Part shown: one piece after another, positions 1 through 64,000 of the stretch
Layout of the letters: every line of letters starts with the position of its first letter
Numbering within the stretch: position 1 is the first letter of the stretch
Assembly (NCBI GenBank): GCA_964540205.1
Contig: CAZIMJ010000163.1
Location: 2,847 to 66,846 of the forward strand
Length of the DNA: 64,000 nucleotides
Reading direction: 5' to 3'
Source: an uncultured Eubacteriales bacterium
Lineage (GTDB): Bacteria; Acidobacteriota; Aminicenantia; Aminicenantales; Aminicenantaceae
Made by a program: the position numbers and the translations under genes
The notes under the pieces: generated by a model
What the model saw: the letters and a program-made list of their open reading frames with translations, nothing else
What the model was told of the DNA's origin: nothing
The model's database searches: none

Positions 1-221
1 GAGGCGCCGGCCCATGAAGTTGTGGTCGTCCACCACGAATGAGCCGCAACGAAGCAGATACGGTGAGATCAGCTCGCCCTAGGGGCAAAAATGTCGATTA
101 TATATAGATCCGACATAGAAAACGTAACGATTATTGAACTAATCCGAAAAATCAAAGCAATATATAAATATCATATTAGTTATAATAGGTATCGACATTT
201 TTTATGAATAGTCAAGGTTGA

Positions 222-779
<558 letters not shown>

Positions 780-797
780 ATTGTCCCCTACGAGTTC

Positions 798-2939
798 TCA
801 GGTCTTTCCCAGAGCCTTAAGAACTTTTTCCGGAGTGATTGGGGTGGCATAAAAGCGAACTCCGATCGCATGGTACACAGCATTAGCGATCGCAGCCACC
901 GTGGGAATGACCGGTAATTCACCACATCCTCTCGGTTTCCCGGGTCTTTCATTGTCGAGGAACTGAAGCTTAATCTCAGGAGTATCAGAAAAACGTGGAA
1001 CACCATAATCCGTCAGAAACTCTGTGTAGACACTGTGTCCGTCGAGCTTCACTTCTTCACGGAGAACCCAACCCAAGCCCCAAATGATCCCTCCTCGAAT
1101 GGTAGTCGTCACTGTGCGATGATTGATGATCGTGCCGATGTCGAATGCCGCACAGATCTCCTTAACATGAACCTTTCCTGTCTTGCGGTCGACTTTCACA
1201 TGGGCCGCAGCGACACCCATTTGCCTGGCTCCATGATTGCAGAGACCGATGCCAATCCCCTCATCGGGCCCGAGCCCGCTCCTCGGGTATTGGATCATAT
1301 CCGCACATGCATCGATCAGAGGTATAAAAGATTCCAACGCCACATTGTTGCGACGGAACTCAAACGGATCATGTCCAATGGCCCTAGCCACCATATCTAT
1401 ATGACTCTCCTGAGCGAAGCCGATCTGGACATAACTGGTACCCCGGGAGTTGGCTTGATTGACCGGCATCTCCGTCCTGTAGTGTTTGATAAGGATGTGA
1501 GGAGCGGCATAAGTATCCCGCGTTCCTTCGCCCAGGTCTTGGTAAATATCGAGTTTTCTTGCCTGCAGCCTTCCGTCAGTTCCAACTCCCGTTGAAAAAT
1601 CGAAGACACAAGCCATCTTGAACGACCCCCTTTTCTGAAATTGATTCTTCCGGCTGTAGATCACTTTAACGGGCGCTCCGACTCTCCTGGACAAGTCGGC
1701 TGCCTCCTGACTGACAGGTGGAGCAACCTTCCCACCGAATGCACCTCCTACGGGAGTATGAATAAAATGAATCGCAGACTCCGGAAGGTTAAGGTTTAGT
1801 GAGGCAAGCTCTCTCACTCTATGCGGATACTGTGACCCGGACCATATGGTGACTTCATTCCCCCCGGGTTCCATCTTTGCCAGAGCACTGTATGTCTCGA
1901 TCGGTGCCCAGGCAGTGTAATGGGTTCGGTACGTTTCGGTGACAGTCTTATAACTCGATGCCAGCCCCGCATTAACATCTCCTGTTTGTTCCTTGATCTC
2001 TTGAAAGACTGCTCCTGCGCGGATCTCTTGCTCTACACGCAGTTTTTTGGGGCGGTAGGGCTTTTCGCATACGGATTTAACTCGAGCGAGAGCCTTAACA
2101 ACATCGTTGTAGCGCTCGGCGACAGCCACAACTTTGCTGCCGATCCTTTCCACTCTCGAAACTCCAGATGTTGCTTGTGCATCTGATAGATCCACTGATT
2201 TCAGGCGTGTGAGTTTTCTATGATAGGGAGGAATATGCCAGTCTGCATAAAGTGTTCCAGGGAGCTTGAGGTCACCCGCATATTTAAGAGTGCCTGTGAC
2301 GATCGATTCTGCATTGACATTATCGAGACCGAGGTCTTTGTATTCTAGTGTGACTCGATCAGAAGAAGAGGCCTGCGGATCCAACGTCATGTATACAATC
2401 TCGCCCCTGCCGGTCTCAACCGGTTTTATGACTTGCTCGAGTTCTTTCTTCGAGCGAATGACTCCACCTTTATATATCAGATCCTTGACCTGTAATTTAT
2501 GTGTTTTCGCCGCTCTCAGGATGATGTCCTTACGGAGCTGCAGGCAGGCCTCCCAAATTCCCCAAGCCACCTGTTCGGTTGCCGAACTTCCAACAGTCGG
2601 TCCATGGTCAGGGCAGACGTCCGTATTTCCAAGGATGATCTCTAATCGATTACTCGGAATATCCAGTCCTTGGGTCACAATAGCAGTGAGAACCGTTTCG
2701 AATCCTTGGCCCAATTCTGTTCGGCCTGCCAACACCGTCACACTGCCATCTTCATGGAAGACAAAACAGTCAAGGTAATTTGTGTCCAATGCATAAAACC
2801 GGCATTCAATGTCTTCGTTGCCGGCAGGCCAGGGCTCGGAGTCAATTTTCTGCATTCCTGAGCCGGGGACATAAGACACAACATACAGGAGACATGAACT
2901 CCCTAAGGACCTGAGGAATTGACGGCGTGTGACTTCCAT
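798..2939 (-). CDS. Molybdopterin-dependent hydroxylase large (Mo-binding) subunit, IorB/aldehyde oxidoreductase-like, with a twin-arginine signal peptide
   Basis: About 713 aa after trimming to MEVTRRQFLRSLGSS (a Tat motif). Xanthine-dehydrogenase-family Mo-binding domain similarity runs throughout. The gene lies directly downstream of a 2Fe-2S subunit gene. Confidence 0.75.
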   Translation of the reverse strand: MEVTRRQFLRSLGSSCLLYVVSYVPGSGMQKIDSEPWPAGNEDIECRFYALDTNYLDCFVFHEDGSVTVLAGRTELGQGFETVLTAIVTQGLDIPSNRLEIILGNTDVCPDHGPTVGSSATEQVAWGIWEACLQLRKDIILRAAKTHKLQVKDLIYKGGVIRSKKELEQVIKPVETGRGEIVYMTLDPQASSSDRVTLEYKDLGLDNVNAESIVTGTLKYAGDLKLPGTLYADWHIPPYHRKLTRLKSVDLSDAQATSGVSRVERIGSKVVAVAERYNDVVKALARVKSVCEKPYRPKKLRVEQEIRAGAVFQEIKEQTGDVNAGLASSYKTVTETYRTHYTAWAPIETYSALAKMEPGGNEVTIWSGSQYPHRVRELASLNLNLPESAIHFIHTPVGGAFGGKVAPPVSQEAADLSRRVGAPVKVIYSRKNQFQKRGSFKMACVFDFSTGVGTDGRLQARKLDIYQDLGEGTRDTYAAPHILIKHYRTEMPVNQANSRGTSYVQIGFAQESHIDMVARAIGHDPFEFRRNNVALESFIPLIDACADMIQYPRSGLGPDEGIGIGLCNHGARQMGVAAAHVKVDRKTGKVHVKEICAAFDIGTIINHRTVTTTIRGGIIWGLGWVLREEVKLDGHSVYTEFLTDYGVPRFSDTPEIKLQFLDNERPGKPRGCGELPVIPTVAAIANAVYHAIGVRFYATPITPEKVLKALGKT

Positions 2940-2955
2940 TGGTTTTATTTCACTT

Positions 2956-3468
2956 TTATGGAGATGGTTTTGATCCGTTAGTGAATGCCAAAATGGCCTC
3001 GATGACATTGGGGTACGAGCCGCAGCGGCAGAGATTGTTGTCCATGGCTTCGATGATCTCCTCCCGCGTTGGATTCGGATTAAGTGCCAACAGGGCTGTT
3101 GCTGTGATGATCATCCCAGGAGTGCAAAAACCGCAGCCAAAAGCTGTGTATTCGACAAAGGCCTTCTGGAGGGGAGAAAGGTTCTCCCTTGTTCCCAACC
3201 CTTCTATCGTGACGATCTTCTGCCCGGAGGATACATTCTGGACCTGAACCCGACAGGAACGTCGAGCTATGCCATCGATGAGTACAGAACAGGCCCCGCA
3301 CTCCCCCACTCCGCAACCGAATTTCGTTCCGGTTAGATCAAAGTCATCTCGGAGGATCCAGAGCAGAGGTTCATCGGTCTCAGTCTTTACCCTGCGTTTC
3401 TTACCGTTGACATTCAGTGTGAACCAAGCTTTTGCCAATTCATTATCTCCAGAGAGAAGACCGAACAA
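2956..3468 (-). CDS. (2Fe-2S)-binding small subunit of the Mo-hydroxylase (CoxS/IorA-like)
   Basis: Motifs CGVGECGACSV and CGFCTPG are present, and its 170 aa are typical for this subunit. It is the upstream gene of a two-gene operon with the large subunit. No FAD-binding (CoxM-like) subunit is present. Confidence 0.8.
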   Translation of the reverse strand: MFGLLSGDNELAKAWFTLNVNGKKRRVKTETDEPLLWILRDDFDLTGTKFGCGVGECGACSVLIDGIARRSCRVQVQNVSSGQKIVTIEGLGTRENLSPLQKAFVEYTAFGCGFCTPGMIITATALLALNPNPTREEIIEAMDNNLCRCGSYPNVIEAILAFTNGSKPSP

Positions 3469-3691
3469 TCACCTTTCTTTCTAACATATGAATCCAGATC
3501 AGTCAATTATATGCGAGGTATATTTTCCGGCTAACCTATTGAAAAAACACAAATAACGGCTTAGTGTGGGCAGGTTTCATTAATGAAATGGGTCAAATCC
3601 CATTTTTCTCTCTTGTATCGTCATCGAAATTCGACTAAATTAATGGTAGACAATTTAAACGTGACCGAATGAAATCGGGCGTACGGGGTGA

Positions 3692-4054
3692 TTGACTATG
3701 GATTTTTTTGATTCATCGGGATTAGCAGTCGCTTACTGCGAGGACCATGTTCATATTTTCCTGTACCATGGAGAACCGGTGGCCTACTTTGAGGGAGACT
3801 GCGTGTATTCCTATTCGGGCGGGCATTTGGGATGGCGCCACGAGGGCTGGATTATCGATCATGACGGCAACTATTATCTTTTCTCAGATCAGGCAGCAGG
3901 AGGACTTGTGAAACCAGCGACTCAAAGTACTCCCACTAAGGGACCGATGGAGCGTTTACCTGAAAAGCAAATAAGACAGTTCGAACCTTTGAGGCCACCC
4001 ACAAGCTCTAAGTGGTCTAAACTTTCGGCGAAAGAATTTTTCCAACTCGAGTAA
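3692..4054 (+). CDS. Hypothetical protein
   Basis: 120-aa ORF with no recognisable domain. Internal HLGWRHEGWIIDHDGNYYLF-type repeat. Confidence 0.3.
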   Translation: MTMDFFDSSGLAVAYCEDHVHIFLYHGEPVAYFEGDCVYSYSGGHLGWRHEGWIIDHDGNYYLFSDQAAGGLVKPATQSTPTKGPMERLPEKQIRQFEPLRPPTSSKWSKLSAKEFFQLE

Positions 4055-4251
4055 TCCTAGGATTTTTCTGACAATTCTCGAATGTAGTGTATGATTTATC
4101 TCGCCAATGCCCCCCTGATCGAATTCATCACAAACTTTTTTCGTTGACATATTAAAGTATATTTAAATAATAGGTCATATAGAGAATTCAGAAAAGATAT
4201 CATGTGGATGCCAAATGTATGGCTTCCAAAATTGAGAAGGAGAGGTTAAGG

Positions 4252-5472
4252 ATGAAAGAAACAAAACGTATAGGGAGAAGAAGCTTTATCAAGGCTGGAG
4301 CAAGCAGCCTCGTCGGAGCGGCAGTGCTTCCTTCTTATTTGAAGAGTAAAAGCAGAGAGGCTGTTCCAAGATCTGGAAAAAGAGATAATTTCATATACAG
4401 GAAGCTGGGAAAAACCGGTCTTGAGCTACCGATAGTCAGCATGGGAGTTATGAACGCAGAAAACCCAAATCTAGTGGCGGCTGCACTGGATGCGGGCATC
4501 GTCCATTTGGATACGGCTCACGGTTACCAGAGGGGAAAAAACGAAGAAATGATTGGACGAGTTATAAAAAACCGCAATAGGGACTCCTTTGTTATTGGAA
4601 CAAAAATCACTTACCCACAGGATCGAGAAACTGGGATGTTTCTCCCCGAGACGAGTGTGGAGTCATTCCAGGGAAAATTTGATATCAGCCTCAAGAGATT
4701 GGGCTTAGAGTACGTGGATATTTTGTATATCCATGGTGTTTCGGCCAGAGAGACCGTCTTTTGCGAGCCAGCCATAAAGTTCCTGGAAAAGGCCAAAAAG
4801 GAAGGGAAGGCCCGGTTCGGCGGATTTAGCACACACAAAAACGAGCACGAAGTCATTAAAGCCGCTGTCGAGAGTAAGGCATATGATGTTATTCTCACTA
4901 CCTACAATTTTAAGCAGCAGAATCGGGTTGAGCTCCAGAAGGCTATTGCCAAAGCCGCAGATGCGGGAATAGGTATCGTGGCCATGAAAACCCTGGCTGG
5001 TGTGTACTGGGACAAAGAAAAGCAGAATCCGATCAATATAAGAGCAGCACTCAAATGGGCCCTCCAAAACGAGAATATCCACACGTCGATTCCTGGGATG
5101 ACAGCTTTCGATCAATTGGAAGCCGATATTTCTGTGATGGAAGACTTGACACTGACACCTGAAGAGAAGACGGACCTCCGTCTGGATGAGAGCCAGACGC
5201 TTGCCGGACTCTATTGCCAGCAGTGTGACGTGTGCCGTGGGCAGTGTTCAAAAGCTGTGGACATTCCCACGTTCATGAGGAGCTATATGTACGCTTATGG
5301 ATACCGAAATACTGGACTGGCGCAGGAGACTCTGAGCAGTCTGGAGCTTTCTTCTCTTGCCTGCAACGATTGCACGAACTGCAGCGTCCGCTGTTCCATG
5401 GGATTCGATGTGCGCGGCAAGATATTGGATATCGCACGCCTTAAGGACATCCCCAGCGAATTCCTCACCTAA
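4252..5472 (+). CDS. Aldo/keto reductase with an N-terminal Tat signal and a C-terminal two-[4Fe-4S]-cluster ferredoxin-like domain
   Basis: RBS aaggagagg is followed by ATG at 4252 (MKETKRIGRRSFIKAGASS). The body shows AKR-fold similarity. The C-terminus carries CQQCDVCRGQC…CNDCTNCSVRC. Confidence 0.7.
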   Translation: MKETKRIGRRSFIKAGASSLVGAAVLPSYLKSKSREAVPRSGKRDNFIYRKLGKTGLELPIVSMGVMNAENPNLVAAALDAGIVHLDTAHGYQRGKNEEMIGRVIKNRNRDSFVIGTKITYPQDRETGMFLPETSVESFQGKFDISLKRLGLEYVDILYIHGVSARETVFCEPAIKFLEKAKKEGKARFGGFSTHKNEHEVIKAAVESKAYDVILTTYNFKQQNRVELQKAIAKAADAGIGIVAMKTLAGVYWDKEKQNPINIRAALKWALQNENIHTSIPGMTAFDQLEADISVMEDLTLTPEEKTDLRLDESQTLAGLYCQQCDVCRGQCSKAVDIPTFMRSYMYAYGYRNTGLAQETLSSLELSSLACNDCTNCSVRCSMGFDVRGKILDIARLKDIPSEFLT

Positions 5473-5491
5473 CATAATGGAAAACTGAGGA

Positions 5492-6697
5492 TCAGTAGTC
5501 GGAGGTCATTATAAAGAGCGGTTTATAGTGGAAGCTCTTATAGTATGGGCGTAGCCGTTTTGTGTTGTAGTACTTGGCCACATCCACCACCTTCTTGGTG
5601 CTGGTCACGACCTCGATGGGAACATTGTCGTATTTTCCGTTGCGTAGGCAGACCATTCGGCCAGACGTGCCATCCAGGATGAGGTCCAGGGCCAGATTCC
5701 CGAAGGCCATGGGAACGATGGAATCGATGGCATCGGGATCGCCGCAGCGGACAAGATAGCTGAGGCGCTGATTGATGATGTTGATGGGCCTGCCCCGGTT
5801 ATAGGAAGGAGATATCTCCTTCAGCTGCCTTGAGATCAGGTCGCCGATCCCTCCCAGCTTTTTGTGGCCGAACATATCTGCGTCATCATTCTCGAAGACC
5901 ATCTCTCCGCCCTTGAACATAGCGCCTTCAGAGACCAGCACGACAGAATAGCGGCTGGGATTGGTCATGCGGTCCTGGGCCAATAGCTCGCAGAGCTGAT
6001 TGATGTCGAACTTGTATTCAGGAATGACACAACGATTGGCTGCTCCGGCCATGGTGGGAAGAAGGGCAGTTAAGCCCGCATAACGTCCAAAGACTTCGAT
6101 AACCAGGAAACGCTCATGCGATCCGGCTGTGGTCCGGAGTGCATGTGTCATACTTATAGTGCGGGTTACGCAGGTGCTGAAGCCGATACAGTAATCCGTC
6201 CCGGGGACATCGTTGTCCATGGTCTTGGGGACAGCGATCACTTTGACACCCTCTTGGTGAAGCCGGGCTCCATAACTCAGAGTGTCGTCTCCCCCAATGG
6301 GAATAAGATAATCGATCCCGAGATGATCGATGTTTTTTAGCACTTCCGGTGTTAAATCGTTGATTTTCTCCCCATATGTATCTCTCAGGTGATGAGGGAC
6401 ATTGACGTCGGGTACGTGACTGGGTCGAGTGCGGGAGGTATGAAGGAAAGTACCGCCGGTGCGTCCCACTTTGTTCACGATCTCTTCGGTCAGGACCAGG
6501 CAGTGGTCCTCATGCGGCATCTCATCATCCCGGGACATTTCGACAAGTCCTGCCCAGCCTTGGCGAATGCCGATGACTTTGTAGCCTTCACGGAGCGCCC
6601 TGATCGTGATCGCCCGTATGGCGGGATTTAATCCCGGGACATCTCCTCCCCCCGTTAAAATTCCGATAACGCCTTTTTTCTTTTTTACGTTTGCCAC
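5492..6697 (-). CDS. 6-phosphofructokinase with PPi-dependent-type active-site signature
   Basis: PFK motifs GGDDTLSYG and PKTMDNDV are present. These correspond to the D/K substitutions at the positions equivalent to E. coli G104/G124, which are diagnostic of PPi-PFK. GTG start with a weak SD. Confidence 0.75.
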   Translation of the reverse strand: MANVKKKKGVIGILTGGGDVPGLNPAIRAITIRALREGYKVIGIRQGWAGLVEMSRDDEMPHEDHCLVLTEEIVNKVGRTGGTFLHTSRTRPSHVPDVNVPHHLRDTYGEKINDLTPEVLKNIDHLGIDYLIPIGGDDTLSYGARLHQEGVKVIAVPKTMDNDVPGTDYCIGFSTCVTRTISMTHALRTTAGSHERFLVIEVFGRYAGLTALLPTMAGAANRCVIPEYKFDINQLCELLAQDRMTNPSRYSVVLVSEGAMFKGGEMVFENDDADMFGHKKLGGIGDLISRQLKEISPSYNRGRPINIINQRLSYLVRCGDPDAIDSIVPMAFGNLALDLILDGTSGRMVCLRNGKYDNVPIEVVTSTKKVVDVAKYYNTKRLRPYYKSFHYKPLFIMTSDY

Positions 6698-6913
6698 AAG
6701 AATCGTCCTTTGAGTTCATATTTTTTTATTGATGACCAGTCTGAAAAACTCTGGTTCAGTGAGAAAAGCGGAGCACTTTCTTCTCGAGAGGAATCGCCTG
6801 CCAGCTATCTTTTCTCATTCAAAAACCAGACACTCAAACTTGATAACATAGTATAGATGTACCCCCTGCATTTTTCCAGAGGAAAAATAAAATTGTACCA
6901 AGCACAATAAATA

Positions 6914-7969
6914 TTAAAAGCGGAAGGATAGTCCAAACCTCAGCTGGAAACCCGAAAGGTCGAGTTCGAAGTCTTTGAGTCTGTCTTCCTCTGAGTTATC
7001 CGGCCAATAGCTTGTAGGAACTTCGGTTTCGAGTTCACCCCAAGTGGCTGCAACTGTTTCGCTCTTTATGCCCCACCGCGCTTCCCAGGTCGCACTTCTT
7101 CCGTTCCTCTCCTCTCTTCCAGAGCCCGAGATAGACTTAACGGCTTGATAGGCATAACTGGCCTCTAGAAAGATCTCGAAACTCCGAATTATGGGATAGC
7201 TGAGCCGTCCTCCCAGATCGAGAGCAATGCCAGTCCCTGATCCCTCTTCTTCTAGCACTCCGGTGCTGCTATAGGTTATATATCTATAATCTGGGCCCTC
7301 AGTCACCCACTCATAACTCCAATCGGAGAGATATCGACAATTAGCAAACATGGGACCCGCACATACAAATCCCTCCAATACAAGTGAATTTTTCATTTTT
7401 TTCAAGATGTGGAATCCAAGCGTGGGCATATAAGCTTTAGCGGAAAGGGAGTAAGGAGAATATCTGATCCTCTCATTATACCTTTCATCCGACAATTCAT
7501 TCCGGAAATACTGAAAGTCTAAATCCATTGTTTGCGTGCTCGACATGTACTTGAATCCTAAAGAGAGGGCGATCGTCTTGCTGAGATAGTATTTAAGCCG
7601 CCCGCCTATAGGATAGGAACGCCGGATCTCTTTCCTTTCTTCACCTTGGTTTTTTGTCCAGGATTCGAGTTGATCTGTAGCAACAAGATAATCAAAATAG
7701 GAATCGTACGAAAATTCCTGCATCCTGTTGTCGTGGCTGACAAAAAGATTTAAATCCGAAGGATTTAGAAAAATGATCCCGCCATAAAGCTCTACCTGGA
7801 ACCTGTCAAATGAACGGATGGCATCGATGTCCTCAGACCGCGGAAAAGCGGACTTTGCTTCATTAATCTTTTTGTCATTCTCACTTTCCGCCCAAGTTTT
7901 TAAAGGATTGATTACCCAAAAGAGAAGAACCAAGAAAATTGTGAGTCCGGTCTTTACTTTTTTCAACAT
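6914..7969 (-). CDS. Outer-membrane beta-barrel protein (hypothetical)
   Basis: Signal peptide MLKKVKTGLTIFLVLLFWV. The body is rich in alternating aromatic residues. The C-terminal …LSFRF ends in Phe, as expected for an OMP. It sits directly downstream of the S10 peptidase gene, which ends at 8012. Confidence 0.45.
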   Translation of the reverse strand: MLKKVKTGLTIFLVLLFWVINPLKTWAESENDKKINEAKSAFPRSEDIDAIRSFDRFQVELYGGIIFLNPSDLNLFVSHDNRMQEFSYDSYFDYLVATDQLESWTKNQGEERKEIRRSYPIGGRLKYYLSKTIALSLGFKYMSSTQTMDLDFQYFRNELSDERYNERIRYSPYSLSAKAYMPTLGFHILKKMKNSLVLEGFVCAGPMFANCRYLSDWSYEWVTEGPDYRYITYSSTGVLEEEGSGTGIALDLGGRLSYPIIRSFEIFLEASYAYQAVKSISGSGREERNGRSATWEARWGIKSETVAATWGELETEVPTSYWPDNSEEDRLKDFELDLSGFQLRFGLSFRF

Positions 7970-8011
7970 AATATCTATTCGGCAGTTATACATCGTTTCC
8001 TCCACCATCAC

Positions 8012-9730
8012 CTACTCGATATCGATCCCTTTATTTTTGAGCCAACTTGAAACATCGGCAAAGAAATCTTCAGGCTGAGTGAGAGAGACCGCATGACAGC
8101 TTTCGCTGTAGAGGGGAAATCTTATGACTCTCGTGTCGAGCCCCTGGATATCTGGAAATGCGGAAGGTCTGTAGTTCAGGATGATCTTTCCCGGACGTTC
8201 TTCTCCATCAGTTGATCGTTTCACATGCTGGACCGATTCCAAGATGTCCTCATGTTCGGCCAAACTTTGAGGAAGAGCAGCGGTATAAACGACAAGATCA
8301 TAGGCCGCGTTGGTGATGAAGGTCTCCACATAGGCAATATTCTGCAAAAACATTCGCCCGAATCGATTTTCATAATAGTGCACCTCATATCCTCGGACTT
8401 TTGCGACATTTAAGACATGAAACGCCCAGTTTGAGTGGTAGTTTGTAGAGAGAAAGTAGCGGTCCCATGGCTGGAGTATTCCGAAGACAGCAGTCATGTC
8501 TCCAGGCTCTTGCCTCACTGAATTGGCTTCCAGGCGTGCCGAGACCAGAAAATGGTACCTAGTAACGGGGTCTACATCATCATCAGGCATGAGGTCGAAT
8601 GCGTAATCAGTGTCGAATATCCGATAGGCGTTCGACCTCTCTGAAGCATACAGCTCGGGGATCGCAGTCACATCCACACCTGTAACTAAGCTCAAATTCT
8701 GGGTGAATCGAAGACGTGTTGCGGCATTCTGGAAGAATCCATCGAGCCAATCCCTGGGTTTCGGGTAGATATAGAGATCACGTCCGGCCACTTCGTTGAC
8801 AAAAGTGTAGGGATCTTCGTAAATATCGGGATCATAGGGGATCCCGACTTCCTCCCCGATCTGGTAGATAACAGATCCCGGACGATTAAACATCTCTTCT
8901 GTCACTTGCTGGTGGTAGCCAAAGGAACATGTCGGCTGAATCAGGATCTGATGGCCGAATTGACCAGCAACGACTTCCGATGGCACGACCTGTCCTCGAT
9001 ATTGGGGAAAAACGACATCATAATGGGCCTGGATCTCCTGGCTTAAGGATGGATCTTGAAACATTTCTCGTCCGTTCCCATATTCCGCATAATTGAGAAG
9101 GATATGGAGCATGGTCAGCGTGCGCGTCCCCCCATAGCTTTCTCCCACGATGATCACAGGATTATCCTGCAGTTGGGGATGATCTCCCAAAAAGCGCAGG
9201 ACGACACGGATAAAATCAGCCGCATCAAAAAACGAGTTGAAATTCTGAGAGTTAAATTCCCTGAATCTGGCATTATAATCGTTGACGAGCATCATCTGGT
9301 TGTAAGAGAATCCTGCTTGCCTTGCATCAATGTAAAGCAGATTTCCCATCGAAGTCCATGGAACATGATTGGGGATATAGTGATCTCCCCCACCGCTGTC
9401 GATGGTATTATCCAGGGTATACCGGCCTGTGTACATACTCATGAGGCCCGAGCTTGTGGCGCTCCCGGGTCCACCGTTAAAAAAGATAAACAGTGGCTTG
9501 TCTTCGTTCTGATTATCTGCGGCATGAAAGCTGTACCAAATACGTGCCTGGGACGACTGCAAATCCAATCGAGAGAAATAACTCCCGTAATGAAAATAGA
9601 ATGTTATGGGCTCGATGTCGATAAATCCTGCTTCGTTCTGGATGGTCAGGTTTTCCGAACAGCGGAGAGTACCGACATTTGATAGCCCAAATGCCAAAAG
9701 GCACAAAACAATAGAGAATAAACGTTTCAT
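8012..9730 (-). CDS. Secreted serine carboxypeptidase, peptidase family S10-like
   Basis: Signal peptide MKRLFSIVLCLLAFG (ATG at 9730). Motifs FFNGGPGSATSSG and GESYGG match the S10 signatures (NGGPGCSS / GESYAG). Confidence 0.6.
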   Translation of the reverse strand: MKRLFSIVLCLLAFGLSNVGTLRCSENLTIQNEAGFIDIEPITFYFHYGSYFSRLDLQSSQARIWYSFHAADNQNEDKPLFIFFNGGPGSATSSGLMSMYTGRYTLDNTIDSGGGDHYIPNHVPWTSMGNLLYIDARQAGFSYNQMMLVNDYNARFREFNSQNFNSFFDAADFIRVVLRFLGDHPQLQDNPVIIVGESYGGTRTLTMLHILLNYAEYGNGREMFQDPSLSQEIQAHYDVVFPQYRGQVVPSEVVAGQFGHQILIQPTCSFGYHQQVTEEMFNRPGSVIYQIGEEVGIPYDPDIYEDPYTFVNEVAGRDLYIYPKPRDWLDGFFQNAATRLRFTQNLSLVTGVDVTAIPELYASERSNAYRIFDTDYAFDLMPDDDVDPVTRYHFLVSARLEANSVRQEPGDMTAVFGILQPWDRYFLSTNYHSNWAFHVLNVAKVRGYEVHYYENRFGRMFLQNIAYVETFITNAAYDLVVYTAALPQSLAEHEDILESVQHVKRSTDGEERPGKIILNYRPSAFPDIQGLDTRVIRFPLYSESCHAVSLTQPEDFFADVSSWLKNKGIDIE

Positions 9731-9860
9731 TTGTCCTCCCCTAACGATTGGTATGCATAATTCTATATTAGGAGCAGCAAGTATTATGCCAGTTCTTTTC
9801 TCGGGGAAAGGAAGCGCCAATGAAGTGGAAGTGTAATATTTTTTAACAATTTCACAATGG

Positions 9861-9965
9861 GGGACGGGCCACACTAACATATTGATTATCGTACAATTAT
9901 GGTATTTTTTTTCTCAAATAATGCCTTAGAGGGCTCATTTCCATAGCAAAATGATAATTCTAACA
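9861..9965 (-). repeat. Conserved ~105-nt upstream element, copy 1 (leader/promoter region of the S10 peptidase operon)
   Basis: About 88% identical to 12541..12645 (gggacgggccacactaacatattgat…ccatagcaaaat…ttctaaca). Non-coding. Confidence 0.7.
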
Positions 9966-10012
9966 CGAACGGTTCATTTGAGGAATGGATCCTATATAAA
10001 AGGAAGAGACTT

Positions 10013-10071
10013 AAAAAGGGACAGGCTACTTTTTTAATTACCCCTATAAAAAGGTAGCCTGTCCCCTTTTT
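10013..10071 (-). terminator. Intrinsic terminator hairpin downstream of the FtsX-permease gene
   Basis: The sequence reads aaaaagggacaggctac … gtagcctgtcccctttttatt. It has a 12-bp GC-rich stem flanked by A and T runs, immediately after the stop codon at 10070. Confidence 0.75.
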
Positions 10072-12361
10072 ATTCGTAGCGGAGGGCTTCTGAAGGATTG
10101 GAGAGCGAGACCTTAGCCGTCTGGTATACGACAGATAGAACCGCAAAAATCAGTGTGAGTAGACCTGTCACAATAAAGATCATCACTGAAATGTCAGTGG
10201 TGTATGCCCAGGCCCAATCCAGGAACCGTTCCAAAAGAATATATGTCAATGGCCAGGCTATGATGTTGGCCACAACGACCATTTTAAGAAATCCAAAAAG
10301 CAGCAAGCGGATGATCTCCGGGACAGAAGCTCCCAGCACTTTTCTAACACCGATCTCTTTGGTCCTTTTACCGACTGTATAGAATGCTACGGCCACAAGT
10401 CCCAGGCAAGAGATAAAGATCGCAAATATCCCGATCGCCCCAAAAACGGAATACATGCCCTCGATGTATCTGTAATTGGACTCAAACCTGGCATCCAGTG
10501 TGGAATAGCTGAAGGGAATCTCCGGATGGAGAACGCTCCATTTTCCCCTTATGAAATCGACAATTCCAACAACGGGCACATCAGATGTTTTCACAAGTAG
10601 ATACCCGAGATCCTCTTCTTCCATGTAGATCACCGACGGGCCGATCTTCCAGTGGGCATCGTCAAAAAGAAAATCTCTGGCAACGCCGATGACCGATCCT
10701 CTCTTCCCTCCAATGCGCATCTCTTTCCCGATCGGGTTCTCCCACTGGAGCTGCCGCACTGCCGTTTCGTTCAGGATCAAACTCTCCGAATCATTATATT
10801 CCTCAGAGAAACTCCGTCCTTCACGTATTTCCATCTCCAGAAGCTCTATAAAATCGTGATCCACACCGTAGGCCGACATGGTCCACGCCTCATTTTCATC
10901 ATATCCTTCTGGAATAACCTGACTACTCGGATTCCAGTTCACAGGGACATAACTCGCTGCAGAGATCATCTGAACATCCGGGTGCTTCGCTAATTCTTTC
11001 TTGAGTAGATCCAGCTTTTCCCTGGCTTCAGGTGGGATCGTCACGGTGATAATCCTCTCTCTACTAAAACCAGGATCCATTTTTAAAAGAAAGTTCAACT
11101 GCTGGCTTATTCCCACAGTAAAAACGATCATGAGGATAGACAGAACAAATTGAGAAACCACAAGTATCTTGCGGAAGAATCCGCCCCTACGACCAATCTG
11201 AACATTCCCCTTGAGAACCTGGTCTGGCTGAAAAGAAGACAGAAAAAAGGCAGGATGACTGCCAGCGAACAAGCCCAGCAGCACAACCCCCCCTAAAAGC
11301 AGCAGGCACAGCAGAGGATAATTCCACAGAGTGAGATTCACTTCAGGATTGACATAGGTTCGAAAAGAAAGCTCTAAAAGATAATACAAACCGACCGCAA
11401 GAGGGATGGAAATGAGAGACAAAATCACCGACTCTCCCAAAAACTGTTTGATCAGTTGGATTCTCCTGGCACCGACAACTTTGCGCATTCCGATCTCTTT
11501 TGTCCGTTGCATGTACCGGGCGGTGGAAAGATTCATGAAGTTGATGCAGACAACCAGAAGCAGCGCAAACGCCATCGCGATCAGAAAATAGGAGACTGAA
11601 AAAGGAGTCCCCTCGATTAGGTGGGAACGTAGATCCAAGCTTTCCACCTGTCTGCGAAAGTTTAGAAGGGCGAGCAAAAAAAGGCGCTTCGGTGAATCAG
11701 GAGAATCGGAAAAATATTTTCCCACGAACGTGGGAAATCTTTCTTCTAACTGACCGGGTGAGACTCCCTCCGGGAGCTTTATGAAGGTTGTCTGACTGTT
11801 GACTGCCCAATCGTCCATCCAACCATAGAGTTGCCGGGCTGTTTCCATGGACAAAAGAAAATCATATTTAATGGTGGAATTATAAGGAGGATTTTCTATA
11901 ACTCCTGTAACTGTAACATCGATCTTATTGTCGAGCGACAGGATTTTCCCAAGAGGGTCTCCATCGCCAAAATACTTCACTGCCGTATCCTCAGACAAGA
12001 AGATGGAATTGGGAGCGTCTAAAGAGGGAGAAGGGATTCCTTTTTTCATGTCAAAAGCAAAAAAGGACAGGAAATTCGTGTCCACCAAAAGAATATTGGT
12101 TTCATAAAACACGTGGTCGCTGCTCCTCACGATTGTTTTTCGACAGCGTGAGATGCGTGTGGAATCCTTGATCTCCGGGTATTCGCTGACCAAAGCAGGG
12201 AGCATCGGAGCTGGGATTATAGCTGTGTTCTGTTCCCCTTTATTCCCATAGGGGAGAACTTGAACAACCAAAAAAATCCTGTCAGCATTTTTGTGAAAAG
12301 TATCATAGCTGAAATTGAATCCCGTATAGATGACAGAGAGCATAAATACGGCGATCCCCAA
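10070..12361 (-). CDS. FtsX/MacB-like ABC-transporter permease, paralog 1 (dual FtsX domains, large periplasmic domain)
   Basis: 763 aa from TTG at 12361. The C-terminus …SLSNPSEALRYE is typical of this family. The N-terminal helix KNYLTVALRNIFRFK is encoded in-frame upstream (to 12445) but begins with ATA rather than ATG. Confidence 0.75.
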   Translation of the reverse strand: MGIAVFMLSVIYTGFNFSYDTFHKNADRIFLVVQVLPYGNKGEQNTAIIPAPMLPALVSEYPEIKDSTRISRCRKTIVRSSDHVFYETNILLVDTNFLSFFAFDMKKGIPSPSLDAPNSIFLSEDTAVKYFGDGDPLGKILSLDNKIDVTVTGVIENPPYNSTIKYDFLLSMETARQLYGWMDDWAVNSQTTFIKLPEGVSPGQLEERFPTFVGKYFSDSPDSPKRLFLLALLNFRRQVESLDLRSHLIEGTPFSVSYFLIAMAFALLLVVCINFMNLSTARYMQRTKEIGMRKVVGARRIQLIKQFLGESVILSLISIPLAVGLYYLLELSFRTYVNPEVNLTLWNYPLLCLLLLGGVVLLGLFAGSHPAFFLSSFQPDQVLKGNVQIGRRGGFFRKILVVSQFVLSILMIVFTVGISQQLNFLLKMDPGFSRERIITVTIPPEAREKLDLLKKELAKHPDVQMISAASYVPVNWNPSSQVIPEGYDENEAWTMSAYGVDHDFIELLEMEIREGRSFSEEYNDSESLILNETAVRQLQWENPIGKEMRIGGKRGSVIGVARDFLFDDAHWKIGPSVIYMEEEDLGYLLVKTSDVPVVGIVDFIRGKWSVLHPEIPFSYSTLDARFESNYRYIEGMYSVFGAIGIFAIFISCLGLVAVAFYTVGKRTKEIGVRKVLGASVPEIIRLLLFGFLKMVVVANIIAWPLTYILLERFLDWAWAYTTDISVMIFIVTGLLTLIFAVLSVVYQTAKVSLSNPSEALRYE

Positions 12362-12540
12362 GGCCAGGCCAAAAATTATCAGAAGTGAATAAGCCTTAAA
12401 ACGAAAGATATTCCTCAGGGCGACTGTTAGATAGTTCTTAAATATTGATATATCTCCTCAGGGCAGAACGATCCATCTAAATATCCATACAGGAATTATG
12501 AGCGAATAGTTCCATGGAAAATAAAAATGGGAGGAAAAGA

Positions 12541-12645
12541 GGGACGGGCCACACTAACATATTGATAATCCTATAATTACGGTTTTTTTTGCCTCAAAAA
12601 ACGCCTTAGAAGCCTAATTTCCATAGCAAAATATAAATTCTAACA
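12541..12645 (-). repeat. Conserved ~105-nt upstream element, copy 2 (upstream of FtsX permease paralog 1)
   Basis: About 88% identical to 9861..9965. Confidence 0.7.
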
Positions 12646-12716
12646 ATAAATTAGATTATTTAAGTTTTATCGGCTAGAATGGAGAGGGAAAATGTAGTGT
12701 AGTTTCGTATCAGAGA

Positions 12717-13733
12717 ATGAAGGAAATTCCGACCTTTTTCACTCTTTTTTTAATCCTGTTCTTACACCTACCGACGTCACCTGCCTTCTCTCTGATAGAT
12801 ACACACGATAAATTAGGGGGAAACACGATGGAATCCAAGCCTCTCCTCCCGAAAACCGTAGGGATCTGGACTAGACCCGAATCACCCAACCTCATCAATG
12901 CTAAAAATATATTCGATTACATGGATGGAGCGGGCGAACTCTATCTCGCATATCGATTTGCCCATCTTGAATCCTATGAATATCAAGCGGAAACCCAAAA
13001 AGAGATCCTTGTTGAGTTGTATTATATGGAATCCTCGGACGATGCTTTTGGTTTGCTTTCCTTGGATTGGGGAGGAGAACCTTTGGAATTGCTCGTCTCG
13101 TCTTCAGAATATACTTCAACTGACAAACATCCGTGGCCAAGAGCCCTATATGGTGAAGGACTCCTACGCATCTGGTCGGATAATATCTATGCAAGAGTCA
13201 TGGCCACCCAGGAGACGCCAGAATCAAAACAGGCCGTTCTCGAGCTCGGAAGCACGATTGTCACAGGCCGAACCAATCCGCCTGCACCCGAACTGATGAA
13301 GGATCTCCCAAGCGCACTCCACCAAAACTGGATGCTTCGCAAAGATAGAGCCGCATATCTCCGCTCCCATCTGGTTCTAAACTCGCTGTACTATCTTGGC
13401 CACGAAAATATGCTCGACCTCAATCACACGACAGAAGCAGTTACAGCTCCATATGAAAAGATGGATTCATCAGAGAGCCGCTCCCGAATCCAGCTCCTTA
13501 CCGTGAAATACTCTAATCCTGAACAAGCAAAAAACGCACTCGCCCATTTTCACCGAGCCTATCTTCCGGACCATCCGCTCGAAAAGCGCTCAATATCCTC
13601 TGAAGTCTTGAAGAAAACTTTTCCCATTGAAGACGGATGGATAGGATATAAATTACATGAGAACACCCTCTCATTCATTTTTGAATGTCCCGACCAGGAA
13701 ACGGCCAGGACAATAATCAATCAAATCAAATAA
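12717..13733 (+). CDS. Hypothetical secreted protein
   Basis: 338-aa ORF with a hydrophobic N-terminus (FFTLFLILFLHL). No recognised domain. Confidence 0.35.
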   Translation: MKEIPTFFTLFLILFLHLPTSPAFSLIDTHDKLGGNTMESKPLLPKTVGIWTRPESPNLINAKNIFDYMDGAGELYLAYRFAHLESYEYQAETQKEILVELYYMESSDDAFGLLSLDWGGEPLELLVSSSEYTSTDKHPWPRALYGEGLLRIWSDNIYARVMATQETPESKQAVLELGSTIVTGRTNPPAPELMKDLPSALHQNWMLRKDRAAYLRSHLVLNSLYYLGHENMLDLNHTTEAVTAPYEKMDSSESRSRIQLLTVKYSNPEQAKNALAHFHRAYLPDHPLEKRSISSEVLKKTFPIEDGWIGYKLHENTLSFIFECPDQETARTIINQIK

Positions 13734-13757
13734 CACGACACGAATAGGAGGTATAAC

Positions 13758-14642
13758 ATGCATCATAAGGGAAAGGGACTGACGCGAAGAGATTTTCTCC
13801 GCGGCACGATAGGTGCGACTCTGGGCGCATCCATCATGGGGCCCAAGTTTGTAGTTGCGGGAAGGAAACCGGCGGGCTCGAGCCTGGTGACCATTGTCCG
13901 CGACCAAAATGCTATGGATTCAAGCAATGCCGTCGATCCGGCAGTCCTGAAGACCATCCTCAATGAGACACTTATCAAATGTACTGGACAAAAAACTCCA
14001 AAGGACGCCTGGAACAGCTTTCTCAAACCCAACGACACCATAGGTCTTGTGCCCACACCACATCTCAATCCCACTCATCAAGAGTTAGTGGATGCGGTAA
14101 AAGGTTCGCTCATCGAGGCCGGCTTCCCCGAAGGAAAAATTCGTGATGCCCAGGGAGGGCCAGACAAACCTAAGCCATGCACGGCTCTCATCGGGCTTCC
14201 AGGACTCAAAGCTCACTGGCTAACCGGAATAGGCACAGTCATGAAACTCTACATCATGTACTCGGGAAGTCCAAGAAACTATCATGATGAGAACAGCGCC
14301 AAACTGGGAGAGATTTGGAACCTTCCAATGGTGAAAGGAAAAACCAAGCTGATGTTGGTCGATGCTCTTCATCCTCTCTGTGACAAAGGGCCCCAAGTGG
14401 ATCCTCGATACAAATGGGCCTACAATGGCTTGATCGCAGGAACGGATCCAGTCGCTGTAGAAACAGTCTGCCTCCGAATCATCATGGAAAAAAGGAAAGC
14501 CATGCGAGGAGAACCCTGGCCGCTCTCACCGCCCCCATTGTGTGTCGAAGCCGCTGATAAAGTCTATGGATTGGGCACGAGCAACTGGGACAACATCAAA
14601 GTCGAAACCTACGGTTGGGAGGAGGATTTACTTCTCGGATAG
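13758..14642 (+). CDS. Tat-signal protein, probably DUF362 family
   Basis: Tat motif TRRDFLRGTIGATLGAS. The segments LKPNDTIGLV… and LIGLPGLKAHWLTGIG resemble DUF362 signatures. Confidence 0.45.
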   Translation: MHHKGKGLTRRDFLRGTIGATLGASIMGPKFVVAGRKPAGSSLVTIVRDQNAMDSSNAVDPAVLKTILNETLIKCTGQKTPKDAWNSFLKPNDTIGLVPTPHLNPTHQELVDAVKGSLIEAGFPEGKIRDAQGGPDKPKPCTALIGLPGLKAHWLTGIGTVMKLYIMYSGSPRNYHDENSAKLGEIWNLPMVKGKTKLMLVDALHPLCDKGPQVDPRYKWAYNGLIAGTDPVAVETVCLRIIMEKRKAMRGEPWPLSPPPLCVEAADKVYGLGTSNWDNIKVETYGWEEDLLLG

Positions 14643-14830
14643 ACAACAATTTCCAGCAAAAAAACCAAACGGAGGAGCAAATCGTATAACATATCGTATG
14701 ACTCATATTCTTTTGTAATTCTTTAGCATTTCATTTATGATATTGCCTTTAAATTCGGTACTATAATTTGGTTCAAGAACTAAAAATGCTTTGTATCTAT
14801 TTTGCTCAATCCTACTAGGAGGTCATCTCC

Positions 14831-17800
14831 ATGAAGAAATGGTCAATTTTTTTCTTGTTTGGATTTGCGTTGATTTTGTTAGCCCATCCAGTATCGGCTG
14901 ACGAGGCCCGATTGCTACGGGAACCAACAGTCCACGCAGATCAGATCGCCTTTGTCTATGCCAATGACATCTGGATCGTCCCTAGATCCGGCGGTGATGC
15001 CCAGAGACTCACGACACACAACGGGACTGAGATAAGCCCTGTATTTTCCCCTGATGGAAAATATATCGCGTTTTCCGGCCAGTACGACGGAAACACCGAT
15101 GTCTATATAGTGCCTGCGGAAGGTGGCGAACCCAAACGTCTGACATACCACCCATATAGTGACATAGTCAGAGGGTGGACTCCCGACGGAAAGAGAGTCC
15201 TCTTTTCATCGGGACGAGATACAGTCCCCATCCCTTTCAATCGCTTGTGGACGATCTCCACCGATGGAGGGATGCCAGAGCCAATGCCCCTTCCCATGGC
15301 GGATAAAGGAGTGTACTCCCCCGATGGTAAACGGATGGCTTATGTCCGTTTGCCAAACGCAACAACCACATGGCGCCATTACAGGGGTGGCCAGACAAAT
15401 GCGGTCTGGCTTATCGATTTGGACGATTTCGACCTGGAAAAAATCCCCCGCGAAAATAGCAATGACACCGATCCCATTTGGATGGACGACGCCGTTTATT
15501 TCATCTCTGACCGCAACCACACAACTAATCTGTTCTCTTATGATGTGAACAGCAAAGAAGTGAAGCAGCACACATATCATGAAGACTATGACGTAAAGCG
15601 GGCTCGAGCAGGTGGAGGCGTTATCGTCTATGAACAGGCTGGCTACCTCCATATCTATGATCCTTCATCCGGACAATCCTCTCAGCTTCATGTGGAAATT
15701 CGAGGAGACCTTCAAGGACTAAGACCCCATTTTGCTAAGGTCTCTAATCTCATAAAAAGCGCGGACATCTCGCCCACGGGTGTAAGAGCTGTGATCGAAG
15801 CCCGTGGGGATATTTTCACCGTTCCCGCAAAAAAGGGCGATGCGCGCAACCTCACCCAAAGCCCTGGTGCCAACGACCGCTACCCCACTTGGGCGCCCGA
15901 TGGAACAAAGATCGCTTATTTCTCTGACGAAAGCGGCGAGTATGAACTGAAGATTATCGACCAAAAAGGACATATACCAGCCCGCAGCATCGCATTGGAG
16001 AATCCCTCTTTTTATTACCAGCCAGTTTGGTCGCCGGATTCGAAAAAAATCGCGTTTGCGGACAAGCGCCTCAATCTCTGGTTTATGGAAATGGCAAGCG
16101 GAAAGGTCACCAAGATCGACAAGGACACTTATGACCATCCTAACCGTTCTCTCGATCAAGTTTGGTCGCCGGATTCCAAATGGATCGCCTATTCCAAGCG
16201 GTTGGATAACTACATGCACGCCCTTTTTCTTTATTCCTTGGAGAAGGGAAAATCATTTCAGCTAACAGATGGGCTCAGCGATGCTATCTCCCCGGCATTT
16301 GATGCAGGAGGAAAGTATCTCTATTTTCTCGCTAGCACAAATTTCGCACTCAATACAGGATGGTTGGATATGTCATCATTTGAGCGGCCATTCACACGAG
16401 GAGTCTATCTGGTTGTTCTTAGCGCTGAAGACCCCTCCCCTCTTCTCCCTGAAAGTGATGAAGAGGAAGCTGAAAAGGACGAGGAAGATAAGGAAGAATC
16501 GAACAAGATCAAGCCAGAAAAAGAGGACAAGGGAAAACAAGAGGATAAAGCAAAGGATAAGAAAAAAGAAGTCAGTGTGCGCATCGATCTCAAAGGCATC
16601 GACCAGCGTATTCTGGCGGTAGACATCCCGCTTCGCAATTACAATCAACTGAAGACGGCATCGGAAGGAGTTTTTTTCTATGCAGAAGATATTCCCAATC
16701 AAGAGGGGGTGTCTCTTCATAAATACGACTTGAAAAAGCGGGAATCCACGCCATTTATGTCCGGAATTTCGGGCTATACGCTTTCCGCGGATGGAAAGAA
16801 GCTCTTTTATTCGGCCCAGAAGACATTCGGCATCGTCGACGCAACCAAAAAGTCCAAAGTGGGAGACGGCAAGATCAAGACAGAGGATCTCCAGATGCGC
16901 GTAGATCCAGTGGCTGAATGGCAACAGATCTATCACGAAGGCTGGCGCATCAATAGAGACTACCTCTATGATGTCAAAATGCACGGCGCAAATTGGGAGG
17001 CCATGTACGCGAAGTACAAACCCTTTCTGAAACATGTGGCGCATCGTTCCGATTTGAGCTACATCCTCCAGAACCTGATAGGAGAGCTGACCATCGGCCA
17101 CTCCTGGGCTGCCGGTGGAGCACTTCCCAGGGTTGATAGGGTTCCTGTGGGCCTGCTTGGAGCTGATTATGTGATCGAAAATGGATACTACAAAATCGCC
17201 AAAATATTCACAGGGGAGAATTGGAATCCTGACTTGAAGGCTCCACTAACTGCACCGGGACTGAATGTGAAAGAAGGGGATTTTATCCTGGAAGTGGACG
17301 GGCTCGAGCTTAAAGCTCCTTCAAATCTGTATCGGCTTTTCGAGGGGACAACAGAGAAGCAGACGACTATCAGAATCAATGACAAGCCCACGAAGGAAGG
17401 ATCCCGTCTCATCATAGTGGTTCCGATAGGCAGCGAATGGCAGTTGAGAACACGAAACTGGATCGAAGATAACCGCCGCAAGGTGGATAAAATGTCTAAT
17501 GGCCGCTTGGCTTATGTCTATTTGCCGAACACCGCTGAAGATGGCTATGTGAATTTCAACCGGTATTACTTTGCTCAGCAGGATAAGCAGGGCGCCGTCA
17601 TCGACGAGAGATTTAACGGAGGAGGATCAGCGGCCGACTATTTTGTGGACTTGATGTCAAGGCCGCTGATGAATTATTTCGCAACAAGAGATGGAAAAGA
17701 ATCTCCAACTCCCACAGCTCAAATTTTCGGCCCCAAAGTGATGCTCATCAATGAGTGGGCAGGTTCGGGAGGAGATGCACTCCCTTATTATTTTCGGTTC

Positions 17801-18115
17801 CGAAAGATCGGGCCGCTGATCGGGAAGACAACATGGGGTGGCTTGGTCGGCCATCACGGCGGAGTGGATTTGATCGATGGGGGTTTCATCTCATCGCCGA
17901 ATCTTGCATTCTATAACATCGAGGGAGAATGGGATGTGGAGAATGAGGGTGTGCCCCCGGATATTGATATCGAGATGACACCGGCGTTTGTAATCCAAGG
18001 GAGAGATCCGCAGTTGGAGAGAGCCGTGGAGGAGGCCCTTAGGCTCCTCGAACAAGACCCTTTTAAGCACACACCGCGTCCGTTACCCATCGACCGCGTC
18101 TCGAAGAAAAAATAG
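14831..18115 (+). CDS. Tricorn protease homolog (TolB-like beta-propellers + PDZ + S41 C-terminal peptidase domain)
   Basis: 1094 aa with RBS aggagg. Repeated WSPDGK/SPDSKKIAF propeller motifs. C-terminal S41-like region (…RFNGGGSAADYF…). K/E-rich low-complexity insert near residues 535-585. Confidence 0.7.
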   Translation: MKKWSIFFLFGFALILLAHPVSADEARLLREPTVHADQIAFVYANDIWIVPRSGGDAQRLTTHNGTEISPVFSPDGKYIAFSGQYDGNTDVYIVPAEGGEPKRLTYHPYSDIVRGWTPDGKRVLFSSGRDTVPIPFNRLWTISTDGGMPEPMPLPMADKGVYSPDGKRMAYVRLPNATTTWRHYRGGQTNAVWLIDLDDFDLEKIPRENSNDTDPIWMDDAVYFISDRNHTTNLFSYDVNSKEVKQHTYHEDYDVKRARAGGGVIVYEQAGYLHIYDPSSGQSSQLHVEIRGDLQGLRPHFAKVSNLIKSADISPTGVRAVIEARGDIFTVPAKKGDARNLTQSPGANDRYPTWAPDGTKIAYFSDESGEYELKIIDQKGHIPARSIALENPSFYYQPVWSPDSKKIAFADKRLNLWFMEMASGKVTKIDKDTYDHPNRSLDQVWSPDSKWIAYSKRLDNYMHALFLYSLEKGKSFQLTDGLSDAISPAFDAGGKYLYFLASTNFALNTGWLDMSSFERPFTRGVYLVVLSAEDPSPLLPESDEEEAEKDEEDKEESNKIKPEKEDKGKQEDKAKDKKKEVSVRIDLKGIDQRILAVDIPLRNYNQLKTASEGVFFYAEDIPNQEGVSLHKYDLKKRESTPFMSGISGYTLSADGKKLFYSAQKTFGIVDATKKSKVGDGKIKTEDLQMRVDPVAEWQQIYHEGWRINRDYLYDVKMHGANWEAMYAKYKPFLKHVAHRSDLSYILQNLIGELTIGHSWAAGGALPRVDRVPVGLLGADYVIENGYYKIAKIFTGENWNPDLKAPLTAPGLNVKEGDFILEVDGLELKAPSNLYRLFEGTTEKQTTIRINDKPTKEGSRLIIVVPIGSEWQLRTRNWIEDNRRKVDKMSNGRLAYVYLPNTAEDGYVNFNRYYFAQQDKQGAVIDERFNGGGSAADYFVDLMSRPLMNYFATRDGKESPTPTAQIFGPKVMLINEWAGSGGDALPYYFRFRKIGPLIGKTTWGGLVGHHGGVDLIDGGFISSPNLAFYNIEGEWDVENEGVPPDIDIEMTPAFVIQGRDPQLERAVEEALRLLEQDPFKHTPRPLPIDRVSKKK

Positions 18116-18175
18116 GATTTGTGGACTGTCACCTTTTTCCAGAGGTAAATATAAAAGTAGCCTGTCCTCTTTTAT

Positions 18176-20146
18176 TTATTCGATGATGATTTCGTCGCAG
18201 AAGAGCCAGGCTTTTCCGCCCGCTCCAGGGTGCCAGTCAGGGCAAATCCCCACATTCCTGGCTTTGATTCGAACATAGCGGGCTCTCATATCAGGAAGGT
18301 CAGTGACATAATCCTTGAATTGCGACTGGGAATTTCTAACTAAAGCTTTATCTCTGATGTGTTGGATCAGATCGAAAGTCTTACCATCTCTGGATATGGA
18401 AATTTCAACAACCCTGGGTAAGAATATCCAAACATACTGATTCTCTAAAAATCCACAAGTGATACGCTTCAGAGGTATCACATCACCAAGGTCGACAATT
18501 GCTTCAAGGTCATCTCCTTCGAATCCCTGCCAGGATCCATCATTATGAAAAGTGGAGCCTCGAATGCCATCGATCAGAGCCAATTCTCCACTGGCAACAT
18601 ACATGGGGCTGTAAGGCATTGAAAGATCGATCGCCTTGTTCAATGCGAGATGTTGCACTTTCTGTTTTTTGTGAAGCCACCTCATGCCACCCGCTCTCAC
18701 ATTTTTTCCCACCCTTCCCGTTAGGCTATCGCCCAGGTCGTGCCTGGCTTTCTCCGCCAAATCTTGAAGCTCCCTAACGATATCCGGATGTTGGACAGCG
18801 ACATCCAATGTCTCACCGACATCCCTTTCCAAATCATAAAGCTCCAATCCTGTCTGGGCAAAATTATAGGGGCCAGGATAACCATCTGCCCCGGGGACGA
18901 CACCTCTGTAGGAATTGAATCCGTGTGGAAAAAAGAGCTTCCATCGTCCCTTTCGAACCGCCCGCAGAGCTCTTCCATAGTAGAAGAAAAAATGATCGCG
19001 AGGATTAGCATCCTCTTCGGCTTCCATTAGAGGCAAAATATTTATACCGTCGATCGGAATTTTTGGGAGTGGCGCACCAACGATCGCGGCGAGTGTGGGC
19101 AATACATCGATGGTAGCGGCCATTTTATCGCAGATAGTGCCCGCTGGGATCCGTCCGGTCCAGCGCATGATGCACGGCACACGGACGCCTCCCTCCCAGG
19201 CTGTGCCTTTCGCTTCGCGGAGAGGATAGGCAGATCCTGCATGGTTTCCAAAATTCAGCCACGGCCCGTTGTCGCTGGCGAATATGACTAATGTGTTCTC
19301 CTCTAAGTCGTATCTTTTCAATGCTTTTAAGGTCTCACCGACCGACCAATCGATCTCCATGATGACATCACCATACATGCCTTGTGTGCTCATGCCCTTG
19401 AATTTATCAGAGACGCCGAGCGGTACGTGTGCCATGGAATGAGGAACGTAGAGAAAAAATGGACGATCTTTATTACGGTCAATAAAGCGCACAGCTCGTT
19501 CTGTGTATTGGGTTGTCAGCGTGCTTTGGTCATCAAGGGTAAGGATCTCCGCCACTTTTTTATTGCTCTCAAAGAGCGGCAATACAGGATAGAACAGTTT
19601 TCCGGCTTTTTCACCTCGGTCCTCCTCTGTGAGAGGATGGCCGCCGTAATCCACGGGCCACATGTCGTTTGAATAGGGAAGACCAAAATACTCATCAAAG
19701 CCGTGTTGCATGGGGAGAAATTCTTTGTGATGGCCGAGGTGCCATTTGCCGAATATGGCTGTCGCATATCCTTTCTTCTTGAGGAGCTCAGCGATCGTCT
19801 CTTCATCTGGATGAAGTCCGTTTTCAGCCCAAGGCATAAGGGCGCCTCGAATACCAACGCGTTCGGCATAACAGCCTGTCAAAAGCGATGCCCGAGAGGC
19901 GCTGCAGACGGCCTGCGAAACGTAAAAGCTTGTGAATCGCATGCCCTCTTCTGCCATTTGGTCCAAGTTGGGCGTCGTAAATCCTTCCGCTCCGTAGCAT
20001 CCCACATCCGCATAACCTTGATCGTCCGTGAATATTATCACCACATTAGGAAGGCGCTCAGCTTCTTTTCTGCATCCAGGGATCATGGCAACAAAAAGGA
20101 TGCAGAAAAATGTGATCAGACGTCGCAGATTTTTAATATTAATCAC
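18176..20146 (-). CDS. Cys-type arylsulfatase lipoprotein with C-terminal F5/8-type-C (discoidin)-like domain
   Basis: Lipobox MIPGC. Sulfatase motif CSASRASLLTG and GKWHLG. C-terminal ~150 aa discoidin-like. Confidence 0.8.
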   Translation of the reverse strand: MINIKNLRRLITFFCILFVAMIPGCRKEAERLPNVVIIFTDDQGYADVGCYGAEGFTTPNLDQMAEEGMRFTSFYVSQAVCSASRASLLTGCYAERVGIRGALMPWAENGLHPDEETIAELLKKKGYATAIFGKWHLGHHKEFLPMQHGFDEYFGLPYSNDMWPVDYGGHPLTEEDRGEKAGKLFYPVLPLFESNKKVAEILTLDDQSTLTTQYTERAVRFIDRNKDRPFFLYVPHSMAHVPLGVSDKFKGMSTQGMYGDVIMEIDWSVGETLKALKRYDLEENTLVIFASDNGPWLNFGNHAGSAYPLREAKGTAWEGGVRVPCIMRWTGRIPAGTICDKMAATIDVLPTLAAIVGAPLPKIPIDGINILPLMEAEEDANPRDHFFFYYGRALRAVRKGRWKLFFPHGFNSYRGVVPGADGYPGPYNFAQTGLELYDLERDVGETLDVAVQHPDIVRELQDLAEKARHDLGDSLTGRVGKNVRAGGMRWLHKKQKVQHLALNKAIDLSMPYSPMYVASGELALIDGIRGSTFHNDGSWQGFEGDDLEAIVDLGDVIPLKRITCGFLENQYVWIFLPRVVEISISRDGKTFDLIQHIRDKALVRNSQSQFKDYVTDLPDMRARYVRIKARNVGICPDWHPGAGGKAWLFCDEIIIE

Positions 20147-20151
20147 CTATT

Positions 20152-21492
20152 TTATCGCTCGATCGTCATGCCGAGCCAATCTTCAAGTGTCTGGAACACT
20201 TCATCCTGCTGTGTCTCGGACAATGTTTGGATAAATGAATAATGGTTCCCATTCTTTACCCAGAACATCTTTGCGTTTGTCGCTCCCAAATATTCGAGGT
20301 GGGGTGCTGACCAAGGATCATTCTCCCCATAGATATATATGATATTGTTCCCTTGGGTCAACAACCACTTGTTGATATCTTCCATGAAAGTGGGGTCAAA
20401 TGTCAAATCGGCATCTTTGGGTCCAAAGGCATTATTCGGATAGTCATCTCCCCTTTCGCTCAACAGGTCTATGACGTTTTTGGTCACATATCGATAATAG
20501 CCAAGTTCAGTGGCAAATTGCTTCATGGCCGTCGAGTTGAATGCCTTGTCTGAGTAGGAACTCAGGGATACAACTTGCTTTAGATGCTCGAACTTATCTT
20601 GTGGTGTGGCTCTCTCTCCGGGGATCACGCTACAATCGAGCGTGTGGTACTGCCAGAATGAGAACGGGTATTCCAGAACCGTGTATTCAAAACCTTTTAA
20701 AGGTGTGATCTTTTCAAACGTGTATCCTTTTTCCTCACAGTATGCTTCATAGAGCGGCAAAACATCCTGTTTGTTCCTGAGGATCGACCGTTGAAAAATG
20801 ATCAGTCTGTGGCGGCACATTTCGTCCCCTACATGTTCGAAGAATTCATCGATTCGTGGCTCCTCGAGGGCGAGGTTAACGGGTGCATCATAGGCGATTA
20901 TGGCCGTCATGTCATCTGGAAAATGACGGCGGTAGATCAAAGATGTCTGTCCACCCTTACTCCATCCTGTGCTCACCCATCTCTTTTTATAGAAACTTTT
21001 AAACAGCGAATAAATCCGATGAAAGTCATGGCTGGATTGATTGTTGTTCAAGAAAGTCCAATCGATGGCATCAGGCTTTGATTCCCCAAATAAACGGTAC
21101 TCCACTTGGAGTTCATTGGCATCGAGAATCTCAGCCAGTTCTCGAACATAATTTTTACCGGCGCTATAACCTTCGGTGACCAAGACCATCGGCTTATCAA
21201 AACCAGCATGGGATAGGAACATTCTTTGCTGAAAAAAACCCGCCTCCGGATTCTCATGATCGAGTGGTTGAATGAGCTTGATCTCGTATTTCGATTGAAA
21301 TATGGGTGAATCCGGTTCTATTTCCTGGATAACTATGCCAGGGATCTTTTGCAGCTCAGAACTAATATCTTTGGCTTGGCCCGTACAGGATGAGAGAAAA
21401 AATATAATCAGAACTGCAATCACAGCAAGCGAAAATAATCGAGTATAATCGACCTTATTGATCTGGGTTTTCGTTTCTGTTATTAACTTCAT
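20152..21492 (-). CDS. Alpha/beta-hydrolase lipoprotein, S28 (Pro-X carboxypeptidase)-like
   Basis: Lipobox LSSC. GWSKGG nucleophile elbow, with an arrangement resembling S28 peptidases. Forms an operon with the sulfatase (5-nt gap). Confidence 0.4.
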   Translation of the reverse strand: MKLITETKTQINKVDYTRLFSLAVIAVLIIFFLSSCTGQAKDISSELQKIPGIVIQEIEPDSPIFQSKYEIKLIQPLDHENPEAGFFQQRMFLSHAGFDKPMVLVTEGYSAGKNYVRELAEILDANELQVEYRLFGESKPDAIDWTFLNNNQSSHDFHRIYSLFKSFYKKRWVSTGWSKGGQTSLIYRRHFPDDMTAIIAYDAPVNLALEEPRIDEFFEHVGDEMCRHRLIIFQRSILRNKQDVLPLYEAYCEEKGYTFEKITPLKGFEYTVLEYPFSFWQYHTLDCSVIPGERATPQDKFEHLKQVVSLSSYSDKAFNSTAMKQFATELGYYRYVTKNVIDLLSERGDDYPNNAFGPKDADLTFDPTFMEDINKWLLTQGNNIIYIYGENDPWSAPHLEYLGATNAKMFWVKNGNHYSFIQTLSETQQDEVFQTLEDWLGMTIER

Positions 21493-21675
21493 GATCTCCC
21501 TGTAAAATCCATGAATCTTGCTGAGGCTTTATCCCAAAGGAAACGGCTAAGCTGACTATAATTATCACAGCCAATGCAAGTGGTCAACTGTCAACATTCT
21601 AAACCTTTTTCTCTGCTATGACGTCTTAATAAGGAGGGATTATTGTATATCCAGGTCTCAAAATTGGAGGTTTTA

Positions 21676-23379
21676 ATGAAACGTTTTTATTCATATCTGA
21701 TTGTCTTTGGTCTAGTCCTTTTATTCATTCCATCTTGTAACAAAGAACCGGGTTTGGGAGAAACCTTAGAGACGGAAATTCCAAGGCTGATGGAAGCAGC
21801 CGATATCCCCGGGCTGTCTATGTCCGTAATCCACGATGGAGAGATCCTGTGGTCGGGAGCCTTTGGAGTCCGGAGCCGCGAAACGAATGAACCTGTGGAT
21901 GAAAACACTATTTTTGAGGCCGCATCTCTCACAAAAACCGTAACGGCGGTTGCAGCTTTGAAGCTCGTGGAAAGAGGTGTGTTGGACTTGGATACACCCT
22001 TATCTGAATATCTCCCCTATCCAAAGCTTGCGGGCGACGAACGGTATAAAAAAATCACGACAAGGCATGTTTTGACCCACACGACCGGCCTTCCCAACTG
22101 GGGAAATAAGCTTCTCAGAGAACCGGGAGAGCTTTATGGTTATTCAGGCGAGGGATTTCTCTATTTGGGCCGCACTCTAGAAAAACTCACCGGAATAACC
22201 TTAGAGGAGTTTGCGCGAAAAGAAATATTCGATCCACTGGGGATGTCCAGGACCAGTTATGTGTGGAGCGAGCTCTACGCAGCAACTGGAGCCTCTGGTC
22301 ATGACCGTCATGGATTTACAAATCCATTGAGACAGAGAACGGACCCAAACGGCGGCGCAAGCCTTTTAACGACCGCAAAGGATTACGCCGTTTATCTCTG
22401 CGCGATCATGAACGATCAAGTTTTAAAGACGGAAACTATCGACATGATGTTGACGCCTCACGTCAAAGCGGCAAGCAGACGTGAAGAGGCAAAACTGGAT
22501 GATCACATTTCCTGGGGTTTCGGCTGGGGGATTCAACCGGGAAACACCGAGAACGGCTTCTGGCATTGGGGAGACAATGGAGACCTAAGAGCATTCACTG
22601 TTTCTTATAGAACAAGAAAAGAAGGCCTTGTGTTCTTTGCCAACTCCGAGAACTTGTTCACTATTGCGGAGTCGTTGATCTCGCTAGTGATCGATGATCC
22701 ACAATACGCCTTCGGATGGTTGACCTATAAACGGTTAGATGAGATGGAACATGATGCACGCATTAAGGTCGAAAAGGTCTTCGTGAGCGGAGACATTGAA
22801 ACCGGCTTGAAAATGCTCGAAGAGATGAGGGCTCAGGATCCCGAGACATTAAAAACACAGGATTTGAATAACATGGCGCGTTATCTAACTGAAAGAGAAA
22901 AGAACGATGCAGCCGAAGCGATATTAAAATATGTACTTCAATCTGATCAGAAATCCGATTCAGCCTGGTACGCTCTGGGCAGGTTTTATTTTGAGACGGG
23001 TCGAAACAAAGAAGCCCTCGGCCCACTCCAAAAAGCCTTGGAGTTGGATCCAAAAAATCCATTCGCCAAGCAGTACATTCCTTGGGTTAAAAAAGCAATT
23101 CAGGCGGAAGAAAAGCCCGTTGTTATTCCCGAAGAAACACTAGTGAAATATGCCGGTGTTTATGGTCCCCGTCATGTACGAATTCAGGACAGCCGCCTGT
23201 ATTATCAAAGAGAGGGCCGAAAGGAGTATGAGCTCGTGCCGCTCTCCCAGGATACATTCACTTTAAAAAACCGCGGCGTTTTTCGTCTGCGTTTTGTTTC
23301 GGATGAGAGCGGAAAGGTGACAAAAGTGATCGGGATCTACATTGATGGCCGCACTGACGAATCTTCACGAACTCGTTAG
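21676..23379 (+). CDS. Beta-lactamase-related serine hydrolase (class C/PBP-like) lipoprotein with C-terminal TPR-like extension
   Basis: RBS ggagg followed by ATG at 21676. S-x-x-K motif ASLTKT. YSGEG and HTTG motifs. Confidence 0.65.
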   Translation: MKRFYSYLIVFGLVLLFIPSCNKEPGLGETLETEIPRLMEAADIPGLSMSVIHDGEILWSGAFGVRSRETNEPVDENTIFEAASLTKTVTAVAALKLVERGVLDLDTPLSEYLPYPKLAGDERYKKITTRHVLTHTTGLPNWGNKLLREPGELYGYSGEGFLYLGRTLEKLTGITLEEFARKEIFDPLGMSRTSYVWSELYAATGASGHDRHGFTNPLRQRTDPNGGASLLTTAKDYAVYLCAIMNDQVLKTETIDMMLTPHVKAASRREEAKLDDHISWGFGWGIQPGNTENGFWHWGDNGDLRAFTVSYRTRKEGLVFFANSENLFTIAESLISLVIDDPQYAFGWLTYKRLDEMEHDARIKVEKVFVSGDIETGLKMLEEMRAQDPETLKTQDLNNMARYLTEREKNDAAEAILKYVLQSDQKSDSAWYALGRFYFETGRNKEALGPLQKALELDPKNPFAKQYIPWVKKAIQAEEKPVVIPEETLVKYAGVYGPRHVRIQDSRLYYQREGRKEYELVPLSQDTFTLKNRGVFRLRFVSDESGKVTKVIGIYIDGRTDESSRTR

Positions 23380-23436
23380 GGATAACTCGCTTTTATTGTT
23401 TTTCTTTTCCTTTAAAGCCGGCAGCCAATCAAAGTC

Positions 23437-26061
23437 TCATTCATACCGCAGCACATTGATGGGATTGGTAGATGCAACTTTTACCGTCTGTGAAGCGACT
23501 GTTCCCAGAGCCACTACGGCCGCCGCTCCTGTAGCGGCAATGAAAATCCAGGGAGACAGCGGTGCTTTATAGGCGAAATTCTGGAGCCACGTACTCATAG
23601 CAAAATAGGCGATCGGCCAGGCGAAAATACTGGAAATCAGCACCCACTTCGCAAACTCCTTGGAGAGGAGTACAAATATACGTGTACCCGATGCACCAAG
23701 CACTTTCCGGATCCCGATCTCTTTGGTTCGTTGCTCCGCTGTAAACGCAGACAAACCGAAAAGCCCTAAGCAGGCGATAGCCACAGCCAGCAAGCTGAAA
23801 ACATTAAACATGCTCCCTAGCCGGTACTCGGACTGGTATGCGCTGTCGAAGATATCGTCAAAGAAGCTGTAATCAATGGGATAATTCGGAGAGAATTTTC
23901 CCCATGTTTCTTTTAAGAAACCAAGAGTTCCAGGGATATTCCCTCCACGGATCTTGACAGACAAGTAATAAATATATCTCTGGTCCTTTCGATAGTAGAG
24001 ACACATGGGATCAATACCCCGATGGAGGGAGTGAAAATTAAAATTCTTCACAACACCCACAATCTGGCCCACATCACCCCACCAGATCTCAAAATCCCGT
24101 CCAACAGGCTGTTCCCATCCTAACGCGTTAACCAGGGATTCATTGAAGAGAAAGGAACTTTGGGCATCCGAGGGAAAATCTTTAGAAAAATTCCTCCCGT
24201 TCATAGTATCGATCCCATAGACATCCAAAAAATCCTCATCCACATAGCTCACATAAACATCAAAATAATCGAAATCCTCTGGAATACCCGGCCACTTCGG
24301 ACCCATCTGACTCTGTATATTGTTGGGAAGTGCATCCGTTGCGGTAGCTGCGATCACATTTGGATTGGCTTTTAATTCAGATTTGAAGGGATCAAGACTC
24401 TTTTTTATATCCGGGTCATGGAGCCTGATGACGACAATCTGGTCTTTCTCGTAGCCCACATCCTTGTTCTTGATAAAATCGAGCTGAAGCCGGACGACTA
24501 CAGCACCCACAATAAGCCCCACAGAAACTACAAATTGAAACACAACGAGGGCATTCCTCAGGCGCCTGCCCCCACGGCCGATTAGGATCTCCTTTTTTAA
24601 AACAAACGCCGGCCGGAAAGATGAGATCAAAAGGGCGGGATAGCTTCCGGCCAAGAAATTTATAAATCCCACAGCGATCAGCAGTCCAAAAAAAAGTGCA
24701 GGATTATTCAGCGAGGAAAAGCTCAAGTCTCGCTCTACAAAAGTGCTGAATGCGGGCAGCAAAATTTGAACAAGAACAAGGGCTAGAATCAACGCCAGAA
24801 TCAAAAAAATGAAGGATTCACCATAAAACTGCTTCACCAGATGATGGCGCAGAGCCCCCACCACTTTTCGGATCGCCACTTCTTTTCCGCGTTGGGTTGA
24901 GCAGGCCGTTGCCAGGTTCATGTAATTGATGCAGGCGATGATCAAAATGAGGAAAGCGATCGTAGAGAAAAGATAGATGTTCTTGATATTGTTGTTGGGT
25001 GCGAATTCCCCATCCAGGTCCGAATGGAGATGGATCGTAGTCATCGCCTGGAGGGATGGGCGACAGTAGCGCCGGCCGCCTGGCCATAGATCAGATTCGG
25101 CATACTTCCGATAGAGGCCTGGGATCTTCTGCTCCACAGCATGAGGGTCAGCGCCCTCATTTAATTGAACATATGAAACCGTCGCATGATTCTGCCATTT
25201 GGTTAAATCAAGTTCGGTGATTAACGCATAGGTTTGAAACGGGATGATGAGGTCCATGACAAAATGGGAATTCTGTGGCATGTTTTGGAGGATTCCAGTG
25301 ACCTTGAGATCGTAGGAATTCTCATAACGGATGACCTTACCCATGGGATTTTCCCGGCCAAAAATATGCGTGGCCATCTTTTGAGAGAGTACGATCGAGT
25401 AGGGATCCTTCAAAGCAGCATGGGACTGGCCTCTTTTCAGAGGAAGTGAAAACATCCGAAAGACCTGAGGCTCTGCAAAAATCACCTCGTTTTCTAAATA
25501 ATTCTGGTTGTCATAGTTTAAAAGAACATTTCTGTTGCGTGCAAACCGTGTGGCGAACTCCACTTCTGGAAATTCTTCCACCATTGTGGGGCCGAGCGGA
25601 GCCACTGTTCGTGTCATTGCCGTTTTCCCACCGTGAGTGTGCCTGGCAGGGAGTTCACTGGCCACGCGGTAGATACGGTGAGCATTTTCATGGTATTGAT
25701 CATAGCTCAGCTCAAACTGGACATAGATCATGATCAGAATGAAAAATGTCAGACCAATGGCAAGTCCGGCCACGTTGATGATGGTGAAGCTTTTTTGCCT
25801 TTTCATATGCCTTAAGGCTGTGATCAAATAATGCCTCGACATAATTGTGCCCCACTTTAACAGAAATTTGAGATAGGTGGGAATAGTTTTTAAGACCTGG
25901 ATTCGATACCAGCGTCTGGCTTTTGAAGATCCTCTCTCCTCCTCTATTTGATTAAACTCCTCCTCCAGATCACCAGCCCAAACAAACTCCTCATCATAGC
26001 GTCTCATGACCGAAAAGAGCCATCGGGCGAACCGGGGATGCTTTGCTTGCCCGGATTTCAT
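23437..26061 (-). CDS. FtsX/MacB-like ABC-transporter permease, paralog 2, with N-terminal cytoplasmic extension
   Basis: 874 aa with dual FtsX domains, ending …NPINVLRYE. Overlaps the upstream PadR gene by 4 nt (ATGA). Confidence 0.75.
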   Translation of the reverse strand: MKSGQAKHPRFARWLFSVMRRYDEEFVWAGDLEEEFNQIEEERGSSKARRWYRIQVLKTIPTYLKFLLKWGTIMSRHYLITALRHMKRQKSFTIINVAGLAIGLTFFILIMIYVQFELSYDQYHENAHRIYRVASELPARHTHGGKTAMTRTVAPLGPTMVEEFPEVEFATRFARNRNVLLNYDNQNYLENEVIFAEPQVFRMFSLPLKRGQSHAALKDPYSIVLSQKMATHIFGRENPMGKVIRYENSYDLKVTGILQNMPQNSHFVMDLIIPFQTYALITELDLTKWQNHATVSYVQLNEGADPHAVEQKIPGLYRKYAESDLWPGGRRYCRPSLQAMTTIHLHSDLDGEFAPNNNIKNIYLFSTIAFLILIIACINYMNLATACSTQRGKEVAIRKVVGALRHHLVKQFYGESFIFLILALILALVLVQILLPAFSTFVERDLSFSSLNNPALFFGLLIAVGFINFLAGSYPALLISSFRPAFVLKKEILIGRGGRRLRNALVVFQFVVSVGLIVGAVVVRLQLDFIKNKDVGYEKDQIVVIRLHDPDIKKSLDPFKSELKANPNVIAATATDALPNNIQSQMGPKWPGIPEDFDYFDVYVSYVDEDFLDVYGIDTMNGRNFSKDFPSDAQSSFLFNESLVNALGWEQPVGRDFEIWWGDVGQIVGVVKNFNFHSLHRGIDPMCLYYRKDQRYIYYLSVKIRGGNIPGTLGFLKETWGKFSPNYPIDYSFFDDIFDSAYQSEYRLGSMFNVFSLLAVAIACLGLFGLSAFTAEQRTKEIGIRKVLGASGTRIFVLLSKEFAKWVLISSIFAWPIAYFAMSTWLQNFAYKAPLSPWIFIAATGAAAVVALGTVASQTVKVASTNPINVLRYE

Positions 26062-26393
26062 GATAACTCGACCTTGCCTGCAGCAAGTTCAGGGATACCA
26101 TCCCAGATTTTTTTGTGAAGTTCCCGAGCGTGATGGAGGGCCTTAAGTCCCCTCGACGTCAGTGTGTAATAGATCTTACCTCGTCCCCCTCTTTGGGGAG
26201 TCGGTTTCCCATGCCTCTTCCGGACATAACCCTTACGGAGAAGTTGATCGAGTGTGTTGTAGAGTGTGCCATAGATAATATCTTTTTTTGTGATTTCTGA
26301 GACCGTTCGCCGGATGGAGACGCCGTAAGCTTCCTCCTTGAGCCGGAAGATGGTCGTCAAGATAATTTCCTCTAATACTGTGATCTCTTTCAT
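26058..26393 (-). CDS. PadR-family transcriptional regulator
   Basis: 111 aa. Winged-helix segment YGTLYNTLDQLLRKGYV. Translationally coupled to the permease. Confidence 0.8.
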   Translation of the reverse strand: MKEITVLEEIILTTIFRLKEEAYGVSIRRTVSEITKKDIIYGTLYNTLDQLLRKGYVRKRHGKPTPQRGGRGKIYYTLTSRGLKALHHARELHKKIWDGIPELAAGKVELS

Positions 26394-26404
26394 GGGAAGG
26401 GCTC

Positions 26405-26460
26405 CTGTTTCATTTTTCCGTAAAGGCCGTACATATATTTATACGTAATTTACGAAAAAA
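26405..26460. promoter_or_regulatory. Cluster of CGTAA/TTACG half-sites (candidate PadR operator) in the padR / CHAT divergent region
   Basis: Four matching segments in about 50 nt, including the inverted repeat cgtaa-t-ttacg (26433-26444): ccgtaaagg, ccgtaca, acgtaatttacg, gttacgg. Confidence 0.35.
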
Positions 26461-26755
26461 AAGTTACGGTTCTTCTCATCTTTTTCAATGTTTCAATAAT
26501 CGGAAAGGAAGAGTGTTTCCTTTGGTGGCATCCATATTATTTGAAATGTTAGAATTTTACTGTTGAAAAAATCGAGCAAGTTTTATATTTTTAAAGTAGA
26601 TTAATTAGAGGGGCCCAGCGATCACAAATAAAAATATCATTCGTAGCGGTATTTTCATCTCTTTAATCTGTCTTTTTATTCTCCATTCATCCCCACAAGA
26701 AATTCAAAAATCGGAATCCATAAAACAACTCCATCAAAAGTACTATCATATCAAG

Positions 26756-29700
26756 ATGCTGGAAGCGAACAAAAAAATCGATGATGCCTTGAACGAGCAC
26801 AAATATTTTATCAAAAAGCATCCAGATTTTTACGAAATATACCGATCATTTACAGGTATTTGCAAAGATACTCAGAAACTTGATGAAGCCATATTCTATT
26901 TCAAAGAACTACTCGCTGACGAACCAAATCAACCCGTATATTTTTATGGTTTAGGTCTCTGCTACAAAGCCCAAGAAGAATACGATAAGGCTTCCGAATA
27001 CTTCAAGAGCGCCATCGAACAAGGGGGCTCTTTCATACGTCTTTATTACGACTTGCTTGTTATGGCAAATTCGGAAAAAGAAAGCCTCTCCCTCATCGAT
27101 TATTTTGAAAAAAGATCAAAACTGTTTCCGGATAATTCTTTACTCTTTTACGGAATGGGTGCTCTATATGAATTCAAACTCAGGGATTTAACACGCGCTC
27201 ATGAATGTTACATAAGAGGCTTAGAGGTCGCAAAATCAACCCTGAACAAGCTTGAAGAGGGGCAGCATCTCAACACGATCGGCAATTATTACTGGAGTCG
27301 AGGCAATCTTCGTAAGGCTCAAAACTACTATTTGGAGGCTGCCTCAGTCATTCAAAACAAGGGAAACAAAGTAGATTTGGCAAAATATCTCTATAATTCA
27401 GGACTGATACACTGCTGGCAGGGCAATGCAATTAAAGGAAGAGAATTTTACAAAAAGGCATTGGAGGCAGACAGAGAAGTCGGAAACAAAATTCACGAAG
27501 CCAAGATCCTTAGGAGTATCGGCTACACTTATTTCCAGACAAGTCAATATTCTCTCGCCCTGGATTATTACAAACAGGCCCTAAATCTTGCGCGTGAAGT
27601 CGCAGATAAATCCGGAGAAACTCGTTATTTGCTGGATATCGGAGAAGCACACTGGGTGCAAGGCGAGTATTCTGAGGCCATTCAGCACTATGAAAACTCT
27701 CTGCACCATTCTCAAGAATCAGGTGACAAGAATACAGAAAACACAGCTTCCAACCTATTAGGCAATGCCTTTTGGAAAATCGGGGAATACTCAAAGGCAC
27801 TTCATTTCTATATACAATCGCTGATGATATGCAGAGAGATAGGTAATAAGTTGGGAGAAGCCACAGCCCTCAACAATAGCGCCATAATATACGACAAAAC
27901 AGATAATCTCTCCAAAGCCCTCGAATATTACGATGCAGCCCTTAGGATTTTCGAGGAAGCTGGCGCAAAATCCTCCCAGGGGATGTGTTTGAACAATATT
28001 GCCAGTATTCATTACAGACAACAGAACTACTCTTTTTCTCTGGAATGTTATTTACAAGCAATGAAGATCGCACAAGAAACGGGGAATAAAAGGTCTGAGG
28101 CTAATCGGCTTAAGAATATCGCTAATGTCTACAGCAAGATAAATAATTTCTCAGAGGCGGAAAAATACTATTCTGTGTCGCTCCAGGAAGCTAGAGCCAT
28201 CGAGGTCAAGGAGCTTGAAGCCAAAATATACATGGACATGGGGTATTCTCATATCGACGCTAACGACAATGTGAGAAGCATCAACTCTTTCACAAAAGCT
28301 CTCACCATCGCCCGAGAATTGGGATTGCCAGAAACAACCTGGCTATCTCATTCAGGTCTTGGAACTGCTTATGAAAAACAAGAGAGGCCAGCCGATGCAA
28401 TCTATCACTATAAAAAAGCCATAGCCGTTATCGAAGATGTACGTTCGCAACTCGAACTTGAAGAGCACAAATCAGGATTTCTTAGAAGTAAAGTTAAGGT
28501 TTATGAATCTCTTATCAACACATTGTTTATACAGAGTCAAAAACATCTTAATAAAGGGTTTGGAAAAGAAGCATTTCGCTATGCGGAAAAGGCAAAAGCT
28601 CGAGTTTTCTTAGACAGTCTGCAAACATCAAAAGTCAATCTTAGGAAAAGTTTAACTCCTAATTTAAGAGATGAAGAGTTTAAGTTATCGAGAAATATTT
28701 CAATAATCCAGACAGAATTGGTGAAGCCCGGTCTTACTCGAACACAAAGAGAAGAGCTTTTTAGAAATCTAGAAAGAGCGGAGGAAGACTATGCGAATTT
28801 TATCCAAACACTGAGGATGGAAAATCCCGAATACGTCCTCTTGGTCTATCCCAAACCCAACACACTCGAAGAAATTCAAAGCTCATTACCAGATAACGAG
28901 ACTGCCATTATCGAATATTTTCTCGGTCAGGATCATTCTTTTGTGTTTTATATAGACCAGAAAAAATTCTCTATGTTTAGATTGGTTCAAAGCAGCGATC
29001 TGCAAGCGAGAGTGAGTGATTATATCCAACTTATATCGATAAGAGACGAAAACGGAAAATTTAGGGCATTTGCGGCCGGAAAAAAATTGTTCCAAGATTT
29101 AATAGGACCCTTTGAGGCCAATCTGAAGGGAATTAAAAAACTGATCATTATTCCTGATGGCAATTTGAATTATTTACCATACGAAGCGATCATATTCTCC
29201 AGCTCTCGAAACCAGGATCAATTCTTCATTGAATCCTTTCAGATCTCATACGCTCCATCTGCCTCTTCATGGATGATGCTGTGTCAGAGGAAAAGGGCAG
29301 AGACAGCTGTCAAAGATTTCTTGGCATTTGCAGATCCTGTGTTTTTCTTCAGTACATCATCTGAGAAACAAGCCGATGCGGATAATATCTTAAGAGAGTT
29401 TTACCTTGAACAGGGATTTGACTTTTCTCCTCTTCTCTTCAGTGGAAAGGAGGTCAAACAAGTCTCAAAATATTTTAAGAAAAGATCGAGGGATATCTAC
29501 ACCAAAAGGAAGGCCAAAGAGGAAACGCTGAAGAACCTTCCATTAGAGAGCTATAAGATCATACACTTTGCCACGCATGGGTTCATCGACGAGAAGGTCC
29601 CTCACCGATCTGCATTAATTTTGACTTTAGACGAAGACCCTGCAGAAGATGGTTTTTTCCAGGCCAGAGAGGTCTTCAACCAACGCATAAATTCCAAGCT

Positions 29701-30034
29701 CGTTGTCCTCTCTGCCTGTCAAACGGGAAAAGGAAAGCTGGAAAAAGGAGAGGGAGTCATAGGGCTTTACCGGTCATTCCTTTTTGCTGGTACGCAGGCT
29801 GTACTCATGAGCTTATGGAGTATCAATGATAAGGCGACGGCAGAGTTTATGAAATATTTTTATGAAAATTTGGTACAAGGTTGTAGCAAAGTAGAAGCAT
29901 TACAAAAAGCAAAAATCAGAATGATCGCATCTGAATACAGCCATCCCTTTTATTGGGCAGCGTTTGTTTTGAACGGTGAGGGTCAATCTTCAATTGAAAT
30001 TGAGAAGCCCTCCTTTTGGGAGAGGATATTCTAG
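26756..30034 (+). CDS. TPR-repeat / CHAT-domain (caspase-like HC-dyad protease) protein
   Basis: 1092 aa. The N-terminal ~560 aa hold TPR repeats. The C-terminal CHAT domain carries the catalytic His (IIHFATHGFIDEK) and Cys (VVLSACQTGKG). Confidence 0.8.
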   Translation: MLEANKKIDDALNEHKYFIKKHPDFYEIYRSFTGICKDTQKLDEAIFYFKELLADEPNQPVYFYGLGLCYKAQEEYDKASEYFKSAIEQGGSFIRLYYDLLVMANSEKESLSLIDYFEKRSKLFPDNSLLFYGMGALYEFKLRDLTRAHECYIRGLEVAKSTLNKLEEGQHLNTIGNYYWSRGNLRKAQNYYLEAASVIQNKGNKVDLAKYLYNSGLIHCWQGNAIKGREFYKKALEADREVGNKIHEAKILRSIGYTYFQTSQYSLALDYYKQALNLAREVADKSGETRYLLDIGEAHWVQGEYSEAIQHYENSLHHSQESGDKNTENTASNLLGNAFWKIGEYSKALHFYIQSLMICREIGNKLGEATALNNSAIIYDKTDNLSKALEYYDAALRIFEEAGAKSSQGMCLNNIASIHYRQQNYSFSLECYLQAMKIAQETGNKRSEANRLKNIANVYSKINNFSEAEKYYSVSLQEARAIEVKELEAKIYMDMGYSHIDANDNVRSINSFTKALTIARELGLPETTWLSHSGLGTAYEKQERPADAIYHYKKAIAVIEDVRSQLELEEHKSGFLRSKVKVYESLINTLFIQSQKHLNKGFGKEAFRYAEKAKARVFLDSLQTSKVNLRKSLTPNLRDEEFKLSRNISIIQTELVKPGLTRTQREELFRNLERAEEDYANFIQTLRMENPEYVLLVYPKPNTLEEIQSSLPDNETAIIEYFLGQDHSFVFYIDQKKFSMFRLVQSSDLQARVSDYIQLISIRDENGKFRAFAAGKKLFQDLIGPFEANLKGIKKLIIIPDGNLNYLPYEAIIFSSSRNQDQFFIESFQISYAPSASSWMMLCQRKRAETAVKDFLAFADPVFFFSTSSEKQADADNILREFYLEQGFDFSPLLFSGKEVKQVSKYFKKRSRDIYTKRKAKEETLKNLPLESYKIIHFATHGFIDEKVPHRSALILTLDEDPAEDGFFQAREVFNQRINSKLVVLSACQTGKGKLEKGEGVIGLYRSFLFAGTQAVLMSLWSINDKATAEFMKYFYENLVQGCSKVEALQKAKIRMIASEYSHPFYWAAFVLNGEGQSSIEIEKPSFWERIF

Positions 30035-30043
30035 GAGGGAGTA

Positions 30044-30826
30044 TCAATCGTTCTTTATTTCAAACTCCTGTAAGTTTGACTCTCTGGTAATCCCATCACT
30101 CGAAAAAACAATAATCTTCCAATAGCAGACCTTCATATTTTTTATTGACTCATACTGTGCTGGGAGCAGTTTTAGGGATGTTTTTTGTGTTTTTTCAGAC
30201 ATCCAAACTTCTATCAGCTCTTCATCCAGGAGTTTGACTTGGTATCCTGCAGCTCCCGGAACAGGATCCCACTCAAAAAATCGTGGAATCTCTGCCAGAT
30301 CGCCCTTGGGATTTGTCAATTGAATAATATCGTTTTGTTTCCCTCTCACAGTATCTTCCATTCCAATAGGAGGAGTCTTCGACAAAAAGAAAACGACAAC
30401 GACAATAATCATCAAACCTGCAAGTGCGGTCGCGTATTTGAATGCAGTCTTCTGCCAAAACAAAAAAAGCGATCTTGGCTTGAAGGCAGTTCCCATATCG
30501 CTGAGTTTTGGCCTTTCCATCTCTTTGATTTTGAACTTCGCAATTTCCTTTAGTTCCTTAGTCTCTTTCTCGGATAAGGATATTCCCTCTAATCCAACAG
30601 CTATTTTTTTGCCTTCACTGAATACCTGACGGACGATCGCAAATTTCTTGCTGCATATCGGACATTCCGAGATGTGGTCCACTATTCTGTATTTTTCACT
30701 CTCACTCAGAGTTGGTGAGAATGATTGTATTATTTTATCATCATCAGGGCATTCCTGATCTGCACTCCGCTTATGATCCACAGAAGATTGATAGAGTTTC
30801 TTTAAATCCTGATTTTCCACCTTCAT
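30044..30826 (-). CDS. Anti-sigma factor (zf-HC2 N-terminal domain, single TM, periplasmic C-terminal domain)
   Basis: CPDDDKI…HISECPICSKKF zinc-finger pattern. TM segment LAGLMIIVVVVFFL. Directly downstream of the ECF sigma gene. Confidence 0.55.
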   Translation of the reverse strand: MKVENQDLKKLYQSSVDHKRSADQECPDDDKIIQSFSPTLSESEKYRIVDHISECPICSKKFAIVRQVFSEGKKIAVGLEGISLSEKETKELKEIAKFKIKEMERPKLSDMGTAFKPRSLFLFWQKTAFKYATALAGLMIIVVVVFFLSKTPPIGMEDTVRGKQNDIIQLTNPKGDLAEIPRFFEWDPVPGAAGYQVKLLDEELIEVWMSEKTQKTSLKLLPAQYESIKNMKVCYWKIIVFSSDGITRESNLQEFEIKND

Positions 30827-30873
30827 CTCTCTTCTCCTCTTTTTCTCATCATGAACGTATGGACATCATGATT

Positions 30874-31437
30874 TCAGGATGACTCCTTATTGTAAATTCC
30901 CTTTTCAAACAGTCCCTGTCTTAAATCAGCAAGCCCACGAGAGAGTAAATTTCTGGTTTTCCCGTCACTCCAATTAAAAAATTCTGATATCTCATTCAGA
31001 TCCATCCCTATAAGGTAGAGTTTGAGAACCTGCCGGCGAGATTCAATCAACGTGTCGACTGCCTTTCTGATGAGTTCTATCAACTCTTTCTTTTCATACT
31101 GCCTATCCGGATTATGCATTAGTACCTGAGGGATGTCTTCGATTGAGACAGTGCTTTCCCTTTGTAGCAACAGTTGTTTCTTCTGTAAAAATATTTTTTT
31201 CATAACTCTACAGGTCGTCGTGTATGTCACCTTCCATATATAAGAGCCGAAATTATGGATTTCCTTCTCACTTTTAAGGATTTCCCTCCAGATTTTTATT
31301 TTGACTTCCTGTTCGATATCGTCCATATCGGATAGATCTATCTGGGGAGAAGTTTTACGAATCGCAGACCGTATGAGCTGTGAGAAATGCTCGATAGTGA
31401 TTTCAATTTCTGAAATTTTTTCTGCCGACTTTGCCAT
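30874..31437 (-). CDS. ECF-subfamily RNA polymerase sigma-70 factor
   Basis: 187 aa with sigma-70 region 2 and region 4 similarity. Followed by the anti-sigma gene. Confidence 0.7.
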   Translation of the reverse strand: MAKSAEKISEIEITIEHFSQLIRSAIRKTSPQIDLSDMDDIEQEVKIKIWREILKSEKEIHNFGSYIWKVTYTTTCRVMKKIFLQKKQLLLQRESTVSIEDIPQVLMHNPDRQYEKKELIELIRKAVDTLIESRRQVLKLYLIGMDLNEISEFFNWSDGKTRNLLSRGLADLRQGLFEKGIYNKESS

Positions 31438-31449
31438 TGCGACACGTTT

Positions 31450-31465
31450 TACTGATTATAATCAG
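31450..31465. promoter_or_regulatory. Perfect 16-bp palindrome actgattataatcagt containing a TATAAT box, 13 nt upstream of the sigma-factor start
   Basis: Self-complementary. Candidate -10 element and/or operator in the divergent control region. Confidence 0.35.
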
Positions 31466-31517
31466 TTTTTCGCGCTCAGGCAAAAAAAAATACTAGAAAT
31501 TTTCTTTTTGAGTGAGA

Positions 31518-31545
31518 GGAATTCGGGTCTTAATGGCTCTTCTAA
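31518..31545 (+). promoter_or_regulatory. Candidate ECF (sigmaE-like) promoter: GGAAT -N18- TCTAA
   Basis: ggaattcgggtcttaatggctcttctaa lies about 20 nt upstream of SD aaggagg and the ATG at 31565. Spacing matches the GGAACTT-N16-TCTAA class. Confidence 0.4.
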
Positions 31546-31564
31546 ATGATAAGGAGGTGTATAC

Positions 31565-32053
31565 ATGAAAGCTTTAAATCCACATTATGGAAAAAACATG
31601 TTGTTTAGGTCAGTTTGTGCATTATCATTGAGTTTTATTCTGATTGCTGTATTTGTCTCCGGGAATGTCTATGCACAAGGTGATCCTGAGCCTGAAGAGA
31701 GCATAGTACAGGCAGCGAAAAGTGCCCTTGGGAAAATGGGAATATCTCTAGGAAATAACCTTGGCAAAGTCCGTAATGAGGCATCCACATGGGTATTCAG
31801 TGCCAAGATCGGGGATACGGCAAAAGCATTAAACTTAGGAGTGGGGCTCGCAGAACCACGTCCAACTCCTGTCAAATCAGGAACTGAGATTTTTCTGACT
31901 GTTGGCCCAAAGGGGAAGGTGACTTTTTATATCGATTCTCAGAATAAGATGAGAAACAACAGAAACAGCAGCACATCCGTTTCGATCAACAAAGATGTTA
32001 TTCTAAATGACATCGTCATCCAATCCGCGTCTTTCCCGGCAGTTGAAAGGTAA
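31565..32053 (+). CDS. Hypothetical secreted protein (signal peptide)
   Basis: 162 aa with strong RBS. Signal peptide …LIAVFVSGNVYAQG. First gene of a four-gene same-strand cluster. Confidence 0.4.
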   Translation: MKALNPHYGKNMLFRSVCALSLSFILIAVFVSGNVYAQGDPEPEESIVQAAKSALGKMGISLGNNLGKVRNEASTWVFSAKIGDTAKALNLGVGLAEPRPTPVKSGTEIFLTVGPKGKVTFYIDSQNKMRNNRNSSTSVSINKDVILNDIVIQSASFPAVER

Positions 32054-32149
32054 GTCAGTCTCGATATCATCGATATTGAGGGGTTGAGTATTTTTTATCT
32101 GGATATATGAGTTTTAGCCTGGTTTTATGAGATCTATAGGAGGTGAACA

Positions 32150-32665
32150 ATGAGAAAAATCCTATCTTTTTTAGTCATTCTGTTTTTGGTTGCGGGAATA
32201 TCCTCTCTGGCAGCAACAAAAACTCTGACCGTGAGACAGGCAGAAGCCTCGATGGGTTCCGGCATCCTATTGTTTAAAATCGAGGAACTTAAGGATTGTG
32301 TTATGGAATGCAGAGATGATTTGTCCAAGCTTACAGAAAAGGGATGCAAATGCTCCACAGAAATCCAGATCATAGATGGGTCATCCAACCGTGTTGTGGC
32401 TGATTTGGGAAAAATTAATGACATTGCCTCACCCTCTCAAATCAGTTGGATTCACAAGAAAGTCAGTGGAAATTCATTATTAGTCAAAATTAACGACGCC
32501 GGTTTTTTATCGGTCGCTCAGAAAAATTTTGAAGAGAATCGGTTTGGAGCCAAAATCTCTGGGAACTATTCGGTCAAATTGATACTTGGAGGAGTTGATG
32601 GGGAATGTGATGATGCAATTGTGATATCCCCGGAGGTGAAAGTTGAATTCCAAGTTTCTAAGTAA
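32150..32665 (+). CDS. Hypothetical secreted protein (signal peptide)
   Basis: 171 aa with RBS aggagg. Signal peptide …VAGISSLAATKT. Confidence 0.4.
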   Translation: MRKILSFLVILFLVAGISSLAATKTLTVRQAEASMGSGILLFKIEELKDCVMECRDDLSKLTEKGCKCSTEIQIIDGSSNRVVADLGKINDIASPSQISWIHKKVSGNSLLVKINDAGFLSVAQKNFEENRFGAKISGNYSVKLILGGVDGECDDAIVISPEVKVEFQVSK

Positions 32666-32714
32666 GAAAGATGAATATGTTGAGATAAAGAATAAGATTC
32701 CAACGGAGGTCAAA

Positions 32715-33266
32715 ATGAAAGAGAAAATAAAAATTCAGCCAATAATTGCTTACATGATAGCCCTCATGTTGATTGGCGGTGGTTTTTTTCTGTGTTGCCA
32801 AACGGAAGGCGAGGAGGGGAATAATCATCAGGTTACAGGGACATTCACTGTGGATGGGAAGGCCATCCCTCTCAAGTATGTTTACACCTGGCACGACTCA
32901 AGCTTTTCAGATGACACACAGAAAGATCTGATGTTCCTTTTTAGCGACAAGCCAGTTCCCGAAGATGCGGACATCCCCTTTGATCTGGGGGATTTAGGGA
33001 GGAAGGGAAAAATTCATGCCATCGAGGTGAGGTATTCCAAAAGTGAGCAGAGCATTGTGGGTGGAGCTATTCACCATGAAGCTTTTGGTAACATGATGAT
33101 GGCTTTCGGGGGGCAGTACCTCATCGTTTGCGAATTTTCAATATTGAATGAGCAATCAGCTGAAGGAAAGATTCACACAAACAAGCTTCAGGAGAGCTTC
33201 GACGACCATACATGGGAAGTCGAGGCAGAATTTAAAACGATTCTAAAAAAGGAGAAAAATCAATGA
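32715..33266 (+). CDS. Hypothetical membrane-anchored/lipoprotein
   Basis: RBS ggagg followed by ATG at 32715 (MKEKIKIQPIIAYMIALMLIGGGFFLCC). 3' end overlaps the next gene by 4 nt. Confidence 0.4.
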   Translation: MKEKIKIQPIIAYMIALMLIGGGFFLCCQTEGEEGNNHQVTGTFTVDGKAIPLKYVYTWHDSSFSDDTQKDLMFLFSDKPVPEDADIPFDLGDLGRKGKIHAIEVRYSKSEQSIVGGAIHHEAFGNMMMAFGGQYLIVCEFSILNEQSAEGKIHTNKLQESFDDHTWEVEAEFKTILKKEKNQ

Positions 33267-34030
33267 AGAAGGTAATCTGTGTTTTGTTCGGTTTTTTTAT
33301 GGTCATGGCAGTCTCTAACATTGCCGTCGCAGGCCAAAAGCCCCCGAAGCTTGAGTGCAGGAAAATGGCACTTCAAATGGCTAAAGCCTTTGACAAACGA
33401 GACATCAGTATTCTTCAAGAGCTAAGCGGCCAAGAGGCATCCGATGAGGAGGCTGAGCAGTTTAAACAAGAAATGGATGCGATGGACGAACAAGGTGTTC
33501 TTGCACCGATGATCGAAAGGATGCGCAACTTTCCGGAAATTGGCGAAATCCCGGATTGGGTTACGCATGTAACAATTGAATACAGGTATGTAGACGGAGA
33601 GCGGCAGATTGAATTCGAATCGGAATTTATATTTAAAGATGGCGCCTGGAAAGTTGATCTATTTTCTCCGAACGAAAGTGGAGATTTTGAAAGCGAGAAG
33701 GATTGGATATTGAAGAACTCTATCCCTGCCCCACCCGAAGGCCAGAAGACAATTGACGCCGGATTCAATGAGGTCATAAACAGGGTTGTTTCGGCAATCA
33801 AAGAGGAAGACGATGAGACGCTCTCTGAACTTACACCATTACGCATTCATGAAATCCAGGGAGAAAAAGAAAAGTATATTCAACTGCTGTCCCAATTCCC
33901 GACAGTTGGACCCATACCGGCACCACTCCTAGAATTTGAAATAACATTAGAGGGCGAGGATGCAGAAATCACGGTCGATTTTGAATGCCCGGAGAACAAA
34001 CTCAAAATCGTGAAGCTCGCGGTTTTTTAA
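33263..34030 (+). CDS. Hypothetical secreted protein (signal peptide), acidic
   Basis: 255 aa. Signal peptide …AVSNIAVAGQ. Translationally coupled to the upstream gene. Confidence 0.4.
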   Translation: MKKVICVLFGFFMVMAVSNIAVAGQKPPKLECRKMALQMAKAFDKRDISILQELSGQEASDEEAEQFKQEMDAMDEQGVLAPMIERMRNFPEIGEIPDWVTHVTIEYRYVDGERQIEFESEFIFKDGAWKVDLFSPNESGDFESEKDWILKNSIPAPPEGQKTIDAGFNEVINRVVSAIKEEDDETLSELTPLRIHEIQGEKEKYIQLLSQFPTVGPIPAPLLEFEITLEGEDAEITVDFECPENKLKIVKLAVF

Positions 34031-34064
34031 CTGGATTTCAGTTGCTTGTCAGCAGTCTCCGGGA

Positions 34065-34247
34065 TTAATTTATGATCCGATCAGCGGCTTTTTGCATGGC
34101 TTGCTGATTGAGCTCATGCCCTCCATTGAACTCGACGTAAGTCACATCATATCCATTTTGCTCCAGGAGTCTTTTAGATTCTCTGGCATGCTTAACGTTG
34201 AGCATATCGTCATTTGTGCCGGGTGCGATGAAAACGCGCCAGTTCAT
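34065..34247 (-). pseudogene. C-terminal remnant of an alpha/beta-hydrolase (esterase/dienelactone-hydrolase-like) gene
   Basis: 60 aa (…NGYDVTYVEFNGGHELNQQAMQKAADRII) matches esterase C-termini. The in-frame stop lies 3 codons upstream of its ATG, and no catalytic domain is present. Confidence 0.35.
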
Positions 34248-34590
34248 CTTCTCCCATCAGGGCATAGCAGCAGGACAGATTGTATATAGCTCCTTCATCA
34301 GCGAAGTCATGACTCAGCACATAAAGATAATATTGAGCGGCCTCCTTGAATTTCCCTTTTCTATAGGCCAAAGTCGCGCTTTGGAGATAATAATTGACAT
34401 CAACATCCAAGAAATCACAGATCCCTTTCTTGAAGGGATCGATCACCTCTGGTTTAGACCAATCCGTAATTTCGTCTATATCTTTTTTTTTATCAGATGC
34501 ATGGCTAGTTAAACAAAAAAGTATCACTAAAAAGAAAATGAATAACTTTCTGATGCACGATGAACGTTTCATTGAGCCACCTCTCGACAA
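34210..34590 (-). CDS. Small secreted TPR-like protein (possibly 3'-truncated)
   Basis: Signal peptide followed by a single TPR-like motif (AYRKGKFKEAAQYYLYVLS…). Ends abruptly and overlaps the esterase remnant. Confidence 0.3.
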   Translation of the reverse strand: MSRGGSMKRSSCIRKLFIFFLVILFCLTSHASDKKKDIDEITDWSKPEVIDPFKKGICDFLDVDVNYYLQSATLAYRKGKFKEAAQYYLYVLSHDFADEGAIYNLSCCYALMGEDELARFHRTRHK

Positions 34591-34760
34591 TTTTATTACA
34601 GAGTGTACATTTCTTATTTGAAATTTACCAATTCTAGTATCCTCAAAAATTATTCATCTTAAAAGTACATTTTTGGGGGCAAAAAGGGCATTTTAAGGCA
34701 AATAATTAGCAGGTTTTGTCGGTTAATTTTTTTATTTTCAAGAAAATAGGCCAGCCAAAG

Positions 34761-34783
34761 CACATATGTACATATGTACATAT
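34761..34783. repeat. Palindromic alternating repeat (CATATGTA)n just 3' of the histone-fold gene
   Basis: cacatatgtacatatgtacatat. Self-complementary alternating purine/pyrimidine run. May act as a terminator or structural site. Confidence 0.6.
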
Positions 34784-34794
34784 TCTTTTACAAC

Positions 34795-34974
34795 TCAGCG
34801 GGATCTCCACTCCTTTACTGCAAGCATGACATCCCTATCCTTGACAGTTCGTCTTCCTGCGTGTTCCGCAAGGTCTTTGCTTCGTTCGGCGATCTCTCTC
34901 GCGATCTCCTCGACCGACCGCGCCAGTTCCCGCCTACTCGATGAATCTGATGTACCAAAGGTCTCCTTTATCAT
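34795..34974 (-). CDS. Histone-fold protein (archaeal HMfB-like), 59 aa; not present in the ORF track (below its length cut-off)
   Basis: The minus-strand ORF reads MIKETFGTSDSSSRRELARSVEEIAREIAERSKDLAEHAGRRTVKDRDVMLAVKEWRSR. Residues 17-55 align with HMfB helix 2, loop 2 and helix 3 (…[33 protein letters not shown]…). The HAGR+T+K-D-+-LAV 'RT clamp' region is conserved. Confidence 0.55.
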   Translation of the reverse strand: MIKETFGTSDSSSRRELARSVEEIAREIAERSKDLAEHAGRRTVKDRDVMLAVKEWRSR

Positions 34975-35170
34975 AGAGATATTGAAATAGCTGAGAAAGG
35001 ACGGATAACACCGGCAAAATCCTCAAAGATAACATCAAGGCCAATCCCTCACTTTTCTTCCTAAACCATTGACCGTGGGTTTTTGTGTGTGATAGGCTTC
35101 CCATGATTTACTAAAGGATGCAACAAAAGCTATAAATCCGGAATATATTTAGATCTGAAAAGGAGTGACT

Positions 35171-37309
35171 ATGCAAAAACCCATACATCTTATCGGATTT
35201 CTCTTAGCGATACTGTTGGTACTTTTGGCTATTGGAATCTCTGCAAATGAACAAGCGAACATCCCAGGTCCATCTTTTGAAGAGATCATCTCGATTAGGA
35301 GTGTTGGAGGGCTGGTTATTTCTCCGGATGGAAAAAGTATTGCCTTCGGGGTACACACAACGGACTGGGAGAACAATCGCTATGATAGCGAGATCTGGCT
35401 GGCCCGTGACGGAGAAGAACCTTTCCAACTCACGCGTACCAAGAACGGGAGCAGCAGTTCACCCCAGTGGTCACCGGACGGGAAATGGCTAGCATTTCTA
35501 ACAGATCGCGGTGAAAGAAGACAGATCTATTTGATCCGTCCCAATGGTGGTGAAGCTCAAAAAATCACAGAAGCCAAAGAGGGCATCAACAGCTTCGAGT
35601 GGTCCCCTGATGGCACGCAGATCCTTTTCGCTAAGAGTGATGAAATAGAGAGCAAAGAAGAACGAGAGAAACGATTCGGAAAATTCGCAGTAGAGGACGC
35701 CGAGTATCAATTCACACATCTGTGGATCGTTGATGTGAAGCATGACTTATGGCCATCGCCTGAAGAAGTTCCGTGTCACGAATCAGACACCAAAACCGAT
35801 TCCAACAAAGATGATTCTGATCCACAAAATACAAAAGATGACTGTATCTCTCTGCCAAAACCAAAGCAGTTAACAAAAGGGGATAAGTTTACCGTATATA
35901 GTTATTCCTTTTCACCTGATGGAAAAAAAGTGGCTTTTTCCCATCAAGTCAATCCGCTCCGAAATTCGTACACGACCTCGGACATTTCAATTCTGAATAT
36001 GGAAACAGGCGGAATCCAGCCATTGGTGAGCAATCCTGGTTATGATGGAGACCCCATCTGGTCACCTGATTCCAGATGGATCCTTTATTATACAGCAGCA
36101 GGAAACACAACATCGGATTATTACTTGAATGGGCAAATTCACAAGATTTCTGCTGATGGTGGAGAATCCATCCGAATGGCTGATGACTTTGATGAGGATA
36201 TTCGTATTATTGATTGGAACTCCTCCGGCATATATTTCACGGCGTGGCAAAAAACAAAAAGACATCTCTTCTTCCTCGATCCCGATTCTGGAAAGACAAA
36301 ACATTTCGCAACAACACCCAGCTTAATCGGGTCGGTTGATTTTTCGGCGGATGGAAAAACATTGGCATTAAGTGGACAAAATCCAACCACGTTCTCCGAG
36401 ATCTACACAACATCTCGCAATAACTACAAGCCCGTAGCATTGACCAATTTTACCAAGCAAATCAAGGATTGGCATGTAGGAACAAGCGAAGTCATTGCAT
36501 GGAAAAGTAAAGACGGAGCGACTATAGAGGGAATTTTACACAAACCACATAATTTCGACCCTAATAAAAAACATCCTCTTTTCGTCATTATTCATGGAGG
36601 ACCAACCGGAATTGATTTTCCAGCTGTGAATACCGGGTACGTTTATCCTATGCTGCAGTGGTTAGAAAAAGGTGCTTTGGTATTGAAACCCAATTACCGC
36701 GGATCAGCTGGATACGGTGAAAAATTCCGATCTCTCAATGTCCGCAATCTGGGTGTCGGAGATATGTGGGATGTCATGTCGGGTGTGGATTTTCTTATTG
36801 AACAAGGCCTTGTGGATCCAGAAAAAATGGGAGCCATGGGTTGGAGTCAGGGTGGATACATATCCGCATTTTTAACGACCAACACGGATCGATTCAAAGC
36901 CATCTCTGTAGGAGCAGGTATATCGAATTGGATGACATACTACGTGAACACCGACATTCATCCATTCACCCGACAGTACTTGAAAGCAACTCCATGGGAT
37001 GACCCGGAGATCTATGCCAAAACATCGCCCATGAGCAACATCAAAAATGCACGGACGCCAACACTCATCCAGCACGGAGAATTTGACAGGCGCGTTCCCA
37101 TCCCGAATGCATATGAACTCTTCCAGGGACTACAAGACATTGGTGTTGAAACAGAATTGATCGTCTACAAAGGATTCGGGCACGGAATCAGCAAACCCAA
37201 GGAACGCCTTGCTGCTATGTGGCACAACTGGAAATGGTTCGCCAAATATATCTGGAATAAAGAGGTTACACTGCCATTAAAAATAGAGAAGGGCAACAAA
37301 GAGAAATAG
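35171..37309 (+). CDS. S9-family serine peptidase (prolyl oligopeptidase / acylaminoacyl-peptidase-like) with N-terminal beta-propeller
   Basis: RBS aaaaggag followed by ATG at 35171. WSPDG propeller repeats. Nucleophile GWSQGGYISAF. C-terminal DRRVP…GFGHGI. Confidence 0.8.
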   Translation: MQKPIHLIGFLLAILLVLLAIGISANEQANIPGPSFEEIISIRSVGGLVISPDGKSIAFGVHTTDWENNRYDSEIWLARDGEEPFQLTRTKNGSSSSPQWSPDGKWLAFLTDRGERRQIYLIRPNGGEAQKITEAKEGINSFEWSPDGTQILFAKSDEIESKEEREKRFGKFAVEDAEYQFTHLWIVDVKHDLWPSPEEVPCHESDTKTDSNKDDSDPQNTKDDCISLPKPKQLTKGDKFTVYSYSFSPDGKKVAFSHQVNPLRNSYTTSDISILNMETGGIQPLVSNPGYDGDPIWSPDSRWILYYTAAGNTTSDYYLNGQIHKISADGGESIRMADDFDEDIRIIDWNSSGIYFTAWQKTKRHLFFLDPDSGKTKHFATTPSLIGSVDFSADGKTLALSGQNPTTFSEIYTTSRNNYKPVALTNFTKQIKDWHVGTSEVIAWKSKDGATIEGILHKPHNFDPNKKHPLFVIIHGGPTGIDFPAVNTGYVYPMLQWLEKGALVLKPNYRGSAGYGEKFRSLNVRNLGVGDMWDVMSGVDFLIEQGLVDPEKMGAMGWSQGGYISAFLTTNTDRFKAISVGAGISNWMTYYVNTDIHPFTRQYLKATPWDDPEIYAKTSPMSNIKNARTPTLIQHGEFDRRVPIPNAYELFQGLQDIGVETELIVYKGFGHGISKPKERLAAMWHNWKWFAKYIWNKEVTLPLKIEKGNKEK

Positions 37310-37384
37310 ACCTCTAGAATTCTCTAATGTGCCCAAACGATATGCAGTAAAAATAACTCACGTTATTAGACTGGAGGATAAGAG

Positions 37385-37969
37385 ATGAGTTTCACAGATC
37401 CCAGTAAAACAACAATTCTCGTGCATGAGTTTTTCTGGTTTAAGATTCAGAAAGGATACTATCGAGAATTCGTAAAATCGATGGATTTAAAGGGTGATGA
37501 AAAGGTCCTAGATTTTGGTTGCGGTCCAGGTGCCGCATCAAAGTTCATCGCTTTGACGCTTGAAAAAGGAGAGGGTGAGCTGACCTGCTTCGATATATCC
37601 GAAAAATGGATCGAGCGTGCCAAAAAGAACTTGAGTCAATTTTCCGATGTCGAATACTATGTTGAGGATATTCGAAAGTGGGATGAGAAGAATGATTATT
37701 ATGACACAGTAGTCGTCCATATCATGCTTCATGACATCCCCCAATCTGAAAGGCCGGAGTTTATAAAGGTTCTTGCACAGAAGATGAAGGTTGGCGCTAC
37801 TCTTATTATCCGAGAGCCAACTAAGGAAGGGCATGGAATTCTCCCTGAAGAAATTCAAGAGTTGATGCAAAAGAACAGTTTGAAGGAAATGACCTCTGAA
37901 ATAGCCAAGCGCGCTTTTATGGGGACCTCATATACGGGATTTTACAGAAAGACGGAAGAGAATATGTGA
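37385..37969 (+). CDS. Class I SAM-dependent methyltransferase
   Basis: Motif I VLDFGCGPGAAS. 194 aa. Confidence 0.65.
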   Translation: MSFTDPSKTTILVHEFFWFKIQKGYYREFVKSMDLKGDEKVLDFGCGPGAASKFIALTLEKGEGELTCFDISEKWIERAKKNLSQFSDVEYYVEDIRKWDEKNDYYDTVVVHIMLHDIPQSERPEFIKVLAQKMKVGATLIIREPTKEGHGILPEEIQELMQKNSLKEMTSEIAKRAFMGTSYTGFYRKTEENM

Positions 37970-37986
37970 TCGTATGAAAAAATCCA

Positions 37987-38724
37987 TTGGATTACTACTT
38001 ATTTTCCTTGGGAAGTACCCGCGAGCTTAAAGAATTGGCGAAAAAAGAGACTTCTAAAATCAAAAACATATTCAGAGGAATTGCGCTATTTGGCAGCCTT
38101 CTGGCCTTGTTTTTCGTTTCAGCAGGAACATTCAACTGGGCCGAAGCCTGGCTGTTTCTTTTTCTTTACGCAGTTGCAGTGACAGGAATGGTGGTCTGGA
38201 TGAAGAAAAATGCTCCGGAACTCCTCAAAGAACGAACGTCAAGAAAAAAAGACGCCAAAACCTGGGATAAAATTATCATGATTATTTATACTTTTCTGGT
38301 GATGGCCATGATTGCGGTTGCAAGCTTCGACGCCGTTCGATACCAGTGGTCTCATGTACCTTTAGGGGTAAGAGTTTTGGGATTTTTATGTTTTATCCCC
38401 GCATACATGTTGATCTTCTGGACAATGACCCAAAATCGCTATTTGTCCGACGTCGTCAGAATCCAGGAAGACCGAGGACATGAAGTCTGCACGACAGGAC
38501 CCTATAGATACGTCCGGCACCCCATGTATGTTGGAGTCATCATTTTCGTGCTTTGTCTCCCTCTAGCACTTGGATCCTACTTTGCGCTTTTCTTCAGTGT
38601 ACCTATTATATTCGTTTTCCTGATCCGAACCTCACTTGAAGACAATACCCTACAAAAAGAGCTGCCGGGTTATAAAGAATATGCAGAAGAGGTCCGGTAT
38701 AGGCTGATACCTGGATTGTGGTAG
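37987..38724 (+). CDS. Isoprenylcysteine-carboxyl-methyltransferase (ICMT)-family membrane methyltransferase
   Basis: Multi-TM protein. Motifs RYVRHPMYVG and C-terminal SLEDNTLQKELPGYKEYAEEV (RHPxY / EExxLxxxFGxxYxxY pattern). Confidence 0.55.
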   Translation: MDYYLFSLGSTRELKELAKKETSKIKNIFRGIALFGSLLALFFVSAGTFNWAEAWLFLFLYAVAVTGMVVWMKKNAPELLKERTSRKKDAKTWDKIIMIIYTFLVMAMIAVASFDAVRYQWSHVPLGVRVLGFLCFIPAYMLIFWTMTQNRYLSDVVRIQEDRGHEVCTTGPYRYVRHPMYVGVIIFVLCLPLALGSYFALFFSVPIIFVFLIRTSLEDNTLQKELPGYKEYAEEVRYRLIPGLW

Positions 38725-38737
38725 GTGTACAGCAATT

Positions 38738-39031
38738 TTGCCCGTCATTCTGGCCGCTGGGGCAACCGTCCCAGGTATGCCCATCATGGCATTCGCCCTG
38801 CTCTTATGCTATCTATCGGGCATTATGGGCATCCTCACTCCCTATGCCACAGGTCCAGCCCCGATTTATTTCGGAAGTAGTTACATCTCGCGAAAGGACT
38901 TCTGGACTCTGGGCCTCGTATTCGGCGCCATCTTCCTGCTCGCCCTGTTAATCAGCGTGCCATACCTATTAGCCATCTATCAACTTGAACAGAAAAAAAC
39001 TTTCCCTTCCTATGCGCGTATGACAAAATAG
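38738..39031 (+). pseudogene. C-terminal remnant of a DASS/SLC13-type anion transporter
   Basis: The 97-aa hydrophobic ORF contains …GILTPYATGPAPIYFGSSYISRKDFW…, matching the conserved C-terminal hairpin of DASS permeases. No upstream N-terminal part in any frame. Confidence 0.4.
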
Positions 39032-39057
39032 GGAGGAATTTTTTTAGTAGCTGCGGG

Positions 39058-40242
39058 ATGGATTACAAAAAAGCAAAGATATATTTTCTGAGCGGCACAG
39101 GAAATTCATACCGCGTGGCTGCATGGTTGTATGAAGCCTGTATCAATAGAGGCATCGTCTCGGAAATTATTCCAATCAATCTCGCCAAGCCAAAAGAAGA
39201 GATCGACGCCACGCCGGAAAACCTTATTGTCCTCGCCTATCCGACACACGGTTTGTTGCCTCCATGGTCTGCAATTAAATTCATCTTCATGATGCCCATT
39301 AAAAGGAGAGCGCATTTCTTCTGTATGCCCACGCGGGGGTGCCTTCGTTTCGGGCCAGTTGTCATTCCGGGAATTGCAGCAGTTGCTTCCATGCTCCCGA
39401 CTTTCATTCTCCCATTCAAAGGATACAACATCCGCGGCTCATTGAGCTTTGACATGCCGGCAAATATGATCTCGCTCCACAGTCGGCTGAGCGATAAAAA
39501 CATCAACCTCATCAAAGCCAGCGCAAAACGAAAAGCAGATCGATATTTTCCGAAACTGCTTTCTGGAAAGTCCATCTGGTTCACTCTGAATAATCTCTGG
39601 GAATATTTCTGGGGAGTGCTTTTGCTTTTATATTTCCCGTTCTTTATTCCGGCTTATCTCTTGATCGGCCGATTTTTTATGGGCCAGATGATGTTTGTCA
39701 ATAACAGTTGTATCGGATGCAGTCTCTGTGCAAAATCCTGCCCGAACAGTGCAATCGTCATGATGGGGGAAAAAAATCCACGCCCCTACTGGAAACACAA
39801 CTGTGAGGATTGTCTGAGGTGCATGAATTATTGCCAGCAAAACGCTATCGAGGTCGGCCATTCCTGGGGGGTGATTCTTTACTTTATCGCAGTTCTGGGC
39901 TATCCCGTAGGTGTATTTATCTTCAATTCTATAGCTAGTGTATTTCCACAGATCGATTTGATCAAGAATTGGTACACAATTTGGATAGTGGGAGCCATTT
40001 ACCTCTATCCTGCGTACATTTTTGCCTATTTCATTTTTTTTCATCTGATCCGCATAAAACCTATAAACACGTTATTCACATTCACAACATTCACACATTT
40101 TTATCGACGTTATCACGAACCGGAAACTCCTTTGAAAGACCTACTGTATAAGAAAGATACACATGTTGGGAAAAACTCTGTCACAGGAAATAGACATGTT
40201 AAAGAATCACAAGCAAAAGAGATATATTTTGAAGATGACTAA
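39058..40242 (+). CDS. Membrane protein with N-terminal flavodoxin-like domain and a 2x[4Fe-4S] ferredoxin domain
   Basis: N-terminus KIYFLSGTGNSYRVAAWL (flavodoxin-like). TM helices. CIGCSLCAKSCP…CEDCLRCMNYCQ. C-terminal TM helices. Confidence 0.5.
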   Translation: MDYKKAKIYFLSGTGNSYRVAAWLYEACINRGIVSEIIPINLAKPKEEIDATPENLIVLAYPTHGLLPPWSAIKFIFMMPIKRRAHFFCMPTRGCLRFGPVVIPGIAAVASMLPTFILPFKGYNIRGSLSFDMPANMISLHSRLSDKNINLIKASAKRKADRYFPKLLSGKSIWFTLNNLWEYFWGVLLLLYFPFFIPAYLLIGRFFMGQMMFVNNSCIGCSLCAKSCPNSAIVMMGEKNPRPYWKHNCEDCLRCMNYCQQNAIEVGHSWGVILYFIAVLGYPVGVFIFNSIASVFPQIDLIKNWYTIWIVGAIYLYPAYIFAYFIFFHLIRIKPINTLFTFTTFTHFYRRYHEPETPLKDLLYKKDTHVGKNSVTGNRHVKESQAKEIYFEDD

Positions 40243-40423
40243 AAAAAAGCCCATTTCATGGCTCGTGATATTTTGGGTTGGGATTTTTGCTTTTGTTGGA
40301 ACCTCCAAGCTAAACAGTCAGCAACTTGAGAAATCATTCGAGCCCCCTCCTCCCAAGTATGAGATTCGCTCCGAACGTAACATTATGGTCCCGATGAGAG
40401 ATGGGGTGAAGTTGGCAAACTAG
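40163..40423 (+). pseudogene. N-terminal remnant of a CocE/NonD (S15 X-Pro dipeptidyl-peptidase-like) hydrolase
   Basis: Signal peptide followed by …KYEIRSERNIMVPMRDGVKLA, then a stop. The VPMRDGVKLA motif is the hallmark N-terminus of the CocE/NonD family. Confidence 0.35.
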
Positions 40424-40545
40424 CCGATATGATCGTCCTCTCCAAGGACCTTTTCAGAATCGATCCCAAAGACATCCCAAAGACTGAGGTCTTAACCACC
40501 ATCGTGGGGGGCAAAATCGTCTACGACAAGTCTACCGCTAATTAA
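40381..40545 (+). pseudogene. C-terminal remnant of an amidohydrolase paralogous to 55874..57592
   Basis: Frame lacks a start codon. It reads …GKLADMIVLSKDLFRIDPKDIPKTEVLTTIVGGKIVYDKSTAN*. The intact paralogue reads …PGKLADITVLSKDIMTVPDEEILDAEVLYTIVGGKVLYQK*. Confidence 0.45.
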
Positions 40546-40689
40546 TGGATGGGGACGGTTCTCATTTTTAGAGGGTACTCCGCTTCCATTGAGGATTTAG
40601 AGTTGCTCAATTGGATTAGTGCTTGCATTTTTTGATCATCTGCTATAGGTTGAATTTTGGCACTTTTCACAACAAAAAGGAGGACCCCA

Positions 40690-42333
40690 GTGAAACCAAG
40701 AACTCTATTTACTTCTACCTTTTTTCTAACAATTCTTTTGGTGATCAATCCGTGGGCCGATGATAACTGCTCAAGCTTCCTTGTGACCAAGGGAGCTTCA
40801 AAAGATGGATCCGTCATGATCACGTACACATGTGACGGGGAGTTCCATCCCCATCTCGAATATATTCCAGCCCAAGACCATGAGCCCGGGGAGACGATCA
40901 AGGTGAGAGGAAGAGACGGCAAGATCAGGGGTGATGTCAAGCAGGTTGCTCACACATACGCTGTCATCGGATTGATAAACGAGCACCAGGTAGCCATCGG
41001 CGAAACAACTTTCGGAGGCCGCAGTGAATTGCGAAATCAGGAAGGCCTTCTTCACTATTTTTTGCTGATGGAACTTGCCCTCCAGCGTGCAAAAACTGCC
41101 CGGGAGGCCATTAAAGTCATGGCTGAACTCGTCGAGGAATACGGGTACGGCAGTACAGGAGAATCCTTTTCTATTGCTGATCCTAACGAAGCATGGATCA
41201 TGGAAATGATTGGCCCGGGTCCAGGTGGAAAAGGAGCACATTGGGTGGCGTTACGTATTCCGGACGGATACATCTGCGCCCATGCCAACATGTCGCGCAT
41301 CGGTGAGTTTCCGATTGATGATACTGACAACTGCTTGTATTCCACGAATGTCATATCCTTTGCTGAGCAAAAGGGGTATTATGACAAAAAATCCGGGAAA
41401 TCCTTCAGCTTCCGTTATGCCTATGATCCTCCAAAACCTTCGTCACTCAGGACCTGTGCAGCTCGTGTGTGGAGTATGTTTCGCCGCTGCGCACCCTCGA
41501 TGAACCTGTCGCCGGATTTCCAGCGCGGAGTAGAAGGGACCAAGCCGTATCCATTGTGGATCAAACCAGATAAGAAATTGGCCCTGCAGGATGTGATGCG
41601 TGTGATGCGTGACCATTACGAAGGGACTCCATTCGATATGACAAAGGGTGTGGATGCCGGGCCATTCGGAAGCCCTTTGAGATGTCGAGGATTAACATGG
41701 GAAGTGGATGGTACCCAGTACAGCTGGGAAAGGCCCATTTCAACTCAGCAGACGGCCTTTTCCTTTATATCTCAGTCTCGGGATTGGCTTCCTGATCCGA
41801 TCGGGGGCGTGTACTGGTACGGCTTGGACGACACATTCACCAGTTGCTACGTCCCTCTATACTGCTGTATCGATTCACTACCGAAGTCATTTACTGTGGG
41901 AAATATCCAAAAATTTACATGGGATTCTGCTTGGTGGATTTTCAATTTCGTGGCGAACTTCGCTAATCTCCGATACAAAGACATGGTCCAGGATATCCTC
42001 AAGGTCCAAACAGTGCTTGAGGGGCAATTACTGGAATTGCAACCTGTGATCGAAAAGACGGCTATCGAGTTATTGGATAAAGACCCGGAGCTGATGGTGC
42101 GCTTTCTCACAAATTACTCAGTCAGTCAAGGGGATATGGTCGTCAAGCGCTGGATCGAATTAGGAGAACATCTCATCTGCAAGTACAACGACGGTTACGT
42201 CAAGGATGAAAACGGCAGGGCTCAAGGTGTTGGGTACCCTTCCGAGTGGTTAAAGACCGTCCTCAAAACCAAGCCTGAACAATTTAAGCTTCCCACCTGG
42301 GGAGAGGATAAAAAAGACGGCCGGCTGCACTAA
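40690..42333 (+). CDS. Peptidase C69-family dipeptidase (Ntn-hydrolase, N-terminal Cys nucleophile), secreted
   Basis: RBS aaggagga followed by GTG at 40690. Signal peptide, then NCSSFLVTKGASKDGSVMITY, which matches C69 CTTILVGKxASxDGS. Confidence 0.65.
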   Translation: MKPRTLFTSTFFLTILLVINPWADDNCSSFLVTKGASKDGSVMITYTCDGEFHPHLEYIPAQDHEPGETIKVRGRDGKIRGDVKQVAHTYAVIGLINEHQVAIGETTFGGRSELRNQEGLLHYFLLMELALQRAKTAREAIKVMAELVEEYGYGSTGESFSIADPNEAWIMEMIGPGPGGKGAHWVALRIPDGYICAHANMSRIGEFPIDDTDNCLYSTNVISFAEQKGYYDKKSGKSFSFRYAYDPPKPSSLRTCAARVWSMFRRCAPSMNLSPDFQRGVEGTKPYPLWIKPDKKLALQDVMRVMRDHYEGTPFDMTKGVDAGPFGSPLRCRGLTWEVDGTQYSWERPISTQQTAFSFISQSRDWLPDPIGGVYWYGLDDTFTSCYVPLYCCIDSLPKSFTVGNIQKFTWDSAWWIFNFVANFANLRYKDMVQDILKVQTVLEGQLLELQPVIEKTAIELLDKDPELMVRFLTNYSVSQGDMVVKRWIELGEHLICKYNDGYVKDENGRAQGVGYPSEWLKTVLKTKPEQFKLPTWGEDKKDGRLH

Positions 42334-42978
42334 CCTTTAGGAAAGCCGGTCGCCTATAGCTTCATGGAAGGAACTAATAGTTTTTTAGCTCACAAGCGTT
42401 CTTGTGATTTTCGCCACTAAGTTGGCGGTAGGATCCGGGCAGCGGACATATTCTGTCGTGACACCATCCCGGTCGATCACTTTTGCATATGGGGTGTCTT
42501 CATACTTCCACGGCAGCGTGACACCATTTTCTAAGAGACGTATAAAATCATGCATACTAGCTAAGAGCCAAGGACAGATCTTCCCCATATCTTTTGGGTA
42601 TTCAAACTTATTGGGAAACGATCCCTACATCAGTTAGGACCTATCCCCAATATTTCATTCAAGGTCCAGAAATGTGTATTTTGTTAGACTCCTCTCATAT
42701 TTTACCTCTTCTCTGCTTATAATTTCTTGGAATCGCGGCTCATGGAGCAGAGCATCATATAAAGACAGATTCATAAGGCTCAAATACGAATAGAATCCGA
42801 CATATTCACCTTTTTCACTTTGCGTATATTCATCAATGTAGTCCAGCGCTTTCTCTACGTCAAAAAAAAATCTTTAATAACGTTCGAAATTGTTGCAAAA
42901 TATTGAGACAATGAAAAAAGGGATCTCCAAAAACTTCCCTTTATTTCCTAATATTTTGCGATAAAAAGGAGGAAGACA

Positions 42979-45900
42979 GTGAGAAAAATCAGTCTATGGC
43001 TTTGCGTAGTAATGCTCATTCTATCTTTGACTGCTTGGGGCGAGGATGCTGAAAAGGAAAAGTCCACTCTAATGAATGCAGAGACTTTCTCAGGGCTGAA
43101 GCTCAGAAATATCGGTCCAGCGCTGATGTCGGGTCGGATCAGTGATATTGCTATTCATCCAGAGGATCAGAGTATCTGGTATTTGGCCGTGGGTTCGGGG
43201 AATGTTTGGAAAACAGTGAATGCAGGAACAACCTGGACAACGATTTTTGATGAACAGCCATCCTATTCCATAGGATGTGTCACTATCGATCCCAACAATC
43301 CGGACATCATCTGGATTGGAACCGGGGAAAACGTCAGCGGCCGTCACGTCGGTTGGGGGGATGGCGTTTATAAAAGCTTGAATGGCGGAAAGACCTGGTC
43401 GAACATGGGGCTTAAAGAGTCCGAACACATCTCTAAGATCCTGGTGAATCCCTGCGATTCCAACATTGTGTATGTGGGAGCAGAGGGACCACTCTGGTCT
43501 GCAGGGGGAGAACGAGGGCTCTACAAGAGCGAAGACAGGGGAAAAACCTGGAATATTTCCCTCGAGATCAGTAAGGACACGGGTGTGACGGATGTGGAGA
43601 TGGACCCGACAGATTCAAATATTCTATACGCCGCTGCCTATCAGAGGCGGAGGAGTGTGTCCTCCTTTATGGGAGGAGGATCTGAGTCCGGCATTTACAA
43701 AAGTGACGATGCCGGGAAAACATGGCGGAAGCTGGCTGTAGGACTTCCCGAAGGAGACATGGGGAAAATCGGGCTTGCTATCTCTCCTATCAAACCTAAC
43801 GTGGTTTACGCAACTATCGAGGCAGATCGGGATCAGAAAGGATTCTACCGATCCACAAACCGGGGTGAGAGTTGGGAAAAACGCAGCAGCTACACGAGCG
43901 GCGGCACCGGCCCCCACTATTATCAAGAGATCTACGCAAGTCCTCACCAGTTCGACCGTGTGTACCAGATGGATGTGTGGATGCAAGTGTCCAACGATGG
44001 AGGAAAAACTTTTAATCCCGTTGGAGAGACGCACAAACACTCGGATAATCACGCTTTGGCCTTTGACTCTAAAGATCCGAACTATCTCCTCTCTGGATGT
44101 GACGGCGGCTTATATGAGACCTATGACCATGGAAAGACCTGGAAGTTTTTCGCAAATCTTCCGCTGACCCAGTATTACAAGATGAGTCTAGATAATGAAC
44201 GTCCCTTTTACAATGTCCATGGGGGGACTCAAGATAACTCGAGCCAATTAGGACCTTCGCGGACGATGAGCATAAACGGGATCCTCAACAGCGACTGGAT
44301 CATCACGACCGGGGCTGACGGTTATGCCTGTGCCATCGATCCTGAAGATCCAAACATCATCTATGCCGAATGGCAGAACGGCAGTCTGAACCGTTACGAC
44401 AAACGAAGCGGCGAACTGGTGGACATCAAACCTCAGCCGGAGAAGGGAGAAGATCCCCCACGCTGGAATTGGGACACCCCCATCATCATTAGCCCGCATT
44501 CCAACACACGGCTGTACTATGCTTCACAACGCGTCTTCAGAAGCGACGACCGCGGCGATTCCTGGACGGCGATCAGCCCAGACCTCACCCGCAACATATT
44601 CCGGCTTGAGCAAAAGATCATGGGCAAATCCTGGAGTGTGGATGCCCTTTGGGATCTCGGGGCTATGTCCGTATACAGCACAATCACTTCGATATCAGAA
44701 TCCCCCCTCCAGGAAGGGCTGATCTATGTGGGCACCGACGACGGATTGATCCAAGTCACAGAAGATGGCGGTTTGACCTGGCGAAAAGTCGATAAGATCC
44801 CCGGCGTTCCCGATCGCTATTTTGTCAATGAGATCAGGGCTTCCAAACACGACAAAGACACCGTCTATGCCGATCTGGATAATCACAAGACCGGAGATTT
44901 AAAACCCTATCTTTTGAAAAGTGCAGACCGCGGCCGAACCTGGAAATCCATTGTTGGTGATTTGCCTGAAAAGACGATCGTCTGGGCTATCACTCAGGAT
45001 CATGAGAAAGCAGATCTTCTATTTATCGGCACAGAATTCGGCATCTATTTCACACCGGATGAGGGAAAACACTGGGTAAAGCTTTCTGGGAATGTGCCGA
45101 CGATCTCCTTCAGGGATCTCGAAACCCAAGAAAGAGAGAGCGATCTGGTCGGTGCGTCTTTCGGCCGGGGCTTTTACATCTTAGATGACTATTCACCACT
45201 GAGACATGCAAGTGAAGAGACCCTGAAGCAGGAATGTGTGCTTTTCCCTGTGAAAAAGGCCTCGATGTACATTGAAAGACGACCGCTGGATTTGAAAGGG
45301 AAAGCTTTCCTGGGTGATGGCATTTACCTGGCACCAAATCCACCCTTCGGAGCAGTATTCACCTATTACTTGAAAGAATCACTGAAAACCCGTGCAGTGG
45401 AAAGACGAGACACAGAGAAAAAAGCTGAAAAAGCGGGACTGCAAGTAAAATTTCCCGGCTGGGAAGCCTTGAGAAAGGAAGAGAGGGAGGAAAAACCGGC
45501 CATAATTATCATAGTGAAGGATGCGGACGGCCAGGTTGTACGCCAGCTCACAGGACCAACCACAAAAGGAATAAACAGAGTGGCTTGGAATCTGCGATAT
45601 CCCACAGTGAATCCAACAGAACTCGAAAGCCAACAGAGGAACGCCTGGGATGAACCTCCTGAAGGGGCGTTGGTTATACCTGGAATGTTCACTGTCTCGA
45701 TCGCCAAACGTGTTGATGGAGTGTTAATCCAACTCGGCGAACCTCAGACATTCACAGTGGAATCTCTAGAATTGGCCACTCTTGCGACAAAAGACAAGAA
45801 CGAACTACTGGCATTTCAGAAAAAAGCTGGAGAGCTCCAGCGAGCCATCATGGTAGCCGGTGCGGCAGTGGGAGAGGCCATGAGGGAGATCCAGTTCATC

Positions 45901-46260
45901 AAGAAAGCATTGCTGGATACACCTAAAGCTGACCCCGCACTCGCAGACCAAGCCCGTATGATTGAGCAGCGTCTTCAAGAATTCCAGGTTGACCTGTATG
46001 GAGATATGACAGCAAGGCGAAGATCAGAGCCTACATCACCATCCATTATGAGACGGGTGAGCGCCCAATTGTCCACGACATGTCCTATCACAGAAACGAA
46101 CAAACACAATTATGAGATCGCTGCTGACGATTTTGAGAAACTGCTGGAGGAGATGCGTCAAGTGATTGAGGTCGACTTGAAGAAGTTTAAAGACTCTGTG
46201 GAAGCCGCAGGAGCACCCTGGACTCCCGGCCGCAGCCTCCCCAAGTGGAAAAAGAAATAA
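42979..46260 (+). CDS. BNR/Asp-box repeat protein (sortilin/VPS10-like multi-propeller), secreted
   Basis: 1093 aa with a signal peptide. At least nine S-x-D-x-G-x-T-W repeats (SEDRGKTW, SDDAGKTW, SNDGGKTF, TYDHGKTW, SDDRGDSW, TEDGGLTW, SADRGRTW…). Confidence 0.75.
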   Translation: MRKISLWLCVVMLILSLTAWGEDAEKEKSTLMNAETFSGLKLRNIGPALMSGRISDIAIHPEDQSIWYLAVGSGNVWKTVNAGTTWTTIFDEQPSYSIGCVTIDPNNPDIIWIGTGENVSGRHVGWGDGVYKSLNGGKTWSNMGLKESEHISKILVNPCDSNIVYVGAEGPLWSAGGERGLYKSEDRGKTWNISLEISKDTGVTDVEMDPTDSNILYAAAYQRRRSVSSFMGGGSESGIYKSDDAGKTWRKLAVGLPEGDMGKIGLAISPIKPNVVYATIEADRDQKGFYRSTNRGESWEKRSSYTSGGTGPHYYQEIYASPHQFDRVYQMDVWMQVSNDGGKTFNPVGETHKHSDNHALAFDSKDPNYLLSGCDGGLYETYDHGKTWKFFANLPLTQYYKMSLDNERPFYNVHGGTQDNSSQLGPSRTMSINGILNSDWIITTGADGYACAIDPEDPNIIYAEWQNGSLNRYDKRSGELVDIKPQPEKGEDPPRWNWDTPIIISPHSNTRLYYASQRVFRSDDRGDSWTAISPDLTRNIFRLEQKIMGKSWSVDALWDLGAMSVYSTITSISESPLQEGLIYVGTDDGLIQVTEDGGLTWRKVDKIPGVPDRYFVNEIRASKHDKDTVYADLDNHKTGDLKPYLLKSADRGRTWKSIVGDLPEKTIVWAITQDHEKADLLFIGTEFGIYFTPDEGKHWVKLSGNVPTISFRDLETQERESDLVGASFGRGFYILDDYSPLRHASEETLKQECVLFPVKKASMYIERRPLDLKGKAFLGDGIYLAPNPPFGAVFTYYLKESLKTRAVERRDTEKKAEKAGLQVKFPGWEALRKEEREEKPAIIIIVKDADGQVVRQLTGPTTKGINRVAWNLRYPTVNPTELESQQRNAWDEPPEGALVIPGMFTVSIAKRVDGVLIQLGEPQTFTVESLELATLATKDKNELLAFQKKAGELQRAIMVAGAAVGEAMREIQFIKKALLDTPKADPALADQARMIEQRLQEFQVDLYGDMTARRRSEPTSPSIMRRVSAQLSTTCPITETNKHNYEIAADDFEKLLEEMRQVIEVDLKKFKDSVEAAGAPWTPGRSLPKWKKK

Positions 46261-46397
46261 TAGTCTAATCTTCAAGAATCTTATTCAGCACGTTTTCCGT
46301 GCGATTGGGAACGTCTTCTGGGAGGTAAGGGGAGTGTAAATTCTCAAAATGTGACCATTGGCCTGATATCAATATTGCGAAGAGTGCAGTTGGATAA

Positions 46398-46658
46398 TTG
46401 ACCGGCTGTGCACACTTTGATATAAGTGATAAAGAATCTGGAATTAAAGGAATGCCAATGGAAGATCAAAAGAAAAACGTCAGACGGCCTGTTTGGGGCC
46501 CGCGCATTTTCCTGTTTGGTGCGTTATTGTTTGTGGCGTATTTGATACTCGTCTATGGATTCAAAATCACTGCGGGAACACTTTACGACATCCTACGTTA
46601 TGGGGGTATCGGACTCGCTATCCTCGGCTGGATCCTCTGGAGAATTCTAAAACGATAA
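46398..46658 (+). CDS. Small hypothetical membrane protein
   Basis: 86 aa with two predicted TM helices. Confidence 0.3.
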   Translation: MTGCAHFDISDKESGIKGMPMEDQKKNVRRPVWGPRIFLFGALLFVAYLILVYGFKITAGTLYDILRYGGIGLAILGWILWRILKR

Positions 46659-46666
46659 ACCGAGGA

Positions 46667-47326
46667 TTATGGCCTGTAGATAAAAATCGTGTGTTCTTTA
46701 CCGAATTCGTCTTTTAGGGATTCGACGCAGACTTCTTTGTCGCCCCATCCAGCCATATGATAGTTGTGAGTGACAACGCACGCACCAGGTTTGAGCTGTT
46801 TTTCCAATATGGGACGGAGAAGGTCATTGGATTCTGGCAACAAATAGAGGGCGACTACTGTCGCCTCTGAAATGTCAGCTTTTGTGGCGTCTTCTAAATG
46901 AAATTCTACAAGAGAATCGACACCTGCCTTCCGGGCATTGGACTGGGATTTTTTTACCCAGCGCGGGAAGATATCCAGACCGACACCGTGAGCACCGTAT
47001 TTTTCTGCCGCAGCTATCACGATGCGGCCATCGCCACAACCGAGATCGTAGACGATGTCGTTCTTGTCCACTTCAGCCAGCTCAAGCATCTTCTCAACAA
47101 CACACATGGGTGTAGGTAGAAAAGGCGCCAGTTTCACAGTGTCTGCTGGATCCAGCTCTGCAGAATTCTCCCCGAGGGAAACACCTTGCGTGTCTCGATC
47201 AACGCGATAAACCGGATTTCCATCCTGATTTATTGATTCCCCAGTCAGCAAGAGAACAGCAGCACCTATCCCAACCAGTACAATCACCATTACAATTTCA
47301 ATTGTTCTTTTCACAGTATCACTCAT
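46667..47326 (-). CDS. Class I SAM-dependent methyltransferase with N-terminal membrane anchor
   Basis: Motif I YDLGCGDGRIV. N-terminal TM segment. Confidence 0.6.
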   Translation of the reverse strand: MSDTVKRTIEIVMVIVLVGIGAAVLLLTGESINQDGNPVYRVDRDTQGVSLGENSAELDPADTVKLAPFLPTPMCVVEKMLELAEVDKNDIVYDLGCGDGRIVIAAAEKYGAHGVGLDIFPRWVKKSQSNARKAGVDSLVEFHLEDATKADISEATVVALYLLPESNDLLRPILEKQLKPGACVVTHNYHMAGWGDKEVCVESLKDEFGKEHTIFIYRP

Positions 47327-47506
47327 TTACACAAATATTGATGCTTTAGCATTCTATTCTATTTACTTTTTTTGTAACACAGTTAATAAACGGCACATTC
47401 TACCACATCCAGCTTGAAAATCAATATTTTTTCCTTTTCTGAGATGAGAGCATGTCACAGAAAGACAAAATCATAGATACTCTGCGGGCAGCCCGCCGAG
47501 CCGATT

Positions 47507-47564
47507 AAAAAAATGGGACTGTCCCCTTTTTTTGTACGGTCCTTTCTCCGAAAGGACCGTAAAG
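47507..47564 (-). terminator. Intrinsic terminator (gggac/gtccc with A/T runs) followed by REP-like palindrome copy
   Basis: The terminator is aaaaaaatgggactgtccccttttttt. It is followed by gtacggtcctttctccgaaaggaccgtaaag, which has a 10-bp perfect stem. Confidence 0.7.
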
Positions 47565-47572
47565 AATCCTGT

Positions 47573-47971
47573 CTAAGGTTTCGGCATGAGGATGGCGCCG
47601 CCTGGGTACATTTCCACTGCGCGGAATCCCATCCTTTCCAGTTCTCCACAGAGTTCGATGCCGCGCACCGTGAGCCCTCTCATCGGACCCAGTGTTATCG
47701 GGAAAAAAGGGATCTTTCTTCTCCGCAATTCCAGGTCACAGACCCGATAATGTTCGCCGTTTCTATCTTCAATGGACTTTCTGCCGGGAGGGAGGTTTAA
47801 TGGTGCATCGATAGTAATGAGGTCTGGTTTTTCCTTCTCGGCGCACTCCAAAATATCAGCATCGGAATACGCTAGAAAAGTCTTTACCCTCAAGCCTCGA
47901 AGTACGCACATCCCCGTGGGACGATGCGGCACTCCCGCCAAATCAACGCCGAGAACACAGAATTCATTCAT
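47573..47971 (-). CDS. Hypothetical protein, RNase-H-like/DUF429-like N-terminal region (possibly truncated)
   Basis: 132 aa (VLGVDLAG…ITIDAPL). Resembles only the N-terminal half of the family. Confidence 0.3.
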   Translation of the reverse strand: MNEFCVLGVDLAGVPHRPTGMCVLRGLRVKTFLAYSDADILECAEKEKPDLITIDAPLNLPPGRKSIEDRNGEHYRVCDLELRRRKIPFFPITLGPMRGLTVRGIELCGELERMGFRAVEMYPGGAILMPKP

Positions 47972-48586
47972 TTAAAAATCGAAGGAATAGCCGATCCCGG
48001 CAAGGAATCGAATGCCTCCGAGGTTAACCTCTGTATCAAATGGCCTGACTACGAGCGGGACGGATTTCACCTCTGCTGATATGTATAATCTGTCAAACAC
48101 CCTCAGGTTGATCCCACCTGCAATAAAAGTAGTCCATTTGCTGTCATCGACTATTAAACGCGTAAAATCACTATCAATGTCCTGCTTATAGGTATAATAG
48201 CCCATACCTAATTTGACATATCCAACGAACGTGTGAAGCGGAAGGAACAGAATTCCCGAAAATTCCAGGCCCGTGACCGAAAGCGTGCTGTCCTCGTCAT
48301 AAAGGCCGACCTTTCCGCTTTCTTTGTAACCACCCTCATAGGCGATCTCAATACCTATGTTTCTGAAGGGGATCAGCCTCAAATAGGGGACGTAGACGTA
48401 ACCATCGCCATATGTCTCTTTTAAAATCTCATCCTGAACTTGGCGGAGTCCATAATTGAGACCTATCCCCACTTGAATGGCCTGGCTTGTTTGAACAACA
48501 CATCCAATCAAAACAAGAAATATAATCCCGTTTATCAATCTTTTTCGCATGAGCGATTCCTTTCTTCCGTTACTCCTAAATTTCAT
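47972..48586 (-). CDS. Outer-membrane beta-barrel protein (OmpW/porin-like small barrel)
   Basis: Signal peptide with alternating hydrophobic beta-strand pattern. C-terminal …GYSFDF. Confidence 0.5.
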   Translation of the reverse strand: MKFRSNGRKESLMRKRLINGIIFLVLIGCVVQTSQAIQVGIGLNYGLRQVQDEILKETYGDGYVYVPYLRLIPFRNIGIEIAYEGGYKESGKVGLYDEDSTLSVTGLEFSGILFLPLHTFVGYVKLGMGYYTYKQDIDSDFTRLIVDDSKWTTFIAGGINLRVFDRLYISAEVKSVPLVVRPFDTEVNLGGIRFLAGIGYSFDF

Positions 48587-48616
48587 GCAATTATCATTCT
48601 GTAAAATGAATTTGAA

Positions 48617-50407
48617 TCATTGGCTATAGGTGGCATAGACAGGAGCGCTCTCCTCACCTGATTCACTGACAGAAGTGATCTTGTAGATGTAAGCTTCCTC
48701 GAACAAAAGTCCGCGCCTATCGTATGTGAAAGTTTGGCCATCCAGTTCGGCAATCAAAACAAAATCATTACCTTGACTATCCGAGCGGCTCTCATAGAGG
48801 CGATAAGAGGCAACTGGTACCTCTTTTCCAGGGTTGGCGCTCCATGTGAGACGGTCAACAAATTGTGTAAAAAAAATATAATCGTTCGGAATTCTTTGTA
48901 CAGTAAAAGATTTTGGCGGGAAAATCTTTTTCACACCATAGAAGGCCGCTCCATAAGCATCGACGATGCCCCACCCATATTCATTATTGGGACTCGAGGA
49001 ATTATCGGCCGTAGATTTTATCGCATCCATGATGTCATAATTCGTCCATGTGGGGTTGATCTCCAGGATGAGTGCCGTGGCTCCGGCTGTTAAAGGGCAG
49101 GAGAAAGAGGTGCCGGCTACAGAATCGTAGATGTTGGAACCCCCGATCTCAACGGTGTAAACATCAGAGCCCTGAGCCATCACATCTGGCTTGATCCTTC
49201 CGTCTGCTGTAGGGCCCATAGAGCTGAATTCCACACGAATTCCTCTGGGATCGACGGCTCCTGCGGCAATGACATTGGGACTGTCGGAGGGGGCGATGAT
49301 GGTGTTGTCTGGGGGAGATGCCGGACCTTCATTCCCGGCTGAATTAACGATCAGGATGCCGCGGCTTGCGGCAATATTAGCCCCTATGGTTGTGATGGCT
49401 GTTTCCCCATCCATATCTTCTGAGGTGTAGCCTTCCTCTCCATGGGAGAATTCATAACGATAGCCCAGAGAGCTGCTGATGATGTCGGCTCCGAGGTCGT
49501 CCGCCCATTCGGCGCCTGCGACCCAGTGGTCTTCCTCGATGTGGCGCTCCCAATCGGTGTTTTCTGTTTTTCCAAGGATATAAGATGCTCCGTATGCGGG
49601 ACCGATTAATTCCCCGGGATAGTAACCCCCAATTGTGCCCAGCGTTTGAGTCCCGTGATTTCCCACACCCATCTGACCCTCCTCATCAAAAACATTGGGA
49701 TCATCGTTTACAAAATCCCATGTGGCTTGGATATCCAGATGATCCAGGGCCTGGTGAGCAAAGTTTTTGAAACCGGTATCAAGCATGCAGATCATAACAC
49801 CTTCGCCGCTATAGCCAAGGTCATGGAGGGTAGGCACATTGATCTGATTGAGCTGGGTGAAAGAAGGGCCGTAGTCGAATGCATGAGGTTCTGCGATTAG
49901 CGACGGTTTCTCTATGGATTGTGTATGAGTAAGGTGAGTAAGGTCTGGTTCACGGAAGTGAAAGGAACGGACACGATCGATCTTTTTTACAAAATCGAGG
50001 TCCGCAATTCTCTGCAAAGCGTAGCCATAGGCCTCAACTGAGACGGCGTTGAGCCATCGCGACCTATGACGGATTCGGATAGTGTGGATTTGTACGCTTT
50101 GGATGTATTTTTCTTCGACGGGCACGTCGTAAACATCGACGAGAGGAGTGTATTTAAGGTGCCGCAAACGACGTTTCAGGGTGCGAGGATTCAGAGAAGA
50201 CTGGACGGTCTGAATTTTTTTGTCGAGCTCAGAACCCTTGTCATTGAAAAAAATCCATACTGTGAATTGGGTTTGCTCGCCTTGATTCTGAATCATCATC
50301 TTCAGATTGGCGCTGATTTTCTCTTGGGAATCGGAGAGAACAAAAGAGGCCATAAAAAATGACAATGTGACTGCGATGAAAATTTTAATACGTGTTCTAT
50401 ATTTCAT
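48617..50407 (-). CDS. Secreted subtilisin-like serine protease (S8 family) with propeptide and C-terminal domain
   Basis: Catalytic triad motifs MLDTGF (Asp), GNHGTQT (His) and GTSFSCP (Ser). Signal peptide. Confidence 0.8.
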   Translation of the reverse strand: MKYRTRIKIFIAVTLSFFMASFVLSDSQEKISANLKMMIQNQGEQTQFTVWIFFNDKGSELDKKIQTVQSSLNPRTLKRRLRHLKYTPLVDVYDVPVEEKYIQSVQIHTIRIRHRSRWLNAVSVEAYGYALQRIADLDFVKKIDRVRSFHFREPDLTHLTHTQSIEKPSLIAEPHAFDYGPSFTQLNQINVPTLHDLGYSGEGVMICMLDTGFKNFAHQALDHLDIQATWDFVNDDPNVFDEEGQMGVGNHGTQTLGTIGGYYPGELIGPAYGASYILGKTENTDWERHIEEDHWVAGAEWADDLGADIISSSLGYRYEFSHGEEGYTSEDMDGETAITTIGANIAASRGILIVNSAGNEGPASPPDNTIIAPSDSPNVIAAGAVDPRGIRVEFSSMGPTADGRIKPDVMAQGSDVYTVEIGGSNIYDSVAGTSFSCPLTAGATALILEINPTWTNYDIMDAIKSTADNSSSPNNEYGWGIVDAYGAAFYGVKKIFPPKSFTVQRIPNDYIFFTQFVDRLTWSANPGKEVPVASYRLYESRSDSQGNDFVLIAELDGQTFTYDRRGLLFEEAYIYKITSVSESGEESAPVYATYSQ

Positions 50408-50547
50408 TTTTTAGCTCTGTCCTTAGTTTTGATAAGTCAGTGATTAACCTAGCAATTATTTAAACGGTCGGTGATGGTTAACTATAAATTGTAGTAAAAT
50501 AGTCGGAATTAGTCAAAAACAAAAAAAGGGGACTCTCCCTTTCTATT

Positions 50548-50592
50548 GTAGGGTCCGTTCCCCGAACGGACCGTTTGGGAAACGGTCCCTAC
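50548..50592. repeat. REP-like palindromic element copy (gtagggtccgttccccgaacggacc…ggtccctac) embedded inside a terminator hairpin
   Basis: Nested inverted repeats. Flanked by GGGGAC (50526-31) and GTCCCC (50613-18) stems with A and T runs. Confidence 0.7.
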
Positions 50593-50622
50593 ATCTCATA
50601 GAAAAGCACCCTGTCCCCTTTT

Positions 50623-52980
50623 TTATTCGTAGCGGAGGGAATCGATGGGGCTGGCAGTGGCCGCACGGATCGCTTGAAAGCTCACAGATAAGAAGGCGAC
50701 TATCAAGGCGATCGCCATGGCGGCAATAAAGATCAAGACACTCAAGCTCGTGCGGTAGGCGTAACTCTGCAGCCAGTTCTTCATCAGGAAATAGGCCACG
50801 GGCCAGGCAATAATGTTCGACACAAAAACGAGCAGAAAAAACTCTCTACAGAGCAGCATCGTAATGTTCGATACGGTGGCTCCCAGAACCTTCCGGATCC
50901 CCACTTCCTTAGTGCGCTGCTCAGATGTGAAAGAGGCCAAACCGAATAGCCCAAGGCAGGCGATAAAAACTGCCAAGGCCGCGAAATATTTTAGCAATGT
51001 TCCGATCGATTCCTCGCGCCGGTACATCTCGTCGAAATTCTCATCCAGAAAATAGTATTCGAAGGGATATGTGGGGATCACTCTTTTCCAAATGTTTTCA
51101 ATGGCCTCCAAAGATTTGGAGACATCCCCAGTTGGAATCCTGATGAGCATAATCCGGTTAGGCTCCTCGTATAAGGATAGAGCCAGAGGCTCGATCTTGT
51201 TCCGAATGGGTTGATAGTGCCAGTTCTCCATCACACCGATGATCGTGCCCTCCCTGCCGACAAAACTAAATCGTTCTCCGACCACGGATTCCTTGCCCAT
51301 CAACTTGGCCACTTCCTCATTGACGATAAATGCAGTTTTAAGATCTGAAGAATACTCCTTCGAAAAGCCTCGACCCTCTTTCATTTTGATCCTTAAAGTC
51401 TCGATAAAATCAAAATCGACAGAGTTGAAGCCGATGAGCGTTGAGAAATTAGGATCTTTGCCATCCCAATCAGCACCAGCGGAGTTACTTCCGATTTGAG
51501 ATGGCAGCTGACCGGTGGCTGTCACATTCATAATATGCGAATCCTTGACCAACTCTGTTTTTAAAGTATCATAGACTTTTTGAACATCTTCTCTGAGAGG
51601 AATATACACCAGATGCTCCCTATCCCAACCCAATCGGTGATTTTTCATATAAGTTAACTGCTGGTAAACAACAACTGTCCCAATGATCAGCAAGATCGAG
51701 AGTGAGAATTGGACTACAACCAGAACCTTCCTGAACAGGGAACTTGCGGCCCCGGATTTAATAGCCCCCCTGATCACTTTGACCGGCTGGAAAGCCGATA
51801 AATACAGGGCTGGATAACTGCCGGCAACCAAACCCGTGAAGAGCGTGATCGCAGCCAATCCGATAAGGATCGTTCCTATCCCACCAACATTCCATGAGAG
51901 TTCCTTATCAGCAAATTTACTGAATGCTGGCAAGATCATTGTTACAACTCCTGCCGCGAGAACTAAGGAGATAAATGCAAAAACGACTGATTCCCCATAA
52001 AACTGCCGAATGAGATGGCTTTTTAGAGCACCAACGACTTTCCTCATCCCTACTTCTTTAGCCCTGTTGGCGGAACGGGCCGTGGACAGGTTCATGAAGT
52101 TGATGCATGCGATCAACAAAACGAAAAGAGCGATAATGGAAAAGATATAGACGTACTGAATTGCTCCCGGGCTTTTCTCGTATCCAAAATAGGAATGGAG
52201 ATGAATTCTCGTGAAGGGCATGAGCATGAGGTCAGTCACACTGTCGGATACCTTTGTCTTGATAAAGCCGAAGATTTTTTCATTCACTTGTTCCATTGTC
52301 GAGTTCGGATTGAGCTGCACATATGTCCCTATGGAATTGCTGCCGAATTCCTGATCGGTTCTTCCTATTTTCTCCAAAAAGGCATAAGGAACTGCAATTT
52401 CAAACTGCAAGGACGAATTGTGGGGGATGTTCTCCATCACCCCACTCACGGTAAATTCGTGTGTATTATTCACAGTGATCACTTTTCCGAGCGGGTCTTC
52501 ATCTCCAAAATATTTTTGTGCGAGATCTTCATCTAAAACGAGCGAATAAGGTGAGCTTAAAGCTCTGTCTTTGTCCCCTTTTATGAATGGAAAGTTGAAC
52601 ATCTGGAAAAAAGATGGATCAACGGCTCTTATGCCGTATTCAAAAAAAGCATTTTCTCCGTATCGGAACAAAAGACCCCCTGACCAGACATAACGTGTGG
52701 CATCAATGATTTCCGGGATCTCCTCTACGAGTGCCGGGGCCAAAGGATAGGGGGTGACTCTCACATGAAACATTCTTCCAGAGTAATGCTGATCTTCCTC
52801 GACACGGTAAAGGTGGGGTGCATTTTCATGAAATTTATCATAGCTCAACTCATCCAACACCCAGATTGAGATGAGGAGACAACAAGCCATCCCGATAGCC
52901 AGACCTGTGATGTTGATCAGGGAATACCCTTTGTGTTTTCTGATGTTTCTTAATATAACCTTTAGATAGTTTTTAAACAT
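50623..52980 (-). CDS. FtsX/MacB-like ABC-transporter permease, paralog 3
   Basis: Trimmed to ATG at 52980 (MFKNYLKVILRNIRKHK…). Dual FtsX domains. C-terminus …PIDSLRYE. Confidence 0.75.
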   Translation of the reverse strand: MFKNYLKVILRNIRKHKGYSLINITGLAIGMACCLLISIWVLDELSYDKFHENAPHLYRVEEDQHYSGRMFHVRVTPYPLAPALVEEIPEIIDATRYVWSGGLLFRYGENAFFEYGIRAVDPSFFQMFNFPFIKGDKDRALSSPYSLVLDEDLAQKYFGDEDPLGKVITVNNTHEFTVSGVMENIPHNSSLQFEIAVPYAFLEKIGRTDQEFGSNSIGTYVQLNPNSTMEQVNEKIFGFIKTKVSDSVTDLMLMPFTRIHLHSYFGYEKSPGAIQYVYIFSIIALFVLLIACINFMNLSTARSANRAKEVGMRKVVGALKSHLIRQFYGESVVFAFISLVLAAGVVTMILPAFSKFADKELSWNVGGIGTILIGLAAITLFTGLVAGSYPALYLSAFQPVKVIRGAIKSGAASSLFRKVLVVVQFSLSILLIIGTVVVYQQLTYMKNHRLGWDREHLVYIPLREDVQKVYDTLKTELVKDSHIMNVTATGQLPSQIGSNSAGADWDGKDPNFSTLIGFNSVDFDFIETLRIKMKEGRGFSKEYSSDLKTAFIVNEEVAKLMGKESVVGERFSFVGREGTIIGVMENWHYQPIRNKIEPLALSLYEEPNRIMLIRIPTGDVSKSLEAIENIWKRVIPTYPFEYYFLDENFDEMYRREESIGTLLKYFAALAVFIACLGLFGLASFTSEQRTKEVGIRKVLGATVSNITMLLCREFFLLVFVSNIIAWPVAYFLMKNWLQSYAYRTSLSVLIFIAAMAIALIVAFLSVSFQAIRAATASPIDSLRYE

Positions 52981-53048
52981 AGCCACGCTCCAATACATAG
53001 AATTTGATAGGAATGATGGGATGGATTTGAAAATCTGTCCCCATTTTT

Positions 53049-55475
53049 TTATTCGTAGCGGAGGGAATCGATGGGATTGGCGATGGCTGCTTTTATGGAC
53101 TGATAACTTACTGTGAAGAGAGCGACTCCGATCGTAACGATCCCCGATAAAATAAAAGCCCAAATGTCGAGATCTATCCTATAAGCAAAGTTCTGAAGCC
53201 AACTGTTCATGGCAAAATAAGCCAAAGGCCATGCAATCACAGCGGCTATCAAAACCCATTTTGTGAACTCTTTGGTCAGAAGCACAACGATGTTGCCCAC
53301 TGTGGCTCCGACGACTTTCCGTACACCGATCTCCTTGGTTCGGATCTCGGCGGAATACGCAGACAGCCCGAAAAGACCCAAACAAGAAATAAATATCGCC
53401 AACAGGGAAAATGCCTGAAAAATGTTGTTCACTCTGTCTTCTCCCTCATAGAGACGGTTGAGGTGCTCGTCCACAAACGTGTACATGAACAGCGTCTCCG
53501 GGGCAATCTCTTTGGCTTTCATCTCAATAAACTCCAAAACATCCGCCGTGTTGTTTCCCTGAAATTTGACCAACAGATATCCTGCCCAAGCCGGATTGTA
53601 CTCCAGGACCAAGGGTTCGATGATGTTATGCAGGGAGGCAAAATTAAAATCTTTAACAACACCCACGATCTCAGCATTGGTCCCTCGGAAATTGGATCCC
53701 ATTTTGCCCACAGGCTCTTTCAATTCGAGGGCTTGAACCGCTGTCTCGTTGAGGATGAATTCCGGTTTATACTCAGCTCGCCGTGTGAAATTTCTGCCAT
53801 CTTCCAATTGGATATTGAGGATCTCCAGAAAATTCTCATCAACACGCAAGTACCTCATGCTGGGGAGATCTTTATCCTCAGGCGTTCCTTCAGGTCTGAG
53901 GTTCTCTACACTGAATCTGTCGCCGGGCAGGGTGGAAATAACTGTAACCCCTGTTATGGCCGGATTCCTCAAAAATTCTGTCTTCAAGACCTCTGTGTTC
54001 TGAACGATATTGCGGCGGAGGCCACCATACAAGTCGATGGCCACAAGCTTGTCCTTCTCGAATCCAAGGTTCATATTCTGGAATAGATCCAGTTGCTTAT
54101 ATATTGTGATCGTACTGAAAATCATAAATATAGAAACTATAAATTGAAAGATCACCAGTCCCTTTCTAACCATCGTGACTGAAGATCCGGAATCTCTCAA
54201 GTTTTTGAGCGTATTTACCGGCTTGAATTTCGACATGAAGAAAGCCGGGTACACACCGGCCAAAGTCCCCACAAGAACAATGATCAAGACTAGAACACCG
54301 ATGTTATCTGGAGTCAAAATACGCACAAAGCTCAGGTCTTTTCCAGCCAGCTGATTGTAAAACGGAAGCGTGATGTCAAAAATCATTAGAGCAAACACCG
54401 CTGCGATCAAAGACATGACGTACGACTCGCCCAAAAACTGCTTCTGCAATTGATGACGATATGCTCCCAAGACTTTCCTGACACCGACCTCCTTCATCCG
54501 TTTGAATGCCTGAGCAGTTGCAATGTTGATAAAATTCACTCCTGCGATCAGCAGTATAAACAGAGCCACACAGGCAAATACATAGACATATATGATGTTG
54601 CTGTTGGGTCCCATCTCTTGTTCCAGGCGAGAAAAAAGATGAATATCCGTGATGGGTTGAAGATGCTGTTTTGTCCGAGCCAAGATCTCTTCCCGTGTCC
54701 CAAATTCTTGGTAAAACCGGGCCGTAAAATCTGGCATCTTTGCCCTTACGGCATCGAGACTTTGGTTCTCGCGAATGAGCACATAGGTATAAAACCAAGC
54801 CCAACCACGGCTGACCATCCAATCTTCAGCACCGCGTTCCTTCATTGTTTTGTACATTGTTGACATCGAAACGAGATAATCAAACTGCCAATGCGTGTTG
54901 AAAGGGACGTCCTCGACGACGCCTGTCACTTTATAAAGGGCTTGCGCACTGTCGTCAGAGATCGTTTTCCCCAGAGGATCTTCATCCCCGAAATACCTTT
55001 TTGCCATGCTTTTGGTCAAAACTACAGTGTTGACATCTACCAGGGCGTTTTTTGGATTTCCTCTGATAAATTTGAGATCAAAAACTTCGATGGTTGCAGG
55101 ATCAGAAAAAAATCCTCCTTTTTCTTCAAAACGCCTGGGTTCGCCAACTTTGGGAGTGTAGTTCAACACATTGGAGTACCTGTAGGCCAACCGAGTTGCG
55201 ACTTGGATCTCCGGGATCTCTTCTCCGATCTCAAGAGCGTGTAGGGGAGAGACCACGGCCCAGTGGAGAGATCCCTCCTCCAGGCCTTCATTGGTGACCC
55301 TGTATATGCGGTCTGCCTTAGGCCAGCTCCGATCATAGCTCAGCTCTTCTTTCACATGGAAAAGGATGAGCAAACTGCATGCGATCCCTAAGGCAAGACC
55401 GGTAATGTTGAGGATACTGTTCAGCTTTTGTTTGAAAATATTCCTTATGGCGATTTTAAAATAATTCCTTAGCAT
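53049..55475 (-). CDS. FtsX/MacB-like ABC-transporter permease, paralog 4 (tandem with paralog 3)
   Basis: 808 aa starting MLRNYFKIAIRNIFKQK. C-terminus …PIDSLRYE. Its 3' terminal ~28 nt and downstream terminator half are identical to paralog 3. Confidence 0.75.
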   Translation of the reverse strand: MLRNYFKIAIRNIFKQKLNSILNITGLALGIACSLLILFHVKEELSYDRSWPKADRIYRVTNEGLEEGSLHWAVVSPLHALEIGEEIPEIQVATRLAYRYSNVLNYTPKVGEPRRFEEKGGFFSDPATIEVFDLKFIRGNPKNALVDVNTVVLTKSMAKRYFGDEDPLGKTISDDSAQALYKVTGVVEDVPFNTHWQFDYLVSMSTMYKTMKERGAEDWMVSRGWAWFYTYVLIRENQSLDAVRAKMPDFTARFYQEFGTREEILARTKQHLQPITDIHLFSRLEQEMGPNSNIIYVYVFACVALFILLIAGVNFINIATAQAFKRMKEVGVRKVLGAYRHQLQKQFLGESYVMSLIAAVFALMIFDITLPFYNQLAGKDLSFVRILTPDNIGVLVLIIVLVGTLAGVYPAFFMSKFKPVNTLKNLRDSGSSVTMVRKGLVIFQFIVSIFMIFSTITIYKQLDLFQNMNLGFEKDKLVAIDLYGGLRRNIVQNTEVLKTEFLRNPAITGVTVISTLPGDRFSVENLRPEGTPEDKDLPSMRYLRVDENFLEILNIQLEDGRNFTRRAEYKPEFILNETAVQALELKEPVGKMGSNFRGTNAEIVGVVKDFNFASLHNIIEPLVLEYNPAWAGYLLVKFQGNNTADVLEFIEMKAKEIAPETLFMYTFVDEHLNRLYEGEDRVNNIFQAFSLLAIFISCLGLFGLSAYSAEIRTKEIGVRKVVGATVGNIVVLLTKEFTKWVLIAAVIAWPLAYFAMNSWLQNFAYRIDLDIWAFILSGIVTIGVALFTVSYQSIKAAIANPIDSLRYE

Positions 55476-55873
55476 ATTCTTTGCCTTTCAGGAGGCCTTC
55501 AAATTCATGTGCAAATTTTAGCGGACATATGTATTTCAAATAAACTTCAAGGGCTCTATCTGGTCAAAACTCAATGCAATAATCATACCAACAGAAAAGG
55601 TCTGAGATGGAAGGCCAATCTCTGAAGATTGCGGTGAAACATGTACGTTTTCGCAGCATAGAGTGTGCGATTCCGGACACATTGCCCCATGGAAATTAAA
55701 GAAAACTCCACGCTTTCTCCTACTCTTATAAACGAGAGGGAACACTTTATGGTTTACAGATAATTCGGATCGCCAATAAAGGCTGATTCTTCACGCTGGA
55801 TATGTTATTGTATACGGCACATAGTATTTAATTTATGAGGGATTTTTTATTAAAAAAAAGGAGGACTTCGAAT

Positions 55874-57592
55874 ATGTCTAAAAAGCGCCTAGTCTATTTC
55901 TGTCTGACCGTTATATGTATTTCGCTCTTATGTTTGAGTTGCGCTAAAAAAGAGGAGCCCGCAGACCTTGTGTTGATGCAGGGAAAAATCGTGACCGTGG
56001 ATGATGCCAAGCCTGAGTTCGAAGCGCTGGCAGTAAGAGGGAATACCATCGTAGCCTTAGGAACCAACACGGAAATCGAGCCGTATATTGGCGATTCAAC
56101 AAAGGTGATCGACCTCAAGGGAAATCTGGCCATCCCCGGCTTTACCGATGCGCACGCCCATTTCACCGGCATTGGACAGGCAAAAATGGGCTTGGAATTG
56201 ATGCCAGTGAAAAATTGGGAAGAGGTTATCGCTATGGTTGCAGAAGCTGTGAAAGATGCTCAGCCGGGCGAATGGATCCGTGGAAGAGGCTGGCACCAGG
56301 AAAAGTGGGATAAAACACCCGAGCCCAATGTTGATGGACTTCCTCTCCATCATGAGTTGAGCAAGGTTTCACCCGAAAATCCCGTTTTGCTGACTCATGC
56401 CAGTGGTCATGCCTCGTTTGCCAATGCGAAGGCGATGGAGTTGGCGGGAATCACAAGGAACACACCTGCTCCCGAGGGTGGAGAAATCGTTAAAGATACC
56501 AAGGGTAATCCCATCGGGATGTTCCGGGAGACAGGCCAACGCTTGCTGAGGGATGCGTATTACGCATGGCACGAGACATTAGGCGCCGCACAGATCACAG
56601 CTGAACGTCAGAAAATAATCGAATTGGCCGACCAAGAATGCCTCTCAAAGGGAATCACGTCCGTCCATGATCCCGGATCTCCGTTTGAAACAATCGATCT
56701 GTTCAAAGAAACAGTGGAACAGGGAAAACTCGGGGTGCGTCTTTATGTGATGATTAGGGATAGCAATGAACGCATAAGGGAGAAAATCGGCGAATACAGG
56801 ATTATGGGTATGGACGACAATCACCTGACAGTCCGATCCATCAAGCGGTCGATCGATGGTGCATTGGGCCCGCATGGAGCTTGGCTCTTAGAACCCTATG
56901 AATCTCTCCCGACAAGCGTTGGATTGAACACTTCGACCGTAGAGAGCGTCACGGAAACAGCCCAGATCGCCATCGAAAACGACTTTCAGCTCAATGTCCA
57001 CTGCATCGGAGATAGGGCAAACAGGGAGACTCTCGATATTTTCGAGGAGGCGTTCACCGCACATCCTGATAAAAAGGACCTGAGGTGGAGGATTGAGCAT
57101 GCACAGCATCTGCATCCCTCCGACATACCCCGCTTCGCTCAATTGGGAGTGATCCCATCGATGCAGGGCATCCACTGTACATCGGATGGCCCCTATGTAC
57201 TCAAGCGATTGGGAAAACAACGCGCAGAAGAAGGTGCCTATGTCTGGAGGAAACTCATGGACACAGGAGTGGTCATCTGTAATGGAACCGATGCTCCTGT
57301 CGAAGATGTGGATCCCATTCCATGTTTTTACGCGACTGTCACACGGATAATGAAGAATGGACAAGCATTCTACCCAGACCAGAAGATGAGCCGAAAGGAG
57401 GCGTTACGCTCCTACACCATCAATTGCGCTTATGCCTCTTTCCAGGAGGATATTCTCGGATCTCTGACACCGGGCAAATTAGCGGATATCACGGTTCTCT
57501 CAAAAGACATCATGACTGTCCCTGATGAGGAAATTCTTGATGCTGAAGTGCTATACACCATTGTCGGCGGAAAAGTGTTATACCAGAAATAA
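55874..57592 (+). CDS. Metal-dependent amidohydrolase (Amidohydro_3-like) lipoprotein
   Basis: RBS aaggagga followed by ATG at 55874. Lipobox LLCLSC. H-x-H motif FTDAHAHF. Confidence 0.75.
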   Translation: MSKKRLVYFCLTVICISLLCLSCAKKEEPADLVLMQGKIVTVDDAKPEFEALAVRGNTIVALGTNTEIEPYIGDSTKVIDLKGNLAIPGFTDAHAHFTGIGQAKMGLELMPVKNWEEVIAMVAEAVKDAQPGEWIRGRGWHQEKWDKTPEPNVDGLPLHHELSKVSPENPVLLTHASGHASFANAKAMELAGITRNTPAPEGGEIVKDTKGNPIGMFRETGQRLLRDAYYAWHETLGAAQITAERQKIIELADQECLSKGITSVHDPGSPFETIDLFKETVEQGKLGVRLYVMIRDSNERIREKIGEYRIMGMDDNHLTVRSIKRSIDGALGPHGAWLLEPYESLPTSVGLNTSTVESVTETAQIAIENDFQLNVHCIGDRANRETLDIFEEAFTAHPDKKDLRWRIEHAQHLHPSDIPRFAQLGVIPSMQGIHCTSDGPYVLKRLGKQRAEEGAYVWRKLMDTGVVICNGTDAPVEDVDPIPCFYATVTRIMKNGQAFYPDQKMSRKEALRSYTINCAYASFQEDILGSLTPGKLADITVLSKDIMTVPDEEILDAEVLYTIVGGKVLYQK

Positions 57593-57646
57593 ACTTCCTT
57601 GCTCTTTATATCGAATCCGTCTTCCTAAACGGAACATGGTTTTGAT

Positions 57647-57672
57647 GTAGGGTCTGTTCCCCGAACGGTCTG
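57647..57672. repeat. REP-like palindromic element copy
   Basis: gatgtagggtctgttccccgaacggtctg. Confidence 0.65.
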
Positions 57673-57737
57673 TTTAGGAAAATGGGTACAGGCACCTCAT
57701 TCCATATCGGAATATCGGAGCCAGTCCCCATTTCGAT

Positions 57738-57763
57738 GTAGGGTCTGTTCCCTGAACGGACCG
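57738..57763. repeat. REP-like palindromic element copy
   Basis: gatgtagggtctgttccctgaacggaccg. Confidence 0.65.
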
Positions 57764-58378
57764 AACCGATTTAGAGTTCGTTCCCTAATCGAACCATTTA
57801 TGAAACGGCCCCGACACCTCTGATTTTCGGATTACGCATGTATCGATAAGGCCCTAGTACCACTAATATTTTTGGCGGATTATATGGTGCTCGAGTCCCC
57901 TTTTTGTTCAGCTGATGGTCTCAGAAGGAGCCTTGGAAAGTTATTCTCGACAAGCACGTCTAATAGTATATAGAATTCGGTTTAGTGGCTTGTTTAATAT
58001 TGTGTCGTGGTAGTGGATGTGTTATATTCGATGGTTAAATTGCCTGAATTATTCATAAAAAATGTCGATACTTATTACAACTAAACCAATTTCAACAATT
58101 TACTGTGTTCATTCATCCTACCCATCTGATAATTCCTTCTTCAATGTCCCTTCCATTTATAATCGACATTTTTTACTCTTCGGGCGAGCTGATCTCACTA
58201 CAAAGCCTTCGTTGTAGCCCGGGTAGGTTGGGTCGGCTCGCAGTAGTTCACTACAGCTTCGTGGGCCACTTCCTTGACTTTGCGACCTTAATGTTAGGGT
58301 GGGGCGGGTCGGATCGTGCATAATCCAGGATAATTGCAAATAATATGAATAAAATTTATCACAATTAGGAGGTTGTGG

Positions 58379-60172
58379 ATGAAAAAATCAATGATTTTGA
58401 TCGCAGCTTTATGTTTTTTAGTCTTTTCGACTGTGATCGGACAACAAGCGAAAGAAGAAGAGAAACCTGATCCAATGGCCAATTTTTCCCTGGTTGATGA
58501 GATCGAACCCGTACCTGAAGACGTGAAAGTGGGATTTGAATCCATCACGGGAAAAGATGCCGTCACGTATCTTAAATTTATCTCCGATGATCTCCTCGAG
58601 GGAAGAGACACCGGGAGTGATGGATATGATATTGCCGCCCTTTATGGGGCGACCATGTTCGAGCTCTGGGGCCTCAAGCCTGCAGGAGATAAAATCAAAC
58701 CCCGGATGGATATGCGCCAAATGATGATGGGCGGACAAATGGCGCAAAGCTCTAAAAGAAGCTATTTTCAGAATATTGCTATGCGGGAAACATTAGAAAC
58801 GGACGGAATGGCCATTGCCGCGTGGCAGAAAGGCCAGCAGAAAAAGACCCGGGCTTTCTCTCCGAATATCGATTATAACTATTTTGCCTCTGGATCACAA
58901 TCTCTGACGGCTCCCGTGGTCTTCGTGGGATATGGCATCCAAGAAGACTCCCTGAAATTCGACGAGTACAAGAACCTGGACGTTAAGGGTAAGTTCGTCA
59001 TGATGATTTCTGAAGCACCCGGAAAAGGCGATCCCGATTCTCCATTCAACAAGGGCGAGTTGAAAGCGAAATACTACCCTCAGCGCCGCCGCATGAGGCG
59101 GATGACAGATCCAAAAACCAACCTGGCTACCGATTTGGGGGCATTGGGTGTCCTGTTGGTTGAAAACTCACCCCAAGACAATCCAGATGCAGCACGCCAA
59201 GCTCTTGACAGACAAAAAATTTATGATGATCAACCCATAATCCCCGGTGAACGCCGAAGAATCGCGCTCATGGAGAGCAGAGGACCTCGCATGCCCTGGG
59301 ATTCAGTTGCAACAATCCGGGTCTCCAGAGAGATGGCAAACCAGATCCTGGATTATGTTGATCAGGATGTGGATACTCTCAAAGGGAAGATCGAAAAAAC
59401 ACTCCAGCCCCAATCTATGCCACTTCAGGGAGTGACATTCACCGTTAAGAGCACAGCTAAAACCAAACTCATCAACAGCATGAATGTTCTAGGATACATC
59501 GAAGGCTCTGATCCGGAACTGAAAAAGGAAGCGATCGTGATCGGCGGCCATTTGGACCACCTGGGAATGCGGGGTGATTATATTTACAACGGCGCTGACG
59601 ATGACGGCTCCGGTTCTGTCGGTGTTTTGGAGATCGCAGAAGCCTTTGCCAAAAATCCTGTTAAGCCCAAAAGGTCGATCGTGTTCGCTCTCTGGACGGG
59701 TGAAGAAAAAGGACTCCTCGGCTCAAGGTATTATGTGGCCCATCCCTTCATCGAAAAAACCTATTGTAACCTGAACCTCGATATGATCAGCCGAGAGTAC
59801 GAAAAGAGCCGGCTAGCAATGATGGCCCGGATGTTCGGGGAAAACGTTCCCAAGGAGGCATTGGAAAAAATCGATGTAAAGAAATTTGTCAGTCTCTCCT
59901 ACGACGCCGACACACCCGAGTTAGGAACAATCATAAGGGAAAATAACAACTATGTCGGCCTTCATTTAAGCATGCGTGCATCCAGTGAAGGCATGGGTGG
60001 AAGCGACCACGCACCCTTTGCCATGAACAACATCCCTTGGGCATTTTTCAATGCAGCTATGACTGAAGACTATCACCAGCCCACAGATTCGGTGGAAAAA
60101 GTGAGCCCCAAATTGATGGAAAAGATTATTCGCATCACTTATCTCACAGCACATTCATTAGCGAATAATTGA
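58379..60172 (+). CDS. M28-family aminopeptidase with PA domain, secreted
   Basis: RBS aggagg followed by ATG at 58379. Metal-ligand motifs GGHLDHLG, YNGADDDGSG and WTGEEKGLLGS. Confidence 0.75.
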   Translation: MKKSMILIAALCFLVFSTVIGQQAKEEEKPDPMANFSLVDEIEPVPEDVKVGFESITGKDAVTYLKFISDDLLEGRDTGSDGYDIAALYGATMFELWGLKPAGDKIKPRMDMRQMMMGGQMAQSSKRSYFQNIAMRETLETDGMAIAAWQKGQQKKTRAFSPNIDYNYFASGSQSLTAPVVFVGYGIQEDSLKFDEYKNLDVKGKFVMMISEAPGKGDPDSPFNKGELKAKYYPQRRRMRRMTDPKTNLATDLGALGVLLVENSPQDNPDAARQALDRQKIYDDQPIIPGERRRIALMESRGPRMPWDSVATIRVSREMANQILDYVDQDVDTLKGKIEKTLQPQSMPLQGVTFTVKSTAKTKLINSMNVLGYIEGSDPELKKEAIVIGGHLDHLGMRGDYIYNGADDDGSGSVGVLEIAEAFAKNPVKPKRSIVFALWTGEEKGLLGSRYYVAHPFIEKTYCNLNLDMISREYEKSRLAMMARMFGENVPKEALEKIDVKKFVSLSYDADTPELGTIIRENNNYVGLHLSMRASSEGMGGSDHAPFAMNNIPWAFFNAAMTEDYHQPTDSVEKVSPKLMEKIIRITYLTAHSLANN

Positions 60173-60247
60173 TCCTTGTAACGGCAACTGAACAATCTAT
60201 CAACGAAGTTTTCAGCTCCCATCACAGGCTTTGACCGCCTCAAGGAT

Positions 60248-60784
60248 GTGGGGCCCGGGGAACTTCTTCTGGATATCGGCTCCGGCTCTGGCAGAGCCCT
60301 CGATTATTTAGAGAAAAAAGGATTTACGCACGTCTTCGGGCTGGAAAACAATTTTCGGTTTCTTGAAAAAAGTCACTTCTCTGTAGTCTGTGGAAAGGGG
60401 GAACAAGCGCCCTTCAAAGATGAAAGTTTTGGCGCGGTTTTATCTATCGGGGTACTCTCTTACATTCTTGAAGACTCAAAAAGAACGCAGCTTTTAAACG
60501 AGATCCACAGGATCTTAAAGCCGTGTGGATTTTTCTTCCTGTCCTGTTTTCTGATCAGCAGCGATGAATACCATCAGAAAAAATACCGGGAAAGTCAAAT
60601 AGAATCTGTAACATACGGAATATTCGAATCAGATTCAGGGGGAATCTTTCGCCACTCTAGAGAGGACAAATTAAGAGAGCTTCTCGGCAATTTCAACATC
60701 GTCAGTTGGAGCGTTCGCCCATTCACCACCATGAACAAACGAGAGGCTTTGGGTGTTATTATCCAAGCTCAGAAGCAAAAATGA
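60248..60784 (+). CDS. Class I SAM-dependent methyltransferase (short; motif I at the extreme N-terminus, possibly 5'-truncated)
   Basis: GTG start immediately before LLDIGSGSGRAL. No in-frame ATG upstream before a stop. Confidence 0.5.
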   Translation: MGPGELLLDIGSGSGRALDYLEKKGFTHVFGLENNFRFLEKSHFSVVCGKGEQAPFKDESFGAVLSIGVLSYILEDSKRTQLLNEIHRILKPCGFFFLSCFLISSDEYHQKKYRESQIESVTYGIFESDSGGIFRHSREDKLRELLGNFNIVSWSVRPFTTMNKREALGVIIQAQKQK

Positions 60785-60811
60785 GCATTTGAGGTTATCA
60801 ATTGCTTTATA

Positions 60812-61093
60812 TAGAATCAGAAGAGATGGATTGAGCGACATAAGGGAAGATTTAGCCTTCACGAATCACCGCCGAGGGAATCCGCCGAAGGCGGGCGTCG
60901 AGGACTATATGAGCATGAGAGAAATATACATGTGTGGCACTCCTAAGTCGAAGCCTCAGACGCAAAATAAAGATAAAAAAGCGCAGATCCGCAGACGCAT
61001 AAGAACAAGAGGGGCCATCCATTTGAATATATAAATGGGTGGGAGGGCGGCGTTAAAAATGTGACGAGAGCGAAAACAGCTTCTCTGATTCTA
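60812..61093. repeat. Long-hairpin element copy B, interrupted by a ~230-bp insertion
   Basis: The 5' arm is tagaatcagaagagatgga and the 3' arm is gagcgaaaacagcttctctgattcta. Both match the intact hairpin at 63296..63338. The insert is flanked by the direct repeat gagcga. Confidence 0.55.
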
Positions 61094-61107
61094 TCCTGTT
61101 GAGTGAA

Positions 61108-62058
61108 TTAGTAATTCTTTTTCAGGTCCATGCCTGAATAGAGTCGACCGACCTCATCAGCGTAACCATTGAACATCAAAGTCGTGCGCTTGCCTTCTTC
61201 TCCGATCCGTCTCTCTCTCGCCTGGCTCCAGCGAGGATGTTTTACATCGGGATTAACATTTGCATAGAATCCATATTCTCTTGAGTTTACCTTCCGCCAG
61301 CTTGTCTTTGGCATCTTTTCAACAAAGCGGATCTTTGCGATGGACTTTGCACTCTTGAATCCATACTTCCATGGGACGACGATCCGGATGGGCGCTCCGT
61401 TCTGATTCGGGAGACACTCTCCATACAGGCCTACAGCCATTAGGGCGAGTGGATGTAAAGCCTCGTCCAGCTGCAAAGCTTCAGTGTAAGGCCAATCGAG
61501 AACACGTGTGCGCTGGCCAGGCATTTGTTCAGGCGCATAAACAGTCTCGAACTCAACGAACTGTGCCTTTGATGTTGGCCGACACTTCTTTACGAAATCG
61601 GCAAGGGGAAATCCTATCCATGGGATGACCATGGACCATGCCTCCACACAACGCCATCGCTAAATGCGTTCTTCAAGAGGGAACATGCTTGTGAGCTCAT
61701 CGATATCGAATGTAATTTTATCCTCGACCAATCCTTCCACAGAAAGAGACCAAGGCCGCGTGCGGAAATCGCGACTGAGCTCTTTGACAGACCTTTTTCC
61801 GGTGGAGAATTCATAGAAATTTGTATACGTCGTTGCTCCCTCATAGGGAGTCAATCTGTCCTGGACAACATATTCTCCTCTTTTCTCCACTGTGAGTTTT
61901 TGCCCTTGTCGAGAATCTTTCTGGAAATAAGAGCGTGGGAGGAACAATCCGCTGGCTGCCAAAGAGGCTGAACCGGCAAGGAATTGGCGGCGATTCATAT
62001 AAAGCTTTTTATCGGTGATCTCCGAATACTTGATCGATTGCGCCTTTTTGATCAGCAT
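61108..62058 (-). pseudogene. msrP: msrP (YedY-like periplasmic protein-methionine-sulfoxide reductase Mo-subunit) interrupted by one in-frame TAG
   Basis: The N-terminal ORF (Tat signal NRRQFLAGSASLAASG, …PLEERI*) and the C-terminal ORF ([18 protein letters not shown]…) are in the same frame. They are separated only by TAG at 61660-61662, at the position of a conserved Tyr. Confidence 0.7.
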
Positions 62059-62239
62059 GGATACCCTCCGGTCAAACTCAATGCTCTATCTTGAGAACTT
62101 TATACCACAGTCATTGAGTGCAGTCAAAACAGACTGTTTGTAGAGACCTTAAGCAGAGAAATTCAATAGCCACACATTGACTCATAGCCCAGTATGTTCT
62201 ATACTATATATATAGATTTTATGTAATCCAGGAGGTGTC

Positions 62240-63280
62240 ATGAGTCAAAAAATCGGCGGAATAATCGTGATCCTGATCCTGTTTATAGGATGGAACATCG
62301 TGACATCAAATGCCAGGGATAATGTTCCTTCGGAACTAATTCTGGATGGAGAGACAAAAATGGTCAAAAAAATCATAAGATCCGAGGAAGAGTGGAAAAA
62401 GAGATTGACACCCGAGCAGTACCGCGTTCTGAGAAAAAGCGGTACAGAGCGGGCTTTCACCGGGAAATACAACGATTTTTATGAGGAGGGAATCTACACA
62501 TGTGCCGCTTGTGGCACTCCCCTTTTTTGTTCCGATACAAAATACGACCATGGGACAGGATGGCCGAGCTTTACTGCGACTTTCGAAGAAAACAATGTCG
62601 AATACAGAGCTGACTATTCTCTTTTGATGAAGAGGACCGAAGTGAGATGCAGCGTTTGCGGTTCGCATCTTGGCCATGTGTTTGATGATGGACCATCCCC
62701 CACTCATAAACACTTCTGCATCAATTCTGTGGCACTGGATTTCACATCGAAAGACACTGTATCTACATCAACGGTCTCATCCATAGGTCAAGAGTATGTT
62801 CAGGAGAAAAAAACTGTGTCAGAGCCTGCCACCTTTGCCGCGGGATGTTTCTGGAGTGTTGAGTATAAGTTCGGCCAGTTGAAGGGTGTTCTCTCCACAG
62901 CGGCCGGTTATTCAGGAGGAGAAGTCAAAAATCCCACTTACAAACAAGTTTGTTCAGACGAAACAGGGCACGCAGAAGCGGTGCACATCACCTATGATCC
63001 CGCAGAAATCACCTTTGAAGAGCTCTTGGCCTTTTTCTTCAAAATCCACGACCCTACACAGCTCAACAGGCAGGGACTTGATGTAGGTTCTCAATACAGG
63101 TCAGCCATCTTCTATCACGATGAGACACAGAAGAAGGCCGCTCTAAAGGTCATCGAAGATCTGAATACATCCGGACGTTATAAAAAGCCCATAACGACTC
63201 AAGTCGTCCCCTATTCTGAATTCTACAAGGCCGAGGAATGCCACCAGAAATACCACGAAAAACTGAGAAAAAAGTACTGA
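62240..63280 (+). CDS. msrAB: Bifunctional peptide-methionine sulfoxide reductase MsrB-MsrA with N-terminal membrane anchor
   Basis: MsrB zinc/catalytic motifs CAACGTPLF…RCSVCGSHLGHVFDDG. MsrA active site GCFWSVE. RBS aggagg. Confidence 0.85.
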   Translation: MSQKIGGIIVILILFIGWNIVTSNARDNVPSELILDGETKMVKKIIRSEEEWKKRLTPEQYRVLRKSGTERAFTGKYNDFYEEGIYTCAACGTPLFCSDTKYDHGTGWPSFTATFEENNVEYRADYSLLMKRTEVRCSVCGSHLGHVFDDGPSPTHKHFCINSVALDFTSKDTVSTSTVSSIGQEYVQEKKTVSEPATFAAGCFWSVEYKFGQLKGVLSTAAGYSGGEVKNPTYKQVCSDETGHAEAVHITYDPAEITFEELLAFFFKIHDPTQLNRQGLDVGSQYRSAIFYHDETQKKAALKVIEDLNTSGRYKKPITTQVVPYSEFYKAEECHQKYHEKLRKKY

Positions 63281-63295
63281 AACCTTGTCAGAATA

Positions 63296-63338
63296 TAGAA
63301 TCAGAGAAGATGGAGCGAAAACATCTCCTCTGATTCTA
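63296..63338 (+). terminator. Long hairpin (11-bp stem tagaatcagag/ctctgattcta) downstream of msrAB; intact copy A of the hairpin family
   Basis: tagaatcagagaagatggagcgaaaacatctcctctgattcta. Confidence 0.55.
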
Positions 63339-63383
63339 GCCCTGAAGATATTACTAATTGTGACAAATCCTGGTGGGACAGTG

Positions 63384-64000
63384 TCAGTGAATGTTCAGTT
63401 TCACGAATTTTGATTCCCATGGTTTTATGTGGATCGATTCCCCAGGCTCTCCGATAATCTCCTCAATAACATTAACTTCGGTCAGGGCCTGTCTCCGGGA
63501 ATCTACGAATGGTAGGACGACGCTCAGTTCCGCGGATATTCCGTCTGTTTCCCGGAAATGCAGGATGATGCCCTCTCCATCCTGGGAGGGTTTTGCACTC
63601 ACGAGAAGGATGTTATCTTGATTTGTTTTTAGTAGCGACTTTGTAAAGGGGGCTTTTGAAGATTTCCCCCGTGGAAAAACTCTCGAGAGAAGTGGGACTC
63701 GCGAATTCCAGCTGAATCGGGTTGCATAAAAGTTGGACCTGTTTTTGGTGGACGTCAAAAAGTATTTCCACTTGAACTTACCTTCCTGGCTGGCACGGAA
63801 ATTCGTAACCCAATAGTTATTCATCACCCAGGAATACACATGAGGGACTAAGATCTGGGCTATATACTGGAACTTACCAAGGTTGATATCCCCGAAATGC
63901 ACAAGAGGGATCTCATCGCTGCCTAGGATATATTGACTATCAGATCCACGGACAGCCACAAAATTTTGAACTGCATGCCAATCTGCAGAAGTCCCTTCCA
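63384..64000 (-). CDS. Hypothetical protein, partial (reading frame stays open upstream to the window edge)
   Basis: ORF runs off the 3' end of the window. No confident domain assignment. Confidence 0.3.
   Translation of the reverse strand, partial: EGTSADWHAVQNFVAVRGSDSQYILGSDEIPLVHFGDINLGKFQYIAQILVPHVYSWVMNNYWVTNFRASQEGKFKWKYFLTSTKNRSNFYATRFSWNSRVPLLSRVFPRGKSSKAPFTKSLLKTNQDNILLVSAKPSQDGEGIILHFRETDGISAELSVVLPFVDSRRQALTEVNVIEEIIGEPGESIHIKPWESKFVKLNIH

What the first reader, a model, noticed from the sequence alone, without database searches (positions are those of the whole stretch)
9861..12645. ~105-nt conserved non-coding element upstream of two adjacent minus-strand operons
Two copies at about 88% identity lie at 9861-9965 and 12541-12645. 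Each sits 100-180 nt 5' of a gene start: the S10 peptidase+OMP operon and FtsX permease paralogue 1. Both are in the same orientation and non-coding. Each has an internal A/U-rich stem-loop (…cgttttttgaggcaaaaaaaacc…) and the conserved block ttgctatggaaat. It could be a shared promoter or UP element, an operator for a common regulator, or a cis-acting RNA leader.
Basis: seen in the sequence. Interest (0 to 1): 0.55.

Follow-up and report, generated by a model that had tools for sequence, protein, structure and literature searches.

The report
Duplicated upstream gene-control DNA element
A conserved 106-bp stretch of non-coding DNA sits in two copies in front of neighbouring genes in uncultured Aminicenantaceae bacteria. 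It looks like a protein-binding control region, not an RNA, and recombination between the copies has deleted the gene between them in some relatives.

Summary
The repeat is real. Windows 9861-9965 and 12541-12645 are direct copies, 90/105 identical (85.7%, not 88%), with sharp ends and no third copy in the window.

It is not a recent local accident. Both copies sit at the same positions in at least two other species-level relatives. One copy always adjoins the DUF6599 gene. Its identity between genomes is 72-94%, against 41-67% at four-fold degenerate sites, so it is under purifying selection.

RNA readings fail. There is no Rfam hit, folding is no better than shuffles, the consensus fold is -4.6 kcal/mol, and there is no conserved small ORF.

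The flanking genes have their own, different core promoters outside the element:
- a perfect, conserved sigma-54 -24/-12 site before the S10 peptidase;
- an ECF-like GGAACT-N16-CGTATG before FtsX;
- a TAGAAT -10 before DUF6599.

The element carries a 38-bp imperfect palindrome, a T-run/A-run, back-to-back -10-like hexamers, an IHF-consensus match and a GC box. I read it as a DNA-level operator or enhancer cassette, copied to the peptidase operon. This is inferred, not shown.

Unequal recombination between the copies deleted FtsX twice independently. A third relative lost FtsX by a different deletion.

This is modest novelty: a new member of a known kind.

The parts
9859..9964 (-). Element copy E1, upstream of the S10 peptidase operon and downstream of the FtsX terminator hairpin
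   Evidence: Orthologous copies are in L011 8523-8629 and L014 6830-6935. No E1 is present in the outgroup L024.
12539..12644 (-). Element copy E2, in the divergent region between FtsX (-) and DUF6599 (+); the older copy
   Evidence: A copy with the same right flank adjoins DUF6599 in L003, L010, L011, L014, L018, L019 and L024.
9926..9963 (.). 38-bp imperfect palindrome in E1: TTAGAA-N5-ATTTT-N6-GAAAT-N5-CTCTAA
   Evidence: RNAalifold and pair counts: arms are nearly invariant, 91-98% of cells are paired, and two pair positions show symmetric double changes. It is centred about -180 from the predicted sigma-54 start site.
12606..12643 (.). The same palindrome in E2
   Evidence: It is centred about -63 from the start site predicted for the DUF6599 TAGAAT -10, and about -145 from the FtsX ECF-like promoter.
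9888..9897 (.). Back-to-back -10-like hexamers in E1: TACGAT on the minus strand (9893->9888) and TACAAT on the plus strand (9892-9897)
   Evidence: TTGAGA-18-TACGAT. In alignment A2 the plus-strand hexamer is TAYAAT or TATGAT in all 11 copies, and T1, A2, A5 and T6 are invariant.
12568..12577 (.). Back-to-back -10-like hexamers in E2: TAGGAT on the minus strand and TATAAT on the plus strand
9875..9887 (-). Match to the E. coli IHF consensus WATCAANNNNTTR in E1 (AATCAATATGTTA)
   Evidence: 6 matches in the window against 4.3 expected, 2 of them in E. The consensus columns TCA..TT are invariant in A1; in the 11-sequence A2, TCA and one T stay invariant.
12555..12567 (-). IHF-consensus match in E2 (TATCAATATGTTA)
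9860..9872 (-). GC box GTGGCCCGTCCCC at the gene-proximal end of E1; the same box in E2 is at 12541-12552
   Evidence: Columns G93, G95, G96, C97, C98, G100, C102 and C104 are invariant. The box resembles one arm of the local terminator hairpin family.
9776..9791 (-). Sigma-54 type -24/-12 promoter TGGCATAATACTTGCT of the S10 peptidase operon, outside E
   Evidence: It is the only exact match to TGGCAYN5TTGCW in the window. It is conserved in L010, L011, L014, L019 and L020, and is moved in front of an inserted gene in L023; also in L024.
9833..9851 (-). Conserved AT-rich block AATTGTTAAAAAATATTAC between E1 and the sigma-54 promoter
   Evidence: It is conserved in W, L011, L014, L019 and L024 while its flanks vary.
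12485..12513 (-). ECF-sigma-like promoter of FtsX: GGAACT-N16-TGTATGG, outside E
   Evidence: The two blocks are conserved with a constant 16-nt spacer of variable sequence in L011, L014 and L018 (CGTATGG). L017, which has no E, has GGAACC-N16-CGTCTG.
10008..10075 (.). Bidirectional terminator-like hairpin after FtsX, between FtsX and E1
   Evidence: Inverted repeat I1. It belongs to a hairpin family found at gene ends. A stub of it survives in L024.
10070..12445 (-). FtsX/MacB-type double permease, the gene flanked by E1 and E2; ATA at the start-codon position
   Evidence: Pfam. Orthologues are 791 aa and begin MFKNYL. The gene is absent in L003, L010, L019 and L024.
8012..9730 (-). S10 serine carboxypeptidase gene, first gene of the operon downstream of E1
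   Evidence: Pfam. Orthologues are 572 aa.
12675..12680 (+). -10-like TAGAAT of the DUF6599-DUF362 operon, just outside E2
   Evidence: It is conserved in all relatives. The DUF6599 CDS is 12717-13733.

Best explanation
The element (E) acts as double-stranded DNA. It is a compact transcription-control cassette that binds one or more regulatory proteins. It is not an RNA and not the genes' main core promoter. It consists of a 38-bp imperfect palindrome (a likely operator or upstream activating site), a T-run/A-run that could bend DNA, a TAAT..TA..A core with -10-like hexamers on both strands, a match to the IHF consensus, and an invariant GC box.

The older copy (E2) is the central part of the divergent control region between FtsX and the DUF6599-DUF362 operon. 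A copy (E1) was later placed in front of the S10 peptidase operon. There it lies 94 to 199 bp upstream of the start site predicted from a conserved sigma-54 promoter. That is the position and layout of an enhancer (activator site plus bend) for a sigma-54 activator. The likely effect is that the peptidase operon and the FtsX/DUF6599 pair respond to the same DNA-binding regulator.

As a side effect, the two direct copies are substrates for unequal homologous recombination, which has deleted FtsX in two lineages.

Shown: the repeat, its conservation and selection, the separate core-promoter motifs, the lack of RNA signal, and the deletion junctions. Inferred: protein binding, enhancer function, and co-regulation.
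For: Both copies are conserved at orthologous sites in L011-13 and L014-16, and E2 in L018. Identity of E between genomes is 72-94%, against 41-67% at four-fold sites of FtsX, the peptidase and DUF362. Conservation drops at the element's gene-proximal end, where spacers vary in length. The palindrome arms and the motifs listed are invariant or nearly so in 11 copies. A perfect sigma-54 -24/-12 site lies 45 nt before the peptidase ATG. It is conserved in relatives whose peptidase is down to 66% identical. An NtrC-type sigma-54 activator and a histidine kinase lie 2.8 kb from the peptidase orthologue in L023. FtsX has its own ECF-like promoter, also present in a relative without E, so E is not simply the core promoter. 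RNA tests are negative. E1 has no plus-strand gene to serve, yet it is conserved, so it most likely serves the peptidase operon.
Against: No regulator has been identified and no binding has been shown. No sigma-54 promoter follows E2, so a pure sigma-54 enhancer role cannot explain both copies. The outgroup L024 has the sigma-54 promoter without E1, so E1 is not essential to that promoter. The IHF-consensus match is not statistically unusual in the window (6 found against 4.3 expected), and I did not check whether the organism has IHF or rpoN. The palindrome arms hardly vary, so symmetry is supported by conservation, not by many co-changes. E holds -10-like hexamers, so it may itself be a promoter. 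The whole intergenic regions are fairly conserved at this divergence, so E stands out less than one would like.
Confidence: 0.55

Rival explanations
1. E itself contains a sigma-70 type promoter, possibly bidirectional. On the minus strand this would be TTGAGG-18-TAGGAT, reading towards FtsX or the peptidase and acting in tandem with the sigma-54 or ECF-like promoters. On the plus strand a TAYAAT -10 would read towards DUF6599. The GC/IHF-like box would then be an operator at about +1 to +25.
For: One search reports TTGAGA-18-TACGAT in E1. In A2 the plus-strand hexamer is TATAAT (6 copies), TACAAT (4) or TATGAT (1), with T1, A2, A5 and T6 invariant. The minus-strand hexamer keeps T1, A2 and A5 in all 11 copies. 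L004 shows a similar order, TTGACC-N19-TATAAT, followed by the CAATATGTTAGTGTGGCCCC box.
Against: The minus-strand promoter is weak: 8-9 of 12 positions, an 18-19 nt spacer, the key last T replaced by A in 2 of 11 copies, and the -35 TTG kept in only 6 of 11. It is not detected in E2 by the scan. The plus-strand -10 has no acceptable -35 (CCACAC or GCCACA). Each gene already has a conserved core promoter closer to its start. For E1, a plus-strand promoter would only run into the terminator hairpin.
Confidence: 0.25
2. E is transcribed and works as RNA. It would be either a cis-acting 5' leader of the minus-strand genes or, on the plus strand, the leader of DUF6599 (from E2) plus a roughly 175-nt small RNA ending at the 10008-10075 hairpin (from E1).
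For: The first 40 nt can form a hairpin with two double changes that keep pairing. A hairpin with a T-run follows E1 on the plus strand.
Against: No Rfam family matches, even at E<=10. Minimum free energies are no better than shuffles on either strand (z = 0.0, +1.5, -0.4, +0.4). The consensus fold is only -4.6 kcal/mol with a covariation term of -0.43. Paired columns are mostly invariant, and only 3 pairs show double changes, against 2.8 in shuffles. Wobble patterns favour neither strand. Similarity between the copies ends about 25 nt after the only plausible minus-strand start, leaving no room for a structured shared leader. The sequence between E1 and the hairpin is not conserved in L014.
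Confidence: 0.08
3. E is a mobile or recombination element, such as a MITE-like repeat or a site for a site-specific recombinase that inserts and excises the FtsX cassette.
For: E has sharp boundaries. FtsX plus one E is present or absent between genomes exactly at E. A MAG contig breaks inside E.
Against: E has no terminal inverted repeats and no target-site duplication. Only the locus-linked copies turn up in all GTDB species genomes, JGI metagenomes, viral contigs, plasmids and phages. No recombinase gene is nearby. The two deletion junctions lie at different places inside E: columns 23-29 in L003/L010 and the 3' part in L019. That indicates homologous, not site-specific, recombination. L024 keeps the last ~40 nt of FtsX, so FtsX was ancestral and was lost, not inserted.
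Confidence: 0.05
4. E1 is a functionless by-product of an old local duplication, kept similar to E2 by gene conversion and not by selection.
For: In the window E1 and E2 are 85% identical, against 72-74% in L011 and L014. W_E2 shares the block TATGGAAAT with the E1 type, so some conversion is possible. L024 manages without E1.
Against: E1 copies of different genomes share E1-type signature bases, and E2 copies share E2-type ones, which is an orthologous pattern. E1 is 78-94% identical between genomes whose four-fold sites are 52-67% identical. Single-copy genomes, where conversion is impossible, keep E at 72-78% identity, against 41-59% at four-fold sites.
Confidence: 0.07

Closest known systems
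Enhancer-type upstream regions of sigma-54 promoters (activator-binding inverted repeats plus an IHF site or intrinsic bend, as at glnAp2/NtrC, nifH/NifA, Pu/XylR; from textbook knowledge)
   Same: E1 lies 94-199 bp upstream of a conserved, perfect -24/-12 promoter. It carries an inverted repeat, an A/T tract and a match to the IHF consensus. A relative has an NtrC-type activator near the orthologous operon.
   Different: The second copy, E2, has no sigma-54 promoter on either side. The activator, rpoN and IHF are not identified in this organism. The palindrome (TTAGAA-N5-ATTTT-N6-AAAAT-N5-TTCTAA) matches no activator site I know. The outgroup has the promoter without E1.
Divergent or bidirectional promoter-operator regions shared by two back-to-back operons
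   Same: E2 is the core of a divergent intergenic region. It has back-to-back -10-like hexamers and a palindrome at about -63 from one side's predicted start.
   Different: A 106-bp central piece has been copied to a second, non-divergent site. Each flanking gene also has its own promoter motif of another sigma class.
Cis-regulatory RNA leaders and riboswitches (Rfam)
   Same: Similar size (about 105 nt), a position upstream of genes, and two copies before neighbouring genes.
   Different: No Rfam match, no thermodynamic signal and no meaningful covariation.
Direct-repeat-mediated gene deletion (unequal homologous recombination between short repeats)
   Same: FtsX plus one repeat is lost precisely between E1 and E2, leaving one chimeric E, with different crossover points in two lineages.
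   Different: Here the repeats are conserved regulatory DNA, not IS elements, rRNA operons or REP sequences.

Membership tests
Any Rfam RNA family (riboswitch, leader, sRNA) | Covariance-model score at or above the family's gathering threshold | tested here: not met
   The whole window gave 0 hits at gathering thresholds. Region 9400-13000 at E<=10 gave nothing overlapping E.
Structured cis-regulatory RNA (novel) | Folding energy below shuffled controls, and base pairs supported by compensatory changes | tested here: not met
   z-scores are 0.0, +1.5, -0.4 and +0.4. The consensus fold is -4.6 kcal/mol. Three pairs have double changes, against 2.8 in shuffles. The sample is only 11 sequences.
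Sigma-54 enhancer (UAS) region | A -24/-12 promoter (GG-N10-GC, TGGCAC-N5-TTGCW) downstream at about 80-200 bp | tested here: inconclusive
   Met for E1: TGGCATAATACTTGCT at 9776-9791, conserved in 7 relatives. Not met for E2: no GG-N10-GC site on either strand of the FtsX/DUF6599 region in four genomes.
Sigma-54 enhancer (UAS) region | Inverted-repeat binding site(s) for an enhancer-binding protein | tested here: inconclusive
   A conserved 38-bp imperfect palindrome is present, but no known activator motif was recognised and no binding data exist.
Sigma-54 enhancer (UAS) region | IHF site or intrinsic bend between the UAS and the promoter | tested here: inconclusive
   WATCAANNNNTTR matches in both copies, with its core columns largely invariant. 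However, there are 6 matches in the window against 4.3 expected, and IHF genes were not looked for.
Sigma-54 enhancer (UAS) region | The genome encodes RpoN and a cognate activator | not testable with these tools
   Only a 64-kb window is available and it holds no activator gene. An NtrC-type activator lies near the peptidase orthologue in L023.
Sigma-70 type promoter | -35 and -10 hexamers with a 16-18 nt spacer, conserved at the key positions | tested here: inconclusive
   On the minus strand, 9/12 in E1, below threshold in E2, and the last T is lost in 2 of 11 copies. On the plus strand, the -10 TAYAAT is invariant at its key positions but has no -35.
MITE / IS-derived repeat | Terminal inverted repeats, target-site duplication, and many dispersed copies | tested here: not met
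   The ends are GTTAGA... and ...GTCCCC, with no TIR and no TSD. There are two copies in 64 kb. Only locus-linked copies were found in the public collections.
Site-specific recombination site (att/attC/dif-like) | Crossover at one fixed core, and an associated recombinase | tested here: not met
   The crossovers lie at different positions in L003/L010 and in L019. No recombinase is in the window or in related loci.
Small protein-coding ORF / upstream ORF | A conserved start codon and reading frame | tested here: not met
   The 15-codon ORF seen in both window copies has no ATG in L011_E2 or L014_E1 and is frameshifted in L003. The ATG in the GC-box region is AGG or ATC in three copies (read).

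The most novel reading that the evidence does not exclude
E is a self-contained, portable control cassette. It could be a bidirectional promoter-operator unit that can be copied as a block to put a new operon under an existing regulator. In that reading, the plus-strand side of E1 makes a roughly 175-nt RNA that shares its 5' end with the DUF6599 leader. A possible distant relative upstream of an AbiEi antitoxin gene in another metagenome (L004) would fit a module that moves between unrelated genes.
Probability: 0.1. Interest if true: 0.55.

Novelty: new member of a known kind. Interest (0 to 1): 0.3.

Why it matters
Almost nothing is known about gene regulation in Aminicenantes, an uncultured, protein-degrading lineage that is common in sediments and subsurface habitats. 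This locus gives concrete, testable sequence motifs:
- a conserved regulatory cassette;
- a sigma-54 promoter in front of a secreted S10 peptidase operon;
- an ECF-type promoter in front of an orphan FtsX permease.

It also gives a clear small-scale example of two processes. One is regulatory rewiring by copying a 106-bp control region. The other is recurrent gene loss driven by recombination between such copies. This is useful to people annotating these genomes, but it does not change any general picture.

Tried and rejected
- **Rfam.** Scans at gathering thresholds and at E<=10 found nothing.
- **RNA folding.** Single-sequence folds of both strands are no better than shuffles.
- **Consensus structure.** RNAalifold and pair counting show only a weak palindrome, mostly invariant.
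- **More copies in the window.** None found, including upstream of the three other FtsX paralogues.
- **The window's ECF sigma gene.** Its own upstream region (30874-31437) lacks GGAAC-N16-CGTA, so it is not linked to the FtsX promoter.
- **Sigma-54 promoter near E2.** None found.
- **TTAGA boxes.** Deeper relatives L020 and L023 show no common pattern upstream of their sigma-54 promoters.
- **L024 segment in place of E1.** No similarity to E1: local score 14, against a shuffle mean of 14.9.
- **Exact look-ups of window proteins.** These failed because of start-codon choice.
- **Two orthologous contigs** had no retrievable DNA.
- **Plasmid, phage and viral collections.** No hit.
- **Literature.** Nothing for Aminicenantes with sigma-54, or with peptidase and FtsX.
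- **The Desulfospira hit and most metagenome 18-mer hits** match only the seed and are treated as chance.
- **Conserved small ORF.** Rejected by inspecting the alignments.
Full report
**1. The observation**

The two copies exist as described. The repeat finder reports a single long direct-repeat family, 9856-9965 and 12536-12645, at 85% over 110 nt. A 26-nt block, ATCAATATGTTAGTGTGGCCCGTCCC on the minus strand, is identical in both copies. With up to three mismatches it occurs nowhere else in the window, and no shuffle gave a match. A profile search without filters finds no third copy in the 64 kb. I call the copies E1 (9859-9964) and E2 (12539-12644).

**2. Gene context**

Pfam gives this layout on the minus strand:
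- an S10 serine carboxypeptidase, 8012-9730, followed by a 365-aa protein of unknown function;
- E1;
- a terminator-like hairpin, 10008-10075;
- an FtsX/MacB-type double permease, 10070-12445;
- E2.

On the plus strand, DUF6599 (12717-13733), DUF362 and a tricorn protease follow. The organism is a member of Candidatus Aminicenantaceae.

**3. Related genomes**

- An exact 18-mer scan of all GTDB species genomes hit only two contigs of one Aminicenantaceae MAG, plus one chance hit.
- A second 18-mer scan of JGI metagenomes found a near-identical contig (L007), one FtsX-less relative (L010) and seed-only hits.
- Orthologues of FtsX and of the peptidase were found and their contigs fetched.
- L011-13 and L014-16 have the same gene order and both E copies at the same positions. 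Their FtsX proteins are 89% and 83% identical to the window's. L018 has E2 before its contig ends.
- E1 copies share E1-type bases and E2 copies share E2-type bases across genomes. The duplication therefore predates these species.
- Every genome examined has a copy directly next to the DUF6599 control region.

**4. Selection**

| Comparison | Identity between genomes |
|---|---|
| E copies | 72-94% |
| Four-fold degenerate sites of FtsX, peptidase and DUF362 | 41-67% |

E evolves more slowly than neutral sites. This holds even in genomes with a single copy, where gene conversion cannot act. Some conversion in the window's lineage is possible: E1 and E2 are 85% identical here, against 72-74% elsewhere. 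It is not required, because both window copies are simply close to the family consensus.

**5. Loss of FtsX**

- **L003/L010** are the closest relatives, at 90-95% DNA identity. They have peptidase, one E, then DUF6599, with no FtsX. Their E is E2-like in columns 8-23 and E1-like from column 29 onward.
- **L019** also has one E. It is E2-type through most of its length and is joined directly to the left flank of E1.
- Different crossover points indicate two independent unequal homologous recombinations, not site-specific excision.
- **L024**, the most distant relative, has an E2-type copy, the last ~40 nt of FtsX and a stub of the hairpin, but nothing resembling E1.
- So FtsX is ancestral and was lost three times. 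E1 is the younger copy, or L024 lost it.
- In the window itself FtsX has ATA where all orthologues have ATG, confirmed in the independent assembly L007. Its -10-like CGT is TGT. The gene may be decaying here too.

**6. Not an RNA**

- There are no Rfam hits.
- Folding energies of both strands of both copies are no better than shuffles.
- The consensus fold is -4.6 kcal/mol.
- In 11 sequences the proposed pairs are mostly invariant, and double changes are no more frequent than in shuffles.
- Small ORFs in E are not conserved.

**7. Core promoters lie outside E**

- **Peptidase.** A perfect sigma-54 site, TGGCATAATACTTGCT, sits at 9776-9791. It is the only exact match in the window. It is conserved in L010, L011, L014, L019 and L024, and in relatives whose peptidase is 66-67% identical (L020; L023, where it sits before an inserted gene). 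L023 carries a histidine kinase and an NtrC-type sigma-54 activator 2.8 kb away.
- **FtsX.** GGAACT-N16-(C/T)GTATGG is conserved, with constant spacing and a variable spacer sequence. It recurs as GGAACC-N16-CGTCTG in L017, which has no E. From general knowledge this resembles ECF-sigma promoters.
- **DUF6599.** A TAGAAT -10 is conserved.

**8. Anatomy of E (minus orientation, alignment A2)**

| Columns | Feature |
|---|---|
| 2-39 | Palindrome TTAGAR-N5-ATTTT-N6-RAAAT-N5-YTCTAA |
| 44-60 | T-run/A-run |
| 66-77 | TAAT..TA..A, which reads as TAnnAT on the minus strand and TAYAAT on the plus strand |
| 78-90 | WATCAANNNNTTR, the E. coli IHF consensus (two of the six window matches; 4.3 expected) |
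| 93-105 | GC box GTGGCCCGTCCCC |

Positions are given relative to start sites predicted from the motifs:
- E1 spans -94 to -199 from the sigma-54 start, with the palindrome at about -180.
- The E2 palindrome is at about -63 from the DUF6599 start and about -145 from the FtsX start.

**9. Interpretation**

The best fit is a DNA-level operator or enhancer cassette bound by an unidentified regulator. It was copied from the divergent FtsX/DUF6599 region to the peptidase operon, where its layout matches the upstream region of a sigma-54 promoter.

Weak points:
- no sigma-54 promoter lies next to E2;
- L024 works without E1;
- no regulator is identified;
- the IHF match is not significant on its own.

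RNA, mobile-element, recombination-site and neutral-remnant readings are each contradicted by specific tests (see the rivals).

**10. Verdict**

This is a real, selected, lineage-restricted cis-regulatory DNA element: a new member of a known kind. Interest is modest.

Noticed in passing
window 12443-12445 (-), and 12485-12491: The FtsX permease has ATA where all orthologues have the ATG start (MFKNYL...). An independent assembly (L007) shows the same base. Its ECF-like -10 reads TGTATG instead of CGTATG. The gene may be losing expression in this lineage, and it is deleted outright in three relatives.
   Followed up: partly
window 10014-10069, 18124-18172, 47517-47529, 50609-50621, 57681-57732; L003 2367-2425: A family of similar terminator-like hairpins (AAAGGGGACAGGC...GCCTGTCCCCTTT) lies at gene ends: 9 matches to one arm against 1.6 expected. 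The GC box of E (GGGGACGGGCCAC) resembles one arm of it.
   Followed up: partly
window 14643-18153: The tricorn protease gene with its upstream region is present here and in L011 and L015, and L024 keeps a fragment. It is absent between DUF362 and the sulfatase gene in L003, L018 and L019. This is a second gene-sized presence/absence difference in the same neighbourhood.
   Followed up: no
window 9731-9880: The public annotation of the S10 peptidase (622 aa, P0121-P0124) starts at an ATG inside E1. Orthologues are 572 aa, and a GGAGG ribosome-binding site plus a signal peptide indicate a start at 9730. The annotated N-terminal 50 residues are probably not translated.
   Followed up: partly
window 55575-55590 (-): A sigma-54-like site, TGGTATGATTATTGCA (one mismatch), lies about 100 nt upstream of another FtsX paralogue (53049-55475). 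No E-like sequence is nearby.
   Followed up: no
window 26060-26392 (-): A small ORF lies directly upstream of the FtsX paralogue 23437-26061; by eye it looks like a PadR-family regulator (not confirmed with Pfam). This is a different regulatory arrangement from the E-linked paralogue.
   Followed up: no
L004 1440-1575 (JGI Ga0307990_1028008): An unrelated contig carries CAATATGTTAGTGTGGCCCC and, about 60-110 nt upstream of it, a GAAA..CCTTAGAAGCGTTTTTTGACCCCAAAAAACGC stretch. That stretch scores 6.9 bits against the E profile, against a maximum of 3.1 in 300 shuffles. It lies upstream of an AbiEi antitoxin gene and could be a distant relative of E or chance.
   Followed up: partly
L011 8630-8650; L018 5945-5990; L002 2795-2820: Short tandem duplications sit exactly at the gene-proximal boundary of E in several relatives: ccattgtgg twice, tggcccgtc[t/c]ccatatgga twice, and cacaatgg twice. 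This suggests slippage-prone sequence there.
   Followed up: no
L001 1576 and 7704 (Desulfospira joergensenii): The 19-mer GTTAGTGTGGCCCGTCCCC from E matches exactly at 7704. A second copy at 1576, one base different, lies in the same 8 kb of an unrelated deltaproteobacterium, within a longer local repeat of that genome. I treated this as a chance match to E.
   Followed up: no
L002 and L003 (same MAG, JBATYS01): One bin holds two versions of the peptidase upstream region. L002 ends inside E and is 95% identical to the window. L003 lacks FtsX and is 90-92% identical. Strains with and without FtsX may therefore coexist in that sample.
   Followed up: no

Follow-up and report, generated by a model that had tools for sequence, protein, structure and literature searches.

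Nucleosomal histones, which are defined by an R-(K/R)-T motif with a downstream Asp (RxTxxxxD) in loop L2 and by α2 and α3 of full length, have been reported only from archaea (PMC11390915, Schwab et al. 2024). HBb (Bd0055) of Bdellovibrio, the "bacterial dimer," and the face-to-face histones of Leptospira are bacterial, patchily distributed, and presumably of archaeal origin. In both types α3 comprises 3 to 4 residues and α2 is shortened by 4 to 5 residues (PMC11390915). Neither the main text of that survey and of the systematic survey by Hocher et al. 2023 (PMC10627809) nor the portions of their supplements that were searched mention Aminicenantes, and the Acidobacteria entries in the searched portion of the latter's table are of the α3-truncated type. 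A literature search for Aminicenantes histones returned no relevant paper.

Here we analyzed a 64,000-nucleotide stretch of bacterial DNA (referred to below as the window), in which a 59-aa ORF with histone similarity had been proposed to be an intact gene of an unusually short type, hidden in an intergenic gap. We assign a probability of roughly 0.78 to a different reading, namely, that the ORF is a truncated remnant, or young pseudogene, of a 70-aa HMfB-type histone gene of Aminicenantes. The ORF itself would then carry little weight, having only recently fallen victim to deletions in a variable part of the genome, and it illustrates why a new histone type should not be claimed from a short histone-like frame devoid of signals for expression. 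The wider interest lies in the intact HMfB-type family of 70 to 73 aa, which would be inherited within a bacterial lineage and which we found in at least 14 Aminicenantes or Acidobacteriota assemblies. The features of the locus are collected in Table 1.

TABLE 1 Features of the histone locus and its surroundings in the window
Feature	Position	Strand	Description
TPR/alpha-beta-hydrolase remnant	34056..34617	(-)	Next gene downstream of the histone; deletion pseudogene
Tandem repeat, ACATATGT x 2.8	34762..34783		100% matches; starts 12 nt after the stop codon
Truncated histone-fold ORF, 59 aa	34795..34974	(-)	ATG at 34974-34972, stop codon TGA at 34797-34795
Retained orthologous part	34795..34931	(-)	ORF codons 15-59 and stop, corresponding to family codons 26-70; α2, L2 (GRRTVKDRD), α3
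Junction DNA	34932..35052	(-)	About 121 nt, barely similar to relatives; source of ORF codons 1-14 (MIKETFGTSDSSSR)
Shared intergenic DNA	35053..35164		Upstream of the S9 peptidase; includes the conserved motif GCCTATCACACACAAAAACCCACGGTCAATGG
S9-family peptidase, 714 aa	35165..37309	(+)	Divergent from the histone ORF; same neighbor in L007, L008, and L010
Na/sulfate symporter remnant	38717-38980	(+)	Last 88 of 480 codons; between an ICMT-like gene and the next ORF

The 59-aa ORF corresponds to α2, L2, and α3 of a histone

Both the position and the residues of the ATG-initiated minus-strand frame were exactly as originally predicted. The surrounding gap of 574 bp (34591 to 35164) is bounded by a 126-codon ORF (34210 to 34590, minus strand) and by the peptidase ORF. 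Against Pfam, the ORF matched PF00808 (CBFD_NFYB_HMF) with 30.5 bits (E = 4.4e-7; profile positions 24 to 65 of 65), above the gathering score of 21.4 that defines membership. A phmmer search against all PDB sequences returned HMfB of Methanothermus fervidus first (1a7w; E = 1.8e-7; ORF residues 12 to 57 against HMfB residues 23 to 68), followed by HPhA of Pyrococcus horikoshii and HMfA of M. fervidus. The proposed histone-fold homology is thus well founded. In both searches the aligned part comprised only α2, L2, and α3 and began in α2, which bears out the proposal that the second half of the ORF matches helix 2, loop 2, and helix 3 of HMfB and that helix 1 is missing. The shortness of the ORF, its lack of a Shine-Dalgarno (SD) sequence, and its location in an AT-rich intergenic gap might suggest a chance frame with spurious histone similarity, but these scores already refute this explanation, as does the DNA identity of approximately 94% that the 137 retained nt, counting the stop codon, share with a gene annotated as a histone; the probability of a chance frame is close to nil. 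Against NCBIfam model NF043032 ("archaea_histone"), by which PGAP assigns the name "histone," the ORF scored 47.7 bits, 2.3 bits below the curated cutoff of 50 bits, while the full-length relative P0002, described below, passed with 58.2 bits.

The residues GRRTVKDRD (positions 40 to 48) contain the L2 motif of nucleosomal histones, and α3 has 13 residues. Counterparts of HMfB L46, H49, R52, T54, D59, and L62 are all present in the ORF, and in the alignment L35, H38, and L51 take the places of L46, H49, and L62, which form the dimer-dimer contact (four-helix bundle) of HMfB. By contrast, the counterparts of HMfB R10, G16, and R19 are absent or replaced by FGTSDSSS. Compared with HMfB, HMfA, and HPhA, its best matches in the PDB, the window copy has α2 and α3 of full length but lacks α1, L1, and those three residues, and its host is a bacterium. 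It differs from HBb and the face-to-face histones, since in the models of both the ORF and P0002 α3 has 13 residues and α2 has 28 to 30, so that neither is of the α3-truncated type.

The AlphaFold2 model of the ORF reached a pLDDT of 76 and consisted of two helices (residues 11 to 40 and 46 to 58), both lying in the retained part, plus a 4-residue turn. As judged from alignment and model, it does not have the α1-L1-α2-L2-α3 structure that defines the histone fold. A Foldseek search of this model against the PDB gave no significant match (best E = 3.3), a two-helix hairpin being too small to be informative, and we therefore modeled and searched full-length P0002 instead. Its model had a pLDDT of 94.5, with helices at residues 6 to 15, 22 to 49, and 57 to 69, and superimposed on HMfA, HPhA, and HMfB with TM scores of 0.88 to 0.89 (query normalized), 0.8 to 1.2 Å rmsd, and 48 to 49% identity.

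The α1 helix is required for packing of the histone-fold dimer, and mutational and structural work on HMfB has placed R10 and R19 among the essential DNA contacts. A functional variant without α1 would have to pair through α2 and α3, either as a homodimer or with a full-length histone from another locus of the genome, and could then bind DNA weakly or cap or poison histone oligomers. Its synthesis would depend on a new start (ATA to ATG) and on a promoter that we did not recognize. The retained interface and L2 residues argue for such a variant, while the loss of α1, L1, and the R10 and R19 counterparts and the drop in pLDDT from 94.5 to 76 argue against it; weighing these together with the evidence given in the following sections, we regard it as unlikely.

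Full-length histones are conserved in Aminicenantes and related bacteria

In a search space of 5.8 billion proteins, the 59-aa protein had an identical copy in JGI metagenomes and 27 other homologous clusters with 56 to 87% identity. Nearly all of these 27 clusters consisted of proteins of 69 to 73 aa with α1 and L1, a few being broken; the full-length proteins start with MGELSTLALKRIIRETGARASRKAARELAR. Several clusters came from Candidatus Aminicenantes MAGs and were labeled "histone" or "NFYB/HAP3 family" by their sources. As NCBI already names full-length members "histone" through NF043032, the family cannot be called unannotated.

A scan of one genome per species identified the gene in 13 bacterial assemblies (Aminicenantes, Acidobacteriota, and some classified only as uncultured bacteria), among them the 4.35-Mb chromosome CP070750.1, and addition of locus L004 (GCA_049651265.1) brought the number to at least 14. 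The remaining matches of the scan were all archaeal (Hadesarchaea, Woesearchaeota, and Halobacteria). All 13 species representatives and L004 carried a full-length gene for a protein of 70 to 73 aa with the order α1-L1-α2-L2-α3. The retained part of the ORF is conserved in related assemblies. Among 28 homologous clusters and 14 assemblies, no second, diverged lineage shared the truncation, which is a further argument against a functional variant.

P0002 (MAG Candidatus Aminicenantaceae, GCA_049651265.1, JBASBU010000100.1), whose type is also encoded in L007 to L019, is orthologous to the window copy. The window copy shares 43 of its 45 retained residues with the P0002-type histone and about 94% of its DNA with L004 from codon 26 to the stop codon and into the 3' flank, and it has the same flanks. 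Relative to the P0002 type, it is missing the TGnTATAAT box, GGAG, and the first 11 to 25 codons (α1 and L1), whereas its 14 N-terminal codons are novel and a repeat beyond the stop codon has expanded by 16 nt. The neighborhood shared with relatives comprises a methyltransferase gene, the ICMT-like gene, and the S9 peptidase gene, and flanking genes are 78 to 97% identical in DNA between the window and the relative assemblies. In L007, L008, and L010 the peptidase gene lies divergently upstream of the full-length histone gene and encodes a protein with 83 to 92% amino acid identity to that of the window.

P0002 has R11, G17, and R19 as counterparts of HMfB R10, G16, and R19. In a neighbor-joining tree the 14 bacterial sequences formed one clade among archaeal ones, which for a short protein and in a tree with no support values is only indicative. 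By sequence and model, the intact family appears to belong with the archaeal nucleosomal histones and not with the characterized bacterial ones; its members are syntenic, seem to form one clade, and are predicted to keep the counterparts of both the DNA contacts and the tetramer interface of archaeal histones. By analogy, we infer that the intact ancestral gene acts like archaeal nucleosomal histones, whose dimers and tetramers would bind, bend, or wrap DNA through paired L1-L2 sites. It is quite improbable that the 59-aa product is made and works as an α1-less "two-thirds histone" modulating such a nucleosomal-type bacterial chromatin system, a system that would itself depart from the reported confinement of nucleosomal histones to archaea.

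The promoters of the full-length genes were also conserved among close relatives. GGAG or GAGG precedes the ATG by about 10 nt in L004 and L007 to L014, and an extended -10 box, TG(A/C)TATAAT, lies 64 to 70 nt upstream in the eight closest loci (L004, L007 to L011, and metagenome contigs L085 and L086). In the more distant Aminicenantes and Acidobacteriota genes (L015 to L019), the distance from TATAAT to the ATG is short: L015 to L018, of which only L015 has a clear GGAG, contain it in the 15 nt preceding the ATG, and L019 has TGCTATAAT at -17 without an SD. Judging from this spacing, these histone mRNAs may have no leader or hardly any, in contrast to the closer relatives, whose genes are led by GGAG.

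The 5' end of the gene is missing from the window

All blastn matches of the window to L004 and L007 to L011 end at 34931 (ORF codon 15, codon 26 of the full gene), and homology resumes only at about 35053 to 35064, upstream of the S9 peptidase gene. Where the window has about 121 to 132 nt, the relatives hold 266 nt (L007) to 312 nt (L010), which carry the TGnTATAAT box, the 5' untranslated region, GGAG, the ATG, and codons 1 to 25. All that marks the intact gene in relatives (promoter box, GGAG, ATG, and a reading frame of 70 to 73 codons) is absent upstream of 34974. This sharp breakpoint, together with orthologues that are all 69 to 73 aa long with α1 and L1, does not support an intact hidden gene of a short type. 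The original prediction had itself named the alternative that the frame is a decayed fragment of a larger gene, and the loss of promoter, SD, start codon, and the first 11 to 25 codons is what such a fragment would display.

ORF codons 1 to 5 (ATG ATA AAG GAG ACC) match family codons 12 to 16 in register at 10 to 11 of 15 nt, the ATG sitting exactly at family codon 12 (ATA), and MIKET resembles the family sequence IIK(D/E)T. This register speaks for a functional variant. Codons 6 to 14 (FGTSDSSSR, 27 nt) had no match on either strand in the relatives, the rest of the window, or the collected loci. Positions 35009 to 34972 (38 nt) are 82% similar to L004 3650-3686, intergenic DNA beside the methyltransferase gene, and this was the only match that blastn-short on both strands and a repeat search gave when inversion or local duplication was considered as the source of the junction; neither was retained. 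A frameshifted full-length gene was likewise rejected, as sensitive tblastn with the α1/L1 peptide over all frames of 34900 to 35200 gave only noise, including "MGSLS" at 35104 to 35090, which falls within an intergenic motif that in relatives is located about 300 nt upstream of the true start. No α1-coding sequence was thus found in any frame upstream of the retained part.

These data are compatible with either one replacement or two steps, a deletion of about 115 to 135 nt and then another local change. In both cases the gene has lost its promoter box, SD, original start, L1, and α1 entirely or for the most part. In the sequence of events that we propose, deletion or replacement of the 5' end of the conserved 70-aa gene would have left the 3' two-thirds behind, removing the promoter box, the SD, the original ATG, α1, and L1. 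An in-frame ATG in the junction DNA would then open the 59-codon frame; this new start may have arisen by a single change of ATA to ATG and may even have been selected.

The remaining upstream DNA offered no substitute signals. No SD precedes the ORF, the 20 nt before its ATG being TCAGCTATTTCAATATCTCT, while the divergent S9 peptidase gene has AAAGGAG at the SD position, which agrees with the contrast to a neighboring gene drawn in the original prediction. Neither a TGnTATAAT or TAnAAT box nor an SD was detected in the 190 nt upstream of 34974, and a generic promoter scan returned as many matches as expected from shuffled sequence, the nearest one overlapping the ATG of the ORF. The lack of SD and promoter box weighs against a functional variant. 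Since the window copy has neither recognizable transcription and translation signals nor α1 and the L1 arginine, it is most likely a young pseudogene that yields no working histone. The lower pLDDT and the lost structural match of the 59-aa model relative to P0002 also favor a dead copy.

An out-of-frame ORF of 47 codons (34815 to 34958, minus strand) has a TTG start 5 nt after a perfect AAGGAG located within codons 3 and 4 of the remnant; although this AAGGAG is the only SD-like signal of the region, the ORF is probably meaningless. The motif GCCTATCACACACAAAAACCCACGGTCAATGG (35053 to 35110 in the window) is conserved about 250 to 300 nt upstream of the histone start in L007 to L011, with or without the S9 peptidase gene, and may have a regulatory role; the window still has this motif although the histone promoter is lost there. 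An AT-rich sequence resembling TTATCC..TTTTTC.A.TT..ATT.AA.AT.T occurs at L004 3650-3686, at about L004 4290-4320, and at 35009 to 34972 of the window. The copies in L004 flank a 181-aa gene between the methyltransferase and the histone genes, and this spacer may, to judge from the sequences compared, be a recurrent hot spot of insertion and deletion.

The truncated allele is real and its codons are undecayed

The identical 59-aa ORF and junction were present in three independently assembled JGI metagenome contigs from three samples (L001 to L003), two of which matched the window without a difference (100%) over 1.45 and 1.7 kb, whereas the third had 99.25% identity over 3.06 kb. Metagenome assembly sometimes produces chimeras where short genes sit at rearranged junctions, and the closest nonbacterial relatives of the histone are archaeal (Hadesarchaea and Woesearchaeota). 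We therefore considered that misassembly, a sequencing frameshift, or a chimeric contig might have corrupted the 5' end of a full-length gene, or that an archaeal contaminant had entered a bacterial bin. The identical junction in three assemblies rules out misassembly and establishes the truncated allele as real. The absence of α1 sequence in any frame, the typical bacterial genes around the histone (those for MacB/FtsX, the S9 peptidase, a beta-lactamase-fold protein, and an ECF sigma factor), and its synteny across 14 bacterial assemblies, the 4.35-Mb chromosome CP070750.1 included, likewise speak against an artifact, which we consider extremely improbable.

All 23 differences between L001 and the window fall into two patches of the peptidase gene, 35720 to 35802 and 36295 to 36329, and these patches suggest recombination between co-occurring strains.

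The 45 retained codons contained no frameshift and no stop and differed from L004 by six synonymous and two conservative nonsynonymous changes, with one window-specific base. Such an intact frame with mostly synonymous differences is what a functional variant would show, and the lack of decay is a point against a remnant, as it fits purifying selection as well as very recent truncation. The recurrence of the allele in no fewer than three other metagenome assemblies, including one of a slightly different strain (99.25%), also counts against the remnant reading and for a functional variant, because a lesion that persists in several samples was not immediately purged. Only about four substitutions fall on the window branch, so that a selection test on the retained codons has no power, and with so few changes "recently truncated" and "still selected" look alike; the undecayed codons may reflect either, and a number of changes too small to demonstrate selection is a point against the functional variant. 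Among the matches listed in the metagenome scan, diverged copies of the truncated form were lacking, and only full-length relatives and archaeal histones appeared.

A palindromic repeat follows the stop codon

An unusual palindrome had been noted after the ORF. The palindrome is indeed there, but its special nature did not hold up, as it proved to be a local expansion of a unit that is single in L004. The 8-nt unit ACATATGT is self-complementary, and since it equals its own reverse complement, tandem copies are automatically palindromic; here they form a perfect palindrome of 10 + 10 nt, 20 to 22 nt in all. In L004 a single unit (GAATATGTGC) occupies the corresponding position beyond the stop codon, and the window has two extra units (a 16-nt expansion). 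The repeat occurred nowhere else in the window. A simple scan found no terminator-like site, and the fold of the palindrome was not unusual (z = -1.2), and we dismissed a role as terminator, RNA element, or dispersed repeat; no Rfam family or tRNA was detected anywhere in the window. We read the repeat as a lineage-specific slippage expansion that bears no sign of function.

Other gene remnants and disrupted histone genes

Three gene remnants lie within 5 kb of one another, those of the histone, the TPR/hydrolase, and the symporter. The TPR/hydrolase remnant keeps aa 1 to 127 (frame -2) and 346 to 406 (frame -3) of the 406-aa protein encoded by L009, with 218 codons missing and the frame shifted. 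The Na/sulfate symporter gene is intact in L004 (607 to 2049), and its remnant in the window lies about 4 kb from the histone ORF. That these neighbors, too, are deletion remnants supports a dead histone copy and weighs against a functional variant.

Disrupted copies of the histone gene were also found elsewhere in the family, in other samples (L087, P0028, P0030, and P0034). In L087 (Ga0209427_10147264, 707 to 1039) another codon takes the place of the histone start, upstream of which the frame stays open. The N terminus of P0030 consists of 25 unrelated residues, P0034 is deleted internally, and P0028 is frameshifted at its C terminus. Some of these may be errors of low-coverage assemblies, the coverage of the P0030 contig being about 2. 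From the sequences, the histone gene nevertheless appears to have been lost repeatedly, and its repeated, independent breakage in the window, L087, P0028, P0030, and P0034 suggests that the histone is dispensable in some of these bacteria. Such breakage bears on the role that a borrowed archaeal histone plays in a bacterial cell.

Downstream of the histone lies a variable island of the window (about 26475 to 34569; 21604 to 34669 relative to L004) that is absent from L007 and L004. Besides several genes whose products have no Pfam match, it contains those for an ECF-type sigma factor and a TPR-CHAT protein of 1,092 aa.

Follow-up and report, generated by a model that had tools for sequence, protein, structure and literature searches.

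To our knowledge, work on REP and REPIN elements and their RAYT transposases has dealt almost entirely with Gammaproteobacteria. A REP is a short palindrome of 20–50 nt with a conserved GTAG tetranucleotide in front (PMC8266576), and a REPIN is an inverted pair of REPs that folds as a unit and is conserved better than singlets (PMC3116915). RAYT genes are usually present in single copy, and binding and cleavage of the cognate single-stranded REP are known only for the enzymes of E. coli, S. maltophilia and Marinomonas (PMC8266576). The E. coli enzyme TnpA-REP, of the HUH/Y1 type, acts on REP hairpins in single-stranded form and depends on the GTAG; the E. coli REPs (group 2) are long and have a bulge, and those of group 3 are short perfect palindromes (PMC8266576). 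In Pseudomonas, Bertels and Rainey 2011 found that inverted doublets, which form one hairpin, are the conserved replicating unit and that singlets are decayed remnants; a spacer of 71 or 110 bp lies between the two 16-mers, excision and insertion polymorphisms are seen, the RAYT gene is flanked by REPs, and the REPIN-RAYT systems are described as inherited vertically within a lineage (PMC3116915). The GTAG-tagged REP superfamily, as given in the text description of Di Nocera et al. 2013, has the GTAG tag at one end of a stem-loop whose stem is 5–13 bp with complementary changes, and it is associated with transposase genes (PMC3733652). According to the same text its members may be solitary, paired head to head with the GTAG ends outermost or arranged in tandem groups, and are occasionally located inside genes; A. 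variabilis GTAG-15 and T. roseum GTAG-23 insert into larger palindromes, and the partners in O. terrae dimers are just 1–2 bp apart (PMC3733652).

The window is a 64-kb stretch of DNA from an uncultured bacterium of the Aminicenantes lineage. It has four intact 25-nt units, all inside 10 kb, and at least four decayed copies besides. Each intact unit has a GTAGGG head followed by a hairpin with a 9-bp stem and a 3-nt CCC loop. A sequence-only reading of the window had described four copies of a REP-like palindrome. All four sequences are present where it placed them, but the copy at 50548–50592 proved to be two inverted overlapping units and the copy at 47534 is diverged. With up to three mismatches allowed, the consensus given in that reading matches at positions 50548–50573 (+), 50567–50592 (-), 57647–57672 (+) and 57738–57763 (+), i.e., four matches compared with none expected from 100 dinucleotide shuffles. 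A covariance model made from 150 family variants scores the four intact units at 30–42 bits (E 4e-9 to 5e-6). As the reading had also noted, the copies are intergenic and 3' to genes, here a DUF429 gene, a MacB permease gene and an amidohydrolase gene. Rfam at gathering thresholds gives no match in the whole window, and the sole match in E-value mode on positions 57500–58450, a snoRNA, was judged to be due to chance. A CRISPR array was rejected on the copy spacings of 3014, 7099, 91 and 33 nt and the mixed orientations. The observation itself is thus confirmed, and the REP/MITE-like interpretation is supported. The copies probably represent a GTAG-type REP family that has a 45-bp REPIN-like doublet as its replicative form, is moved by a RAYT and lands at T-tracts and terminators. 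The kind of element is well known, and no description of such an element in Aminicenantes was found in the REP literature, with this taxon going unmentioned in PMC8266576, PMC3116915 and PMC3733652; the Aminicenantes family is probably a new one of the GTAG REP/REPIN type.

The doublet at positions 50548–50592 is intact, REPIN-like and 45 bp long, with the GTAG heads outside. It consists of unit A at 50548–50572 (+), GTAGGGTCCGTTCCCCGAACGGACC, and unit B at 50568–50592 (-), GTAGGGACCGTTTCCCAAACGGTCC, which score 42 and 38.9 bits, are inverted with respect to each other and share 5 nt. As single-stranded DNA the 45-mer folds into one long hairpin with a delta G of -15.3 kcal/mol (z -3.7), as do the Pseudomonas REPINs, but unlike these it is spacer-less. 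The units resemble the GTAG superfamily, as described in its text, in the GTAG-tagged stem-loop, the head-out dimers, the tandem pairs and the compensatory changes in stems. Judged from that same text description, they are set apart by the 5-nt overlap of the partners, which produces the 45-bp unit, and by the extended GTAGGG head, the CCC loop and the Aminicenantes host. The doublet is situated inside a host terminator hairpin. The left arm of this hairpin is at 50519–50547, AAAAAAAGGGGACTCTCCCTTTCTATT, and its T-rich end adjoins the A end of the doublet; the right arm is at 50593–50625, ATCTCATAGAAAAGCACCCTGTCCCCTTTTTT, directly past the stop codon of the MacB/FtsX permease gene at 50623–53163 (-). 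The doublet and the terminator arms fold together with a delta G of -30.8 kcal/mol (z -7.8). The gene-proximal arm is also found at 10008–10075, after a paralogous permease gene (10070–12361), where it is not accompanied by a REP.

In the window the degraded copies are the singlets, and the 45-mer doublet is intact. A decayed doublet (31.8 bits) is found at 57647–57690 (+) and has 89% identity to the 50548 doublet across 36 nt. Its unit 1, GTAGGGTCTGTTCCCCGAACGGTCT, has a T-T mismatch in the stem, and unit 2, GTTTAGGAAAATGGGTAC, is degraded; an orthologous copy is present in locus L198. Each copy had been said to fold as a hairpin, but the 57647 unit has a degraded stem and folds weakly (-2 kcal/mol). 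A single intact unit at 57738–57762 (+), GTAGGGTCTGTTCCCTGAACGGACC, has 9 stem pairs (30.3 bits) and leads a head-to-tail pair; the decayed partner is at 57772–57796 (+), TAGAGTTCGTTCCCTAATCGAACC (72%; residual stem of 5 bp). Similar tandem arrays are present in L015, L055 and L081. The unit at 47534–47561 (+), GTACGGTCCTTTCTCCGAAAGGACCGTA, is old and diverged (72% identical; 13.6 bits, E 0.13) and is positioned between the terminator at 47506–47532 and the stop codon of the DUF429 gene. Its head is GTACGG, with the GTAG mutated to GTAC, yet the stem is still perfect by way of a compensatory G-C to T-A change. Orthologues with better heads are found in L195 (position 4142) and L192 (position 1298), and L193 does not have the entire segment. 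The 47534 unit is a true family member, since the copy at the orthologous position 4142 of L195 carries GTAGGGTCCATTCCACGAACAGAC. A truncated remnant of a B unit at 42604–42628 (-), ATGTAGGGATCGTTTCCCAA, is followed by unrelated sequence (16.2 bits, E 0.027). That the REP units are themselves intrinsic terminators was considered and rejected, as there is no T-run after the units; the T-runs are part of the host hairpins at 50519–50625 and 47506–47532.

At least 110 blocks of 8 kb from public MAGs contain the 22-nt core of the family, which thus recurs well beyond the window. At least 33 of these blocks are in CAZXJE, at least 24 in JAGLRY and at least 16 in JBATYS. CAZXJE is a close relative of the window organism (amidohydrolase 92% aa identity). 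This MAG is labelled Eubacteriales and belongs to the Aminicenantes lineage of the window. Among the matched loci listed there are 34 exact doublets and 90 single units. A 45-mer identical to the window doublet is present at many loci in five MAGs and in dozens of unrelated contexts. A scan of viral contigs with the 22-nt core gave no matches.

Comparison of 150 distinct units shows that the stem is under selection as a hairpin. The proportion of paired cells is 87.4%, compared with 72.8% in shuffled sets, and there are 209 double-change cells compared with 55, with none of 500 shuffles reaching as high a number. Double changes are found in 7 of the 9 stem pairs, and the covariation score is 0.455, with slid controls at 0.12 or below. 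Hardly any copy examined departs from the extended GTAGGG head and the CCC loop, but both are part of the selection pattern and their invariance is therefore no test. The compensatory changes, together with the GTAG(GG) head, the short palindrome and the head-out inverted doublets, bear out the REP-like nature proposed from the sequence.

A comparison of empty and filled sites is provided by the terminator that separates the S8 protease gene from the MacB gene. This terminator is empty in L193 and L194, and in L193 (6820–6880) it is a perfect 24-bp hairpin without the doublet, with a delta G of -25.9 kcal/mol. The same terminator is filled with the doublet in A>B orientation in the window and in L201, and in B>A orientation in L195 and L196; divergence of the sequence close to the insertion prevents exact junctions from being defined. 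The proposal that the 50548 copy was inserted into a pre-existing terminator hairpin is thereby confirmed. The relatives compared are 7–12% apart in protein sequence. This polymorphism of presence, absence and orientation at one orthologous terminator is evidence of movement, and it parallels the insertion polymorphism of the Pseudomonas REPINs; the opposite orientation in L195 could have come from inversion of the palindrome and not from a second insertion. Downstream of the amidohydrolase gene the REP content is different in every relative. A 2.3-kb contig in JGI metagenome 3300031653, found by way of one window protein, is identical to the window and adds no further empty site; exact look-ups with two other window proteins gave no match.

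Transposase genes are associated with these REPs in other lineages. The gene at 4180–4659 of L002 encodes a 160-aa protein with a Pfam Y1_Tnp match (E 4e-11) and a score of 110.8 bits against NCBIfam NF047646 (REP-associated tyrosine transposase; cut-off 80). Its only PDB match, at low sequence identity, is 4ER8, the E. coli TnpA-REP (E 4e-8), and it scores below the IS200 equivalog cut-off (23.9 versus 55 bits). The matches to 4ER8 and NF047646 liken this RAYT clade to the E. coli REPtron, but the window units differ from the E. coli REPs and resemble those of group 3 in being short perfect palindromes. The L002 gene is flanked by GTAGGGTCCGTTCCCCGAACGG. In the 59 metagenomic RAYT loci with enough flank, a GTAGGG hairpin is present within 150 nt upstream of the gene in 43, downstream in 40 and on both sides in 34. 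Units of the window type (22-nt pattern) are found at nine RAYT loci (L116, L119, L129, L138, L146, L147, L162, L163 and L165), and RAYT genes bracketed by the same REPs are present in L002, L071, L146, L147, L162 and others, all of them in other lineages. The contigs with a REP directly flanking the RAYT gene are from Desulfobacterota and Nitrospirota. L162 was a candidate for an Aminicenantes RAYT locus but was rejected as Nitrospirota (95% aa identity to L020). RAYTs that are 60–75% identical are found with the same REP core in MAGs of several phyla. The REP core is common to several phyla and hence, contrary to the suggestion that the element is lineage-specific, is not restricted in this way.

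The partner RAYT that had been suggested is accordingly found as NF047646 genes flanked by the same REP in other lineages, but not in the Aminicenantes DNA searched. An HMM search of the window and of some 0.5 Mb of Aminicenantes-type DNA surrounding REP copies gave no RAYT homologue. Searches of the window and all loci by tblastn, motif regex and an HMM of 120 homologues matched only L002 and L071, and no convincing Aminicenantes RAYT was found among 80 metagenomic RAYT loci judged by the 45-mer, the GGGGAC terminator motif, GC content and similarity of the proteins. Because the 0.5 Mb contains none, an active RAYT in the window genome is one that we infer rather than observe. This result would also fit relic REPs, a family spread by an ancestral RAYT that has since been lost, with copies persisting as neutral or exapted hairpins that extend terminators. 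The decayed copies in the window at 47534, 57647 (second half), 57772 and 42604 are consistent with such relics, and the 47534 copy, with a perfect stem but no GTAG head, fits selection on the hairpin itself. Dozens of copies of the 45-mer are, however, base-for-base identical within and between MAGs, and relatives only 7–12% apart in protein differ in presence, absence and orientation, both of which point to recent activity. Moreover, only a small share of each genome, and a biased one, was sampled, and a RAYT gene is usually present just once (PMC8266576). Relic REPs are therefore an unlikely explanation, and a family still moved by a RAYT is the preferred one.

The flanks of the doublets have a distinct composition at one end. 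Over 28 independent contexts, T makes up 55% of positions -8 to -2 at the A end, compared with 26% in the background (p 6e-15), and it occupies position -1 in 96% of contexts; the B end is 36% A. IS200/IS605 elements (IS608, ISDra2) have a Y1 HUH transposase and subterminal single-stranded DNA hairpins and insert in a fixed orientation just 3' of a short target. The T-rich flank of the window-type doublets is likewise at one end only, but these repeats have no gene, and the putative target is a loose T-run and not a defined tetra- or pentanucleotide. A T-rich tract adjoining the A end would explain the copies in or beside terminators. The terminator motif GGGGAC/GTCCCC is within 45 nt of 22% of doublets compared with 1% of random positions, an enrichment that is inflated because the random positions are mostly coding DNA. 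Only 2 of 61 doublets are inside a clearly complementary flanking palindrome (score of 10 or more) and flank complementarity is not generally raised, so that insertion into a hairpin loop is the exception and adjacency to a T-run is the rule; a description of the element as always inserting into hairpin loops was dropped for one that abuts a T-run. The T-rich flank probably reflects target choice rather than purifying selection, but it could mark where insertions are tolerated and not where they are made.

The immediate flanks are AT at both ends (positions -2/-1 are A/T in 61%/96% and positions +1/+2 are A/T in 100%/71%). They could represent a 2-bp target duplication, which would point to another transposition chemistry, i.e., a MITE moved by a conventional DDE-type transposase with GTAGGG...CCCTAC as terminal inverted repeats. 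The near-perfect palindrome of the doublet is compatible with this, as is a MITE-like composite of about 300 nt that has its own inverted ends and carries the doublet at its center in 23 loci. The AT/AT flanks could just as well belong to the palindrome and lengthen it by 2 nt. Single units share the GTAG-plus-hairpin anatomy and flank Y1 transposase genes at 34–43 of the 59 loci, and a covarying stem combined with a fixed head and loop is what recognition of a folded hairpin, and not of a duplex inverted repeat, would produce. All-versus-all clustering of ORFs around the repeats showed no other recurrent transposase near the copies; the top cluster was discarded, as it is only the stop-free frame across the composite repeat. 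Movement by a DDE-type enzyme is thus very improbable. Also refuted is the view of the copies as immobile DNA passed on along with paralogous genes, either as terminators, the alternative that the sequence-only reading had named against itself, or as regulatory palindromes: several MacB/FtsX paralogues in the window do share 3' ends and T-runs, and one copy is downstream of such a gene, but the upstream genes (DUF429, MacB, amidohydrolase) are unrelated, the paralogue at 10070–12361 has the same terminator arm and no REP, L193/L194 have the orthologous terminator without the element, REP units are not followed by T-runs, and the 45-mer is in dozens of unrelated contexts.

For the RAYT-moved family, a mechanism can be proposed in which the compact 45-bp head-out doublet would be the replicative form in Aminicenantes and REPs of this sequence type would serve one clade of REP-associated tyrosine (HUH/Y1) transposases as cognate substrates; the transposase genes bracketed by the same REPs in other lineages would represent REPtrons. 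By analogy with E. coli TnpA-REP and IS200/IS605, the enzyme may bind the folded single-stranded hairpin and the GTAG head and then cut and rejoin single-stranded DNA. The A end of a fresh copy would come to lie immediately 3' of a T-rich tract. Such tracts may be supplied on both strands by intrinsic terminators, together with extrudable hairpins, and copies are proposed to build up in terminator loops and after T-runs for this reason. Copies in terminators would be harmless, in that the terminator hairpin is lengthened and not destroyed, and older copies would decay to singlets and fragments.

It is possible, though doubtful, that the RAYT-REP system (RAYTs 60–75% identical; core GTAGGG-WCCGTTCCCCGAACGGW-CC) spread horizontally among Aminicenantes, Nitrospirota, Desulfobacterota and Omnitrophota of sediment and groundwater, and that in Aminicenantes it became a spacer-less 45-bp REPIN that homes to terminator T-tracts and maybe persists without a resident RAYT. 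The presence of the REP core and related RAYTs across several phyla differs from the Pseudomonas REPINs, and horizontal spread, if true, would be at odds with the view of the Pseudomonas and enterobacterial REPIN-RAYT systems as strictly vertical and bound to a lineage. Homing to T-tracts, if true, would be a sequence-defined target rule for a REP family.

Three features make the family useful. At 45 bp its replicative unit is very compact, a single terminator exists in close relatives as naturally empty, filled and inverted alleles, and the preference for T-tracts is one-sided and can be measured. The RAYT clade is well populated, with genes bracketed by covarying versions of the same hairpin. 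Together these make target choice, which is still unsettled for REPs, and the co-evolution of enzyme and hairpin testable. With regard to annotation, a simple terminator scanner did not recognize the long composite hairpins because its loops are limited to 8 nt or less, and the family accounts for the unusual long hairpins seen at gene 3' ends in Aminicenantes MAGs. The doublets are outside stop-free frames of 150 aa or more in 59 of 67 cases.

The consensus of the palindromic repeat matches the window at four positions with up to three mismatches, 50548 (+), 50592 (-), 57647 (+) and 57738 (+), and dinucleotide shuffles predict none by chance. These sequences are as the sequence-only reading described them. 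The further copy that it placed at 47534 is matched by a shorter core (47538–47558) and is diverged, with 13.6 bits under a covariance model built from 150 family variants and run over the window; the four intact units score 30–42 bits. The copy at 50548–50592, read as a single element, is present but consists of two 25-nt units, A (GTAGGGTCCGTTCCCCGAACGGACC) and B (GTAGGGACCGTTTCCCAAACGGTCC), which are inverted with the GTAG heads outward and the tails overlapping by 5 nt. Folding of this 45-mer as single-stranded DNA gives one long hairpin (-15.3 kcal/mol, z -3.7). There is also a truncated remnant at 42604–42628 (-) (16 bits), a decayed second doublet half after 57671 and a decayed tandem unit at 57772–57796. 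Every copy in the window is intergenic and 3' of genes, as had been proposed. The GTAG heads, hairpins, recurrence and covarying stem agree with the proposed REP-like family. The repeat family is real, and its REP/REPIN identity is likely.

Units were collected by head and loop alone (GTAGGG-N7-CCC-N7), so that stem pairing played no part in the choice; the collection has 436 units with 164 distinct 25-mers. In the 150 commonest distinct units, 87.4% of the cells in the 9-bp stem are paired vs 72.8% in shuffles, and there are 209 double-change cells vs 55. The covariation score is 0.455, compared with 0.19 in shuffles and 0.12 or less in slid controls. None of 500 shuffles reached the observed pairing, double-change or covariation values. 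The hairpin is under selection. Such covariation is what recognition by a protein of a folded hairpin plus a fixed GTAG should produce, and it matches REP recognition by the E. coli transposase TnpA-REP, described as a folded hairpin and GTAG (PMC8266576).

The repeat recurs well beyond the window, a point on which the earlier family assignment depended. Among genomes sampled at one per species, at least 110 8-kb blocks carry the 22-nt core GTAGGGWCYGTTYCCYRAACGG: at least 33 in CAZXJE (labelled 'Eubacteriales'), 24 in JAGLRY (Aminicenantes), 16 in JBATYS (Aminicenantaceae), 7 in WTAW (Aminicenantes) and 4 in CAYOSH ('Eubacteriales'), and together at least 26 in other MAGs of Aminicenantes (1 block), Nitrospirota, 'Deltaproteobacteria'/Desulfobacteraceae/Syntrophaceae and Omnitrophota. 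Among the blocks listed, exact 45-bp doublets account for 34 sites and single units or tandem arrays for 90, and the flanking genes have no orthology to those of the window. The core has no matches in 2.9 million viral contigs. Two window proteins have their top named homologues in Candidatus Aminicenantes/Aminicenantaceae MAGs (81–93% identity), and a 2.3-kb contig of JGI metagenome 3300031653 matches part of the window exactly. CAZXJE has a syntenic locus (L198, CAZXJE010000030.1) with an amidohydrolase 92% identical to that of the window and is thus a close relative, really an Aminicenantes bacterium. The CAZXJE and CAYOSH MAGs, both deposited as 'uncultured Eubacteriales bacterium', have the same repeat families as the window, and this label looks wrong.

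Syntenic loci from relatives with an amidohydrolase 86–93% identical were compared, and alignment reveals three states of the terminator that follows the MacB permease gene. Loci L193 and L194 are empty and have a perfect 24-bp hairpin, GGGGACTGTCACCTATTTTT...AAAAATAGGTGACAGTCCCC (-25.9 kcal/mol). The window and L201 have the doublet in identical context in the order A>B, and in L195 and L196 it is reversed (B>A) at the same apex. These empty and filled sites bear out the proposed insertion into a pre-existing terminator hairpin. The filled hairpin of the window still folds as a single extended stem followed by a T-run (-30.8 to -31.9 kcal/mol, z about -7 to -8), so termination is probably retained with the doublet inserted. 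In the paralogous permease gene at 10070–12361 the gene-proximal arm is the same and the REP is absent. The REP content downstream of the amidohydrolase gene is different in every relative. The 47534 copy is old; it has orthologues in L195 (GTAGGG head, imperfect stem) and L192, and L193 lacks the whole segment. Copies 57647 and 57738 lie within a decaying stretch of a PEMT-family (phospholipid methyltransferase) gene, which is intact in L192, L197 and L201 and has a remnant at 57816–57902 (-) (76% over 29 aa vs L192). Positions 47452–47508 (+) are an 18-codon remnant (MSQKDKIIDTLRAARRAD) of a gene 3' end, with the terminator and old REP surviving downstream; in L195 the gene has 164 aa, and in L192 it is a complete radical-SAM gene (337 aa).

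Hairpin loops are not the general site of insertion, since a clearly complementary palindrome surrounds only 2 of 61 doublets. Across 28 independent contexts, however, the bases next to the element show a strong bias and follow the form (A)T|GTAGGG...CCCTAC|A(T). At the A end, positions -8 to -2 are 55% T vs a background of 26% (p 6e-15), and a run of at least four T adjoins this end in 11 of the 28; the B end has only 36% A. A GGGGAC/GTCCCC-type terminator motif is within 45 nt of 22% of doublets vs 1% of random positions, a contrast that is overstated because random positions are mostly coding. A hairpin terminator has T-runs on both strands, immediately ahead of its loop. If insertion is oriented and takes place 3' of such a run, this would account for the two orientations seen at the orthologous site and for the many copies directly after terminator T-tracts (e.g., L006, L011 and L062). 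The placement of doublets beside T-runs resembles IS200/IS605 elements, whose insertion is oriented and target-specific. The T-tract flank may reflect either target choice or the survival of harmless insertions.

A partner RAYT transposase had also been proposed. REP-bracketed RAYT genes are present in other lineages (e.g., L002 and L162), but none was found in the sampled Aminicenantes DNA, a small part of each genome. In L002, from a Deltaproteobacteria MAG, REPs bracket a 160-aa ORF with an HUH motif (PDHLHML) and YILNNPVRKG. It matches Pfam Y1_Tnp (E 4e-11) and NCBIfam NF047646, REP-associated tyrosine transposase (110.8 bits, cut-off 80), but has only 23.9 bits to the IS200 equivalog, below the cut-off of 55. 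Its sole PDB match is 4ER8, E. coli TnpA-REP, and many of its 378 homologues were named RayT by JGI. Scanning metagenomes with an alignment of 25 homologues gave 80 loci, 59 of which have flanks of 160 nt or more on either side. A GTAGGG hairpin is within 150 nt of the RAYT upstream in 43, downstream in 40 and on both sides in 34 of these 59. The window-type 22-nt pattern is present in units at nine RAYT loci; one, L162, comes from the Nitrospirota lineage that also includes the REP-bearing block L020 (95% aa identity). The REPs of the L002-type RAYT clade have the common form GTAGGG-NNNGTT-CCCC-GAACNNN, and more distant RAYTs (37–40% identity) are flanked by GTAGGGCAAGGCTTTAGCCTTGC. We infer that a resident RAYT mobilises the repeats in the window's genome. 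Eight of the 59 RAYT genes have an in-frame REP unit within their own coding sequence (L121 2925 (-), L123 564 (-), L135, L137, L142, L145 and others), encoding GAFGERTL in a loop that follows the HUH motif, where some homologues (P0057, P0033) have tandem ERTLQ repeats.

For the GTAG-REP superfamily, Di Nocera et al. (PMC3733652) list head-out dimers, some of them with partners only 1–2 bp apart, as well as tandem groups, copies within genes, an association with transposase genes, and some families that lie inside palindromes. According to Bertels and Rainey (PMC3116915), it is the doublet that replicates, and singlets are its decayed remains. The Aminicenantes repeat agrees with these descriptions feature by feature. 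Particular to it are the overlapping 45-bp doublet, the one-sided T-tract flank, the host phylum, and the same REP core with RAYTs 60–75% identical in MAGs of several phyla. A literature search found no paper linking Aminicenantes with REPs.

A composite MITE-like repeat of about 300 nt, with its own inverted ends (CATTTCCAAATC...GTGATG), is found at L021, L025, L041, L058, L075, L095 and 17 more loci, none in the window. The doublet is at its centre in constant relative orientation, which suggests that REPINs also spread by hitch-hiking in a larger repeat. Another dispersed element, about 310 nt long (58043–58351), is just upstream of the M28 peptidase gene, and a truncated copy is at 1–217 (-). 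Its ends are inverted repeats, CCTGAATTATTCA / TGCATAATCCAGG, with further repeats AAAAATGTCGAT...ATCGACATTTTT inside. It is inverted in L195 (12134–12457), absent from L192, L193, L197, L198, L199 and L201, and has no Rfam match; its 18-nt motif is found at 11 loci and is upstream of the amidohydrolase gene in L192 and L201. The element may serve as a promoter/leader cassette that is mobile or invertible. One palindromic terminator of 62 bp, AAAAAGGGACAGGCTAC...GTAGCCTGTCCCCTTTTT, is repeated within the window (10008–10075 and 18131–18174) and in L017 (365–424), L078 (161–213) and L108. It is 95–98% identical at non-orthologous places in CAZXJE, so the terminators themselves look like a repeat family with a GGGGAC-N-GTCCCC core. 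The window also has four paralogous MacB/FtsX-type ABC permease genes of about 800 aa, all on the minus strand (10070–12361, 23437–26061, 50623–53163 and 53049–55475). Two of the four are adjacent, at a place where L193 and L195 each have a single one.

Follow-up and report, generated by a model that had tools for sequence, protein, structure and literature searches.

The locus examined here raises the question of whether an msrP gene interrupted by a single in-frame amber codon still encodes an active enzyme, has been inactivated, or owes its stop codon to an error in the sequence. It is located in an uncultured sediment bacterium of the Aminicenantes, within the 64-kb stretch of DNA that was analyzed as a whole and is referred to below as the window. 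A first-pass annotation had reported two msrP open reading frames (ORFs) that share one frame and are contiguous except for one TAG, and these coordinates were confirmed by translation and by an end-to-end profile match. The frame runs on the minus strand from position 62058 to 61108 and comprises 316 codons with TAG as the single internal stop, followed by a terminal TAA at positions 61110 to 61108. The 5′ part of the gene (positions 61663 to 62058, minus strand) covers codons 1 to 132; it starts with an ATG at 62058, has an alternative ATG at codon 21, and encodes a twin-arginine signal, MNRRQFLAGSASLAASG. Inspection of the translation revealed the Tat-type export motif NRRQFLAGSASLAASG, which is of the RRxFL type (RRQFL). 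The amber codon itself is codon 133 (positions 61660 to 61662, minus strand; CTA on the plus strand); it is embedded in the context ATT TAG CGA and takes the place of a tyrosine codon. In the 3′ part (positions 61108 to 61659, minus strand), which consists of codons 134 to 316 plus the TAA, the frame is open and the conserved residues are kept.

With an X placed at the stop, the MsrP product matches the NCBIfam equivalog profile NF003767 with 454 bits (cut-off, 207 bits), and the alignment extends from end to end, i.e., from residue 3 to residue 316 of the protein and from position 5 to position 320 of the 320-position profile. The product also matches the Pfam family Oxidored_molyb (PF00174) with 110 bits. 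The joining of both halves in one frame is thus not due to chance. Residues 55 to 316 align with YedY/MsrP of E. coli (PDB 1xdq; E = 8e-93), and the TAG falls on Tyr98 of that protein; this similarity to a protein of known structure suffices to establish the fold. The assignment of the TAG to a conserved tyrosine in the first-pass annotation was correct, as all 122 aligned homologues from the protein search (122/122) have Tyr in this column. On the 3′ side of the TAG, positions 61659 to 61636 encode RWRCVEAW, which aligns with RMRCVEAW of E. coli, the segment containing Cys102; the E. coli motif had previously been quoted with one wrong letter (CVEGW for CVEAW). Cys102 of E. coli YedY/MsrP is the molybdenum ligand, which we take to be established, and the TAG precedes its counterpart by four codons. 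This counterpart, a TGT codon at positions 61648 to 61650 (minus strand), is located 3′ of the TAG and 5′ of the first possible in-frame restart. The locus can be regarded as msrP by descent, but under standard decoding it is not predicted to encode a functional member of the family.

The amber codon recurs in other assemblies of the same population. Contigs of this population were reached by exact look-up of the MsrBA protein encoded next to msrP in the window and of the 174-residue C-terminal MsrP fragment. The resulting set comprises contigs from the JGI metagenomes 3300031537 (L082/L084, 3463 bp) and 3300031652 (L085, 1424 bp) and from the Logan assembly of SRR8556254 (L081 and L086), with identities to the window of about 99.86 to 99.96%; the N-terminal MsrP fragment of the window is on record from a 66,905-bp NCBI contig. 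The TAG, read as CTA on the plus strand, is present in all three other assemblies that cover the site (L082/L084, L085, and L086), which are only partially independent, as a single study or site may be the source of all three public samples; no paper mentioning their identifiers was found. At position 61779, corresponding to codon 94 of msrP on the minus strand, the window has G, specifying Leu, and the three other assemblies have T, specifying Ile. Further single-nucleotide differences from the window were found at position 60524 in L084 and at position 60974 in L085. Exact look-up among approximately 15 billion proteins returned no intact allele of this very MsrP, in its Leu94 or its Ile94 form and regardless of whether the long or the short start was assumed. 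When the JGI metagenome contigs were scanned for a 47-nt pattern that left the third base of the codon free, neither a TAY version nor a further carrier of TAG was returned, the sole match being the contig already found. The 132- and 179-residue MsrP fragments of the window had no exact match in the gene-position index.

Intact relatives indicate which codon preceded the TAG. A scan of species-representative genomes yielded 598 confirmed relatives, the best 80 of which were kept. Among these best 80 of 598, the closest are metagenome-assembled genomes (MAGs) of Aminicenantes, with amino acid identities of 91% (L001), 90% (L002), and 67% (L003), so that the closest intact proteins are 90 to 91% identical to the MsrP of the window. 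Each of the three genomes encodes an uninterrupted MsrP of 316 residues, and the codon at the site in question is TAT in L001, TAT in L002, and TAC in L003. A comparison with orthologues in sister genomes had been suggested in the first-pass annotation; in addition to these three, msrP is intact in all three samples of a sister species (L087 to L089; 87% identity). The postulated origin of the stop from a TAY codon agrees with these data. Judged from the nearest relatives, the lesion is a change of TAT to TAG, a transversion (T to G in the coding strand) that is specific to the lineage of the window, with Tyr as the ancestral state.

Within the window, TAG is in regular use as a stop codon, a point that the first-pass annotation had proposed to check. 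The 45 long ORFs end with TAA in 18 cases, with TGA in 16, and with TAG in 11 (24%), the latter at natural C termini. In six of eight TAG-ending ORFs examined, the next 45 codons contain further stops in the same frame, and the TAG-terminated genes for a tricorn-like S41 protease, a CHAT-TPR protein, and an S9 peptidase encode complete C-terminal Pfam domains. No other in-frame TAG was found in the window. Two candidates were considered and rejected. The TAG at position 8012 is preceded by a 622-residue S10 peptidase ORF and followed in frame by an ORF of 365 residues; it is a true stop between two genes, as is evident from the separate start and signal peptide of the second one. The TAG at position 47573, at the end of a seemingly truncated DUF429 ORF, is a natural stop located exactly where homologues of 196 residues end (...ILMPKP). 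The DUF429 gene has an internal in-frame deletion of 64 codons, which constitutes a further lesion in the same window. No tRNA genes were detected in the 64-kb window or in L001 to L003, and ARAGORN did not confirm a tRNA-like 3′ end that visual inspection had suggested in L001. As far as titles and abstracts tell, no paper links Aminicenantes to the use of pyrrolysine, those that mention both being devoted to other subjects.

Under standard decoding, translation would end with residue 132 and hence ahead of the molybdenum-binding cysteine, whose codon is the fourth after the TAG; the product would be an exported, Tat-targeted N-terminal fragment devoid of the catalytic center. The first in-frame start past the TAG is a GTG at positions 61647 to 61645, which encodes the valine of CVEAW and directly follows the cysteine codon. 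Initiation there or farther downstream would yield a protein with neither the cysteine nor the Tat signal. Given that the cysteine codon comes after the TAG but before the first in-frame start, the enzyme cannot be rescued by a restart.

No loss of purifying selection is seen downstream of the TAG, a loss that the first-pass annotation had named, together with reads unanimously showing TAG, as the mark of a true pseudogene. Pairwise dN/dS between the window and L001 is 0.07 for the whole gene and 0.057 for its downstream half; the respective values for the comparison with L002 are 0.165 and 0.14. On the branch leading to the window, 25.5 synonymous and 9.5 nonsynonymous private changes were counted in the whole of msrP, and 19.5 synonymous versus 6.5 nonsynonymous changes in the 183 codons after the TAG, corresponding to an ω of approximately 0.1 on this branch; neutral decay would be expected to produce about 3.5 times more nonsynonymous than synonymous changes. 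One private change of the window (R196Q) affects the 116 columns in which at least 95% of the family agree, and this number equals the family median. Neither a second stop nor a frameshift was seen in msrP. Within the population, variation in msrP is limited to one single-nucleotide polymorphism (SNP) and thus lacks power. As a rough estimate, neutral evolution may have occupied at most about 15% of the window branch. The TAG is common to the Leu94 and Ile94 haplotypes and hence is not brand new; by its distribution, it is older than the Leu94/Ile94 polymorphism or has recombined across it. As the rest of msrP is undecayed, either the mutation arose recently or the gene is held under selection by a low level of read-through, and the low ω fits a very young pseudogene and a leaky gene still under selection equally.

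Several explanations of the amber codon have to be weighed against each other. The TAG differs from the TAT of the relatives by one base, and consensus errors do occur in MAGs, so that the organism might in fact have TAT or TAC at this site. The same base is present, however, in four distinct consensus sequences, namely, those of the NCBI MAG, of two metagenomes from JGI, and of a Logan assembly made independently from an SRA run, and these sequences are distinguishable from one another by SNPs at other positions, for which reason an error of sequencing, assembly, or consensus is very unlikely; the failure of both the JGI pattern scan and the exact protein look-up to return a TAY version points in the same direction. 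Decoding of TAG as an amino acid, whether as pyrrolysine, by a suppressor tRNA dedicated to amber codons, or through an altered genetic code, is similarly improbable. The open and conserved frame after the TAG would be compatible with it, although nothing speaks for it directly, whereas TAG terminates about a quarter of the long ORFs of the window at their natural ends, the stops at 8012 and 47573 are both genuine, the window is free of tRNA genes, the literature on Aminicenantes is silent on pyrrolysine at the level of titles and abstracts, and every one of the homologues has the same residue, Tyr, at the site. Genome-wide recoding is accordingly not supported by the sequence features of the window. 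That the gene is functionally split, with products of 132 and about 174 to 179 residues assembling into an active enzyme, can be virtually dismissed: gene callers do predict two ORFs, of 132 and 174 residues, but the molybdenum-ligating cysteine would be contained in neither product, the C-terminal one would be without a Tat signal, and none of the listed homologues is split in a comparable manner; except for the 132- and 174-residue fragments of this population itself, the short entries are one-ended truncations where their sequences were read. With a split enzyme excluded by its anatomy, active enzyme could arise only by read-through. Error, recoding, and a split gene together account for a very small share of the total probability, well below one-tenth.

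The reading that we favor, with a probability of roughly 0.75, is that msrP is a young, population-wide pseudogene generated by a genuine nonsense mutation of the Tyr133 codon to amber. The amber allele would be fixed, or nearly so, in this uncultured Aminicenantes population, and the function of MsrP would be lost. A leaky gene, or “pseudo-pseudogene,” is an unlikely alternative to which we nonetheless attach some weight: a near-cognate tRNA for Gln, Tyr, or Lys would occasionally read the TAG, the resulting low amount of full-length MsrP would still be useful, and the stop would act as a strong down-tuner. The low ω on the window branch, which includes the 183 codons after the TAG, the lack of additional lesions, and the occurrence of the TAG in two haplotypes from several samples are in line with this possibility, but the time before the mutation dominates the low ω, and the data from within the population amount to one SNP. 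Bacterial genes that are otherwise conserved have been reported to contain in-frame stops widely, often in association with low dN/dS (Belinky et al. 2021, PMC7918605), and in Salmonella, pseudogenes with in-frame stops were found to be translated at a low level; these stops were mostly UAG, frequently with C at position +4, and in most cases decoded as Gln (Feng et al. 2022, PMC9122581). The +4 base of the msrP stop is likewise C, but its −1 base is U, which was never observed at that position in the Salmonella set. Moreover, as Gln would replace an invariant Tyr, the protein made by read-through might for the most part be inactive. The predicted fold of the RNA around the TAG is not more stable than that of shuffled sequences (z = −0.79), and this RNA did not match any Rfam family. 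Of the three origins left side by side in the first-pass annotation, an error has thus lost its footing, a recent nonsense mutation stands as the best reading, and read-through is retained as a minor alternative.

Divergent to msrP lies msrBA (positions 62240 to 63280, plus strand), which encodes an N-terminal hydrophobic segment followed by MsrB (SelR) and MsrA (PMSR) domains and is intact in this population. The Pfam domains SelR and PMSR span residues 56 to 169 and 197 to 346, respectively, and the protein matches NCBIfam NF004042 with 357 bits (cut-off, 330 bits), in agreement with the msrB-msrA fusion that had been described at this place. The CxxC pairs, the catalytic cysteine of MsrB (HFCINS), and the GCFWS motif of MsrA are all kept. 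As to the transmembrane anchor that had also been assigned to the protein, it has one hydrophobic N-terminal stretch only, MSQKIGGIIVILILFIGWNIVTSNA, which could equally be an anchor that stays in place or a signal peptide that is removed by cleavage, possibly at SNA|RD. In the favored case of a pseudogene, the loss of MsrP would probably be tolerated owing to the intact exported MsrBA encoded next to it and to a seemingly weak need for periplasmic methionine sulfoxide repair in this lineage. In one of the three samples of the sister species (L088), msrBA itself contains an independent nonsense allele, in which the GGA codon for the glycine of the conserved GHAE motif has become TGA (Gly243*), and msrP is intact. 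The presence of nonsense alleles in either periplasmic Msr gene of related populations suggests, on the basis of two cases, that selection on periplasmic Msr function may be weak or redundant. A seemingly truncated msrBA in L001 proved to be merely a masked run of N.

The two divergent genes are separated by an intergenic region (positions 62059 to 62239) that contains a σ70-like site, TTGACT-17-TATACT, at positions 62177 to 62205 on the plus strand, identified by its match to the consensus only. Just 3′ of msrBA is a hairpin element of 49 nt (positions 63293 to 63341) with arms of 17 nt and a loop of 9 nt, which is possibly a bidirectional terminator shared with a GH38-like gene in convergent orientation; the prediction of terminator-like sites gave none at these positions, and a search of positions 60000 to 64000 against Rfam gave only a subthreshold match to sR43 at positions 63306 to 63350 (16.3 bits versus a gathering threshold of 45; E = 0.89). 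A second copy of the hairpin element is found 3′ of msrP (positions 60809 to 61096), where a single-copy insert of 237 bp separates its halves (positions 60809 to 60830 and 61068 to 61096). In L087 to L089 the gene order is conserved: the GH38-like gene and msrBA, the latter pointing leftward, are followed by msrP, pointing rightward, and by genes for a methyltransferase, an M28 peptidase, an amidohydrolase, PadR, and MacB. The order in L001 matches as far as its contig extends. An extra 2.9 kb in L001 was considered as a group II intron or mobile element, but the genes located there encode a TPR protein and a hypothetical protein.

The first-pass annotation had also stated that MsrQ, the partner of MsrP, is absent. 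Within the fetched flank, msrQ is located on the strand of msrP in 74 of 80 related loci (the best 80 of 598), and a hidden Markov model (HMM) was built from the MsrQ proteins of these 74 loci. It had no match in the 64-kb window, in L001 to L003, or in L087 to L090, an msrQ elsewhere in the genome being possible. The absence from the window therefore holds, but a link between the missing MsrQ and the amber codon does not, because the intact msrP orthologues of the clade are also without msrQ. From this comparison, the lack of an adjacent msrQ is a feature of the clade to which these Aminicenantes MsrP proteins belong and not a sign of decay.

A more far-reaching interpretation, which we consider speculative and quite unlikely, would view the TAG as a dimmer switch. 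Small amounts of MsrP, made by near-cognate read-through, would remain under purifying selection, and the independent nonsense alleles of msrP in this population and of msrBA in the sister population would represent a recurrent, possibly reversible down-tuning of periplasmic methionine sulfoxide repair in Aminicenantes of anoxic sediments. The MsrP clade would work without an adjacent MsrQ and, in that case, would have to use another electron donor.

A single nonsense mutation in a nonessential stress repair gene, the reading preferred here, is a common event and matters little by itself. For annotation, the locus should be labeled as a pseudogene (or as “msrP, internal stop”) and not as two hypothetical proteins. 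It is also of some use in the debate on dead versus leaky in-frame stops in bacteria, being a clean case from nature: the lesion is present in multiple assemblies, the ancestral codon is known from close relatives, and the downstream part is undecayed. In addition, the existence of an Aminicenantes MsrP clade without adjacent MsrQ, paired with an exported MsrBA in its closest members (the window, L001, and the sister species), raises the question of what reduces MsrP in anaerobes of this kind.

Compared with known systems, the MsrP of the window resembles E. coli MsrP (YedY; PDB 1XDQ/1XDY), the catalytic subunit of MsrPQ, in the motif around the tyrosine and the molybdenum-ligating cysteine, in the whole-length equivalog match, and in its Tat-type signal. 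It differs in that the frame is broken by TAG at the position of Tyr98 and in that no msrQ is found within 64 kb. For bifunctional exported MsrB/MsrA fusions, the PilB-type MsrAB of Neisseria serves as a comparison. The MsrBA of the window shares with exported fusions of this kind (NF004042) the B-A domain order and an N-terminal export or anchor segment; unlike the PilB type, it has no thioredoxin domain, and its gene is paired divergently with an msrP lacking msrQ, an arrangement that is kept in close Aminicenantes relatives. As in other bacterial genes with in-frame stops (PMC7918605) and in the pseudo-pseudogenes of Salmonella (PMC9122581), msrP of the window has undergone a single nonsense substitution while being otherwise conserved, dN/dS is low, and UAG is followed by C at position +4. 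Unlike in these genes, the −1 base is U, an invariant residue is hit, and the catalytic cysteine follows just downstream of the stop.

Nucleotide identities across window positions 58352 to 64000 were compared with the corresponding loci of L001 and L002, two of the three closest species representatives. For the genes flanking msrP, the window is nearer to L001 (92 to 94% identity) than to L002 (87%), whereas msrP itself displays the opposite relationship, being nearer to L002 (90.8%) than to L001 (86.9%). Because msrP and its flanks are thus phylogenetically incongruent, these comparisons suggest that the msr locus underwent homologous recombination among the three lineages. The msrP-msrBA pair is bordered on either side by a 49-nt element with a hairpin (ATATAGAATCAGAGAAGATGGAGCGAAAACATCTCCTCTGATTCTAGCC; 17-nt arms, 9-nt loop), for which a search of Rfam gave no match. 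One copy is located at 63293 to 63341 (49 nt), and the other, downstream of msrP (60809 to 61096), is interrupted by a 237-bp single-copy insert. The split element is likewise present in L001, where it encloses an additional 2.9 kb that carries two genes, one for a TPR protein and one hypothetical, while the corresponding spot in L002 is only about 34 bp long.

The same two-gene locus carries a nonsense allele, independent of that in the window, in a sister species whose MsrP shares 87% identity with the window protein. Compared with samples L087 and L089, a GGA codon of msrBA is changed to TGA in L088 (JGI 3300068090, position 7093), resulting in Gly243*, which falls in the GHAE motif of MsrA. 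This allele was present in one of the three sister-species samples, and the msrP gene beside it is intact. Within the 64 kb of the window, a probable second gene lesion is a deletion in a gene for a DUF429 protein (RNase-H-fold nuclease; 47573 to 47971, minus strand). Homologues are numerous in Aminicenantes, most of them 196 to 200 residues long, whereas the window copy comprises 132 residues. Its sequence passes from EMYPGGA directly to the C-terminal ILMPKP, while homologues read EMYPGGA-QDIW...NFTDGA-ILMPKP; 64 codons are therefore missing in frame, and the deletion is bounded by short GA repeats.

Elsewhere in the window, GC content drops to 0.40 to 0.43 between 26000 and 34000, compared with approximately 0.47 outside. 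This stretch, which may be an acquired island, encodes an ECF-type sigma factor as well as a 1,092-residue TPR-CHAT protein, and a run of four successive open reading frames at 31565 to 34030 had no Pfam match. Secreted or periplasmic peptidases are very abundant in the window (S10, S37, tricorn/S41, S9, C69, S8, and M28), and four MacB/FtsX-type permeases are encoded, one of which (23437 to 26061) follows a gene for a PadR regulator.

The region from 798 to 3468 encodes a molybdopterin-dependent oxidoreductase that includes a 2Fe-2S subunit, and, judging from this gene content, the organism makes and uses Mo cofactor. No msrQ, the gene for the membrane haem partner in the MsrPQ system, adjoins msrP anywhere in the Aminicenantes MsrP clade (window 60785 to 62058; L001, L003, L087, and the further related locus L090). 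Among the best 80 of 598 related loci, 74 have msrQ on the strand of msrP within the fetched flank; in the close relatives, the divergent neighbour of msrP is instead an exported msrBA.
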